DNA of 64,000 nt from Yuukianura sp. NJ FZ-2021 (lineage: Eukaryota), in NCBI GenBank assembly GCA_046563655.1, contig CM102285.1, forward strand, positions 5,642,001 to 5,706,000, read 5' to 3'. Position 1 is the stretch's first letter. Every line of letters starts with the position of its first letter. The position numbers were made by a program, and so were the translations under genes. This document shows, in pieces, positions 1-64,000 of the stretch. The notes beneath the pieces are model-generated. The model searched no databases, was not told the origin of the DNA, and was given only the letters and a program-made list of their open reading frames with translations.

Positions 1-160
1 GTCAACAGCCGTTTTTCTGTTCACAACCAAATTTAAAACATGTCATCCCTAACTGCACAATTGTAAATAACTGCACAAGTTTAATTGGGACAAGACTTTC
101 TTTTTAATATTTTACTCTCTCAGTGTCTCAGTTAATTAAACTGAAAATGTTTGTTTCCTT

Positions 161-480
161 ATATTAAGTAGCGAAAGCTACTTGCTGGTATTGGCATTGT
201 CTGTCTGTATAGTCTGGCCGTTCGTCAGCGGCGTTTATTTCGAAAACGGTTCAACATTTCTAGAATCTGATTTACATCTGAGCGTAAGGGACACGGAGGT
301 GTTCAATATTGAGTTTCATCCCAGTGGTCAACTTACGGGTCAAAGGTCGAGGTCAAATGGTTTCATCCATGGCAACACGGGAAATGACCTCTACAAAACT
401 TTTTCATCTCAACTTAATTGACATTAAGGAAGGATGATTTGGCACAATTTGACAAAACTCCGCTAGCTTTTTCGTTTGAC
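161..480 (+). mobile_element. Degenerate DINE-1/Helentron-associated-like non-autonomous element (copy 1); 3' end uncertain
   Basis: 5' hairpin AAGTAGC-GAAA-GCTACTT (166-183), short GTCT tract, GGTCAAAGGTCGAGGTCA motif and GGAAATGACC...ACAAAA block, all shared with the element at 9135. Confidence 0.5.
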
Positions 481-1027
481 CCGAGTATGACCTAGCGCTT
501 CAAGTTAATTTCGTGATACGTAAGCATCACGGGTTTCTGGCTAGTTGAATAGAAAATGTATTGTAAAGGCTGGGATGCTTGGCCCCCCCCCCCCCCCTGC
601 TTTTGAGTTGGGATGGAATTTTTGGAAATATGTGCTTGGAGGAGTAGGTGCACCCTATGATCCTCCACTCTTCCAAGCAGGGCGTTTTTTCTACATATAG
701 TTTTCATTGCCATGCTATTAGCATGGTCAATTAGAGTATGATGAAACCCTTGATGGAGATATGCTGTCCCTCCAGTCGAAATTAGTGATGCTGACAAGGT
801 TCCATCTATAATAGAAGTCTCAGTTTATAGTAAGCCCCATCCGTCCTCCCTCCCCCTACCAAAGGTTACGTAATCCAACAAACAGTTCCTACTTCTTGGA
901 CTGTCACGGACGTATCCAGCAGCAAAGAAGTCAATCTTCATTCTTCAAGAAGTCAAGACTTACATTGTTGTTACATATTAATAATCGAAGTTGTTAGTTC
1001 AAAGTGTAGTTCTCTCACTCAATCAGT

Positions 1028-4000
1028 ATGAGTGACACAAGACCACTAACCGGGCAGGTAAAGTGTTCCGCTGGAACGATGATGCAGTGTAACCGAGAGC
1101 CGGCGATGTCAGTCACAAAATTTGAAAATTTTTTGAACCGGATTGGGCTGCAAGATTTCATCAAAGCGTTTGCCGGTAAGAAAGTGGGTACTGGGTTATC
1201 AGCATGAGGGAGGAAACCGCTAAATATTCCTCGACAAAATTTTAGCTGGATTTACATATCCAGCTCTGTGTATCCAGATATGTGTCAAATTCGACAGATC
1301 TAGAAATACACAAACACCACTAAAATTCAGGTTTTACTTCCCTCAGTGTACAACCAGCTGTCAATTTAGGCGCAATTGTAATTATTGGGTAGTAATGGAT
1401 TGAGTTGAAATTTCAATTGGATGTCCCGTACGATGTTACGGATACATCGTTGGTTTACTTCAAGCGAGTTTCCCCAAAACAAAATTCCAAGATTAGGTCT
1501 AACGTCTGTCTAACGTCTAGATTTCGAACGTTAGAAAAAGCATGTGAGATACGATTCAATTCGAGGCAGAATTTCTGTTCTACTTTTTGTTTCATGTCTC
1601 TTTCACGCATCAGGATTCCGTTTGTGTGCTTATGATTAGATACGTTTTTATTCCGACACATCTGGATTTCAGTTGTGTTCTAATTAGTTTTAGGCGTATC
1701 GAAGTTTCCGCATCAGGAAATCAGATTTTGTCAAGGAATATTGTAGATTTTCTCCCCTCATACATCTGCGATGAGAAATATAATTACTAATACTAATTAA
1801 GACTTCAATTTTAGTTAGTCAGTCGAGGGATATATTCACATAAACTCATTCGTTTATCTTTTCTGATTCTCATTAACAGATCAAGCCGTAGATATGGAAT
1901 CTCTTCTGGCCTTTACTAACGATGAATTGAAGGCGTTTGTCCCAAGAATCGGTTACTGGAGTAGACTCTGTACGGCACTAGAGCGATACAGGAATGGAAT
2001 GTATGTTAAAACAGAGGACTCCGACCTTGAGGCATTGATTGAGCATGAGTTCCCGTATGCTGGAATTCGGGAACTTTTTGCGGCACAGGGTGTTTTGGAA
2101 CAGTACACCTCAATATTCGAAGGTTAGGACCTAGGACGGTGTCTAACTTTAAGAAATTTTGGTTCGATAATTTTTTGTGGCTCTTTTAGGAGTTGTTACT
2201 TCTGAAAAAACTTCGACTACATATTTTTAGAGTTGTGTTTTTTTTTTGTAGAAAACGGCATCGGGCTTGAAGAACTGCATAACCTTCCAGAAGGTATGCT
2301 GAAAAATATTGTTCCTACAACCGGCCACTGGGAAAAGATTTGTTTAGCTAAACGAGCATTAATTCGACATCAACGCGGCCACAAAACGTCCCCAACCAGG
2401 CAGAATCTCAACAACATTTCATTAACGGTTGAAGATCCATTGGAGAAATTTTTGCGGAGCATTCGGTTGGATGTCAAATATTTGCAATTATTCAAGGGTA
2501 GCTCACGTAATAAAATTGGATTATTAATATAAAGATAGCAAAACAACACATTGAATCATTAATTTTAGAACACGAAATGGAGTACGAGGATGTGATTTCG
2601 ATTGAAGAAGACAAGCTGATGTCAATAATTGGGAAGGCCGGACCTGTACACAGGATTGTTCAAGGGAGGAAGGAATTTCTTCTGCAAACAGAAACAAAGC
2701 CTGTTAATTGCTTCCTGGACCGTCAACCATCAACCATAAGATTGAAGCCGACGAAGAGGAGGTAATGATTCTCAAAAACTTCCAAAGTACCGCACAAGTT
2801 TTAAAGCAACTCTAACAGAGCTGTTTATTTAGGACTTGGGAGGTATTTTTAAGTTAAACGTAAAAAACTTAAATAAATTAAATAAACTTAAACGTTAAAA
2901 AACTTAAATAAACCTCATTTTTCACCAAAAAACTGCTTTTTGGTGTTAAATAAGGTTGAATAAAATGAAATTAAGTTAAAGAAACTACGAAATAATTTCT
3001 TTAACAGTATTTCTTTTACCTCGATGTTTATTTCGTTTAACGCTTTTTTTAAAACTTAAGTTTCTTTAATTTTTAGACTAAAACATTTAACTTCTAGCCT
3101 TGAAATCTAATTTAACTAATAATTCCACTTTAGGGCATGGAATTGGAAGAGAAAACGCTAAACATCTTACTGCTAGGAGAGACTGGTGTCGGGAAATCTA
3201 CATTTATCAATGCTTTCGCAAACTATCTGAATTTTGAGAGCATGGAGGCAGCTTTGCAAAACCCTTCTGGAATTTTTTCGCTCATTCCAACGTCTTTTGC
3301 AGTCACGGACGAAAATTTTAAACGGCATACAATCTCTGTGGGAAATTTAGAACGAAACGAAAGCGCCGATGAAGGACAATCATCAACACAGTCATGCCGC
3401 AGCTACTACTTCCCGTTCTCCGCTCTGAAAATAAGGCTTATCGACACTCCTGGAATTGGCGACACACGTGGAATTGAGCAAGACAAAATTAATTTGGATA
3501 ACGTTCTGGCATTCATCGGGCAGCACGAAGACTTGCATGGAATATGCATTTTGCTCAAACCAAATACGTCTCGTCTCACAGCCTCGTTTACATTCTGCAT
3601 CAAGGAACTCCTCTGTCACCTGCAAAAAGATGCCTCGCGTAATATCATATTCGTCTTTACAAATTCGCGCGGGACATTCTACAAACCAGGCGACACTGCA
3701 CCAACGCTAGAAAAAATTTTGAACGAAATTCACACCAAGCCTCCTCATGCACTAATCCCTTTCGAGCACAAAACAGTTTACTGCTTTGACAGCGAATCGT
3801 ACCGCTTCCTTTTGGCGGTCAACCAAGGCCTTCAATTCCAAGGAGATCAGCATCAGATCTTTTCAGAGAGCTGGAATATTTCAGTAAAAGAGTGCATGCG
3901 AATGATTGCTTACATCAATGGGCTCAAACCGCACAAAGTGAAGGACACCGTTTCTATCAATGAAGCTCGACGCCTCATTATTGAACTTTCGAAGCCAATT

Positions 4001-5050
4001 GCCGAATTCACGCAGAACATTAACGTTAACCTGCAAGTAATATCCGACAGACGGGAAGAACTACTACTATCAGATGCTGACATTAAGGATTTGGAACAAA
4101 AACTGCATGTCCCAGTTGTGGATCTAATTCAAATTCCTCTCTCTGAACCGACCACGGTTTGTACTGCATCAAAATGTATCCAAGTGCATACCATTGGCCT
4201 CTCCTTCAAAACAAACTACGTGACAAGGTGCCACTCTCCCTGCTACTTGAGAGGAGTTCAAGCCGAACTTATGAACAACACTGCCTTGCTAGGATGCGAA
4301 GCCATGGGTGGTCATAAACATTGTCAACGTTGCGGTTGCAGTTACGAGGTCCATATGCATATTTATTATGAACTCGAAGAAAAAGATACGTATCTGGAGG
4401 ACGAAACTGTCAAAGCTATGATAGCAAGGAAGGCTGATGCTAAAGTCATTATTGCTCAATCGATTGACGCTTTGGAGAAAAGGAGTGCGGAGCTGGTATC
4501 CGAGAAAGACTTACTCACAAAAACAGTAGCGAAGTTTGCAATTTTTTTGAAAACGAACGCCATTGCACCTTATAATGATGCGTTTGAGGATTACCTGGAA
4601 CACCTCATCTCAAACGAAAGAACAAAACAAGCAGTCGGAGCTAAGAACAGGGGCGTCATTGAAGGAATGGAAAGGGTACTGCAGGAATACAAGGAAGAAA
4701 AAGACATTTTTGACAAGCTGATGAATACGACCGACGGGGCGCAGAATACACAAGTTGGCGTCGTGACGGCAGCAGATATTGTAGAATTGGAGAAGGAGTT
4801 GTATGGATTGAAGATTTACGGGAAACGTATTCGCGACTTCCGCAAAACTTTTTCCGATTCGAGAAGGAAAGCCCAAACATCATTCTCAGAAACTGTTCAT
4901 CCACCTCCTGTTTCTACTGCTGGACGGTTCGTACGTGGGTTGCGCCGAATTGGAAATGGCATCGGACTTTCTGATTACTTTTCTAACTGGAATCATCCTC
5001 AGAAGCTACGCTCCACAAAGAGCAGTTACTATTATCCGAATTACTACTGA
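1028..5050 (+). CDS. Triple SAM-domain + septin/AIG1-like P-loop GTPase with a Cys/His-rich domain and coiled coil
   Basis: Exons 1028-1175, 1880-2122, 2252-2497, 2569-2761, 2833-2842 and 3134-5050 splice in frame at GT-AG sites. Three SAM-like repeats (e.g. FLNRIGLQDFIKAFADQAVDMESLLAFTNDELKAFVPRIGYWSRL). G1 GETGVGKS, G3 DTPG; CHSPCYL...CQRCGC...HMH region. Confidence 0.8.
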
Positions 5051-5382
5051 TGATAAATACAATGCACTCAACATATCGCGGTTCTTACATATCTGATACT
5101 TTAAAAAGCGTCTTACATAAAAGCTAATTACTTTTATTTTATAATTTTTTCAGACCTACTTATTTCACAACGGTTCGTTGGATGCTGGTGACTTAGAAGC
5201 TTCCACGCTAGTACCTAGCTACAATTTAATTGATTGTTGTAGTGACCCCATAACCTAATCCGCCCCCAGCCTATGTTGTTAATCCTTTAGCAGTCCACAG
5301 CCAACCACTAGTATAAAACAATCCATTTCTTGTATATATTTCTTTCATAAACTTGTTTTGGTCATGTCATGTTTATAAAGAG

Positions 5383-6983
5383 ATGAGTTCAGCAGGTACA
5401 TTAGAATTAAGTGCTGCATGACTGTTTACAATTTTTGAAATGTTTCCGTGAAACGATTTCAGATTTTGGATTTCGGTCTCTCCAAAATTCACTTTGGTTC
5501 ATCTGTGTTTGTCGAATGGCTCCGTACAAGTGGAATGGAGAGACGTGTCAACTTGAATTTTTGACGTCGTGGTACGATCGTACGATTTACGCTGTCAATC
5601 GTACAGTGGCGTTTTTACTTGCTCTTTTCTCGACGTCTCGCTTTATCCAATCATATTTATACCACACCTTAAATTCCAAAATTTTGCTGCCTCGAATTGC
5701 TGCAATGAATATCCTGTGGGCTCTAGCATATGCGATGGCAGCCATCTGCTTCTACCAGTACGATCGAAAGAGAACGAATATCCGCCTTTTTGGAAACGCT
5801 ATTCTCAAATCTATCCGTGCAACTAAAAAATGTAAAACAGAAATTCCAAAAGTAAAAAAAAACAACTAATTTTCTAAACTTGTTTTTCAACAAAATAGAT
5901 AGCACTGCGACCGAAGTACTAAGACCCGGTAAGAAGTGTTGCAATTTCTGCAATGTTCGCAAACCTTTTGCTGTTTTTGAAAGTTTTTTTTTTTCAAATA
6001 GGAATAAGGACAATTTCCGGAAATGAGCAGAACAAGAAAAATGTAATTGACTTTTTTTCATTTACGGTAATTCTTTCTGGACTGATGTTGTTCATCAACC
6101 CACCGTTTCATAACATAATGATGATGGGTAAGACGAAGTGCAATTCATCAAAAGTTCAATCTCAAAATTCATTTGTGAAAAGTTTTTTCTAAATGTAATG
6201 ACTACAGATACTCCGTGTGCCCCTCATTTTTCCTCTTCACTTTTTTTGAATTGTGGTGATGTTGAAGAGGACTCGAATCCATTTGTACACAAAATTGTCT
6301 TCATTTTTGTCGAAACTTATTTCATACTCTTAGTTCTCCTTCCGCTGTCCTTCAATTGGACGTTCATCTACATTGGCCTTGGTTGGATTGGAGCCGAACT
6401 CAAAGACATGAAGCATTCACAAATTTCAAATTTCACAATTTCCAAATTTTACCAGTTTTAAAAGTTATGTCTAAACTCATTCATTTTGCTTTATTGCAGT
6501 GAGAAATTGTTAAACGAGGGAGAAAGTGACGTGAGCCTTGTCCGACGTTACAGACGAATCTCCAGCCTCATCGCTCTTCTGAACGACAGTTTCCGGTTCT
6601 ACCTGCAGTGGTTTCCCACACTACTCCTCGGAATTGTCTCATTTCTGCTCTACGCATGTATCGAATTTCCCAGTGTCGGATGGCGTGCTTATGCAATGTT
6701 CCCATCTTGCCTCATTCGCTGCTCTTTTGAGTCATTTACGCCGCTTGCACTCGCCGGACATGTCAACCAGAGTTGCGTTGTTTTTTTGGCCCACTGGAAA
6801 CGCGGCAAGAGAGGTCAAACGGAGGAGGAAAAGCGACATCGTCGCCAGTGTCGACGAAGTTGCAGGGTGATTCAATGCACTGCTGGGGAATTGTTCACCT
6901 TTGAAAATTCCATTGTTCTCACTACAGTTAGCAACTGCATTTTACTCACAATGAACCTCCTTCTGTTGAAAAATTTTAACTAA
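5383..6983 (+). CDS. Multi-exon gustatory/odorant-receptor-like 7TM chemoreceptor
   Basis: ATG 5383 and intron 5396-5462 splice in frame to MSSADFGFRSLQNSLW. Multiple hydrophobic helices. C-terminal CTAGELFTFENSIVLTTVSNCILLTMNLLLL resembles the GR-family end. Internal exons not fully resolved. Confidence 0.6.
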
Positions 6984-7422
6984 TTTTACAAATCTTACAA
7001 TCTTACTATTCTTTGACAAAAATCTGACTAGCAGCCCCATCTAATTATTATCGTCTATCCATATTATAAGATTAATTTGTAGAAGTTAGTTAATTACTAA
7101 TTATGGCAATAAATTAATCAGAGGTTACTTCTCCTGGATGCAAAAATCGTGCTCAGAATTGCGTCAATTTTGTAAAAAAAAAAATGAACTATAGTTAGTC
7201 TTTTAGTTAAACGCTGGGTTTTGTAAAGACCATGTTAGAGATACTTCTAATCTGTGTAAGAGGTCTGCGCATTCAGTCTTTATCCAGTAATCAAGCTGTT
7301 ACGATTGTACTAGGCCAAACGCCAAGGGATTACATTGGACAATTCGATTACGCAAATTTATTCAAAGAATCCCGTTAGCTACAGTTTGCAAAAGAGGAAA
7401 ACAATTAATAGTTTTCTGGATA

Positions 7423-8187
7423 ATGTCATTTTCAATCAAGTCTATTTTCTTCTTCTTTGCTTTACATATTTACGATCCACTCATTTGTATTTTCCTGTGG
7501 CCAATTCTAATTCTTGCACGTTACAATGCCAGGGTTGCCGAAATTTTCCTTTACTTTCACATTCGAATTGCCTTCTTTTTATTTCAAGTTGGTTTGAAGC
7601 AATATCGAGAAGCTTTTTTCGAAAAATTTAAACAGTCAACAGAAGGAAAAGACCTCCAAAATTTTGAAATTTTGGAAATTGGAGCCGGGACTGGAGCCAA
7701 TTTCAAATTTTTCCAGCCCGGAACCTCCATTAACACCCTGGAACTAAATTCGGAATTTCACAATCACCAAATTGAAGAAGCCAAAAGATGTGGACTCAAA
7801 ATTGGAAAATTTGGTCAAATTTTGGGAAATGTTGAAAATATGGACTCAATTCCAGACGGATCTTTTGACATTGTGGTGGCCAGTATTCTCCTGTGTTGTG
7901 TCAAAAACAAAACACAAGCTGTTCGTGAAATTCATCGAATTTTGAAACCAGGCGGCAAATATTTCCTGTTGGAGCTGGATAATTTTGAAAGTGGATTTCG
8001 CCGAATTGTTCAAAAATGTCATAACCCCTTTCATCTGTTTTCGTTTGTTGGATGTACTGCTGCTTTTCAAGATGTACGGTCCATTGTTGCCAGCGGGAAT
8101 TTCAAAAATATGGATTTGGCAACAATGGTACTCCCAGAAGTGACAATTACTTTTAGCAGGGTGTGCTTTGGATTTGTAGAAAAATGA
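7423..8187 (+). CDS. METTL7/TMT1-like class I SAM-dependent methyltransferase (intronless)
   Basis: N-terminal hydrophobic anchor; motif I ILEIGAGTGANF; SFDIVV..LLCCV; EIHRILKPGG. Confidence 0.85.
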   Translation: MSFSIKSIFFFFALHIYDPLICIFLWPILILARYNARVAEIFLYFHIRIAFFLFQVGLKQYREAFFEKFKQSTEGKDLQNFEILEIGAGTGANFKFFQPGTSINTLELNSEFHNHQIEEAKRCGLKIGKFGQILGNVENMDSIPDGSFDIVVASILLCCVKNKTQAVREIHRILKPGGKYFLLELDNFESGFRRIVQKCHNPFHLFSFVGCTAAFQDVRSIVASGNFKNMDLATMVLPEVTITFSRVCFGFVEK

Positions 8188-9170
8188 AAATAACTATAGC
8201 TTTATCATATGAGTAACAGAAAATGTTCAACATTCACAACAGGAAGTGTTAGAATTACCTCTAATGTTTCATGCACTAAAATAAAAATTTCTTATTTTCA
8301 GATTTCGAACACTGGTGGTGATTTGTAAATTTTCCATTTGGAAGTTGCAAATTTTCATTACAAATTTTATCAAATTTAGCAGCTTCTGACGCGCTACGCT
8401 CTGTTCTACGATACGTTCTTTCATAAGGATATCTTGATTAATAGAGTGATGCATGACAGGTTGTGTAATTTCAAAACTTGAATCGTCCGTCACTGAAGTT
8501 CACTTTAAGGTTATCAATGTTTTTGACGACGCAGAAAAAGTTCTGAATTTGTTGAATGAATCAGTAACTACGTAAGTAGTTAACAAAAACCAAATGGTTG
8601 TTTAAAAGCACAAAGCACTTGATATCAAATTCTGCGCAAAGAAAAAGGAATAGCCGCATAGTTTGTTTGTGTTTTATATTTTAAAACTTGAAGAATACTT
8701 AAAATTGTGAACTTTTTGAAATGGCTTGTCCATGCACATAGTCTCTGTAAACAACTTTTAGTCGATTCCGACATTGAAACCTTTAATTTTGTTTTCTCCT
8801 ATTATGTAAATACATACTAGATCAAGTCTTTTCCTGTATGACGAAATCCCACGCGCAGCCAAATGATTTCAAAATTCATTCTCTGCCGCAGTACAAACCA
8901 TTTGCATCTAGAGGCAACTGATTACATCTCAAAGATGATGACACTTACGTAGTCAAATTTTTATTTCAAGTTTTTACATTCCAACTTTCCAGTTCAATTT
9001 TTACATAGCAATTAAACTTTTAAAATTAAAACAACTATTTGCTCAAGGTGAATGAGTCCCCTTTCACTTTCAACGTCAACATTTTGTGCTTTTTTCTTAA
9101 ATTTCAAAACCCGCTTTGGAACTATACTCCCATATATTAAATAGCGAAAGCTATTTAATAATCTGATTCA

Positions 9171-9254
<84 letters not shown>
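9171..9254 (+). repeat. (TGTC)n tetranucleotide microsatellite, about 21 units
   Basis: Directly visible perfect repeat. Confidence 0.97.
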
Positions 9255-9604
9255 CGTACAGCAAAAAGATCTCGGAAACTACTGGTCCGATTTTCTCCGG
9301 GTTTTCACCAATCGACATCTCATGACGGCCGCCAGTTCAAGTTTATCTTTTTTCCCGGGTCTGTGACCTTTTACCGGGTCAAAGGTCAAGGTCATTGACC
9401 TTTTGAATATAAAACCGGGAAAATGACCCTAACAAAAGTTGTTCCTCTCATTGAGGGGAGCAACTTTACTATATCAACCATGGGTCTCTGACCCCTCCAA
9501 GGGGGTCAAAACCGGGATCAAATGTCAACATATTAGCATACAGTGTAGATGGGCAAGGCAAGCCTGCTACCTTGCCCATTCGCTCATAAGGCAGGCATCC
9601 TAGA

Positions 9605-9945
9605 TGGAGGAAGTGGGGGGAACCCACACCCACTCCTCCAGGGGGGAGGGCGCAGAAAAGTGCGGGGAACCCACCCCCACTTCCCCGGGGGGGGGGGGCG
9701 GAAAAGTGGGGGGAACCCACCTCCACTCCCCCAGGGGGGGGCCGGAAAGGTGGGGGGAACCTACCCCCACTCCCCGGGCGGAAAAGTGGGGGAAACCCCC
9801 ATTCCCCCGGGGGCGGGGGGCGGAACACGCACCCGCACTTCCTGGCGTGCGGAGCGAAAAAGTTGGGGAACACCCCCACTCTCCCGGGGGGGGGGGGGGC
9901 GGGAAAGTGGGGGGAACCCACCCCCACTCCCCCGGGGAGAGGCGT
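9605..9945. repeat. GC-rich minisatellite with a ~40-45 bp unit (GAAAAGTGGGGGGAACCCACCCCCACTCCCCGGGGGGG...), about 7-8 copies
   Basis: Directly visible imperfect tandem units with G and C runs. Confidence 0.9.
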
Positions 9946-10473
9946 GTGAGTGTGGAAAATGGTGGGGTATGTAGGGGAAACGGGGAAGAATACGGGGAAA
10001 AGAGTAAGTTAACTAACCCGTAAGCTAACCCACATTCCCCGCCTGGGGGAAAACCATCCATTGGCTTGAGCTATTTCGTTATGCGCGGTTTACAACCGGT
10101 TTATTTGTTTCAAATACGCTATCCAAAAAAATTATTCAGCAATACAAGTAGTACAAAACTTTAGTCCAACTTTCTCATTGCTCTGCTGCTGCTCTCCCAC
10201 TCAACAAATCCCAACTCAAATTCGACGAAAACGAAAAATAAAACCATAGTAAAGTCCGACAGAACTTTTGATCAAACATGTTCAGTTTTTGTTAGTCAAT
10301 TTTTAAGAACAAGAATGTGGAAATTCATAAAAATGGATTAGGTAGAAGACAAGGACAAATTAGTTGTTTGATAATTTTGTGTGGCCAGGGAATATCATCT
10401 TCCATGCTGGGCCTCCAAGGACCACCCACGATTGCTCAAAGTAGACGGTATGAAGTTAGGTTGCAAGGAGCGG

Positions 10474-11048
10474 GTCCTTGTTAATACATCGAAAGAAAGA
10501 CATCGAAACGAAATACAACGACACAAAAGACATCGACACGAAAGATATCGACAATAGAAACACATCCACGCGAAAGACATCGACAAAAAAGACATTGACA
10601 ATAGAAACACATCGACAATGAAAACACATCGACACCAAGGGCATACGCCATACAATTAAATAAACATGGAAATTTACATAACATAAGTAAGGAAAACACT
10701 AGTAAAATTTTGAAAATTCAACCTAAACCAGACTTGACAAGGGACCCTACATACGTAATCACTATGGCGTGCTTTACCAAACCTATTGCCGCGCCTTCGG
10801 CGCGATACCGCAAGCCAAGCTAGCCGCACGTCATCAGTATTGCCAGACATATTTTATTCTTCAAAATTTTGAAAAAAAATGCCCAATTTCATTTCCGGGT
10901 ATAAAGAATAAAATTTCTGCCGATATCTTTTGTGTCGATGTATTTCTATTGTCGATGTCTTTTTGGTCGATATGTTTCTATTGCTCCGATGCCTTTTTTG
11001 TCTGTCTTTTGTGTCGATGTCTTTTTTTCGATGTAATGGCGGTAGGAG
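10474..11048. mobile_element. Foldback-type MITE with inverted arrays of ACATCGAC repeats
   Basis: Left arm (AAAGACATCGAC)n at ~10485-10635, right arm (GTCGATGTCTTT)n at ~10920-11035, central CGCGCCTTCGGCGCG at 10790-10804. Confidence 0.75.
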
Positions 11049-11229
11049 CAGTAGTAAGGAGCAGTAGTTCACAACTGGTTAATTCTTTCCAATTTAAATT
11101 GATAACTGGTTTTTCCTATAAAAAGTGGCACGCTGCCGTCGAACTTGTTTCAGTTGCCCACCTAACCCTTAGAAAACCGATACATTTTGAAAACAAACGG
11201 AAAATTTTGACTTTTTCTTAAGAAAAGTG

Positions 11230-11748
11230 ATGTCCTCAGGTTTCGTTTTCGACAGACCTTTTACGGCTGAAGAGCGGAAGCGAGCGGAGGACGTATTCCG
11301 AGGATTAGCGACGTACGATGAAAACGGAGAAGGTGAGCCGTTTATCCAGTCGTACGATTTGGTAAATTTTTTGAAAGGGGTGAACTACTACCGAGATGAG
11401 GAACAGGCTGAAACTTACAAGTCGCACTGGGACATCCACTTTGGAGGAATTGTGCCCATGGACAAGTGTATCGAATGTTGTACGACGATCCACAACACAG
11501 CCGCCTTTTCGTCTGTAATCGGACGGGAGTGGGACAAGGACGGGAACGGATTCATCGACGAAGAGGAATTTGCAGGATTCAGGAAATTTATGGAAGGACA
11601 TTACCCGGCTCTCAAGGACAAAATTTACACGGACTTTGTGCAGGAAGCAGACACGGACAAAGACGGACTGGTTTCTCTTGAAGAGTTTGGAGTTTGGGCA
11701 GAGTCAGTCATCGGCTGTTGCCCACTCAACTGGACTTCCAAAAAATAA
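11230..11748 (+). CDS. Small EF-hand calcium-binding protein (intronless)
   Basis: Canonical loops DKDGNGFIDEEE and DTDKDGLVSLEE, plus a degenerate N-terminal pair. TATAAAA at 11117 and TCAGTT at 11150 upstream. Confidence 0.85.
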   Translation: MSSGFVFDRPFTAEERKRAEDVFRGLATYDENGEGEPFIQSYDLVNFLKGVNYYRDEEQAETYKSHWDIHFGGIVPMDKCIECCTTIHNTAAFSSVIGREWDKDGNGFIDEEEFAGFRKFMEGHYPALKDKIYTDFVQEADTDKDGLVSLEEFGVWAESVIGCCPLNWTSKK

Positions 11749-12321
11749 AAATTTCTGAAATTTCGTTTTCGAATTCAAATTTTCAATGTATCTCAAATTC
11801 CAAACCTTCCGGTTTGGACTAACTGAATTCCAAAGATTGGAGACTTGAAAATAAAAATTTTCACATTTTTTGTCGCATGATACACGGCTTGAAGTTTTGT
11901 TTCCTTTTTTTTGTAAAAAATTTAAAAATTTTTTGTTTTTGTTGCACTACGTGAGTTGTTTTTCAAGTATTATCATGTTCATTTGTAATGCAAATTAGTC
12001 AATTAACCTTACGTTCGAATCAACGTCTGCGGGTGACTTTAACTAACTAAGTGAGGTGCTTAGTCTTACCAACATTAGTTATATTACTGATGCCTTCTTT
12101 AGTAAATTTTTGATGTTAAACGTGAAAAACAACATTAAAGACGAGTGCTTCTCGTCCTTAAGAAATTCTATGAAGCTCCTAAATTAAACTTATTTTAATG
12201 GATATTATAATGGAACCAAATTATTTCCAATCAAGTAATTTTCCAACTACTAATTGAATTTCTTTCATTTTAAATTTTCAAAACAGAAGTTTTCACGGAA
12301 GTTTTCTGAATTGCATTTTGT

Positions 12322-14705
12322 CTAATTTTCTTCTGAGTTCGAGGAATTTACCGAGTTCATCCGGTACTGTCGATCCTCCAGAATCATCGTTGCTGCCTTT
12401 TCTCCTATCATGATTACAGGTGCCATAAGGTTGCCTTTTTTAGTAAAAATTTTTCAAAAATTTAAAACAATTTCGAAAATAATGTAATAAAATATGTCAT
12501 CAGATATAATTGTTGTAATTTTTATCTAATGCATACCTGTGGGAACAGACGGCATAATTGACGCATCAGCAACTCTGAGTCCTCTGATACCGCCTAATAC
12601 TCGGAGTCGCGGATCGACAACCGAAACCCGCCAATCCGGTGGCCCCATTCTGCAGGTTCCGCATACATGAAGTTCACTGGCCGTAAGATGCCTGATTTTG
12701 CATTTGATGTAGTCATCCGACTGGTTCCAAATGTCCACAGGGTTGAAATAGTTTTCGCAACCTGGAAGCGGAAACTCGAAAGGTTTGGCGCCAATTTTTT
12801 GAAACGCTTTTGTTTTGCCTAGACGCATTGAAAACGTGTATGCCTCCACCAATCTAGCCTCATCTAGGACGCTAGAAAGATAGGCGGGGTCAACCAATGG
12901 CGGGTCATTGGGGTTCCTTGACCTCAGTTTGACCTGACCTCGACTCTTGACATAGTTGAGACAAGAGAAGATGTTGAGTGTAGGTTGATTCAAGTATGGT
13001 CCATAGTACTTGTCCATAATTTCCTTGTTCAGTGTAGGAGCTCCTCCGGTCAATAGGATTTGACCTGGCGGAAGAATCGCTGGAGCGATCATGACGTCAG
13101 ACGGACCAAAAAGTTTTCCTAGAGCGGGAACTTCCGATTTGAAATTTATAACTCCCGCCTGATGCAAATAAAACTGTGACGTCAGTGGTCCAGTGCCGTT
13201 GACATACATGAGTTCCAAATTTTCAACGGTTAGGAGATCTTGCCAGAATGAAAAAACGGTACTGTTGAGGACAAAGTCAACTCCGCCTGATCGGGTGTGA
13301 TCGTGTAGGTTCAAACCGACATCAAGATCGGCCACAACCGGAATTCCAAGGGCTTCAAGATCCCTACTCGGTCCGATACCGGATAAGAGGAGGAGCTTAG
13401 CCGAACCAATGGCGCCAGCCGAAACAATAATTTCACCGTCGCCGTGAACTCGAGCAAAGTGAGTTCGGCCGTTATGGCGATATTGAACACTTACGGCTCG
13501 GCTCCGGTAAAAATGGACTTTAGTGACGGTTGCACCCGTTTGGATAAATAAGTTCGGTCGGTGTGTTTCGGGTTTGAGAAAGGCAGAGGCCGTAGAAAGT
13601 CGTTTTCCGCGTCGAGTTGTGCGCTGGATTCGACTTACACCGACTTGTTTTGCTCCGTTGATGTCCGTTTCGGGGTATCCTAGCTCCTTTGCAGCTTGGA
13701 TCCAAGTGTCTCCGAGAAGCCGGTACGGCGCAGTCGCTGTGGTGATGTCAGGAGTCGTAATGGTCATTGGACCGCCTGTGCTGTGATAATGCTTCTGCTG
13801 TTTCAAAACCGGATCGGTTTGGTGTTCAGATTTTCTAAAAAATGGCAATACGTCTTCATATGACCATCCTTCTGCACCGTAGTCGATGGCCCAACCGCGG
13901 TAGTCGTTTGGCCCGCCACGATTGTACATCATGCCGTTAATTGAAGATCCGCCTAAAATTTTGTACAAAAAAAAATTATAAAGTGTTTTTTCTACAAATT
14001 TCGATTCTAGCAATTTTCTCCCATGTGTATCACATTAAAAATTTTATTCCCAGTGGTTAGAGGGTGGGATCTAGTTTTAAGTGTCGTAGCTTCGATGCTT
14101 GACGTTCGTTATGTTGAATTATTTTTTTTTTTGAAACTTCCGATTTGAATTTTTTTCGAACTTTTTTTTTTTATATCGAAGTGAGTAAAATTGGACCACA
14201 ATTTTGAAGTTGGAAACTTGAGTTTACCGCCAAGTATTCTTGCTGTTAAAATATTGATTTGCCTGTCGGGAAATCCGAGTAGAGCCGAGCGTTGGGGCGT
14301 TGTGAGAAACTCGTTGAGTTGCGTCGTGGGTTGCAACACGTTCATGACGTCCATCGCTGGAATGTCATTCGATACCTGTTCTACGTCACCCTCTTCCAGA
14401 ACTAGAACACGCAAGTTGCGATCTTCCGACAGGCGACCAGCGATGACTGACCCTGCAGTGCCTATAGTGACAAAAAAGGAGACATTTTTTGAAGAACTTT
14501 AGTATTTTTCGAAATTTTTTAATTAAATATGAAAATTTATTACAAATTTGAAATTACCGCCGCCAACAATGATGTAGTCATACAGTTGTCTTGCATCTCT
14601 GGGAGCTTTTTCTTTAAGATATTGATGAGTTCTGTGATCCCTTAAAATTGTTAACGAAATAGAGAGCAAGGCCGCCCTGAGCAAAATTCCTACGTAGAAG
14701 GTCAT
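12322..14705 (-). CDS. GMC oxidoreductase (glucose dehydrogenase-like), copy 1, apparently intact
   Basis: Four exons; N-terminal hydrophobic segment; YDYIIVGGG|TAG FAD motif; GGSSING; SAGAIGS; catalytic His in ELHVCGTCRMG; last exon GNLMAPVIMIGEKAA ends at TAG 12322. Confidence 0.9.
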
Positions 14706-15150
14706 TGCAGAAAATTAAAATTTTAGTAAAAAAAAAATTGCGGTTGAATAAAAAGAAAAGTGGGGTTAAATAGAAAGTTGAAACACATTTCCTGGAACAG
14801 TACAAATTGTAATGTAGAATTTTTGTCAGTGTTGTTTGAATGGTTCATTTGTCATCTGAGTTTTCATTTTCAAGGTGTTTGCGTAAGTTTTTTGACATTT
14901 TAATGAAGAATAATTCGCACCTTCAACAACTTATCACAATTTACGTTTTATTTTTAACTTTTGTCACCAACGTCATCTTTGATGACGCATTTCACCGCAT
15001 AAAGGTCTTCGGTGAAAGAAAAAAACACTCCGAGTTTTTTTTAGGTTTTATGTTTGATTATACATTGCAGCATTAGATTCCCGCAACTTAAAATTCAAAT
15101 ATTTTCGGTAATTTTTTTCTTAGAGCTTAATTCAAATTTCAATTTTTTGA

Positions 15151-17522
15151 TTAAAAAGTTAAATTGGACGATAGCGCTAAATTCATGCGATGTTGCCGAT
15201 CTTCCAGAATCATCGCTGCCGCCTTTTCTCCTATCATGATCACTGGTGCAACGGTATTGCCTAAATTTTGAAGAATGTTAAAAAATATTTAATATATGAA
15301 AATATTTAAGAAAAACGAACCAAAAATAGGTATGTATGCTATATGCTAATGTTATGCTAAATGTTCTCGGCATATAGAGTTTACCTGTGGGAACAGACGG
15401 CATAATTGATGCATCAGCAACTCTGAGTCCACTGATACCGCCAAGTACTCTGAGTCGCGGATCTACAACTGACGTCCGCTTATCAGCTGGTCCCATTTTG
15501 CATGTTCCGCATATATGGCCTTCAGTGGCTGTCAAATGCCTTATTTTGCATCTGATGTAGTCATCTGACTGGTTCCAAATGTCAGCACTGTTGAAATAAT
15601 CTTCGCACCCTGGAAGCGGATACTCGTAAGGTTTGGCCCCAATTTTTTGAAACGCTTTTGTTTTACCCAGCCGCATAGAAAACTTGTAAGCATCGATCAA
15701 TCTATCCATATCCCGAGGATTAGACAGGTATGCAGGGTCAACTAATGGCTGGTCATTGGGGTTCGTTGACCTCAGTTTGACCTTCCCGCGACTCTGCACA
15801 TAGTTTAAACACGAGAAGATGTTAAGTGTAGGTTGACCAAAGTATGGTCCATAATACTTGTCCATAATTTCCTTGCTCAGAGGTGGGTCTCCGCCTGTGA
15901 GAAAAATTTGTCCGGACGGAAGAAGTGCTGGAGCGATCATGACGTCAGACGGACCAAACAATTTCCGTTTTGTAGTTGATTATTGCATACTGATGAAGGT
16001 AAAACTGAGAAGTCAGCGGTCCGGTACTGTTCACATACAGCTGTTCCAAGTTTTCAACGGTAAGAAGATCCTGCCAGGGTGTAAAAATTGTACTGTTTAC
16101 GACAAGGTCGACTCCGGCAGCACGCGGATGATCGTGAAAATTACGACCGACAGGCAGATTAGCAACGACCGGAATACCGAGTGCTTCCAGATCCTGTTTC
16201 GGTCCGATACCGGACAAGAAGAGGAGCTTGGCCGAACCAATCGTACCGGCCGAAACAATAATTTCACCGTCTTCGTGAACGCGAGCGACGTGAGTTCGGC
16301 CGTTGTGACGGTACCGCACACTTACTGCCCTGTTTCGGTCAAAATTGATTTTGGTAACGAATGCACCAGTGAGGATGAATAAGTTCGGTCGATGGGTTTC
16401 CGGTTTGAGGAAAGCCGTTGCCGTGGAAAGTCGTTTTCCGTTTCGAATTGTTCGTTGGATTCGGTTTGAACCGACTTGGTTTACTCCGTTGATGTCGGTT
16501 TCGGGGTATCCAAGTTCCTCAGCCGCTTGTAACCAAGTATCAACGAGCAGACGGTACGGCGCAGTAGCTGTGCTTGTATTTGGACTCGTAAGTGTCAATG
16601 GACCGCCCGTGCTGTGGTAGTACTTTTGTTGTTTCAAAACTGGATCTGTTTGGTCTTCCGATTTTTTATAAAATGGCAGCACATCTTCGTACGACCATCC
16701 TTTCGCGCCGTGTTCTATCGCCCATGCGCGGTAGTCGTTCGCTCCACCCCGGTTGTACATAAACCCATGAACTGATGATCCGCCTAGTTTAAAAAAAAAC
16801 ACTTTTTGTGTAAGTTGTTTTTATGTTTAAGTATTACACAGATATTTATAAATATCCAGCATGTATCAGTGTATCGGTTGGGTTAGAATGTCGACCTAAA
16901 TTTGAAAAGATGCTGGCACGAGTCCTGCAGTCGTGAATTCTTTTTTAATTATTTGTTTTTAAATCCACCCCCAACGGCTTATTCAGAAAAAACAAGTAAA
17001 ATTTATAAAAAAAAAAAAAAAGTTCAATTGAAAAGTTTCATTTTTTTTCACCGCCGAGTATTCTTCCTGTAGCAATTTTCAATTGTCTGGTGGGAAATCC
17101 GAGTGATGATGACTTTTGGGGCGTCGTGAGAATCCAGTTGAGTTGCGTCGTTGGCGGGAAGATATTCAAGAGGTCCATGGCTGGAATGTCGTTGGCGACA
17201 TTTTCGACGTCACCCTCTTCCAGAACCAGAACGCGCAAGTTGCTGTTTTCAGTGAGGCGACCAGCGATGACACACCCAGCCGTTCCTGGTTTCCACCAAA
17301 ACACAAACAAAAAAGTTTCAACTTTTCAAAAAAAAAATGGGTGACTTTTCAATTTTTTTTCTGAAATTTAAACTTACCGCCCCCGACAATGATGTAGTCA
17401 TACAATTGTTTGCCATGTGGTTCCTTTTCTTTGAAAGACTCGTGGTTTGTGTGATCTTGTAAAATTGTTAATGAAATGGAAAGCAGGGCAGCTTTTAGCG
17501 AAATTCCAACATAGAAGGTCAT
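15151..17522 (-). pseudogene. GMC oxidoreductase copy 2 with a 17-nt frameshifting deletion at ~15960
   Basis: Same exon structure as copy 1. Copy 1 has 21 nt between GAA and TTTGGTCCG (VPALGKL); copy 2 has 4 nt (ATTG), splitting ORFs 15945-16802 and 15278-15961. Confidence 0.75.
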
Positions 17523-17921
17523 TGCAAAACTAAAACTTTGTTAACAATACTGACTGTGCTTCAGCAAGCAAAAAGAACATTTTTTTTAATAAAAACTTTA
17601 AAGTCAGTTCCTGGAACGGTTAATTTCTGTGGACGTGCAGCTACATACAATTTATCACTTTGACATTTGAACTCTTCAAAAAAGAAAGAATACGAGTATG
17701 GCATTTCAATGAAAAATAATTTTCAGTTCGAAAAAAATTTTCAATAATTTTCGAGGCGATTCGCGTTTTGTGTAGTGAACACAATATAAAAAAAAAAGAC
17801 GAAGAAAAGGTTAAAAATATCTTGAGAGGCATTTTTAGCAAACACAAAATTACTTTAACAAAAACGAAAGTTTTTTTTGATTCAACACAAAAACAATGAA
17901 AATTTTCTGTGAGTATTTCTT

Positions 17922-20900
17922 TTATCCACGGTCTTCCAAAATCATCGCTGTTGCTTTCTCTGCGATCATGATTACAGGAACCATCGTATTTCCTTAAAAA
18001 AAAGGAGAGTATAACTATATATTTTCAAAAGTTTTTAATAAAATTTCAAAAGTTCCAAAATATATTTGATATTTTCCTGGAAACGCCAACACAAACTCGA
18101 AAGATTTTTTTTCGAAAACGTTACCTGTAGGAATCGATGGCATGATTGAAGCATCGGCCACTCGGAGTCCTTTGATTTGACCTCGAACTCTGAGTCGTGT
18201 GTCAACCACTGCTGAATTGTCTTCAGATGACCCCATTTTGCATGTTCCGCAGACATGAGCGTCACTTGTTGACAGCCATTTGATTTTACATGCAATGTAT
18301 TCGTCTGATTGGGCACTAGGATCCGTTGCATTAAAAAACTGGGCACACCCAGCCAGTGGAGTTTCAAATGCTTTGGCGCCAATTTTTTGAAATGCATACA
18401 TTTTGCCCAATTTCATAGCAATTTTGTAGGCTGCCACCAGTCTCTTCAGGTCATCTGGCTGCGTTAGATATGCCGGATCAATGATTGGAGCGTCAGTGTA
18501 GTTGGTTGACCTCAATTTGACCTGACCTCTGCTCTTCACGTAATTCAGACACATGATGATGTTCAGTGTTGGTTGACTTCCGTATTGTCCATAGTAGTCA
18601 TTCGTTTCTTGATTCCCTAACGGTCCCGTTCCTATTCCGTTGACACCTACAGGCAAAGCGGATGGCTCAATCATGATATCGGCTGGACCAAAAGTGGCGC
18701 CATCAGTAGGAACATCAGTTTGAATCTGGATTGCGCCTGCTTGGTGAAAGTAAAACTGAGACGCAAGTGGGCCAGTTCCATTGGAGTAAAATGATTCCAA
18801 GTTTTCAACTGTCAACAAATCCTGCCAGTCCGAAAAAACAGTAGTGTTGACCACAAAGTCAACACCGCCAACTCTTGTGTGATCGTGAAAGTTGTGTCCA
18901 ACAGGCAGGTCAGCCACGACAGGAATTCCTAGGCTTTTCAAATCCTCTTTCGGACCGACTCCGGACAAAAGCAGAAGTTGGGCTGAAGCGATTGCTCCGG
19001 CTGAAACGATGATCTCTCCGGCCGAGTTGACTTTGGCGACATACGTGACACTGTTGTTGTAGCGAAACTGCACAGCAACTGCGCGCTTATTTTCAAAAAT
19101 GATTTTGGCTGCAAAGGCACTCGTGATGATGGACAGGTTATCCCTGTCCAAAAGTGGACCGAGGTATGCCTTGGCAGTGGACAGTCTTTTGCCATCTCTC
19201 ATGGTCCGCTGAATCCTCGTTGAGCCAATTTGATTTGGTCCATTGATGTCTGTCTCTGGATATCCGAGTTCTGCCGCTCCTTCAATAAAATCAAGGTCGG
19301 TAAAAAAAAATCTGTAGCAGGTTGTCCAGTAACTCAAAGTCTAAAACTTTGTTTTAAAGTAGTAATTCTGGCCTTCTATGGTATTTTTTTTGCATGTAAC
19401 GTAGGATTGGTGCTAAAAGTTGTTGAAGTAAAGATTTTTGAAAACCAGGAGTTACTGGACAACCTATTGTAGGAAATACAATCCGTTGTCAAGAAACCTT
19501 GAATGAGAGTGTCCGACAGCAGGCGGTAGGGGGCAGTAGCTTGGTCAATGTCTGGAGTGGAAATTGTCATTGGTCCATCCGTTCCATGGTAAGTCGTATC
19601 CAGTTTCAAAATCGGATCTGTTTGATTTTCTAATTTTTTGAAAAATGGCAAAACGTCTGCGTACAACCACCCCTCTGCACCGTAGTCCAGAACCCATCCG
19701 TCGTAGTCTTTTGCCCCACCACGATTGTACATCATTCCATTCCCTGTGGACCCACCTAAGAAGTGAAGAATACATTTTGCAAATAAAGTACCGCATTATT
19801 CGCAATGGATAAGTTTAGGCCTTCATATATTAGACCAGAAGGATTAGGCTAACTAATTAAGCCAAGCAAACTTCAGTAAAACCATTGAAATGCCTCGGAG
19901 TTAGCAAATTATTGCCGAAAGATTAGTTTTTCACATTATAAGTGTGAAAACTGATACCTAATATATTTAAGATGTTAGGCTTTACTGCTTATACGCGACG
20001 AAATTAAGCCTAATGAACCTTCTGTGTGTTGAACAATTAGGCCCGAGAAATTCAGAATTCATAGGACCTAATTCGCTGTTGATTGAAATTTTAAGAGACT
20101 AATCATCGCCATAATACAATACAATCCAGGTACATGAAACAGAAACAAAATGTTGAAAATATATTACAAAAATCAGTATAATTCAAAAACAAAAAAATCG
20201 CTATGTACCCCCGAGGGCTCTTCCAGTGAGGATGCCAACTTGGTTGTTGGTAAATCCAAAAGCAGCATTTTGTTGTGGAACTGTCAAGTACTGGTTGAAT
20301 TGTGTCGTAGGTGGAATCCAGTTCAGAAAATCCATCGCTGGGATGCCATTGGACACAGTTTCTACGTCGCCCTTTTCAAGGACAAGAACGCGCAGACTCG
20401 GGTTCTCAGAAAGACGTCCAGCTATGACAGACCCAGCGGTGCCTGGATTTAAGATAAACTTATACTTGTATAATAACAGCAATCTAAATTGTACAATATG
20501 TGCGTAGATTGGAGAAAAATTTTTGATACTCTTGGTAGACTCCGATTTGTAAGAAAAAATTTTTCTAGACTAATTTGAGGACGCTGAACACGAACATGAA
20601 AAAAATTTCCGCGGAAACCACTTTTTTCAAATTTTTCAAAATATTGAAAAAAAAAAATTTTTTTGCATGGTTTTGGCTCCCGGCATGAAAATTGTGCATA
20701 AGCTCAGTAACCTAGCCTAACATACAAGTGCAATCACCATTGTTAATTTAAGCAAACCTAACACCGCGCCTTCGGCGCGGGAAATTGTAAGCCATTTCTC
20801 TATTTCAGGAGTCCGCCTAAATGTGATTCCAGATTCGAGTTCAACACCCCGAAATTAGTCGAGAAAATAAATTTCATGGAAATGGGAGACAAAAAAATCC

Positions 20901-21319
20901 CAGAAAATTTTTTTCCCAAAATTTTGAAAAAATTCAAAAAAGTGGTTTCCGCGGAAATTTTTTTTATATTCGTGTTCAGCATCCTCAAATTAGAGTAGAA
21001 AAATTTTTTAATGCAAATCGGACTCTACTAAGAGTATCAAATTTTTGCCTAGATTGGATATAGTATAACCACAATTTATTCATAAATAAGTAGAACTACA
21101 ATTATCAATTTCTGGTTAAATTTCAATACTAAAATATAATTAAATTGTAATTAAAGTCAATGTAACTTTACCTCCTCCGATGACAACGTAGTCGAATGGT
21201 TCCTGGAGTGTCTTCGGCAGTTTGTGTATCAAAGCGTCGTGATCCCTGGTTTCTTTCAAAACGCCAGCGGAAATAGCCAGCAACGCTGCTTTCAAAAGTG
21301 CTCCCGTATAAACCACCAT
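17922..21319 (-). CDS. GMC oxidoreductase copy 3, apparently intact, with a MITE in intron 1
   Basis: Five exons: MVVYTGALL...FDYVVIGGG | TAGSVIAGRLSE | GGSTGNGMMYNRGG | ...DAHVCGTCKMG | GNTMVPVIMIAEKA..EDRG*. Confidence 0.88.
20514..21049. mobile_element. TIR MITE with 9-bp TSD (Mutator-like)
   Basis: ~140-bp imperfect TIRs; TAGATTGGA at 20505-20513 and 21050-21058; empty site TAAATGGGA in the paralogous intron at ~26569; central CCGCGCCTTCGGCGCGG at 20764-20780. Confidence 0.88.
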
Positions 21320-21997
21320 TCTGAGTGTTAAAGTTGGCGGGATCTTGTGACGACAAAACAAGAAACGAAATAAAAAAAAGTTTATTACAAATGTATAAAT
21401 AGGTTCATGTATAATTTATAAATACATTCCATTTGACTTCCTGGAATTTGTCATAAATTAGAAATTGTTTAGCGTTCATCTCTTTTAAACTTGTTTGTAT
21501 CAAAATACTATCTTACCTTGAATTCAGTGTATTCACCACTTGATTTTGCGCAAACAAATATTCACTAAATTCTACTAGTTTAGCAATCCAGAATCTATGA
21601 AGTTCGGGGCTTGTGAAACCCTTTGATGGAATTGAAATTTTTATAAAAACAGCGTTTGATTTTGATGGAGTATTAATTCTGGAACTCTATACTTGGAGAA
21701 AGCAGAAGTTGAAATGCGTTTGGTACATTTGAAGCCTAACCTAATTTAAGGGGCCCAAAAGGCCCTGTGTAAATACAAAACAAGTTCTTTTGTATTTACA
21801 CAAGTGGCCAGCCAACTGTCCAGTCCAGGTCGACTTGACCTTGGCCTTTTTGGAATGCTGTTTACAGTCAACAACAACAAACTGAATTACAACAGTTTAA
21901 ACTCCAGTTGCATAATTGGTGTTTAACAAAGGGGTTGTTGAACTAAACATAGTTGAGAAATTGTTGTTGAACGACTCTTTTGATTTGGAGGGAAAAA

Positions 21998-22215
21998 TTA
22001 AACTGTCAGGCCATTCAGTTGTGGAATTGGGCGATAGATGGCAATCTGTGGTGATAGTGAATTCCGGACAGCCTGAAGTGTTCTAGCTGTAAGAATATTT
22101 TCAAAAACAGGACGCCGAGGCAGTTGTTCCGGTAATGCGACCGGCGATGACATACCCAGCAGTACCTGATTTGATGCCAAAACATTAAAAATGTCCAACT
22201 TTTCAGAAAAGTTCA
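21998..22215 (-). pseudogene. Degenerate 3' fragment of an alpha-carbonic anhydrase
   Basis: Translates to LEHF/QAVRNSLSPQIAIYRPIPQLNGLTV*, matching the last exon at 28912-29020 (LEQFWAIRSAQSRMLANYRPIQPLNGRTV). The preceding exon end ...SNQ|GTAC matches ...SKSQ|GTAC. Confidence 0.6.
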
Positions 22216-22956
22216 CTTTTGTTAAACTTGAACAAAAACGAATGCTGCTTCTGAGAAAACATACTTCTTTAAACACAAGTTCCAAATACAATTTCTGGTA
22301 CGGTTATACTTTTATTGACTTTCAACAGGGTCATTCACAACTTTCACGTTTGAACTCTTGAGAGAAGAAAATAGGAGTTTGGTATCTCAGTAAAAATAGT
22401 TTTTCGTTTAAAAAAATTTGTATGAAAGTATACGCAGTTATCCACTTTTAGAAGAAAAAAAAACTTTATAGAAAAACAGAAGAAGGACGTTTAATGAAAA
22501 AAAAACGCATTCCAAAGACTAAAATATTTGTTTTGTTTCTTGTTGTTATTTACTTATTTTTTTGGAAATTTCTGTATTTCAATTCATTGCGTCTGTAATC
22601 TGAGAGAATGCAACATGCAACCAAGTAGATTTTGAAAATGTTTTAAAAAATAACAGCAAATAATGCGTTTCATATTTTCAAAATAAACTTAACTCCGGTA
22701 ATTCAAATTTTAACGAATTTTCAACAGTTTTGTTGCGAAAATCAAAACCGTAGTTGAAATCGATTGAAATTATTTTGATGTAAGGAGAAACTTATGGGCA
22801 TTTTGGGTAAATCAAAAAAGTTCAGATTTTGATTAAAATGTTTTTGAGCATGCGTTCTCTTTTAGGCTTTCAACACAAAAAAAATTGATATTGTTAATTA
22901 CCGGAATGGAGAGACTATTTTTAAGTTTAGTTTTTTAAAGTTCCGGGTAATCTTGT

Positions 22957-23308
22957 TATCCGCAATCCTCCAAAATCATTGCTGCTGCCTTCTCGGCAAT
23001 CATGATGATAGGAGTCATTGCATGCATTACCTAAAAAAGTCGCAACTTCTTGTATATGTTTTTCATAAAATTTCATATTTCCCAGGAAACGCGAACTGGA
23101 GAGATTTTTTCTTCGAAAGCGTTACCTGTAGGAATCCATGGTTGCTGAATTGTCTTCAGATGACACCATTTGGCATGTTCCACAGGCATGCTGCTCACTT
23201 CCTGACAAACATTTGATTTTGCATCTGTTCTGAACTGTTCCAGCAATAAGAAAGCTTTCATAACCAGGACGCGCTGGTACTTGTTTTCACATGAACGTAG
23301 AAGGTCAT
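22957..23308 (-). pseudogene. Collapsed GMC oxidoreductase relic
   Basis: Retains last exon (PIIMIAEKAAAMILED), part of the HACGTC region with an internal deletion, and an ATGACCTTCTACG start like copies 1/2 at ~23308; the middle is deleted. Confidence 0.75.
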
Positions 23309-23952
23309 TTGTGTATTGAAGGGAAAAAAATTAACAAAAACTGGTTCTGCTTCTGAGAAAAAAAAACTTATTTATATTATCATTAAAAATAATATTTCAA
23401 ATCTGATACGGTTCAACCTTTGTCGACTATCAACTGGGTCATCTTCATCTATCATACTTTCACGTTTGGCATTTCAATGAAAAATAATTTTCAGTTTGAC
23501 AAAGTTTGGAAGAAATTACGCGCTCTGAAGAATAAAGAACTTTAAAAAAAAGAGATGGACATTTTTTGGCAAGACAGAAAAAATCATTCCAAACACTAAT
23601 TTTTTTTCCGAAATTTCTGTATTTCAAGTTCGTTGCTCTGTAATCTCACGGATTGCCACCTAAGATGATTTTCAAAAAGTTTAATAAAATAACTCCGTTA
23701 ATCCAAATTTTAACAAGGGTTTAAAGGATTACTTTGCGGGAATCAAAACCGTAAGTTGAAATCGATTGGAATTGCTAGGATTGGAATTGAAAGGAAGAAA
23801 ATTATAGACATTTTCGCATAAGATTTTGATTAGGTTGTTTTTGAGCATGCATTTCTTTTTACACCATTTCAAAGAAACTGCTTTTTAATTCGACGGAATG
23901 GAAAAAAAAATTTTTGAGTTTAGTTTTTGAACGTTCTGAGTAATCGGCTTGC

Positions 23953-26832
23953 TTATACACGATCTTCCAAAATCATTGCTGCTGCCTTCTCGGCGATCAT
24001 GATTATAGGAGTCATGGCATTACCTGAAAAAAAGTTGTCACTTCTTTTATACATTTTTTTTTATAAAATTTCACGTTTAAAAATTTATTTAATATTTTTC
24101 AGAAAACGAGAACTGGGAAGATTTTGTTTTTTGAAAACGTTACCTGTAGGAATCGATGGCATAATTGAAGCATCCCCAACTCGGAGTCCTTTGATTTGAC
24201 CTCGAACTCTTAGTCGTGTGTCAACCACTGCTGAATTGTCCTCATATGACCCCATTTTGCATGTTCCGCAAGCATGGAGCTCACTTCCTGACAACCATTT
24301 GATTTTACATGCAATGTATTCGTCTGATTGGTCACTGGGATCCGTTGCGTTAAAAAACTGGGCACACCCTGCCAGTGGAGTTTCAAATGCTTTGGCACCA
24401 ATTTTTTGAAAGGCTTCCGTTGTGCCCAATTTCATTGCAATTTTATGTCCTGCCACAAGTCTCTGCAAATCTTCCGGCTGCGTTAGATAAGCCGGGTCAA
24501 CCAGCGGAGGGTCAGTATAGTTGGTTGACCTCAACTTGACCTGACCTCTGCTCCGGACATAATTCAGACACATGATGATGTTCAGTGTTGGTTGACTTCC
24601 GTATTGTCCATAGTAGTCATTCGTTTCTTGATTCCCTAACGGTCCCGTTCCTATTCCGTCGACACCTACAGGCAAAGCGGATGGTTCAATCATGGTATCG
24701 GCAGGACCGAAAGTGGCGCCATTCGTAGGAACATCAGTTTGAATCTGGATTGCGCCTGCCTGGTGAAAGTAAAACTGAGACGCCAGAGGACCAGTTCCAT
24801 TGGAGTAAAATGCTTCCAAGTTTTCAGTGGTCAACAAATCCTGCCAGTCCGAAAAAACAGTAGTGTTAACCACAAAGTCAACACCGCCAACTCTTGTGTG
24901 ATCGTGAAAGTTGTGTCCAACGGGCAGGTCAGCCACGACAGGAATTCCTAGGCTTTTCAAATCCTCTTTCGGACCGACTCCGGACAAAAGCAGAATTTGG
25001 GCTGAAGCGATTGCTCCGGCTGAAACGATGATCTCTCCGGCCGAATTGATCTTGGCAACGTACGTGACACTGTTGTTGTAGCGAAACTGCACAGCAACTG
25101 CTCGCTTATTTTTAAAAATAATTTTGGTTGCAAAGGCACTCGTGATGATGGACAGGTTATCCCTGTCCACAAGTGGACCGAGGTATGCCTTTGGCAGTGG
25201 ACAGTCGTTTGCCATCTCTCATGGTCCGCTGAATCCTCGTTGAGCCAAGTTGATTTGGTCCATTGATGTCTGTCTCTGGATATCCAAGTTCTGCCGCTCC
25301 TTAAATCAAAGCAAGGTTGGTAAACAAAAAAAAAATTCTACACCAGGTTATCCAGTAACTCGAAGTCTAAAACTTTGTTTGAAAGTAAGAAATCTTGCCT
25401 TCTATGGTATTTTTTTGCATGTAACGTGTAAGATTGGTACTAAAGGTGTTTGAGAAGTAAAGATTTGTGAAAACCCTGAGTTACTGGACAACCTATATTG
25501 TAGGAAATACAATCCCGTTGTCAAGAAACCTTGAATAAAAGTGTCCGACAGAAGGCGGTAGGGGGCAGTAGCTTGGTCAATGTCTGGAGTGGAAATTGTC
25601 ATTGGTCCTTCCGTTCCATGGTAAGTCGTATCTAGCCTAAAAACTGGATCTGTTTGATTTTCCATTTTTTTGAAAAATGGCAAAACGTCTGCGTACGACC
25701 ACCCCTCTGCACCGTAGTCCAGAACCCATCCGTCGTAGTCTTTTGCCCCACCACGATTGTGCATCATCCCATTCACCGTGGTCCCACCTAAGAAGTGAAG
25801 AATACATTTTACATCCAAAATACCAACTAAACTGCATTTAGGCCAATTTATAAGTTGAAATTTAGGCCTTCACAAATTAGGCAAGAAAAACTAGGCTCCC
25901 CATTATGCCCAAAACGGACTAATCTTGAAAAAATCAGCGGTAGGTTTGGTTCACTCCACCATACTGATTGGTGCTTTCAATACCAAGCTTTAAGGCATCA
26001 TTGATGCCCTATTATTGTTTGGCATACTTGAATTAGTCTAAACATCAATTTTGAGCTAGGTAAGGAACAAACAAAATCGATTTTTTCCCCAAAATTCCGA
26101 ACAAATTTGGCCTTCATCGATTATGCCCGAGAAATTCCAAATTCACGACCTACTTCTTTACGGATGAAAATTTGTATGGACACATCAACGTAATAAATGA
26201 GTACGAACTTAAGGAAAATCTCTAAAGAAAAAATATTACGGAAATCAATATATATATTTTGAAAAAAATTTGCTACCTCCGAGAGCTCTTCCAATGAAGA
26301 TAGCAACTTCGTTGTTTATGAATGCAAAAGCAGCATTTTGTTGAGGTACTGTCAAGTACTGGTTGAATTGTGTCGTAGGTGGAGCCCAGTTAAGATAATC
26401 CATAGCTGGAATGTCATTGGACACAGTTTCTACGTCGCCTTTTTCAAGGACAAGAACGCGCAGACTAGGGTTCTCAGCGAGACGTCCAGCTATGACACAC
26501 CCAGCATTTCCTGAATTTAAATAGAATTATACTTGAATACGAGCAATTTAAATTGTATGATATGTGCGTAAATGGGATACAAAATTCTAATTTTCCTTAA
26601 ATCAATTAGTACAAATATCAATTTCTGGTTAAATTTCAATACTAAAATTTAATTAAATCTTAATTAAAGTTAATGTGACTTTACCTCCTCCGATGACAAT
26701 GTAGTCGAATGGTTCCCGGAGTGTTTTCGGCAGTTTGCGGGTCAAGGCTTGGTGGTCCCTGGTTTCTTTCAAAACGCCAATTGAAATAGCCAGCAACGCT
26801 GCTGTCAAAAGTGATCCAGTGGAAACTACCAT
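23953..26832 (-). CDS. GMC oxidoreductase copy 4 with a +1 frameshift at ~25190 (pseudogene or sequencing error)
   Basis: Near-identical to copy 3. GCCTTTGGCAG versus GCCTTGGCAG in copy 3 shifts RLSTAKAYLG. Catalytic ELHACGTCKMG and GNAMTPIIMIAEKAA are retained. Confidence 0.8.
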
Positions 26833-26946
26833 TTTCAAAAAATTTTGGCGGGATCGTGTTGCCCCACTATACTAAAATGAACTAAAAAGATGATCGAAGA
26901 TAATTGCAAACTTATAAATACTTCACGCCACTCATTTCTACATGTC

Positions 26947-28038
26947 ACGAGGAGAGGCTTTCAACGGTTTCTAAAGATAAATTGTGAGACTAGTCTTAAA
27001 AAACGTCTTATAATTAAAGAAAAATTTTGACACTACCATTTTTTCATTTTCCAGCGCCAAAAAAAGTTAACGCGAGGTGGATTCAAACCCCGGCCATGCT
27101 ATCCAGGTTAAAGTTACAATTTTTTTTCGCAAAATTTAAATTGAGTTTAAAGTGTTAAATAAAAAATATAGTAAAAAAAATATAAATATAAAATATAAAT
27201 ATAAATATAAAATATATAAATATATAAATATAAAAAATAGTAAAAATATATTTTTTTCCAGCATTTCAATGGTCTGTGATGGGGTTTTGTTAGCCTTGAA
27301 GTTTGAATTTTAAACAATTTTTGATATAGATTTTGATATAGAAGATTTTTTCAAATATGTAGAATACCCACATGGTTCGATCCTATGAGGGGGATCGACT
27401 GCTTTTCAACAGGATTTGCTGCAAACTTTTTCTTAAGAACACAACCAAAAATTACACTAACCTATAGAAATAATAACAGGTGCACATAGTAAATTACGCT
27501 TGCAGTTATATTTTTTAATTTAGTTTCAGACTGTGTCATGAAAGGGCCCAAACTTTGCCCCTGACGGCCCTGCAGGTTGTCTCTTTCAAAGGACGGAGTG
27601 CGCGTGGCATCTCAAAATCTCAAATGACAACAAGATTTTCCGCAACTGTTTTCAGACGTCTCGATTCTCCACAAGTTTTTTTGAACACCTCGATTCTCCG
27701 CAGGTTTTTTTCGACGTCTCGATTCTCCGCAACCTTTTTTCGACATCTCGATTTTCTGCAAGGAAAAAGCATGCAGAAAATGTTGAATGTTAATATTTTC
27801 TGCAAACAATTTTTGACGCCTCGATTTTTTGCAAGGAATTTTTGGCTGTGTTTTTAAGAAAAAGTTGGCAGCAAATCCTAATGCTAATCTCCCCTCATAC
27901 GATTCCACCAATAGCAAACTTTTTTCCTCACGCAGAGAAAAACTAAACTAGTGTCAATAATTTTCTGAAATTATAAGAAATCTTTTGTGACTAGTGTCCC
28001 ATAATTTATTTGAGAGACGGTTGAAAGCCTCTCCTCGT
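26947..28038. mobile_element. Non-autonomous TIR element containing a nested element
   Basis: ACGAGGAGAGGCTTTCAAC...GTTGAAAGCCTCTCCTCGT termini with ~100-bp imperfect TIRs; (AAATAT)n tract at ~27175-27240. Confidence 0.75.
27372..27910. mobile_element. Nested MITE with internal ~33-bp tandem repeats
   Basis: AGGATTTGCTGCAAACTTTTTCTTAAGAACACAACCAAAATT inverted against AATTTTGGCTGTGTTTTTAAGAAAAAGTTGGCAGCAAATCCT; GACGTCTCGATTCTCCGCA repeats at 27630-27760. Confidence 0.7.
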
Positions 28039-28260
28039 CAGTTAAACTTGCTGGAATTAATCATCAATTACTAGTTATGGGTTTTACAGTGATCTTGACC
28101 TACTTGGAACGCTTCACTTCCAAAATTGTTGTGCAATGACAATGTATTGAATTCTGCACATTAAGCATTCTGCAGCAATTTGGATCACATTGCATCCGCC
28201 TTACATATTTAAGTGCTTTTGCAATACAAGAAATTGAGTAAACTTCCAAAAGTTAAGCAA

Positions 28261-28700
28261 AAAGGGAAAGGCACAAAGTCCATAAGAAAGTGGGCTTGGT
28301 GGTATTCGGACGAAATTTTTTCCAGTTGTTTGGGTCAATACAGGGATCATATATGCAAATTTTCAGTATTCTAGAAACGATAGGTCACGTGTCACATGGG
28401 GTGAAAGGTCACCATGTTATCCTATGCCGACCCCATGCATGCAGCATGTCGTTGGAACGGGCTTGATGTCCTAATTCAGAAAATGTATATATCGCTAGCT
28501 ACGGCGTAAGACAACAAAGTTATTGCCTATCTCGTAGTCTAAAATTGAGGTCGATGGCGAGATGAGTTTCATAATTAAAGTTGCGGTAGAAAATTTGCAT
28601 ATATGATCCCAGTATTGACCCAAACAACTGGAAAAAATTTCGTTCGAATACCACCAAGCGACCAAGCCCACTTTCTTATGGACTTCGTGCCTTTCCCTTT
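28261..28700. mobile_element. MITE with ~100-bp near-perfect TIRs
   Basis: AAAGGGAAAGGCACAAAGTCCATAAGAAAGTGGGCTTGG... at 28261 is inverted at 28591-28700. Confidence 0.85.
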
Positions 28701-28911
28701 ACGAATTGTACATCTAAGTCCTTTGATTATATTATATAATTTATATATTAAGTATTTTTTATACAATACTCTCCCTGCGGTCATGAGCCCATATGGAGAG
28801 GTAATTTATACATCGATATTATTATATCTTACTATCCAGTTGAATAAATTGATGTTTAAAAAAAATGTGTTGAACTGAATGAAGTTGTAAAAATATTGTC
28901 GAACGAATCGT

Positions 28912-30997
28912 TTAATTTGCAGCAAAAAATTCTACCGTTCGGCCATTGAGTGGTTGAATTGGACGATAGTTTGCAAGCATCCGCGACTGTGCACTCCTAA
29001 TAGCCCAAAACTGTTCCAGCTATGAGAAAATTTTCATGAAATTTTTATCATTACAGAATGCGTTTTTTCCAAAACGTACTTGGGATTTTGAAATTGCCAC
29101 TTCTTGCAAAAATACAGTCCAGATAACTTTTTCCTCACAGGCAGGAGTGGTCAAAGATCCATGGTAACGAGCAAATGTAAAATCAAGTGGGTAGAGGTCA
29201 GTAAATTTTAGTATCAATGACACATGCTTTCCAGTGCCAGAGATACGTAGATTTGGCAGTTCTTGGACGATTCCCCTCAATCCCACGTTTTCATTGTTGG
29301 CCACCTAGGAATGTAAAGGGCAAAGGTCAAAGGTCAAAAATCGAAGGTCGTCATGACAATAACATTTTGATTCACACTTTAAAGAAAATGGCCATGACTG
29401 CTAGAGCTGTGGAGTCTGATGATTTAATGGCGGCTGCCAAAGAGGGAAAGTTTGATTTGTAATGAACCATGTGCAGTTCCATGACGGCCCTAAGAAATTT
29501 AACTTATAAATTTTTTCCAAAAATTTCAAATTGTAAATCTTTTCCAAAATTTGAGTTTTTGGATTAAGGCTTCCGTGTTGTGTTACGCACTGCTTTCCTT
29601 CCACAGTGTGTTCTGATCCAGCGTAACCATATCCCCAGTGAAAATGGAACTGCGCCAATTTGTACCTTCCTGGCAACTTCCCGCCAGAAATGACTAAATT
29701 TTCCTGTGCCCAAGTAGCCACTTCAAATTGCACTGCCAAAAATAAGCCAAAGGTCAAAGGTCAAGGTCAAACTGTATTTTTTTTTCAAATTTCTGACCGG
29801 TATGTCCGTTATTTTGGGCATACAATCCAAAATCCAATGAATTTCTGTAACTATCTGATGCTTGAAATCGGGTTTTCTCGGTGGGACGCCCACTGCCCCG
29901 TTGGATGTTTATGGGAGACTGTTGGTAACCATGGTTACAGAAGCCACCCCATGTATTTGGACCACAGGATGGACGGTCATAGCACCAAGAGTCGCCTAAA
30001 GCTATGACAACATAACATAATTATAATAATACGTCATCAAGGTTGATTTAGCAACGAATAAATAGTATTCCTTCAACAAAAACGTCAAACTCGAGTTATT
30101 GCCTAACCTATTAAAGAAAAACTATTTCTTTATTTATCCACCTTGAGTATAATTATTATCATAGTATAGTATATAACTTAAAAAGCTTAACAGAAATAGT
30201 TTACCAAATTCTCCATAGATGCTGTTCGATGGATCACCCTGTTTCAAACAAAATTCTTCACCGAATTTAAAATTTTCAGGTTTCTTAAGTTTTGGTTAAA
30301 ATTTGTTATGATCTTTGCAAATTGTAACTTTTTAAGAATTCTAAAAGCGGAAGTTGTAGGAATACAGAAAAGTGAAGTGTGCCGTTCGTCCGGTTATTTT
30401 TAAGAGACTGCAATTCTAGATCAAAATTTAAAGCGTTTGAATTTGAAACACTTAGAAATTCAAAAATTTACAAATTCAAAAACGGTGGCTGCAGCATTCA
30501 TAACGGAATTGCCTTTATAGTAGTCTGCGGGAAATGCGTAGCGTGGCCTAAAATTTAATCAAATTGAAAAGCAGTTTAATTTTTTTTTAAATGAATTTGT
30601 ATATCATTGAACTTACGCCTTGACTTGGTTAACTTCTAGATTAGTATGGTCAAATTCAGCTGCGCGAAGGGCACGACGAATGCTGCTTGACCTGCTCCTT
30701 TTAACCCAAAATTCGGTCGAGGAGTTTACTTCTACTTTGTTTCCGAAAAAGTAGCACTGAAATTTTGAAGTATTTAAACCAATTTCGACACAATCTTTCG
30801 ACTTTTTTTGAAAAAAAATTAAAACGTTTTCGTACATTTGGATCTGCGCTTCTTATATCCATTAACTTTTTGGCTTGACCGTCAGTTTGCGGCGTGACCT
30901 TGAACGTTCTGTAGGTCTTATACGACACTTCATTTCCGGTGAATCCATAGCAATCACTCAGTATTACAAGTAAAACACAAAGTGTAAGTTTAACCAT
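28912..30997 (-). CDS. Secreted alpha-carbonic anhydrase with an N-terminal M14 carboxypeptidase activation-peptide-like domain
   Basis: Signal peptide MVKLTLCVLLVILSDCYG. CA motifs QSPINI, NNGHT, QFHFHWG, GSEHT, MELHMVH, YHGSLTTP and NYRPIQPLNGR are all present. 5' exons 30997-30836, 30756-30617, 30547-30484, 30407-30366 and 30238-30205 splice in frame into 29995. Confidence 0.8.
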
Positions 30998-31474
30998 GGT
31001 GTGAATCTATTTAATGAAACAGAAATTACTAAACTTCTATACTAAACGAATTTCCCAGTTTTTAAACTTCTTGAAACATACACATGACCTCTTCACCATA
31101 ACATAAAACTAAAAAAACGCTTGGTGGATCAAAAACTTATCATGTTTTGAATTAAAACATATTTTTTCACCTCCAAAGTACACGGTAGTGAAAAATCAGA
31201 AATTTGAAAGTTCAGAACTTAGATTAACTGAGGTTTTTGAGTTGAGGTCATCGAGGTCAAACGTTAAAGAGCTTGAATTTGCATGTTACAACAGAAATGA
31301 ACTAATCTGTAAACCTGACAAAAAATCAAGTGTAAGTTTTTGCACTGAGATGTCAATGACCTTTGACCTTTGACCACTGTGTATTTCTGGATAGGAAAAA
31401 AAATTCATTTATTTTAGTCCTGTTTTAGAATTAACAAAGATTATACCAAAATTAAAAACAAAACAATGATTTTC

Positions 31475-33405
31475 TTAATCATCTATTCGTTTGAGGCAAA
31501 TTCGAATTTCTTGAGTAGGGAGTCTTGCGTTTCTACACTTTTCTGATTTTTGATGTTGTAGCAAAATGGCTTTTGTATCAAAATATGCATTGTAGATGCA
31601 TTTGTAGCAGTGGTATGGTTTTTCCTTGATGTTGTGTTTCCTCCTAAGATGAGTCTTCAGTCCGCTGTGTTGTGCAAAACGAACTGCGCAGAAGCGGCAT
31701 TTGTACGGCGTCTTCCCACAGTGAACTAGTCTGTGAGTGGTCAGAACGCCTTTTGAGTGAACTCTTATGTGACAAATATTACAAGCGTAAGTTTCCCTTT
31801 GCCTTCCATGAGTCTCCATATGTCGTCTTAAATTGAACTTTGTTGTAAACGTTCCATTGCAAAGCAAGCACTGTTCCGATTTTTCATTTGTATGGGACCT
31901 AACATGAGATTGAAGTCCAGCAAGTTCTACAGTCGAATGTGGACAGAATGGACACTGATACGATTTCTCCCCGATATGCCGCTGTATATGTGCGTTCATG
32001 AGCTGAAAGTTTCAAAATAAAATTAAAGAAACAGTAATGTACTACTCTATTTCACGGCATATACCACGCACTCTCGTCTAAAACGCACTAAAGATAAGAT
32101 ACAATTCTTATGACAAATTAAAACGAGATTTCTCAGTCAAAATTGTCATCAAAATTCATAAAACCCCGAAGTACCAACACTTATTTTGATTATTTTGATA
32201 TCAATGATACAATTTTGATACAATTAGGATTAGGAATGAATGTTTTCAAACATCCTCATACCGTGGTTCATTTAAGGCAGTTAATTGTGCAACTAGAGCA
32301 TTCCTGGAACGAATTTGGGAGCACGCCATTGGTTCAAATCCAATTGGTTCAAATGAAAAGTTCAAAACCAATTGGTTTAAGAGGCAAATTGGTTCAAGAG
32401 ACAACTGGTTCAAAACTATTTGGTTCAAGATTCTAATTGGTTCAACAGGCAAATTGGTTCAAGAACTAAATAGATATATTTATTTACTATCAAATCCTGT
32501 TTTATCTTCTCGCGCCAAAGGCGCGGTGTTAGGTTAGGTTATTAAATTCCCCGTAGTGATGCGAAATTAGGTTAGTTAGGTTTCTGCATCCTGTTTCTTT
32601 TAAGTTAATTAGATTTTGAACCAATTGGTCTGTTGAACCAATTAGCATCTTGAACCAAATAGTTTTGAAGCAATTTTCTCTTGAACCAATTTGCCTCTTA
32701 AACCAATTGGTTTTGAACCAATTCATTTGAACTAATGGCATAGAACCACGAATTTGACGATGTTTGGTTGTGGGATTTAGACTATTATTTCTGTGTTTAT
32801 TTGTCAAGTTTCGAGTTTTAATAAATTTTTCGTTTTTGTTTTGCCTCATGGCGTAAAAATAACAGATCACGAATGCGGTATACGCCGTGGAACTGGGCAC
32901 TTATTTTAATAATTTCTAATAATTTAATTTAAATACCTCTTTGGAATGAGAACGATATTGGCATAATCCGCAACTAAGTCGTTCGGTCGGACTCAAATGG
33001 TTTTTCTTATGACGTCTAAGTGATGTTATATTCAAGTATGATTTAGCATATGGTACATTCAAATGGACGTGAATCTGTATGCTTGCGCATGTGCAAAGGT
33101 AGATTCATTGATTTGACCAATTTGTGACATGTGGCACATGTTACCAGATTTGATCTTGTGTGTTTGAGTAAATGGCTTGTAACTGAATCCTTCCTTATAA
33201 ACTTCTTCGGACATTGAGGACATCCAAACGGTTGTTGATTAGTGTGACGTGACCTGTGATGTCGTTTCAGTTCAGAACGGCGCTTAAACTTTTTGGGACA
33301 CACTGTACACGCAAATGGTTTTTCTGTGGAATATGTACCCATATGCCCCTTCAAAGTCCGTTTTTTGGCAAATTTCTTTCCACATTCCTCACATGCATGC
33401 TCCAT
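31475..33405 (-). CDS. Multi-C2H2 zinc-finger protein (~10 fingers) with a frameshift at ~33045 (possible pseudogene)
   Basis: CxxC...HxxxH repeats with TGEKP-like linkers. After FECTIC a shifted frame continues KSYLNITSLRRHKKNH...CGLC and splices to LMNAHIQRH at ~32002. Finger 1 has H>Y. Confidence 0.75.
32318..32747. mobile_element. Foldback-type MITE with 9-bp TSD, in the zinc-finger intron
   Basis: TSD ACGAATTTG at 32309-32317 and 32748-32756; GG...CC termini; inverted arrays of AATTGGTTCAA; central CGCGCCAAAGGCGCGGTGTTAGGTTAGG. Confidence 0.88.
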
Positions 33406-34504
33406 TTTGCTCCAAATATGAAAATTATTATTTGAAAACTGAAATTCACCGAAAAAAAAAATTATTACGCTCTTACCAAAGTTCAATGCAGTAAGTATAC
33501 ACTTTTATACTCGCGAGAGAAGAGCTTGAAACTTGAATTGTAGAGAGACTTATTTTGGTTGGAAATTTAACAGGACACTCAAGCCTCAAAGCAAAAGTGG
33601 ATGCATTTTGTTTTACGGAGGAAATTGGTGAAACAGAAAATATTTTTAAAACCTTGGAAATCAAATATAAACTTGCCTGGGGGAAGGTGGGACAGGTAAA
33701 CAAATTCTAAAAAAAAAAAACTTCTCGTTCAGCAGACTTTCCGTCACGGTAGGTTTGTTTGTGATTCCACAATTATTTAATAGAAAGCAAAAAGTGACAC
33801 CAAATTTTAGTAATTTGTTGACAAGATTGTAAGAAACTTCCAAATTAAGAAAACACAAGTCGAGGGAAATATCTGTCTTATTCTCTCTAACCAAGGTTGT
33901 TTGAATTGAAATTTTGTTTATTTTTTCTTAATAGGTTATGCTATATAGCTCCTGTTTTAAAAAAAATCGTTTGTTTTGACTTTTGTCTGAAAACGTTGAC
34001 GTCGCGCCAATTAAACCGATGGGATTGGTACAAAATTTGTTTTTGTTTTCGTAATTTTTTGAAAAAATTGAGTTGTGGCATAACCTTTTAGCACATTTGT
34101 ATAAATGGGCACTATAACAACCTTGGTTACACTATAACTCTTTATTTTTTATATCTGACGCAGTTCTGTTTAGCAATTCGAATTCTAAATTATGAATCAG
34201 CAAAGCGGAAAGTAAAAAATAATTGTGAAAATGACAAAATTGGTATGACATTGGTACAAACAAAAATGCGAGGCAACGCCTGAGTTTTTATACGATGTGT
34301 CGTTTTGCGTCGAAAATTTTTTATAAGAAATTAATATATTTTGTATTCTTTTGAACGTCTATTGCATTTCGAACCATTGCATAAAAATTAGAAGTCATCT
34401 TAGATCATTTTGAGACCAGATTATGTTTATTCAAGCTATTCCAGTCAGGAGTAGTCTCTGGTAAAATTTATTTCCTCGAACACTTTCTTCCCGCGGTTGT
34501 TGAC

Positions 34505-34861
34505 TTAAACTGGTTTCATACACTTAGTTCCGCCGCATCCTTTAGGACAGCACATCAACCCCTCCTCACATCCTGTTATTTTACAATCCGAGACTTCGCA
34601 GGTTGAAATCCCTATCGATGGGCATTGGCCCTTAGCTGCTTGTCCTGAATCACATAAAAATGCGTCAAATTTTCAAATTAGAACATTACAACACGACATT
34701 TACAAATACTCACGATACAAAATTTACAAAATAAATACAAAAAGCCCGAAAGAAATTGTATGTAGTTGATTGCTAACACCTGGGAGAGAAGCAGCATCCG
34801 AATTTTCCAGTAGTAGAAAAACGATTCCAATGCAAATAGTCGCAAAAATCAAACGGTTCAT
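34505..34861 (-). CDS. Secreted single-WAP-domain (four-disulfide core) peptide, waprin/crustin-like
   Basis: Exon 34861-34780 encodes signal peptide MNRLIFATICIGIVFLLLENSDA. Exon 34644-34505 encodes GQAAKGQCPSIGISTCEVSDCKITGCEEGLMCCPKGCGGTKCMKPV*, with 8 Cys in WAP spacing. Confidence 0.88.
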
Positions 34862-36133
34862 TGTCGCAATTTTTGAACTTCTCGCTTTCAAAATCAAAGT
34901 TTTTTTAATTTTTTGGCTCAAACGTTTCTCGTACTAACATCAAACGTACTGGAAATTGGAATTCACAGTGTTAATTATATAGGCACTTCAACGACTGTCG
35001 GGACTTTGAAGATCATTTGTCATTGTGATGCAACAAACAGAGTTCTCGGTGCTATAAGCTGGCGTAATGAAAACTCAAAGGATCCGCTTTTGAAACTTCA
35101 AAGGAGCATAAAACTTTAACCATGCTAAATACGTACTGAATTGTAGATAGCTGAGCGCAGTTGCGCAGTTAAATTTTATTTCCCAATTATATTTCAATGT
35201 GCTAGTTATCGCGTTACGTGCTTCTTGAAGCTATTTTTTTCCCTGGAAAGTACATGGAACAACGATTTACAAAAGAATTAGAAAAGGTATGAAATTCATT
35301 TTTAAGTTTTTTGTTAACTCTGCACCTGTTCAACTGCAGGCTGGATAATATTTAGACCACTTTTCTATTTGCCACATTTTTGAAGTTTTGATGCAAATGC
35401 TAAATAGCCGTTCCAAGTCAAAAAGAAACTCGGAAACAGTAAAAACAAGCTATGGCAAGATGTACGACGATACATTTTTGATGTATTTTTTCTTTACAAT
35501 GTGATTAATTTTTGAAACTCTGTGTAACCGGGAAATATGTAAAAAAAAAAAAATAACCACTACACCGAATTTGTGTTTGTTATGAGAGCGAGGAATGAGA
35601 CATAGGAATACAACAAAACAGCATGTTTCTGCAGCATATTGCCACATGATGTATTTATTATACATTTAGATCATAGACATTTGAATTTTAAATGAAACTT
35701 TTTTTAATTAAAAGATGATTTGTGTAGTTAACATGGGAAATATTTTTGTATTATTTTATTTTTTTCATGAATATTTTTAGTATTAGACGTTAATTATTCC
35801 CCGCAGCGACAGGAACAACTTCTGGTAGAATCATTTTGTTTTGGTTTTATTTTGAAAAGGACAATGATTTTAATCTTGAGGTCATGAATCGATATATGTC
35901 ATTTTATAACGTAGCACACATGATTGATGCAATTCATGAAACTATTTTTGCCATTTGATTGATAATATTTTATGGTAGAAGAGCATTTTGTCAACATTTC
36001 ACAAGAACATCAATCATTGTTAGTTGCATTTTATAAAGCACCATTCAAAAAACATTGACACATTTAGTATTTGGTCAAACTGTTTTCGCCTATGTTGCTT
36101 CAAATCTTTTAAAAGTTCAATTTTTAAAACAAA

Positions 36134-38088
36134 ATGAACGCCTATCGCTGGATTTTAGTCGTTTTTAATTTTTGTGCACCAGTTTTTTCAAGTTATATGG
36201 AAGTTGAAATCGACTTTTTCAAAATCGCTTCGCCAATTACAGCTTCGGCATTACAACAAGGATCAAATGCAAAAGGTCAAATTTGTTCGACATGGCTCTT
36301 TGCAAGGTCAAGGTCATTGACCCCGAATTTTCAGTATCCTGCTGAATTTGTACTGCCAGTAGTCCAGTTATCCCTCAGTCCGCCAACTTCGCAACAATTT
36401 ACACCATTTCAAAATCCAAGTTTGGAGTACACAGAAGACCGAATTTTAAATTCGTCAGTATTTGGAACACGACAGAAATGTGTCAACTGCGCAGCAGTAT
36501 TTATCCAGTTCGACGCAACGGTGAACTTTATACTTCGCGAGGTCATTGACCTCAAGTTTGGCCGTCCGAACAAAGACTTCTTTGTGTTCTTCGGAGCCGT
36601 TCCGCTTGGTCAACTCGAAACCGGAATCCGGTTTACGGAAAACCTCCAGTTGACTGAACTTCGGTTCAAATATGCTTACTCAACCGTTGACAAGCGGATT
36701 TGGAACGGTTGTGCAGTGGCGGCAAGATCCGAAAACTTGAAACTTTTTAGTAGATCCTGTCCAGCTCTGATCACAAACCGACATTTTAGTATCGTTTCAA
36801 GTAACATGAGATCGTTTCTTCACTTCGTCCGGGTCAACGGAATTGATATTCCGGCTGGTTCGGTTTACAATGTCTGGTCAACCATAGCTGTTCGATACAA
36901 CTTAACGGCTGACGTTCGTTATGCAGAATTCGGCGCTTCTGGGTCCAAACAAAACGGAGTTTGGAGAGGAGCAATTGGAGAAGTCATTTCGAGAAAGGCA
37001 GACATTGCCTTTGGATTTGCCGCTACAATTTTTCGAAATCGGGCATCCGATACTACAGTTTTTTTGAATGTAATTTCCCGCCATTTTTACATTAGAACGC
37101 CCCAGTTTCGTACCAATTGGGCATCAATATTTTGGCCCCTGAGTCCAACCTTATGGGCCATGACATTTGGGCTTATGGGTTTCGTCATTATACCGAGTTG
37201 CTTGGCTTGTACCGTTTCGGAGTTTCCGGTCGCTCCGAAGACTCGGCTTTTTTCTGAAGTTGTTGGCGCTGTTTTTCGGATTCTTGTGGATCAAGAGACA
37301 GTTGCTCTGCATTGGACCGGAAACCGTGTTCGGTTTGTGTTTATGCTGTGGACACTTTTTGCTTTAGTAATCGGAACGGCTTATGAATCTAAATTAATCA
37401 CCGTGCTAAGTTTTATCAGTCAAGAGGAGATTCCGACAACACATGAACAGCTGAGTTTGAGCAACTACAAGCTGTTTTTTCGCTACATGGGTGGTTTTGC
37501 GTACAACTTCGCCGCTACTTCACATTATCCATATCATAAACAAATTTTGAAAAGAGCGCGACTTGTGAACAGTTCGGAAGAGTGTTTATTCGCAACACTT
37601 TTCAGTTCCTCCCCAGCAGCTTGGTTGGACTACAACAACAATGCGGAGTTTGCGCTCGATGAATTCGCGACCTTGAACCCCGCAATCGAGCAGAACCCGC
37701 TCTTCTTCCAGTCCAAGGAAATCGATCATGTGGCTATGAATACTTGGGGGTTTCGTAAAGGCTCCCCTTTGTGGAGTCGTTCGATGAACTGATTTTAAGG
37801 GTCCGGGCAGGGGGACTGTATGACTCCGGAGCTAGGAGGGAACGGCACAACATTAGAGTCAAAGGGGCCAAGGCCCTTACGGAGTCAGTTAGAACTAAGC
37901 TGGAGGCGATTTTGAAGACGCTGGAAGAAGGGCCGAAGCCGTTGACGCTGGAAGCGATCAAGGGGATTGTTTACTTGCTTGCTGCTACTACTCTGGTTGG
38001 ATTGGTAGTTTTCGGAGTGGAAAAGTTCTGGGCAAGTTCCTCAAGTCACGGTCGAATCGTGTGTAACGTAAGGCGTTTATTGATCTGA
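36134..38088 (+). CDS. Divergent intronless ionotropic receptor (IR); 1-nt frameshift at ~37768
   Basis: Signal peptide; S1 NGVWRGAIGEVISRKADIAFG; PLSPTLW before M1; M3 LWTLFALVIGTAYESKLIT; S2 end FRKGSPL continues in another frame as ESFDELILRVRAGGL...PLTLEAIKG + TM. Confidence 0.85.
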
Positions 38089-38641
38089 TTCTAGTTGGGT
38101 TTAAGTGTTGCTAATAAATCAGGATTTCATCACATTACAACTAAACTCTCCTTTTGTAGAGAAAAATAATTTTTCTCTAGTAATCAGATGTTCAATAATT
38201 GTTCAAATCAGATCGCACTTTCATAATTTTTGGAATCTCCGGTAGTTAATATATGCAAATAGGGAATTGCAAATTTAGGATGAGAATGTCAGTCGCTTAC
38301 CTTATTGCGGCAGGGTGGACCTATTGCTTACGATGTTCGTGTAATTTACGAAACAAAACTGATTAACTAGGCGTCTTAATTAGGTCGTAATTAAGAACGC
38401 GTAAAAATTAGTTGCTTCAATTATTAGCAAATGTTTTGTAAAAGATTTTTTTTTGAAAAACAAACTACTAACGTCATAGTTTTTTCTTTGGTGTTTGTTT
38501 GGAACAACATTCTAGAAAAATTTGAATATCGAACTAAGCAAAATTAATTAGTAAAATTTACGTATTTGTTGCGTGTATTCTGTCTATATTTTTTAAAAAC
38601 TATTTTGTATCGGTATAACATGGTGTAACTACGTAACTTAA

Positions 38642-41583
38642 TTACGTTGCCCTATGTTGCCTTAACTCAATCGAATTAGACCTGCGTATTCTTCTTCGAT
38701 TACATTTATTTCGAATCCATGTTTCAACTTCTTTTCCTAGAAGTTTCAATTCTGTGCGAAACTTCCTGCCAAGAATGCAGTAAAGGATGAAATTTACAGC
38801 AGAATTGATGAGTATGGGGAGACATACAATTGTTGCGGAAACTTCAGGCTCAACTCCTTTCAGAATAAAGTTGAGTTCCAGTGCAGCAGCCACAGAGTTA
38901 CACAGAATAAATACGAACACTACAGTCAGCAACATTCTGGTCAACGAAGTGTCATGCGCAGTACTATGTGTGGTCGCCGTAATTCGCCGCTCTCTGGCTG
39001 CTTTGGTTACCTTATAAACGTAACATGAACAGGTACATGAACAATTTAATTTTTATCTTAGTATTGCGTTGTTCGTATATTTCGTTTGAAACGTTACCGT
39101 TCGAATGATGAGTATGTTTAGTGTGACGATGGTAAGAAAGGGAACTGTGTAGATGCATAGATACCAGAGCAGTTGCTGGTAAATGATTTGGTAGAGCGGA
39201 AATCTGTGCAACTGAGGTGGGGAACTTCTGTTCCACTCATGAGATGAAGCTTCGTAACTCCATTTTACAAATTCAAACCACCGCGGTAAATTCAACAACG
39301 TTGCAAACCCAAATACTAACAGTGTGTAACGTCGTGCTTTTCGAATAGTAAAAATTGAAGACACGAGAAGTGGCTTTGTAATTGCAACAAAGCGTTCCAC
39401 CGTAACCAAAATGGTCATATACACCGACGCTGTGTACACTACAAACGTCAATTATGTATTATTATTATTATGCATAGAAACAACACAATGCACACAATGA
39501 ACACAAATACTTCAACTCTGTTTCCGCCAAAATTTAAATCAAATTTTTACTTGTTTTGTTGATCGGGTATGCCAGGTATCCATTTAAATTTGAGCGGCGG
39601 AAATATTCTTGAAACAAATTACTGAATTCTTCTGACGAAACAAACGACGTAAGGAGGTACATTGAATCGCAGCATGCTAGTCCCAAAAGAAGAATGCTCG
39701 TGGAGCTGCGCATTGTTTTGCGCATGAGCACAACAAAGCTTAAGCAGTTACAGAGAAGTCCAATGCCACAAATGCAGTAAACAAATGTCATGTAGGTGGT
39801 GTAAATTTGTGACAACAATGCTGGAGTTATTTCTTCTTCAGAGAATCCATGTAATTTCAAATGACGTCGAATCCTGTACTCTTTTCTTAGCAAGTAGTCA
39901 TCATAGACATGGCTAAACTGGTAACCATCTCCTCCGTCGGAATAAAAAACTATTGACCGCCCTCCGTCGAAAGTGTCGGCAGGAAATGTTGCTTTTAACA
40001 CTGTTTTTATGACTGTTTTAAATTGAGCTTTGATGTTGGCTCCTGGGTCGTACATAGGCATTCTTACTACAACTGTCGGAGTTCGTTGTTTTACAAATGG
40101 CAAAACCAATTTTTGAGACAATACATCCTCCATATCCAACATAACTTGCCATAAATGACGAAAAATATTTCCAATATTGTCTGAAATTGTGTCGTCAGTT
40201 GTACACATTAGCATTGCCAAATATGTCAGATTTGACAGCGCCCTAACTGGTAAAGTTTTGACACTAACTTCGACAAACAGCAAATTCAAGGTTCTTATAG
40301 ACCTCAACCCAGGTGACCCTAGGTCAACTATAGGACACTCTTCATCCAAATACTGACAGTTGATGAACAGAGATTTCAATTTGTGATTTTTCAAAATATC
40401 GTCTAATTTGGTATTCCACAAATACGAATTGTATAGAAGAAGGTCTCGAAATTCTTTGGATAAATTGAAAAGGCCGAGGTCAATGTCACCAAACAGCACG
40501 TTAATTTCCTGTAAGTTGGTAAACTGTTGTCGCAAGTGAGGAGGAGCCGAGTTGTAGCGCAAGCTCAACGACCCTGTTTCAATATCCTCGAGTGATTCGG
40601 CGGGAAGAATTGCGATGTCAATTGCTTCAGGAACTTTGCTATAAATCCTTAAACTTTCAACGACAACGGCAGACTTTATAAGTTGTGATAATGTGCCGCC
40701 GATGAGGTCATTGTGCCGCAAGTACAAAGCTTTGACCGAGGTCAACCTCAACAACTTGACATCAATTGTGCAATAACTTACTTCGAATGTTTCGATATTT
40801 GGGATCAAGCTGTATAACAGTCTCCAACTTTCTTCATCTTTAACGTCCACGGCTTCCAACTTTGTATTGCTCAATTCCAAAGATGCTTCTTGTGGAGTAG
40901 AGAAATCGATGTAATAATAATTCAAATTCTGGAGTACTCTGATTACTCCTGTGCCTTTGCTTGAATTTGTATAAAAGAAGATTACTGACTCTAAGGTTTC
41001 TCGGACGCTCCCAACATATTGTGTATCATCGATTTGCTTGAATTCAAAATCTTCTAAATTGGGAAGGTATATGTTTTGAAAATTCTGTTCAGTTTTCCAC
41101 TCCAACTCTACATTCGTCAACTTCAACGTTGTCAAATTGGTACAATTGGTTAAAAAATTTGCAAGTGTGAATCTCTTCACATGCACAAATTCCAATTCCA
41201 CTTCTGTTAGGGTACACTGACCATCGACTGTTGACATTTTTCCCAGTCCTTCTAAATCCTCCAGAAAAGTTTTGTTTCCTTGCAGCATGATTTTATGTTC
41301 CTTTAGAATTAAACAAATTATAGTACGCTTACAGTATACATGCTGTATTGTTTTGTAATAGATAGATCTAACTTTTACAGCTACAAAATTAATAAACGAC
41401 GCGTAAATGAGAAAAGTTTGGAAATTGACGATAGTATAACTAAAATACTTTCATAATTATTTAATGAGTATATTTTTAACTTAACCTCCGCTTAGCCAAG
41501 CTTGACACACTTACAGTGATATGCCTTTCCGCTGTCACAACTGACGCAACTAAAAACACTAGCAGAATTGGAAAAATCTTCAT
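38642..41583 (-). CDS. Class A peptide GPCR (FMRFamide-receptor-like 7TM) with a ~480-aa LRR-like ectodomain
   Basis: Signal exon 41583-41515. Exon 41300-~39551 runs from LRR-like repeats directly into TM1-2 (GLLCNCLSFVVL..MRSSTSILLLGLACCD). Then ERFVAITKPL, NLPRWFE, TRMLLTVVFVFILCN, NSAVNFILYCILGRKFR. Confidence 0.85.
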
Positions 41584-42302
41584 ATTGTTCAAGTTTTCGA
41601 ATATGGTGTCACACACGAAAGTGTGTTTAATCGACGCACTTTCGCTTTATGAACAACGAACAGGAAGGCACGACTTAAATATAACCGAATTCGAATAAAA
41701 ATTAAGGTTTAGGTTAATTGATCTGTTACGTAACAAACTAAGCTGTCAATAATTAGTGACTTCTATTATTTTATAATTCACTAATTAACATTACGTCTTT
41801 TGTGTAACAAAAATAAAAGTGCTTAAAAAATCATGCCCACTTTAATCATAAAATCATTAGGAAATTTTCCGCCACAAATTTTTTTCAGGTATGACGGAAC
41901 CACAAGCCTAACACTTGTATTCTATTTACCATTAGCTTAACCTTTTTTTTTTCATGCGTCGTTTGCACAAGATACAACTTTGTTACAAATAAAGTCATGT
42001 ATTTACTTATATTATTACCATATTTATAATATATTTAAAATATTTACATTAACTTGTAAACACATTTTAGTGCAAAGTTAAAAGACAATTCGTTTTACAA
42101 TTATTTAGCTTTCCGGGTTTCTTGGGCTAAGCATTTGTTTAGTAGTAGACAAGAACATACTTTATTCCACTGGATGTTTAAGCATCCAGCAACACTGTTT
42201 GTTAGGAAGTTTGTACAAAACAGAAATCGGGCGATATGTGTCATTGATAACTTAAGATTAGGATGGACAGATTCACTTCTACGCGATTTCACATAAGACT
42301 TT

Positions 42303-42610
42303 TGGTGCATTTATTGCATGATTGGTTAGTCGCTCAAAAAACTACGACCCCACTTTTCGCATTAGCATACGCTGCTCCACATCTCGAGAGTTTGCTATCG
42401 TACCAAAACAGGACCCTTCCTCCAGAAAACATAGGTTTTCTAGAAGACGTTTTAGAAATCCTCGGATTTCTGCCTTCTTTGCTTCGTACGGCAAAACGGT
42501 TGAAGATTCGTCAAATAGCAAACTCTCGGGACGTGGAGCAGCGAATGCTAATGAGAAAAGTGTGGTCGTAATTTTTTGAGCGCCTAACCAATCATACAGG
42601 AAATGCACCA
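42303..42610. mobile_element. Palindromic MITE
   Basis: TGGTGCATTT...GAGAGTTTGCTAT (42303-42398) is inverted at 42514-42610. Confidence 0.85.
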
Positions 42611-42681
42611 CAAGATTGGGTCAGAGTTCACGAATTTCTTGTTTGCAATTTACAATTTCGTATTACGTCACTAAGAGTTGG

Positions 42682-42888
42682 GGCAACCTGAGAATTGAGG
42701 CTAAGAAATGGCTCACCCATTTCGCCATGCCTATTTAGAGAAACCGCGAATGGTTCTCAAATTTGAAATTTTACGCAGTGATTCGCGAGTTAGCATGAGT
42801 TGTATAAAATTTCAATTGTAAAGAATCCACCCGTCCGGGTTTTGCATGATTACGTAATGTGGGATTTCTCAATTCTCAGTCGTTGCCA
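42682..42888. mobile_element. Short degenerate TIR element
   Basis: GGCAACCTGAGAATTGAG ... CTCAATTCTCAGTCGTTGCC inverted ends. Confidence 0.45.
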
Positions 42889-43550
42889 TGTCTACAAAAC
42901 GTTATTTGGGGTTATTTTTATTGACCTGCTGTCTCTCCTTAAGATATGATTAATGTCTTCCCTGAACTATTTAAAATAACTGTTCATTCATAATTTGTTT
43001 AGAAGAAGGCCCATCATCAGTCATTTTCAATTGCACTTTGTAAAGCACTTTCAAAAAAAACATCGACGCATTTAATACCTTATTTAAACTGTCGTTGTGT
43101 TCAAATGTTGTAAAGTTCTTTTTTTAACAAAATAAAAGCTGGTTAGAGTTTCGTTTCTAGGGCAGCGAAACTTTTTTCCAAGTTTTTTCGCCAAAATTTT
43201 CAAAAAAAAATTTGTACTTGACCCAAAAGATTTTTTCAAATGTTGGATTTACATTATGCAGTTGCATGAATGAATTTGAGAATAACGTTTCCGAAATGGC
43301 GGTAATTCGTTTCGTTCCGATCGTACTGATAGAAGGTGAAAGTTGCTATAGAATATGCAATGTACCGCAGAATACTCATCGCAGCAATTCGCGATGAAAT
43401 ACCCAGTGAGGTTGCGTTTTCATTCAGAATTCAGAGGATTCACACTTTTAGTCAGATACGGAGTTAACTTTGGAAAATACTTGATCCTTTGGCTGTTTGA
43501 ATATAACTTGCTAATTGTGTAATAACGAGTTGGTATTTTAATTTTTTCAG

Positions 43551-46500
43551 GATAAGTTGTACGCATGAATTCAACGGAAGTACGTCAAACGTCCTCTGCG
43601 TCCCAGCATCAGTGTCGCCCAAGGAGAGGATGGGATGATCGGAAGTATTTGCGGAACCAATCAGGTTTGAAAATAATACAGAATCAAAGCAGTGTATACT
43701 TTCTTGGCTTTTAGACAGCCTGGCATTGCTCCGCTTTACAAAACTTTTTTATGGATGTTAGTCTGTAGGCTAGGATAGTTCAAATTTTGCCTGCGGGCCT
43801 AGAAGATTGAAACGACTTGGTACAGACACGTTATGGAATTTTTTATAAAGCTTTTTTTAATGTTCCCTCATCCATCCCTAAGTTAGGTTGAGTCTATTCT
43901 TGTGAAGCCCAATGGTGTAAATAGGCTTGGCTTTCTATGAATAGAGTTAAAGTTCATACCAAGGTCAAACTGGTTTTTTGCTTTTGCTTTTTTTAATTTC
44001 CATTTTTTTTTCTTTTGTTACAAGGTAGCGTCTCTTTCAGAATTGGAGGTGGACATAAATATAGAAGAGTCAGTTGCTGTAGAATTTGGACTTACAGGAG
44101 CAGACTTAGACAAATGATGTTTCTATTTCATTGGAGGAGTAGGATGGATCTCAAGCCTCAATGCAGGGCGTAGTTCAGCCGATCGCCAAAGGTAACTTAA
44201 TATTAAGTAAAAACTACCTAAAAAGCTAAGTAATCTTAAGAAATTGAAAAAGTTTTAAACTGTTCTATTTTTGCATCATTTTGTAGGTTGCTCGAGTAGT
44301 GAACGAAGTTTACAATGGATTTAGTCGAAACCAGTTTCCGTTTGTGGTGGTGAACATAACAGCAAACCAAGAAAACGTGGATGTTAACGTTACGCCTGAC
44401 AAGAGGTCGATTTTCGTCCAAAGTGAAAAAGTTCTATACGCCAAAATTAAGGTGAGTTCTATTTAGTCTAAATTTTCCCGATTAAAAACTTCACTCGAAT
44501 TTTTTTGAATTTTGAAACCAAGCAATGAATTTAAAAAATCCGATTTTTATAATCAATCCTAGGCAACAATTTTGAAAACGTTAACTGAAACAAGCTCACA
44601 GTTTTCTTCGAGTCAACAATCATCTTTAGCATTTCCAATTCTTCAAACCCAACCCAAACGCTCCTGTTCGAAAAATTCTGATAGATACTCCTGTGCAGTC
44701 ACAAGGAGTTGAATTCGTAGCAGTGGAAAATGGTTCCCAGAGTACAATTTCTATGAAAGCGACACCAACAGAACTTCATCAACACAGTCACCGAAAAGTA
44801 CCTGTAGGTTTGATCCTCAACGTTCTTCAATTCCTGCAAACTCAAAATCACAGCAGGAACCAAGGACCGTTCGGTCCTTCCTGAGTAAATTCAAGTACGG
44901 AACCTCCTCAACACCAAACAGTTCCAAATCCAACATGGAACTCAAACGGCCCTACACATCAACCAACAACAGTTCAACTACGACTTTGAGAAAATCAGCG
45001 ATCAAGCGTAAGTTTGCTTTTGTAGTTCATAGCTTACCTCGTTTTGGTTGTGACTTTTCTTTGATTGGCAGCATTCAGTTGAATTCTATGAATTTTATGA
45101 ATTGTGATTTTATTAATTTTAGAACCAAAACTTATGGATTTTATACATAACATCGAAACAGAAGCAAAATCATTTTTCCAATGAAGCACAGACTGATGAC
45201 GAAGACGAAGTTCAAATTCTAGAAAATAATGTTGGCAAGGATTTGGAAAAAGTTGAATCAAATGAGAATTGTGACTTTGCGGATCCCAAGGGTGCAATGC
45301 AAAATGGAAATGAAGATCTGGACGAAGGATACCCGGAAGAGTCAATTGGCGATGATGAGAAAGAGAACAATTCAGGTACTGCTGCGGATGATTCCGAAGG
45401 GATGCTGGAGGAGTACAGTGAAGACTACTGCGATGTGTACGATCGAGTGGAAGCTGAATCTGAGCCGCTACTGTTCATGAATATCTTCGTGAATTGGAAG
45501 TCCGTCCTTTCTAATGTCTCCAAAGTCACAACTGTGATAGACAGCTACAGCGTCCAAGAAGAAGAAAGAAACGCAAGGAAATTCCGGGCCAAGATTTCTC
45601 CCGACCAGAACTCAACTGCTGAACTGGAACTCAAGCAGTCTCTCTCAAAGGAAATGTTCAAACAGGTTTGAGTTTTACTTTTAGCATTTTTTGACATAAC
45701 TGCACACACACTTTTCAAAATTAAAAAAGGAATTATCGAAATTCACGTTTTTGTAATCGTAATTATTTGCATTGTTGCTTTTTTTTTTAAATGAAGTTGA
45801 TTGGACAATTCAACCTGGGTTTTATTGTGGCCAAACTGAATTCAGATCTGTTCATCGTCGACCAGCACGCTGCAGACGAAAAATTCCATTACGAGGATCT
45901 CGAAAAACGAACAGTTCTCAACGGACAAAGACGGATCATGTAGGAAATACCATTTGATCACTTTCCGAATAATTTTTGGTATAAAATTTTTACTATGCAA
46001 TTTTTTATGAAATAACATGTCGCACAAAAATATTTCGTCACCAATGTTCAAAAATATCTTTCGATTGTAAAATTGCAATATCTTACTCTTACTATGTAGT
46101 GTAGTAGGTTTGGTTTTGAGTTAAGATTTCATGGTACAAAATTTTTATGTTATGTACTTTTTTTAGTTCAATATTTTTTTTGTTTTTGGTTTTTCAGCCC
46201 ACTGCCGCTTCATCTTACATCGGTCGGTGAAAACATTCTGATGGAGAGTTTGGCTGATTTTGAAAAGAACGGGTTCAGTTTCAACATTAAACCAAATGGT
46301 ATGTGAATTATTTTTAGTTTTTGTTTTTCTATAAATCGATTTCTATAAATCTACTTGTTGGGGAATAATTTTTTGTTGGGTTCTTTCGTTTTTTAGGTGA
46401 ACCAACACAGCCAATTAGTCTCACTAAGATACCGTACTCAAAATCATGTGAATTTGGAACGTGAGGATTTAAAAAAATCAAACACAAATTGTAAAACTGA

Positions 46501-46704
46501 GCAGTAAACATAGTTCGTATGAGACTTGATTATTTTTTTTTTTCAGGATGCTCCTGAGAAGAGTTTCTACCGCCCAGTTATAGTTACTTTCAAGATTCTC
46601 AATTTTGTGCTCTCTTGCAGAACTGCCCGCACGGTCGACCTACCCTTCGTCATCTGTTTAATTTGAATCTTCTGCCGGATCCCGACTGGTTTGAAGCCTC
46701 CTAA
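43551..46704 (+). pseudogene. PMS2: 5'-truncated, intron-containing PMS2 (MutL homolog) pseudogene
   Basis: GRSSADRQ (~44168), VDVNVTPDKR (~44378), [25 protein letters not shown]...DQHAADEK (45800-45885), NCPHGRPTLRHL (46621). Has stops, a lost acceptor (TTTAA|ATG at 45790) and a missing ACR-motif segment; no N-terminal GHKL motifs seen. Confidence 0.88.
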
Positions 46705-47497
46705 GCATGGTTTATAATTAAGTGCTTTTGTATTTTTTTTAATACTTATGCTAACTTTATGTTTGAATCAGAGTCTCTAACGGTACAAACCATCCCCAAT
46801 TCTTCTTGGGTACTGAAAGCGTTTTGAAGTTGATCAATACTCAACTTGCCAAACAACGTGATTCAAAAACTCTATTTTTACTCAACTTTTTGGGTAATTC
46901 GTAAGACGGAAACTTATCGTCTGTACGGAATGTGATGACAAAACTTCACATGTCAACCGCTTTCAATACTTAATGGAAGACATGCGACACAACTATAAGA
47001 GCCAGTTCTACTTTTCTGAAATTTCTGAAAACGGAAAAAATTCAAAAAAAAAATTACATCGAAAAACTCCTAAATTGAAAATTGGGACATAAATAAGTAG
47101 GTTTGGTTGAAAATTTTTGTGGGTATTGAGTTTGACCTTAAGGTAACCCCCATGGGAGTGAGGGGCGGAGGAAGTTTAGAAATGATGGTACCCTTAGAAA
47201 CACGCTAAATCCACAAACGACAACCGATTTGGCAACACTCGCTGGGAAATGAAAGGGGGGGGGGGACCCTTTCGGGGGTCAGTTTTTAAGGAATTTGTGC
47301 TGCGTGACCTTTCACCCTTATACTGACCTAACCTAACCTAACCTCATTTTGAGATCTTCTAATTCAATAAGAAAATTTTAATATCAATCGTAAAAATTAT
47401 TATTGTCTAAAAGAAATACTGGTGAACAGTTTTGAGTGTAAGAATCTTCCTATTTCGACTTGTTGTAGACAGTAGTCTCATAGACGGTTTCAAGATA

Positions 47498-47911
47498 CTA
47501 CGGTTTGGTTTCTTCTCGGTCAGTAGTGTCAGCGTCTTGTGTCATTTCCTCTACTTCTTGTTCATCTTGTTTTACCTGCCATGCGCGAGGAGTCGACTTG
47601 TCGCGACAGCTCCAGAATGTCCGGGAGGCTGAAGTGGCATATTCATGCTTCAGCGTCATGAGATGCCGTTCCGTGTCGTGTGTAATCTGCATGCGTGGCA
47701 ACTCTCTCGAATCACCGCCATTCTCCATGTAAATCTGGAAGAGGTATCCGATGAGTTTCGGCACATCTTTAAAGTCAATGGCAGTGGCGCTCCTGCTTTG
47801 CCGTATATTGATCGCTTTGTCTTCCCCACGTTTGCTAAACCAGCACAATAATAGCTTGTCGTTCACTGGTCGAGGTCTAGTTTGCCGGCTGATGGATTTC
47901 CTTGAAGGCAT
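47498..47911 (-). CDS. Unknown protein, paralog A of a local triplet
   Basis: Open ORF from ATG 47911; motif AIDFKDVPKLIGYLFQIYMENGGDSRELPRMQITH is shared with two neighbours. Confidence 0.6.
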   Translation of the reverse strand: MPSRKSISRQTRPRPVNDKLLLCWFSKRGEDKAINIRQSRSATAIDFKDVPKLIGYLFQIYMENGGDSRELPRMQITHDTERHLMTLKHEYATSASRTFWSCRDKSTPRAWQVKQDEQEVEEMTQDADTTDREETKP

Positions 47912-48309
47912 TGTTGTTTGAAACTGAACGGTGAATTCGAAAAAAGTATTAAGCAGAGTGTGGATGTTGATTCGTGGGTTTCCAACTGCAGACTGCACGA
48001 GGGGACCGCTGATGCTTCTGAACAACTAACTATGAAATGGACCCCAACGAATTGAACTCATACGCCACGCTCCACCCCAAACTGACAGACTGCTTTCTCT
48101 TCACATTGTTTTTTTTTTGATAGCGTTTATTTTTTTTTCATCAAATTTCATCAAAGAAGACAGAATGAGACAGCAAGGAAAGAGAAAGTTGCTATTGTTT
48201 CATACAGTGTGTATTGCTAGACAATTTTACAAATACAATACTAAACGCACTACTAGAAAATTGTATTGTTTTTCTAACATGTAAAGTTGAAATGTTGAGA
48301 CAGTTGTAT

Positions 48310-48903
48310 CTACTGTCTTATGACTCCATCAACGTCCAAGACTACTCGGTCAGTGTCAATTTGGGTTGTCTTGAAGTCACTGTGTTTTGCGCGAAACCAT
48401 CTTGTTCCTTCTGGACCGTAGTTCTTGTTCTCCACCTCCTTGTATTCCGCCATCGAACCCTTCCAATCCGTAAAGCGCGTATGGTTACCGACTCGGACTT
48501 GAAGCTTTGCAATGTTCTTTTTGTGAGTGAGTTCAATTTCCGGCAAGTCACTGACTGTTCCACCGTGTTCGAGAAACAGTTCAAAGAGGATGCCGATGAG
48601 TCCCGGGATCATCTCAAAGTCCATGGCGACGGATGCACCCCAGTGTTCGATGCGTAGTGTTTTTGGGCAGTCTGGACACACCTCTGTGACGGAACAAGTC
48701 GCAACTACTGGATTCTCGCCCTTCGCTTTACGTACGCGTGGCCATGGCCTGCAGTCCTCTGGCAATTCTCCGTGGGAATAGCAACTTTGCTTTGGTGCAC
48801 TTGCACTAGTTGGCTCCGTGGTCTCCATTTCTTTGAAGTTACAGAAAGTTTCTTTTAGACTTGATTCGGGGATTTTGAGAATACGGCTGACATCGAGAGA
48901 CAA
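48310..48903 (-). CDS. Unknown protein, paralog B
   Basis: Motif AMDFEMIPGLIGILFELFLEHGGTVSDLPEIELTH; first ATG at ~48828. Confidence 0.6.
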   Translation of the reverse strand: MSLDVSRILKIPESSLKETFCNFKEMETTEPTSASAPKQSCYSHGELPEDCRPWPRVRKAKGENPVVATCSVTEVCPDCPKTLRIEHWGASVAMDFEMIPGLIGILFELFLEHGGTVSDLPEIELTHKKNIAKLQVRVGNHTRFTDWKGSMAEYKEVENKNYGPEGTRWFRAKHSDFKTTQIDTDRVVLDVDGVIRQ

Positions 48904-49071
48904 GAGTCCACGGAATTTTATTTCCTTTGGGTTTCTATCTGTGCGAATGAGTCACGGTGGGGGGATACCAATTGGTTTCAGTGAGTCGAAAAACAAAAGG
49001 ATAGATTGGTGAGGAGGGGAGAGTGTCACTTGTTGTGTATGTTCAGTTTTGAAAAGTAGAATCTCTCTTTT

Positions 49072-49761
49072 CTAAAAGGAAAGTCTGAAATCTATATCCG
49101 AATCGTAGACTGTCAATGTCTGGAATAGGACGCCTGGCCCAAGGGCCCTTGGAGTATTCCTTCCACTGAGAATCGGTATAGATAGAGGGTCGGCTGTGTC
49201 ATCATCGGATTTGACTTTTGAGACGCCATTTTCTTTGGTTTTTTGAATCGCTTCTTCCGGTTTTGTCTTCCAGTGATCAATGTCAAGTAGGTATTTGTCT
49301 CGAACAGCAATGACTGTGCCGTACTTTTCTTGATAAACTTTTACTCTTGGCAGTTTACTAATTTGCCCGCCGTTTCGGAGAAACAGATGAAACAGTTTGC
49401 CAATGAGCGTCGGTACAACTTCAAAATCCACTCTGGCTGCCGTACCATTTTGTTTAATGTAGACAGCTTTTGCGTCCGTTGTGTCCCGTTGTATTAGAAA
49501 ACAATCCAAAGGGGTTGGAAATTTTATTTGCTTACTTAATTTACTGTAGCTGGGCCACTCAATGCCTTCTGGCAATGCCACTGTGCAGTGACAATAACCG
49601 GAATTGACGCTAGTTGCTTCTGATTTTTCGATTGCTATTTCTCTAGACTTTTGTTTGTGACTAGTTGAAGACGCAAAAAGTAAGACTGAGTGTAAAGAAA
49701 GAAAGTCTATGAAAGTTTTAAAGGCACCTTTTTTTGATTTTTCTCGATGGACATGAGTCAT
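49072..49761 (-). CDS. Unknown protein, paralog C
   Basis: Motif RVDFEVVPTLIGKLFHLFLRNGGQISKLPRVKVYQ. Confidence 0.6.
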   Translation of the reverse strand: MTHVHREKSKKGAFKTFIDFLSLHSVLLFASSTSHKQKSREIAIEKSEATSVNSGYCHCTVALPEGIEWPSYSKLSKQIKFPTPLDCFLIQRDTTDAKAVYIKQNGTAARVDFEVVPTLIGKLFHLFLRNGGQISKLPRVKVYQEKYGTVIAVRDKYLLDIDHWKTKPEEAIQKTKENGVSKVKSDDDTADPLSIPILSGRNTPRALGPGVLFQTLTVYDSDIDFRLSF

Positions 49762-50089
49762 CAGAGGGAGAGAGTGGAGGGGGGGGGGGTGCTCTTCCTG
49801 TTGGATTTGTCGAAGCCCATCGCGCTAGTGGAAGGGAAAAGGGGGCCTTCCACAGCGTAGTTGGTCAGCATTTTGTGTTTAGATTCTGTCACTTGTCTAC
49901 TCTGTGTTTCCGTGTTTACTCGTTCAAAGGGCTTCAATGGCTACATCAAAGTGCACCAAGTCTTATTCTTATTTAAAGACAAATGGAGAATGTTTTGAGT
50001 GTCCAGTCACTGCTTCAATTTTCGGTGGAATGCAAGTGGGAATGTCTGTTCTTCACCCGCTTCAAGTTCCAGAACTCGTGAGCATAATC

Positions 50090-50893
50090 TCAAAATCCAC
50101 CTTCACCATGGCCCATTGAGCACTTCTGACATTTGTAGCGGCCGGTCGCTTCATCGACGATCAGCAGAGGATATTTTCGTCTTTTGACAATAGACTCCAA
50201 TGGATCTCGTTCGTTTTCATTTGCATCCAAAGGTGGATCAGCGCGACGTCCTTCGATGGCTCTCGATGTAGCAGAGGTCAACGGAAGAGCGACAGCGAGT
50301 GTTTCGACTGAAACTGGCTCTTCGAGTGGAGGTAACGGCGGGGCTATGTCTGGAGTGAGTTCACGATGCGTAGATGTGTCCAGGATGGTGGCACGTGGTG
50401 GCAAATCGACAGGCATGGAGACAGAGGGATCCAGCGCTGGATGATGGTCATCCAGACCGAGCGAGCTAATTCCTGGAGGCTCCATTCCAACGGTTACAGT
50501 GGATTGAGCCTGTGTATAGGTTAGCTGGAGTCGATCGACTGCCCGTTGCCTGTCTGCTGCCCTCTCTACTTCCGCTTGAATTCCACGGGACGATCCTGGC
50601 TGTGGAGAAGCAAGCGCCTCCTGACGACGATCTGGAGATTTGCGACGAACAGGGGAAGACGTAAGAGTCGCAGAATCAACACTGCGTACACTGTGCGCTG
50701 GCGGACTTGATTCGGTGGAAACGCCTAAGACGACAGTAGTGGAGGCAGCGACGTGGGTACTAGTTGAGCTTTGCTGTGTTAACATTCTGTTTGAATAAGA
50801 CTTCATGGCCTCGAAGATATCCTGCATTCGGCGATTTGCCAGCTCAAAGTCGTACGGGAGTCCATTTGCATTTCGCTGTTCGCATTCGGCCAA
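50090..50893 (-). CDS. Low-complexity S/P/T-rich protein fragment ending in a truncated CxxC motif
   Basis: 267-aa ORF with coding-like GC content; ends YKCQKCSMGH then stop. Confidence 0.4.
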   Translation of the reverse strand: MAECEQRNANGLPYDFELANRRMQDIFEAMKSYSNRMLTQQSSTSTHVAASTTVVLGVSTESSPPAHSVRSVDSATLTSSPVRRKSPDRRQEALASPQPGSSRGIQAEVERAADRQRAVDRLQLTYTQAQSTVTVGMEPPGISSLGLDDHHPALDPSVSMPVDLPPRATILDTSTHRELTPDIAPPLPPLEEPVSVETLAVALPLTSATSRAIEGRRADPPLDANENERDPLESIVKRRKYPLLIVDEATGRYKCQKCSMGHGEGGF

Positions 50894-52928
50894 GTAATAC
50901 TCGGCGTCAACCTTGTAGGCAGGGATATAAAGAAATCTGTAAAAATAATAATTGTCATTAATTGAGGGTTTGCCTCTTAAACTAAGGGAAAAAAAACCTA
51001 ACCTATCATTCTTTCTTTTTTTTGCCTTTCATTTCAACCAAACTCATAAGAGTGAATAACCCATCGATAATGTAGAACATAACACAACATAACACAAAAT
51101 AAATTGAATCAAAATCAGCCAACTTACCTATCAGTAATGTATATGGGATCAAAAACACATTCATAGTGGTCGTTGCCCTTTTTGTCTTGTGCAATTCCTC
51201 GAATACCGACGATATCGTATTCGATACAATCAATCCCCACAATCCTATTCCGCTCCCTTTCTTGGGGACGATATGGCACGAGGTCAGCCGGATCTGCTGG
51301 AAGTGAGTCTTCAGAGTCCGACTCTTCGCTCGAGTCGGACGAACCGAAATAATTCTGCTTTCGACGGCGACACTACAATACACAACGATAAGTAAGAGCC
51401 ATTTACATAACAAATAAACATAACTCTATAATAATACATGAAAACCAACCAACAATCAACTCACCTTGGCAGCCAAACTCGCAGCCTTCCCACTAACTGA
51501 TGGTCTGAGGCCCACACGATTCTATTTAAAAAAAACAATGTTCAGTTCTAATTCAATACGCGTACAGTGAAAACTATTTTCGATTTGCATAAAAATACAT
51601 CAGTACCAAAACATATTAAAAAACAAAACATATAACTTACTCGAGTCAGACCAGGATCACGAACCACACCACTTCCTCCAGCAACTTCATTGATTGTGTT
51701 GGATACAAGATCCACATGTGGCTCTGCGCCAACGACAGCAGATTTACCAAACACTTTAACCATTTTTTTTTATAGTTAACAAAACAAACTGTAAAAAAAT
51801 GTAGACTCTTCCTCCCCTTGCAACAAACAACAAAATATCCCAAAAAAAAACAAAACAAACTAAAACAAATTCAAATCCTCCACCCCTCCCGCCAAAATCA
51901 AAATCCACCCTAGTCCCCTCCCCACGCAGGAAGAGGACGCCACGCCATTCCCTTATCCACACGAGGGTGGGGGGGGGGGGGGGAGGTAAGCAAACAACAT
52001 CATCTGGAACAATAGCGTTTAATCGATCCAGAAAAATCAATAAATCTGGAGCCTTGATCCACTTAGTCTACTAACTCCTTTCCACCACCTACCATAATGA
52101 GAGCTTCTGACAGGCACAAAATAACTAAAACTAGAACCAGAGTTATGCTTGCCAACTTCATAATCGCTCCGTTTGTTCTAAAAAAAAGAAAACAAAATTC
52201 TGACTTATTACTAAAACTCAGCGCACTTTAATTTAATCACACCAAAAACAAAACATGCATATTATTTTTTGATTTTGGTTTACCCGCGGTGGTAAGTATG
52301 ATAGTTGCATTAAGATAGCAAGTCCTCAGCACACGAAGAATCCAACTTTCAACTAGTCCATTCAACACTTGAAATGCTTCTGCAAATTGTGTCTAGTGAT
52401 CTAGGCGTCATCCTAATCTGCTCATGCCAATGTCCAGGCTTTGTGGCAGTTTAACTGTCTTCCTTCCCACCATTTTCTAACCCCGAAAAAGGCACTTAAT
52501 TTGTGCAAAAAAAAAATGATGAGGTCGCAATTTGATTCATTCAACATTATCAACGCAATGATTCTCCTTCCATTTGTTTTTTGTTTCTTATCGTATCTAT
52601 TACTGCTCTTTTCGTTTTAAAAAATTATTCACCCGTTTTCGATTTGCCCTTTGTCTTTACTAATACCCTTGACTCTAACAAGTTAACATTCGTATCAATA
52701 TTACAAGTCATGTGTGAATTGTGCTGAAAAATGTTAAGGAGTGAATTTTTTTGTGTATTTGGTTGGATTTGGTATAGGTTTGAAGTGCCTGAGGACGGTA
52801 GGACGTATTCAGGGAATTGATCAACGGGTTTACTGTCGCTACATTCTCCCGAGTACGGCCTTGCGATTGAATTTAGATAGGATGGATTGCCATCTCTTCA
52901 TCCGCTGTCCATTTTTTGATTCATTTCT

Positions 52929-53086
52929 GCAGTTTGCATCGCTATGCGTATTTGATTGGTGAACTGAGCACCAATTATTGTTTCGCTGATTCTGTCTATT
53001 CGAGTTGTTCGAAAATGTTTCGTATTGTTTCTGTTTCTGAAACAATTTGCGTCTGAATATCCATTTGTCTTGTGAAACGAACAATA
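52929..53086 (-). pseudogene. Two CX2HX4HX4C-type zinc knuckles (Gag-like), frameshifted relative to each other
   Basis: YCSFHKTNGYSDANC and WCSVHQSNTHSDANC in different frames. Confidence 0.5.
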
Positions 53087-53419
53087 TTGCCGACTCTGGA
53101 TTTCACTGGGCCCTGGGAGATCTACATTGTGCAGCGAGATGACCTTTGCGTGAGCAAAGTCTGCATAATTTGTGTGGACATTGAGCGCCGAAGTGATTTG
53201 GAGATGAACATGAATAGCATAATCCAGAATTTTGAGTTTGATTCCTTCCTGCAGTGAATTGTTGACCTCCTCTCTGTTTGAGCGGTTTCGAGTACCCTCC
53301 TTCTCGTGTATTGACTCCAAAGTGTGATTTAGGTTAGTAAATAATGGGAATGTGTGCACCTTACCTGCTAACTTTGCACATACGCTGTTGAGCCTTAACT
53401 GCGCGGTAAATACACCTTC

Positions 53420-53975
53420 TTATATATAGGCTCCGGCTGATACAAATATTTAAATCCAAGTTCGGTCATTGATGGTATTCTCCGGATGTACCCACGATGA
53501 CATCCCCTTTGTTTTGGACGGTTCTGGAGTAACGGATCCCTGCTCGTGCCATTGCACTGGGAGCCACCCCAACTCCATGTGCCTAAGTGCTCCTGGGCAT
53601 TTCGCGGAATGGCCAAGATTTCAGGTTCAACATGATCTTTCGCTAAGAAATAACCGATAATAAACCAAATTCTCGTCCGTATCCTCCGCATGAATTTCGG
53701 CAAGGGTAGTACTAGGGCTTTGGAGTTGAATGGAGTCAACATCCCAAAACCTTTGAAAACACCAAAGAAGTTATTTTTAATTAAGGAGAAATATAGAAGA
53801 ACGAAAATATTGTTTTTGAAATTTTTTTTTACATCAGGGAAAAGGTTTTGTTTGAAACTTTGAAAAACAATAAGCTTACAGTTAAAAAAGCAACAATCTT
53901 CGACGTGTGCTCCTGTACCCCGACCACCTTTGCTTAAATAGACCGCAGGAGTGGTCACAAAATGGATTCCAAGCT
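53420..53975 (-). pseudogene. KDM4/KDM5-like JmjC domain relic B
   Basis: VTTPAVYLSKGGRGTGAHVED (HxED at 53896-53907), intron, RIWFII, KCPGALRH, then a shifted frame AGIRYSRTVQNKGDVIVGTSGEYHQ*PNLDLNICIS. Confidence 0.7.
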
Positions 53976-54639
53976 AAAGAGTAACCGGAGAGTAACACTG
54001 ATTAGAAATAGAGTGGGAAGGAAACGAGAAATGTCAATTTATTACTACCCTTAAATGTCCAGGAATTTGAGGTAGATTGGGGTCAAATTTCTAGCAGCAT
54101 AACGGGTCCATAAATCAGTTGAGGTTGATGACGTTGTCGGGAGAGGAAGCAATTGTGACAGGACTCAGCTCCATATGAAATCGTTCAGATCCAGTGGTTT
54201 CCCGGAAAAATCTGTCAACTCCAGCGTGGTCCATACGTAATTCTTTTCACTAACATATATCCAGAGAAGAAAAATAAAATCAAAAAGAGAACAGCGAGTG
54301 AGAGGTTAATTCTTGAGAAACCAAAAATAAGGATACATGTGCTCTTTAATTTCCTGTTCAGTTCGAGTGTCCTAGGTATCGTGAAGAAGCACACGACTAA
54401 TTCCATGAACACCACTTTTGGTCTTAAATTCACGGAATGAGAAAATTCTTAGAACCATAAATTTTCTTTTAAAAAGCAACAATATATAACTGGAAATTTA
54501 TATACAAGCAAGGGAAAATTACCTTGATCTAGATGTACGTTCATACTACGAACTCGGGAGGTTCAAGCAGTAATGTCATTAAGGCTAGAGATGTGTGGCG
54601 CATCTTCAAGGGCGGAAAGTACTAAAGGCGACAACGGAA

Positions 54640-54990
54640 TAGCTCAGGATTGAAAAAAAGAACATGCCAACATATAAAGCAACTGATTCGTTGAAAAAAA
54701 AATAGGAGACAACCATGTACCTACTCCCTGGAAGAGTGACCACCATGTCACCCTTCCATTGCGCAAAAACTGTGTATTCAATTTCCCATTCAGTAAGAGT
54801 GCGGGGATGAATCATATAGCCCTTAGTTTTCAGTAGGGCATCATAGTTGATCTTAGTTATCGTTTTAATTTTCCGAACAAGCGTGTCAGAATTCTTCTTG
54901 TCGAAAAATATCCAAAATTTAGAATAACCATCAACCATGAGACTACAGCTAAAAATGCGGCAGCCCTCAACATGAGGTTGAGTCCTTCGG
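54640..54990 (-). pseudogene. KDM4/KDM5-like JmjC domain relic A
   Basis: TQPHVEGCRIFSCSLMVDGYSKFWIFF...DALLKTKGYMIHPRTLTEWEIEYTVFAQWKGDMVVTLPGSRY; distal His replaced by Tyr. Confidence 0.65.
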
Positions 54991-55266
54991 TGCGCCGATG
55001 ACCTTCACTGAAGTGGACGGCAGAGTTTGTCATAAAATGAATTCCAAGATTAAAGGTAACCTTAGGTTAACGGCGATTAAAAATAATAGTAGGAAGGAAA
55101 CGGGAAATGTACTGACCGAAGATGACCTTTGTTCTCTTCCATGGCCGCATTTTCAGTTTTTCCTCCTCCGACTTTCGGCGCATGGAAGTTGGTAACATGC
55201 GTGTCCTTTGGCAGTGTCCTTTCTTGCAAATTAGTTAGTGGTAACTGTTTACTATTATATTGTAAC

Positions 55267-56200
55267 TTACGCATTGTAACTATTCATGTTCTCATTTCCT
55301 GCAAAGAGAACAGGAGCGGAGAGGAAAAGTGAAAGCTCTTCCGCAGTCAGGACTGAAGGAAGTTTATCCAACGACCTCAATTGCAGCGCTTCAATGTCTT
55401 TTTCTTCTGGTTGCTCATATCGCACGCGCGGTAGAATTTCTTCTAACTTGGCTTGAGACTCATCTTGCCGCATAATTTCTGTCAGTATGACGCATTTGTT
55501 AAAATGTTCGTACGCCTGGATCCCGTCCAAGCACAAGCCTTCTGCATGCATTGACTTGTAGTATAAGGGTCGATCTGCCACTGGACTTAGCCTTTAACAT
55601 CAAGCATCATTATTATACGGTTTACACATTTATAAGTGGAACTTACTGTGCCAGGTCACCCATGGCCAGTACCGTTGGACCTCCAAACCGGTCTGTGTCC
55701 TGAAAATTGCGCGAAGTCTTCACTCCATGTATCCTAGGAGACCAACCCCATGCATAAAGACTTCGTCAATTATTAAAAGCCGTACTTCTTTCAACCTCTC
55801 CCGCGGAAAGTCGACGTATTCTTCTGGGTCATGCTTTCGATGACCTAAACGCAATGAGAGACCACTGTGAACAGTGATTCCTCCCGCCTTGAATCCCGCT
55901 GCACCCGCAAATGCAAAAACACAGAAACAAATCTTCTTCTTTTCAAGATAGCCTCTTAAATAGTGTATAATAAAACTTTGACTATAATAAAACCTAACTG
56001 AAATTTGAAAAAAAAATATTAATGCCAAATGAAATGCCTAAAGAAATAGCTGTTGACTTTCCTGTCCCAGCCGCGCCGTGATACAAAATGAATTCCTGGT
56101 TAAGAGCTTCGAGTGCTTCTGTGACCAGTTTAGCAGTTTGACGCTGCTTGTAATTGAGTTGCTCGAGTTTCACTTCCGGAAATACTCTGTTCACCGGCTG
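55267..56200 (-). pseudogene. PIF1-family SF1B helicase relic 1 (intron-containing)
   Basis: LNYKQR Q-motif, Walker A GAAGTGKS, GGITVHS, Walker B LLIIDE, FGG..VLAMGDLAQ|LSPV, LTEIMRQ; in-frame TGA at 55720 and a frameshift. Confidence 0.85.
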
Positions 56201-56349
56201 TGTTTTGCTGTACTCAATAAACGTGATTGGGTTGCTAGTACATTTTATTTCTGTGAATAAAATGCTTAAAATTGAATGCAAATCATATTATTACAAAAGT
56301 TAGTAAAGTGTCACGTGGCATTTAACCTCCAAAACCACGCGACACCTCC

Positions 56350-56538
56350 TCACATGACGAAGATAATTGTCAATCCGGTTTTATAATCCCGACAGCGGCA
56401 CTGATATATGTATTCTTTGCACCGCCTGGGGTGTATATTTTCGCAATGGCGCTTCAATGTAAATTTCGTCTTGAACGACATCCGACATCCCTTGCAGTAC
56501 AGAGACGAGAAGTCGATAGGTGGAGGTGAAGAATCCAA
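56350..56538 (-). CDS. C2H2 zinc-finger-containing exon fragment
   Basis: YCKGCRMSFKTKFTLKRHCENIH. Confidence 0.45.
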   Translation of the reverse strand: MDSSPPPIDFSSLYCKGCRMSFKTKFTLKRHCENIHPRRCKEYIYQCRCRDYKTGLTIIFVM

Positions 56539-59500
56539 TACGTCTTGTGCATCCGTTTGGATGGCTACACTTTGCGTCGTCCGTTTTGCAAAACAACGAT
56601 GCGGTCTATATATTTCGATCGTTGCAAAGCAACAGCGACAACAAAATCACACGTAGCTGTCGCTGAATTGTGGCTAAAAAAATCACAAAATTCAACATGA
56701 GGGTTTACAAAAAAAAAAAGTTTGACTGATATCACAACAATTTTTTTTTGAAGCCAATTTGAATAAATTGGAATTGTTTCCCTTGAGCTTGGACGGGCAA
56801 TTTCGCCTGAGTTGTTCCAAACTCTCTCCGACGTAGCGTGTTGAGCTTTGTTTTCAGTTCCGGTGGCATCTCCAACGGAATCTTAATCCAACTGAAGCTA
56901 AAGGAAAGAAAAAGAGAGCCAAAATTGGTATTAGAACTGAAAATAATTTTAAATTAATCACTCACGGATAGTAGTCGACTTCTTTGTCCCTATGACCTAC
57001 GAACATCTCTTCGTCGTGTTTTTCTTTATATTTTTTTTCATTTTATTGTCAACTGTGTCTCGATCCCCGAATTCGTAGTGCCGGCGCGTGGCTAAACGCC
57101 GTGACGGCGACGGCGACGGCGACGGCGATGATACTGATGAGATGATATTTGTCAAGTTTATGGCGGTTTTCTTGTAGAAGTGTCCAGTGCTCATTTGTCT
57201 GACCACTTGGACCAGGCGTCTCTTGCACAGGAGCCAGGCGCAAAGTAAATTTGCTGGCTAAATTCACAGAATTTTCGGTTCAAATTATAATGGAAATCAA
57301 AATTGAGACAAAATAAAACTTCACGGGCTAGGATCTAATGCGAGACGTCAGCAAAGTGAAAAACTTCGCCAATTCTACGTCCTCCATGGCATCCTGCAAG
57401 GAGTGACATTGGGATGATGAAGGAACCAGTTTTACGCCAATAATGCAATGCAATATGTGTAGGATTTCGACCAGTACATGATTAATGACTTGTTTCTGGT
57501 AATGACAACAAGCATTTGATCCAAAGTGCGCGTAGAGTGTCCATTTGACCTTAAGTGACCGTAACAGTGATAATGAACTGGTGATGTTTCTCCACTGCGG
57601 GTCCGTATGAGCTGTTTTCCACTGCTATTGTGATGACCCGGTGTGAGCGCTATAAACGCAATAAGCCACTCACACTCTAAGGCGCATAAGCCTATAAGCA
57701 TTAAGATTTATCTGGGCCCTATTGAGTTTTACGGTGAATTAATACCAAGGGTATGATATCGAAAATATCCGGAGTACACTATAAACCAAACAATACAAAT
57801 TAGAAAGTTAAATTTAAAGGCGGGTTTCTTCGAAAACTCGAATTATGAGTAAATGTAGTGAAAAAGTTGAAAGTTTATTTTACATTTGGACAGACGACCG
57901 GACTGAACCTCCCGAGAACTAAACCTGCGATCTAACGAAGAAAAATGATAACTGAAGTAAATTAAGCAGACAAGAGATGTTGTGGTTGAGACTAATCGGT
58001 ACCTTTTTTCACGGATATCTGGCTCTCAAATTTCAAACCTGAATGAAATCTTGGTCAAAGAAGATATAACGTTGACTAAATAAATTAATTAAGAAATTAA
58101 TTAAAAAATACGGATAAGCAAAGAACTAAAGTTTCACTCGGAAGGAATAGCTCATAGTAATTAAAATACGGAGCGACACAAGTTAATCCACCGAAAACCA
58201 TATTTCGTTTTGATTTCAATTCATTTTAAATATTCAAAAAAATCATAAAAAATCACGCGTGACATTGTAGGTTGGCTTGATTTCATTCGGATTTTATGTT
58301 GTAGGCGAGTGTGATCGCTGAAGACAACAGTCGGTCTTGGAACGACCTGTTCCCCACCCGCAACATAAAACCTAGCGTCGCGTGTTGTGGATGACTTTTG
58401 TATTCCTCCGACTATTGGTTTTTTGTAACCGCGTCGAACCCATTAAGGAAGACCGCACGGAAGTAGGACAAGTCAATCTGCCTCCTCGGAACAAATTCAC
58501 CGTCACAGTAAGCTTTGAGTTCGAAGAAATCCTTCCCGTGGCTCATTTTCCTAGGATTATCAAAGTTCACTTCGTTGAACACATGACACTCACTTGGCAA
58601 AGGCGTAACCTCAATTGAGTTGAAAAAGGTCGAAGTGAACAGTAGGATGCGTACAATGGCAGACAACTCTCTTCAAGAGTTGCCACTGAGGCGATTTGTG
58701 TTTGCACTTTCACTTCAGCTGAACAACAGGGTCACTGATTTTTCCCCGCCCAAAATCGGCATCTGTTCCGGATGTCATTCCGGACGTATGTCTCTCCACT
58801 CCTGAACCCACCAACTAAACACCGTACTTCTGCTCCCACGATACAAATAGTCACTACTAATCAGACAAATCAGAAATTAGTGATTTGTCTTTTTTAACTT
58901 AATTAAAATTCTGACCAACCTAAGTTAAACTTAACTCTATATTGCTCAAGTTTTAGTAAAAAAAAACCTCACGTACCAGCCCGGCTGCTAAAACGATAGC
59001 AGCCGTTTCTCAACACCCTGCAGGAACACCCTCGCGTACCTGGTCGGGCTGGGGGCATAGGTGTCAGGGGGAGCCGCGAGTTGATGTAGCGCCCATTGGA
59101 GCTATCCCTAATGAGGAAGCACACCCCCACCCCGCCTTCTCGCCTCGACTAGACGCACCTTTCCCCTAAACACTGAACACAGGGCCAGTTGAGGTCACAT
59201 TTGGGAGGGTCCCCGAAACCAGTAGCCCCAAACAAGACAACCACTGCCAAGTGACCCAAAAGAAACGTCAAATTTTCCTAAAACAATTTTAAATTTTTAC
59301 TTAATAATTTTATATTTCACACTAATTTTATTTATAAAAACTTACCATTTTCTCCTCCAGCAAAGTACAACCACAAAAGCAAAAGGAAGTGGGAGTCTGT
59401 ACAACTTTCACTTTCACGTGCTTTTGTTTACAACCGGTTGTACGTGCACACCTGCATTCACCTTTGTACCCACACACCTGGAACGAGTACATATGTGGAA

Positions 59501-59669
59501 ATTTTGACTTGAATTTAGTTTTTAAGTTGATTAGGCTGTTTTATCTCTTCAATATATTAAAATCTTCCAAAAAATTTAACACAATTGTTTTTAAGCAACG
59601 AATCGTTTCAACAATAAGAAAAATTAGTAGTTGGAATAAAAAAAAGTAATATCGCTAAAAAATATTAGT

Positions 59670-60050
59670 CGCACAATTTCCGTCAGCATCGCACACTTGT
59701 CAAAGTGTGGGTATGCTTTGGTTCTGTCCAATGTCAACCCTTCGGCATGCACAGACTTGTAATACAGATGTCTATCTGTCACTGGGCTTAGTCTGGAGAA
59801 GAATTAAGAAATCAGTTTCTATTGAAAATTCACTCCTAAATTTCGACTTACTGTGCTAGGTCACCCATGGCCAACACCGTGAGACCTCCGAATGGTTCGT
59901 GAGATCTAAAATTGGCACGAAATCGCCGCTCCATGTAGCCCAGCAGCCCAACCCCTAGCATAAACACTTCATCTATTGCAAGGAGCCGGACTCCTTTCAA
60001 GCGCCACCTTGGAAACTCGATTTTCATTCGGGTGGCGTTTTCTCAGTCAC
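59670..60050 (-). pseudogene. PIF1-family helicase relic 2 (partial duplicate)
   Basis: RLKGVRLLAIDEVFMLGLGLLGYMERRFRANFRSHEPFGGLTVLAMGDLAQ|LSPVTDRHLYYKSVHAEG; intron at the same position as in relic 1. Confidence 0.85.
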
Positions 60051-61844
60051 AAGAACCCAATGGTAACTGTAAAGGGAAAAAATGGTTTGCGATACTAATT
60101 CAAAATAGTTGATAAGTACAAAAGTAAAATAACTATAATTGTTGATTTTAATATTTTCTTACTGCTCAAAATCATTTTCTGCTGCTCCAAAACCGGCATA
60201 AGCTTGCTCTTGATAGTCTTGCTGTTTCTTATTTTCTGGCTCGTCACCGACGCGTCTAACCCAGAATACGTTGGTGATGTTCATATCATGAAATTGCGGC
60301 AAGATTCCTTCACGCTTCTTCAATCCCCCCCCCCTCCAGTTGTCTAATCGTTGAGTTGGAATTGGAAATTGGACGATTGGCAGCGAAGGAACTGGTGCCG
60401 TGCGGAGATTGTACACCCGGCGCTAGATTAATTTAAATTTGCATGTAAATTTTAGGAGCATTTTAAAAGATAATAAAAAAAATTACCCCTTCGACGACAA
60501 CCCCTTCTGTGTTAAAATCCGGATACACGACTGTGTTGTCCAATTCTTTCTGAAATAATTATTTTTGTTATTGTCGGAAAAACAAATTACTGTTAGGGGG
60601 AAATTGTTCAAAATTTAGGTGACGCCTCCATTTCTTCTCCAAGGTGCTTAACGGAAATTTGCTTGATTTGAGTTTTTTTTTGTTAACGTCAAGTTTAGAA
60701 AGAAACAAACTCAGCTGATGAATTAAAAACACAACTACTTTTTCACCCCCGAAAGTTTAGGGAGATAAAAACCGGAACTCAGCTGATGATTAAAACTACA
60801 TTTCCTCCCCGTTCGACTAAAAATGTATCCCCAGCGCCAGCAAGGAGTAAGACTGCACTTTTAGTACTTTTGCTGTAAACGAATACTTGTATCTATGTTG
60901 TGCTATTCCTTTCTTATGATTTACAAGAGTTGGGTTTGAGTTTGAACCGTATGAATGACATTGAACTCTAAAATTAGCTCTTATGGAAACCAAAGGCAGT
61001 CCTATACATTTTATGTGGTTTTTGATGATTTTTTATTTGATGGTAAATTGATGAATTTCTAAAATGTCTCGAAATGAAATCAAACACTAAAGTGCGAATT
61101 GTTAGTCTACTCGGCGGCTAACATTCGGTCTAGGTAAGTCCTGAGTGGTGACTTACCTGAATGCTGGTGGTCCTTTCCTTCTGTCCCCGGAGCCTGTCTG
61201 CCACCGAAGTAGTGTGAGTAACCCCGCCGGGCGGGATTCCTCACTTCGTCTCCACGCAGAGGTGTGTGACGGCACTCGGGATGAGGCTAGGTTCTCAGTC
61301 ATGTCCCGATGGTCAGTCAGTGAGTGGAGAGCGTTCGGTTGAGGAGGAGTTGTCCCCGAGATAGCTCCTCTTCCCAGCGCCTGTCACGGTGACGTCCAGT
61401 TACTGGAGTAGGGAGATTCTACAAGCAATAAAGGAGAGTAGCCACACGTTGCCTTCGTTTACTGTTTCCTTTGTGATGGCATTGAGCCATATTCTGCAGC
61501 CATGATCCGTAGAGCTGGCACCCAGGACCTGCGCCACCGCGGTGGTGTTCGGACCTGGGCACAGAGGTCAAGCAGCCAGTAGTCCGTCTGTTACGCGGCG
61601 ACGTATGCGGCCTGAGCCCTGGTTCACCCAGGACGAGAGGTCACATAATGGTCTTCGAACCGGATTGACTTTCTACCCAGCTCAAAGGTGATATTACGGC
61701 ACAAGGTAAGGTAGAATTAAAATTTTTTCTTTATTAAAATTGTTATCATTGTGTAATCTACGAACCCACCACCATCTACTTAGAACCCTCACCGAACGGC
61801 GACGCAACTTTAACACAAAAATATTGCGTGCAATTAAATGTAAC

Positions 61845-64000
61845 CTACAAATAGAATGTACGTCTCAAACAATTAATGGGGCACTGATTCATCTCGGTTT
61901 GTGAGCCGTGGGCCATTCCGCAAAAACTACATGCGAAGCAGCGATCTAAGTGTTGTATTCGACTTTCTTTCTCCAAATCGAACGCCTCATGACATCGGTA
62001 GCAAACAGCGCAATCAGACGCAAGATGACTGTACAGGTCAGCTTCACTTCGAAACTTACGCTTGCAAATCGAGTCATACCAGCACCCTCGGGTTTTGGTC
62101 TTCTGTTCCAGTCGTTTATAACTATGTTCGATCCGCTCTTCCACCTAGTATTCAATGATGGATTGGTTTAGATTATCCGCAGGATCGAATTGTTCATTCA
62201 AACTTACGGTATGGCATGGTGTTCCGCATAAGCAGGTCGCTACACAAACATGGCGATGCCATTCTCCACGCCCCACCCCCGAAACTCGGTCACACGGACA
62301 AGCTTGTACAACTCTCGGAACCGACAGATGATGTCGAACGTGTTCCCTCCACACTTCCGTGTCATCAAATGTGTTGGGAGGTTGATCGTTGGCAATTCCA
62401 GGAAAATAACTTTTCGCATGATTTTCCGCTTCGCAGAACCCACAGAACCAACGGCTAGGGTCATGGATCGGACTGCACCTTAGATAAGAAGGCAGATCAA
62501 TGTCCAAAAAGTGAGGAACAGCTAAGATCTCTGGTGTGCTGTTTTGGCCCGCTAAAAAGTCGCAGCGATAGTAGGTAAATCCTTCTTGGTTCATCTGTTC
62601 ATGCGTCTCATCTAGGGTGTCCAGCGATCGCATTTGGTTGGCCGATGTGTCCCAGAACCTGATCCAACGGAAAACTTTGTAATGGTTTCATTCCGGTCCA
62701 TTGTTCAACTCACATTGACCACAGACTTACATGATGGAGAAATTCTTGCTCATCACTTGACCTTTTCGTAATACGGGGCAGATTGAGACTAGGTTGTAGA
62801 TGTCTTGTTCACAATCAGGGATTACGTTTGGATTTAACAGACGATCTCGGATGATTCCCGCCAATTTTCGTAAAAATCCGCTGGCTGATGCCATCTTCTC
62901 GTTCGACAGTTGTAACGGTGTGTTGGAGATCGGAAACTCCTCCTGGATACGTCTCTCAATTCCGTCCACTAAGTGCTACCAAAATCATAATATCATCAAT
63001 GTATTCGTTAGGTTACACCACTCTACATTTCGGTTCAGGGTAATCACGTTACATTACTTACATAACGAATTCCTAAACCTCGAATCATGGTACGGCAAGC
63101 AGACAACATCTCAAAGTAGTTGTGAGGTGGTGCCTTCCAATTGACATTTCCTATAAAGTGGCTGTTAAGAGATGTCAGGTCGTCTTGAATATGCCAAAAT
63201 AATCGGCCGCTCATGAACGACTCCCATCGAATTGGAACCTTGCGTCGTTGGGCAATGCGGACCTCCCGCAGCCGTGGGCAGAAAATTAACCACTGTCAGT
63301 TTATAAACAGTTATCATAGACCCACCTCAGATGCAGTTTGGTTAATATCAATAGCGTCTTACCTCACAAATTTTTCGGATTAGCTCTTTGCCAGAGGTCC
63401 CATGGGTTTCAGTATACCGGAATCCCCAGTGTAAAATCCCGTCAGCAAAGAATCGTTTTTCTTCATCCGTTGTGTAGCCTTGCAGTAAACATCCTCGCAG
63501 GCGGTTCAACTAGTTCAGAAACAGCAACTTAGCAACGCCCTTTGGAGAAGGGACTATATACAACTTACCGTTCTAAACAAAACGTCTGGGTCGTAAGTCA
63601 GGAAGGGCATCAGGATTCCCCACATTAACCGGGCAATTTGCATGCCGTATCCTCTAGCACGCAAGGGTGGCAGGAGGTTGTAGTCCCACGACGACTTCGT
63701 GACCGAGTCCCCTCTATATTTCGTTGGGTCATCTGGTGGGAGAAAGAAGTACTTCATGTACTCGATGACACGTAATTCTGCACGGCTAAAAAGTAGGTCA
63801 TCTGCAGCTGTGTGCGTGGAGGTCGAATCCCCACCAGACTGCACCGGTCTCCATGTAGAAGCCTCCAATCCCATGGTATCTCTGTAGTTATCAACAAGTC
63901 TTTAGAGGTCAATATTCACGCGCCCCACTCGCCTAAATTAATACTTACGCAGACAACAATTCATCCGGCAGACTTTCCTCGTCCATCAGAGTCCGAGGAG
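61845..64000 (-). pseudogene. Multi-exon unknown gene with Cys/His-rich (zinc-finger-like) C-terminus and in-frame stops; runs past the window edge
   Basis: ORFs 61845-62144 and 62145-62633 are in the same frame across a TAG; CGFC..H..HH, CPC..HRHVC, CKRKF..HL, CYRC..HL, CSFC motifs; further coding-like exons at 62727-63900. Confidence 0.5.

Follow-up and report, generated by a model that had tools for sequence, protein, structure and literature searches.

We analyzed a window of 64,000 nt (contig CM102285.1 of assembly GCA_046563655.1, Yuukianura sp. NJ FZ-2021, positions 5,642,001 to 5,706,000, forward strand). On its minus strand, nine exons between 30997 and 28912 splice to 1197 nt, or 398 codons plus stop, in a predicted gene model in which every intron is GT..AG. 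The 398 encoded residues begin with a signal peptide, followed by ~80 aa of N-terminal region, ~37 aa of linker and a complete alpha-carbonic anhydrase (CA). CA residues are numbered after human CA II (His64, His94, His96, Glu106, His119, Thr199). The features of the locus, in window coordinates, are as follows.

31357..31376, minus strand: tandem AGGTCA-A-AGGTCA (DR1-type) heptad repeats, ~360 bp upstream of the ATG
30836..30997, minus strand: exon 1; ATG at 30997; signal peptide at ~aa 1-18; Propep_M14-like domain at aa 26-54 (first 28 profile positions, from the profile match); end phase 0, donor GTACGA, coinciding with an M14A phase-0 intron
30617..30756, minus strand: exon 2; 140 nt (46 codons + 2), aa 55-100, Propep_M14-like second half; begins CYFF at the xDFW position of the family; end phase 2, donor GTAAGT
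30472..30547, minus strand: exon 3; 76 nt, phase 2 to 0; linker, aa 101-126
30205..30238, minus strand: exon 4; 34-nt micro-exon predicted to act as adaptor (phase 0 to 1), aa 127-137
29798..29995, minus strand: exon 5; start of the alpha-CA with the WCY..C..W..C cysteines, QSPINI and NNGH (His64); PF00194 profile 1-57
29751..29763, plus strand: DR1-type repeat in intron 5 (motif match)
29591..29732, minus strand: exon 6; QFHFHWG (zinc ligands His94, His96) and GSEH (Glu106); 42.2 bits, profile 64-103
29378..29489, minus strand: exon 7; ELHMVH (zinc ligand His119); 27.2 bits, profile 107-139
29317..29336, plus strand: DR1-type repeat in intron 7 (two overlapping matches)
29080..29304, minus strand: exon 8; GSLTTPAC (Thr199, Cys203-equivalent); 56.4 bits, profile 144-216
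28912..29019, minus strand: exon 9; end of the CA, stop TAA; profile 220-251

The peptide quoted in the original prediction is the exact product of exons 1 and 2 in this model, and splicing all nine exons bore out its statement that the phases are compatible throughout. The link between exon 2 and the first CA exon at 29995, which had been described as three short exons, consists of two (76 and 34 nt). The smaller of these, exon 4, is included because the frame between exons 3 and 5 needs it, and is a prediction only; exon 3 and the joining of exon 2 to exon 5 are likewise predicted. For exons 1-4, the frame proposed here had the best codon log-likelihood (+0.06 to +0.33 per codon), as it did for the CA exons, while the values for most introns were negative; this test is biased because the frames were picked for being open. 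Exon 3 matched 0 Pfam families, and an ATTAAA hexamer overlaps the stop codon of exon 9.

Exons 5-9, five of the eight exon pieces scanned, each matched Pfam Carb_anhydrase (PF00194) when scanned alone; exon 4, at 11 aa, is below the length needed for a Pfam scan. The individual scores of 23.7, 42.2, 27.2, 56.4 and 19.1 bits can be read against a whole-protein cut-off of 27, and the five exons jointly cover profile positions 1-251 of 254 (1-57, 64-103, 107-139, 144-216 and 220-251). The HFHWG, ELHMVH, GSEH, SLTTP and NNGH motifs all align with the equivalent motifs of 10 relatives. Near full-length PF00194 coverage and the complete set of motifs thus uphold the claim of an intact alpha-CA with its three zinc-binding histidines, glutamate, threonine and histidine shuttle. 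A local phmmer comparison of the spliced model with the CA of Orchesella cincta (ODN02460.1, P0136), the best single-domain match, gave 194 bits over model aa 136-394, and homology to the relatives starts at model aa 135-140; the other named extracellular alpha-CA matches are molluscan. One weak CA match was obtained with exon 8 in a word-based protein search.

A Cys pair, with one residue before QSP and the other in TTPxC, is kept in this gene and in 10/10 aligned relatives. From the upstream stop (~31478) to exon 5, exon 1 is the sole ATG open reading frame with a signal-like hydrophobic core; ~1.5 kb separates exon 5 from the upstream zinc-finger gene. Because the relatives all have a leader and the Cys pair, and exon 1 is the only signal-like reading frame, the CA would need the signal peptide of exon 1, and the CA part appears to lack a signal-peptide exon of its own. 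We infer that the CA product is soluble, secreted through this captured signal peptide and, from its intact catalytic residues, active. DR1-type matches (at most 1 mismatch) are concentrated at this gene, which holds 5 of the 6 found in the whole window, compared with 0.09 expected by chance.

We next consider the ~80 residues ahead of the linker, which the original prediction had identified as a carboxypeptidase propeptide. A local profile was built from 16 Pfam-verified Propep_M14 domains out of metagenomes, and the spliced N-terminus scored 10.7 bits against it (E 2e-5 for one sequence); the Propep_M14 hypothesis was chosen after the sequence was seen, and Pfam-wide an equal p-value would give E ~0.5. 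The match spans residues 26-49, begins at profile position 1 and lies right behind the signal peptide. None of 20,000 shuffles and none of 1,902 unrelated real pieces reached 10.7 bits. By hhalign, the N-terminus aligned to Propep_M14 with a probability of 68% and a score of 27.5, which was reached by 0/600 shuffles (maximum 19.0). With both HMMER and hhalign, the signal on the local profile is confined to 24 residues of exon 1. True Propep_M14 members score 21-99 bits on the local profile (leave-one-out), and the bona fide pro-regions of 10 M14 ORFs missed by Pfam range from 25.5 down to -1.4; this span places 10.7 bits among the scores that diverged true members can have. When all six frames of the window were scanned with the Propep profile, two unrelated segments (8.5 and 8.3 bits) equalled the exon-1 ORF in its unspliced form (8.2 bits).

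Exon 2 alone stayed at chance level, with 1.2 bits in HMMER and a like result in hhalign, while true members score 15-52 bits in this second part. An exon-anchored global alignment of exon 2 to the exon-2 profile of the family gave -0.95, against a shuffle mean of -27.3 (sd 6.0), a score reached by 1/5,000 shuffles and 1/4,000 real 46-mers. The DFW motif of the family reads CYFF here; of 19 aligned family sequences, 15 carry the D, 3 have E instead, and 18 carry the W. AF2 models of the two exon fragments place a helix (residues 21-28 of mature exon 1), followed by two strands (exon 2 residues 7-10 and 14-17) and a second helix (exon 2 residues 24-35), where the alignment expects alpha1, beta3 and alpha2, at low confidence (pLDDT 64.7 and 60.8). 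At this low confidence (pLDDT 61-65), the fragment elements are compatible with a beta-alpha-beta-beta-alpha-beta open sandwich.

The curated Pfam Propep_M14 model (PF02244; cut-off 22.1 bits) gave no match at E<=10 when exons 1 and 2 were scanned separately; by default, HMMER applies a Forward filter of 1e-5, and the p-value of ~2e-5 that the N-terminus has on the local profile lies just past this drop-out point. With the same two exons, neither a PDB sequence search nor word-based protein searches returned anything at E<=10. A metagenome scan with exon 1 yielded no match, the ESM Atlas returned no usable match for exon 2, and scans of prokaryote genome contigs and of an E. coli record for Propep_M14 sequences found no relative. 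For the 36 residues of mature exon 1, short clusters in the ESM Atlas suggested Fibrinogen_C (0.94; 162/256 shared features, guide value 170), a match that is probably due to chance, since Pfam gave no Fibrinogen_C match and exon 2 is at odds with this family. The identification as a carboxypeptidase propeptide therefore stands in part: the local profile, the end-to-end likeness of exon 2 and the intron sites described below speak for it, but curated Pfam gives no match on exons 1 and 2 alone. The absence of a Propep_M14 HMM match, which the original prediction had named as evidence against itself, holds formally for the curated model on the two exon halves, whereas the local profile does match (10.7 bits).

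The intron sites were compared with those of independent M14A genomic loci from metagenomes, and which sites are called typical rests on these loci. A phase-0 intron directly before xDFW occurs in 4 of 6 readable intron-bearing loci (L013, L016, L024, L028), and in this gene CYFF directly follows the corresponding intron. Of seven such loci, four (L012, L013, L028, L054) have a phase-2 intron after D[VL]Q, and here it follows NQVK; exact coincidence at this second site is conditional on a one-residue indel placed within exon 2. The exon bounded by the two introns measures 140 nt here, compared with 134 and 137 nt in M14A loci. Positions vary across the loci, with L012, L016, L022 and L024 each deviating at one site. 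The following exon of M14A genes runs from phase 2 to 0 in L028 (79 nt), L013 (94 nt) and L054 (97 nt), as does exon 3 here, with no sequence likeness between them despite the equal phases. The idea that exon 3 retains the start of a mature peptidase was dropped, because a pro-domain profile lengthened by 75 residues of M14 catalytic domain gave no extension into exons 3-4. Across the whole window, Peptidase_M14 was found in 0 of 431 stop-to-stop ORFs of at least 55 aa and, with a local full-length M14 profile, in 0 of 3,173 six-frame segments of at least 12 aa, confirming that no M14 catalytic domain is present.

The N-terminus of this gene was likewise unmatched among 151 proteins (the 150 best CA relatives and P0001; best E-value 1.7), and Propep_M14 was found in 0 of the 27 extended CA relatives scanned. 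The multi-CA protein P0077 matched the Propep profile at 9.8 bits in a segment of 31 residues, a match rejected as chance.

Together, the profile match, the likeness of exon 2 and the shared intron positions and phases support the proposed origin by exon-level fusion or shuffling. On sequence grounds, the locus is probably a chimeric gene in which coding exons 1 and 2 of an M14A procarboxypeptidase gene were joined to an extracellular-type alpha-CA gene without its own signal-peptide exon. The captured part would consist of the signal peptide and the activation-peptide domain, and perhaps, by its phase, the third exon as well. Ahead of the CA, the product would then carry a flexible linker, preceded by a small alpha/beta pro-domain that has diverged strongly. 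The captured module may chiefly supply a promoter, a secretion signal and perhaps regulation of a gut type; the domain itself would be a passenger, which proteases may cut away at Lys/Arg sites of exons 2 and 3.

It is also conceivable, if unlikely, that two units are present, with exons 1-2 (perhaps 1-3) being what is left of a decayed procarboxypeptidase gene, or a short independent transcript from it, and the CA forming a separate gene. Past the exon-2 donor, read-through meets a stop codon at once (GCG TAA), and intron 2 contains two ATTAAA hexamers, so that a short two-exon transcript is possible; the version of this reading in which a secreted protein of 101 aa ends at the read-through TAA is unlikely to the same degree. 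The divergence of exon 2 nearly past recognition and the lack of a fused orthologue among the 150 best CA relatives also fit two units. However, the CA is of an extracellular, disulfide-bonded type, yet would have no signal-peptide ORF of its own, and a protein started from the ATG at 30501 would be leaderless and begin just 113 nt past the stop of the upstream unit. Moreover, exons 1-3 have kept 125 codons open through long divergence, with splice sites that fit the consensus and codon usage like that of coding sequence. Chance resemblance, with the N-terminal 120 residues forming a lineage-specific orphan extension unrelated to M14 propeptides, strikes us as highly improbable. It would account for the silence of the curated model on exon 1 or exon 2 alone, for a profile signal restricted to 24 residues, for the two unrelated window segments that score level with the unspliced exon-1 ORF, and for the Fibrinogen_C clusters assigned to the same 36 residues (162/256 features, guide value 170). 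It is opposed by the agreement of three partly independent lines of evidence, namely the profile match from position 1, the anchored likeness of exon 2, and two intron positions with the right phases and exon length.

Within the chimeric gene that we favor, the function of the N-terminal domain admits further readings, among them the suggestion that it acts on an enzyme. The original prediction had offered three roles, as a chaperone, as an inhibitor removed by proteolysis (a zymogen CA) or as a tethered carboxypeptidase inhibitor, and the analysis lends support to none of them. In M14A zymogens, the pro-domain blocks the zinc enzyme until trypsin removes it. A pro-CA zymogen would extend this principle: the M14-derived domain would cap the active-site funnel of a digestive-type secreted CA and keep it inactive until its removal by a luminal protease. 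Descent from a family that blocks a zinc enzyme until tryptic removal, together with basic sites (KRSR, RR, K-A-P-R) in exon 2 and early in exon 3, would suit such a role, but the contact motif DFW of the family is lost, CA and M14 catalytic domains are unrelated folds, and the parts of the literature covered by our search describe no CA zymogen; we regard this role as very unlikely, and nothing in the analysis speaks in its favor. When free, M14A pro-segments are known to inhibit their enzymes, which lends some appeal to a tethered domain that still binds an M14 enzyme and either recruits the CA to it or inhibits it. Here, DFW reads Y-F-F in place of a motif with D in 15/19 and W in 18/19 family sequences, a change that argues against retained carboxypeptidase binding, and the second half of the domain, the most conserved in the family, is the most diverged in this gene, leaving such a binder barely plausible. 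A specific inhibitor of the CA or of carboxypeptidases is an unlikely role for the domain.

If the fused transcript is real, the locus records a clean, datable exon capture in which a protease pro-domain module was moved onto an unrelated zinc enzyme; the signal peptide and probably the promoter would have moved along, and the intron positions of the donor would still be readable. Such a case illustrates how the position and phase of introns can secure a homology that would stay doubtful on profile scores alone. The gene would also provide a natural test of whether an M14 pro-domain can fold without its peptidase partner, and of the fate of a pro-domain freed from that partner, here with the contact motif lost and the core positions kept. 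Were the zymogen reading true, protease-style activation control would reach a non-protease zinc enzyme. The parts of the literature that we searched contained no CA with a carboxypeptidase propeptide, and the predicted domain architecture was found neither there nor among the 150 best CA relatives.

Among known systems, the CA is closest to the invertebrate extracellular alpha-CAs, with which it shares the full PF00194 domain and the zinc and proton-shuttle residues, and it has an additional WCY..C cysteine pair in common with the Orchesella CA (P0136). It differs in lacking a C-terminal hydrophobic tail or anchor, whereas P0136, P0123, P0126 and P0150 have a tail, and in its N-terminal arrangement: in the relatives the signal peptide abuts the CA domain (10/10 aligned with a hydrophobic leader), whereas ~120 residues intervene here. 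There is precedent for alpha-CAs with N-terminal extensions or fusions, and many of the 150 best relatives are multi-domain; vertebrate CA IX carries a proteoglycan-like region at its N-terminus. The activation domain of M14A procarboxypeptidases A/B (PF02244) occupies the same place behind the signal peptide and has the same length (~75 residues). The match to its Y..YR.FKV.P.T..Q...L pattern begins at position 1, and the core hydrophobic positions of the family are retained in exon 2. In the Propep_M14 family, the domain that comes next is Peptidase_M14, whereas in this gene it is a carbonic anhydrase.

The gene was modeled by scripted splicing of the minus-strand reading of 28500-31500, within animal DNA with short introns.

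Exons of the spliced model
30997-30836, minus strand, exon 1
30756-30617, minus strand, exon 2
30547-30472, minus strand, exon 3 (76 nt)
30238-30205, minus strand, exon 4 (34 nt)
29995-29798, minus strand, exon 5, PF00194 match
29732-29591, minus strand, exon 6, PF00194 match
29489-29378, minus strand, exon 7, PF00194 match
29304-29080, minus strand, exon 8, PF00194 match
29019-28912, minus strand, exon 9, PF00194 match

All introns are bounded by GT..AG and measure 60-233 nt, and the predicted coding sequence of 1197 nt specifies 398 residues and a stop. Splicing returned the N-terminal peptide of the original prediction as the exact product of exons 1 and 2, while two short linking exons (76 and 34 nt), rather than the three proposed, are needed to reach the carbonic anhydrase (CA). 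The proposed fusion of a carboxypeptidase activation peptide (Propep_M14) to a secreted alpha-CA is read from this single predicted gene model in one genome. Pfam analysis of 431 stop-to-stop ORFs of the window placed a C2H2 zinc-finger gene upstream, ending at ~31478, some 480 bp before the model's ATG, and other neighbors include a tandem GMC oxidoreductase array and a leucine-rich-repeat (LRR) GPCR. The array (12529-25869, minus strand) holds four genes with long, near-intronless ORFs of 60-81% mutual identity; the apparent LRR-containing GPCR (38645-41450, minus strand) consists of a 638-aa LRR ORF followed by rhodopsin-type 7TM exons. The window also contains a 638-aa ORF with an AIG1/GIMAP-like GTPase domain (3134-5047, plus strand), a 554-aa ORF with only weak, sub-threshold ionotropic glutamate receptor matches that is maybe divergent iGluR-like (36128-37789, plus strand), and two possible mobile-element remnants, a zf-CCHC zinc knuckle (53106-53333, minus strand) and a PIF1-like helicase fragment (59851-60042, minus strand).

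Each of exons 5-9 matched PF00194 when scanned singly, jointly covering profile positions 1-251 of 254, and model and alignment bore out the claim of intact catalytic motifs (zinc histidines in HFHWG and ELHMVH; GSEH, SLTTP and NNGH). Querying 1.84 billion representatives with exon 8 in HMMER recovered 562 relatives at E<=1e-3; the top single-domain match of the spliced model was a CA of the springtail Orchesella cincta (194 bits), and further named CA relatives were molluscan. Judging from its sequence, the enzyme is probably active. The Cys pair that characterizes extracellular CAs is present in 10 of 10 aligned relatives and kept in the window gene, which carries no C-terminal tail, so the predicted CA looks soluble and secreted.

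Comparison of relatives with the spliced model placed the start of CA homology at residue 135-140, where exon 5 begins. A single ATG ORF with a signal-like hydrophobic core, that at 30997 (9-residue Kyte-Doolittle mean of 3.32), lies in the interval from the stop of the upstream gene to exon 5; because the extracellular-type CA has no leader of its own, exon 1 is argued to belong with it. Codon log-likelihoods favored the proposed frame in exons 1-4, where values of +0.06 to +0.33 (log2 units per codon) resembled those of the CA exons, and were mostly negative in introns, in a test biased by the choice of frames for being open. Alternatively, exons 1-2 may give a short, separate two-exon product, a possibility raised by the immediate stop on read-through of the exon-2 donor (GCG TAA) and by two ATTAAA hexamers inside intron 2.

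Direct searches with the N-terminal exons were empty: exons 1, 2 and 3 scanned separately matched 0 Pfam families at E<=10, exons 1 and 2 found no match in PDB sequence or word-based protein searches, and in ESM Atlas exon 1 drew a Fibrinogen_C lead that is probably spurious, while exon 2 had no usable match. Within limited samples, none of 151 proteins compared resembled the N-terminus (best E 1.7), 0 of 27 extended CA relatives scanned carried Propep_M14, and literature searched at the level of search results returned nothing relevant. A local profile served as a more targeted test. A short M14 active-site motif, scanned against metagenome contigs, gave at least 118 loci, and from the 119 motif matches in those listed we took 31 long ORFs; Pfam found Peptidase_M14 in 29 and additionally Propep_M14 in 16 (23-92 bits), whose domains formed the local HMM. 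Spliced residues 19-146 scored 10.7 bits (single-sequence E 2e-5; Pfam-wide this p-value would correspond to E ~0.5, the hypothesis having been chosen post hoc), with profile position 1 at residue 26, directly past the signal peptide. None of 20,000 shuffles came up to this score (best 8.6), nor did any of 1,902 real but unrelated segments of 128 residues (best 9.8), and hhalign aligned the N-domain to the family over 62 columns (probability 68%, score 27.5), compared with a maximum of 19.0 among 600 shuffles and 10.3 for the reversed sequence. The whole signal lies within ~24 exon-1 residues: exon 2 alone yielded 1.2 bits in HMMER and 0.6% probability in hhalign, whereas true members, left out one at a time, had full scores of 21-99 bits, and their second part never fell outside 15-52 bits. 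When the window was scanned in six frames, two unrelated segments equalled the 8.2 bits of the exon-1 ORF before splicing.

The p-value at 10.7 bits lies just beyond the point at which hmmscan drops sequences under HMMER's default Forward filter, which explains the empty Pfam result. In 10 real M14 ORFs, pro-regions missed by Pfam spanned 25.5 down to -1.4 bits on the local profile, so 10.7 bits is an ordinary score for a true but diverged member. Seven full-length M14 ORFs (metagenome loci L017, L034, L043, L056, L063, L077 and L080) carry, ahead of the catalytic domain, 90-260 residues with no Pfam Propep_M14 match and local-profile scores from 14 bits to below 0, indicating that the activation domain often diverges past the curated model. 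Two further precursors of ~795 aa (L005, L027) carry ~340 residues before the pro-domain and an ~8-residue insert in its loop.

Gene structure settles most of the activation-peptide question. Six-frame translations of M14 loci were scanned with the profile, and exon ends were read from genomic, intron-bearing copies of clearly different lineages. In L013, L016, L024 and L028 the xDFW motif comes directly after a phase-0 intron (profile 28|29), with read-through in L012 and L022; window intron 1 is phase 0 and directly precedes CYFF, which hmmsearch, hmmalign and MAFFT all aligned to xDFW. The codon following D[VL]Q (profile 74) is interrupted by a phase-2 intron in L012, L013, L028 and L054; L022 and L024 have phase-0 donors, two bases earlier and five codons later respectively, and L016 has none. 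Window intron 2 is likewise phase 2, interrupting the codon that follows NQVK. The intervening exon measures 140 nt, compared with 134 nt (L013) and 137 nt (L028), and exon ends match exactly given a one-residue indel within exon 2. The exon that follows in M14A (79-97 nt in L028, L013 and L054) begins in phase 2 and ends in phase 0, as does the 76-nt window exon 3, albeit without sequence likeness. Aligned end to end with the family exon-2 profile, with exon ends as anchors, exon 2 scored -0.95 (shuffles: mean -27.3, sd 6.0), a value attained by a single shuffle among 5,000 and a single real 46-mer among 4,000. It preserves the hydrophobic residues at the family's core positions and, in the vDi.V strand, the acidic one, and low-confidence AF2 models of two fragments place a helix, then strand-strand-helix, where the alignment expects them. 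We consider it highly probable that exons 1-2 are homologous to the M14A pro-region: the local profile, intron sites and phases, and anchored exon 2 favor the predicted Propep_M14 origin, against the Pfam result on separate exons.

The near-invariant DFW motif is lost (of 19 family sequences, 15 have the D and 18 the W), and divergence of the window domain is greatest in the half that the family normally conserves best, which fits release from a peptidase partner; a retained carboxypeptidase-binding role is argued against at the sequence level. A zymogen in which the pro-like domain blocks the CA is attractive but of low probability; proteases might remove the N-domain at putative KRSR, RR and K-A-P-R sites. 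Allowing one mismatch, 5 of 6 matches to a DR1-type repeat, AGGTCAAAGGTCA (heptad AGGTCAA repeated), in the 64 kb lie upstream of or inside the gene, where 0.09 are expected by chance; they include the following.

DR1-type repeats
31357-31376, minus strand, 360 bp upstream of the ATG
29751-29763, plus strand, intron 5
29317-29336, plus strand, intron 7

These putative sites could mark HNF4/RXR-type nuclear-receptor regulation, or could be a small dispersed repeat.

We propose a gene fusion in which procarboxypeptidase 5' exons, encoding signal peptide and pro-domain, would have taken the place of a secreted CA's leader exon, probably carrying the procarboxypeptidase promoter along. In 10 of 10 aligned relatives a hydrophobic leader immediately precedes the CA domain, and an extra WCY..C pair is common to the window gene and the Orchesella CA.
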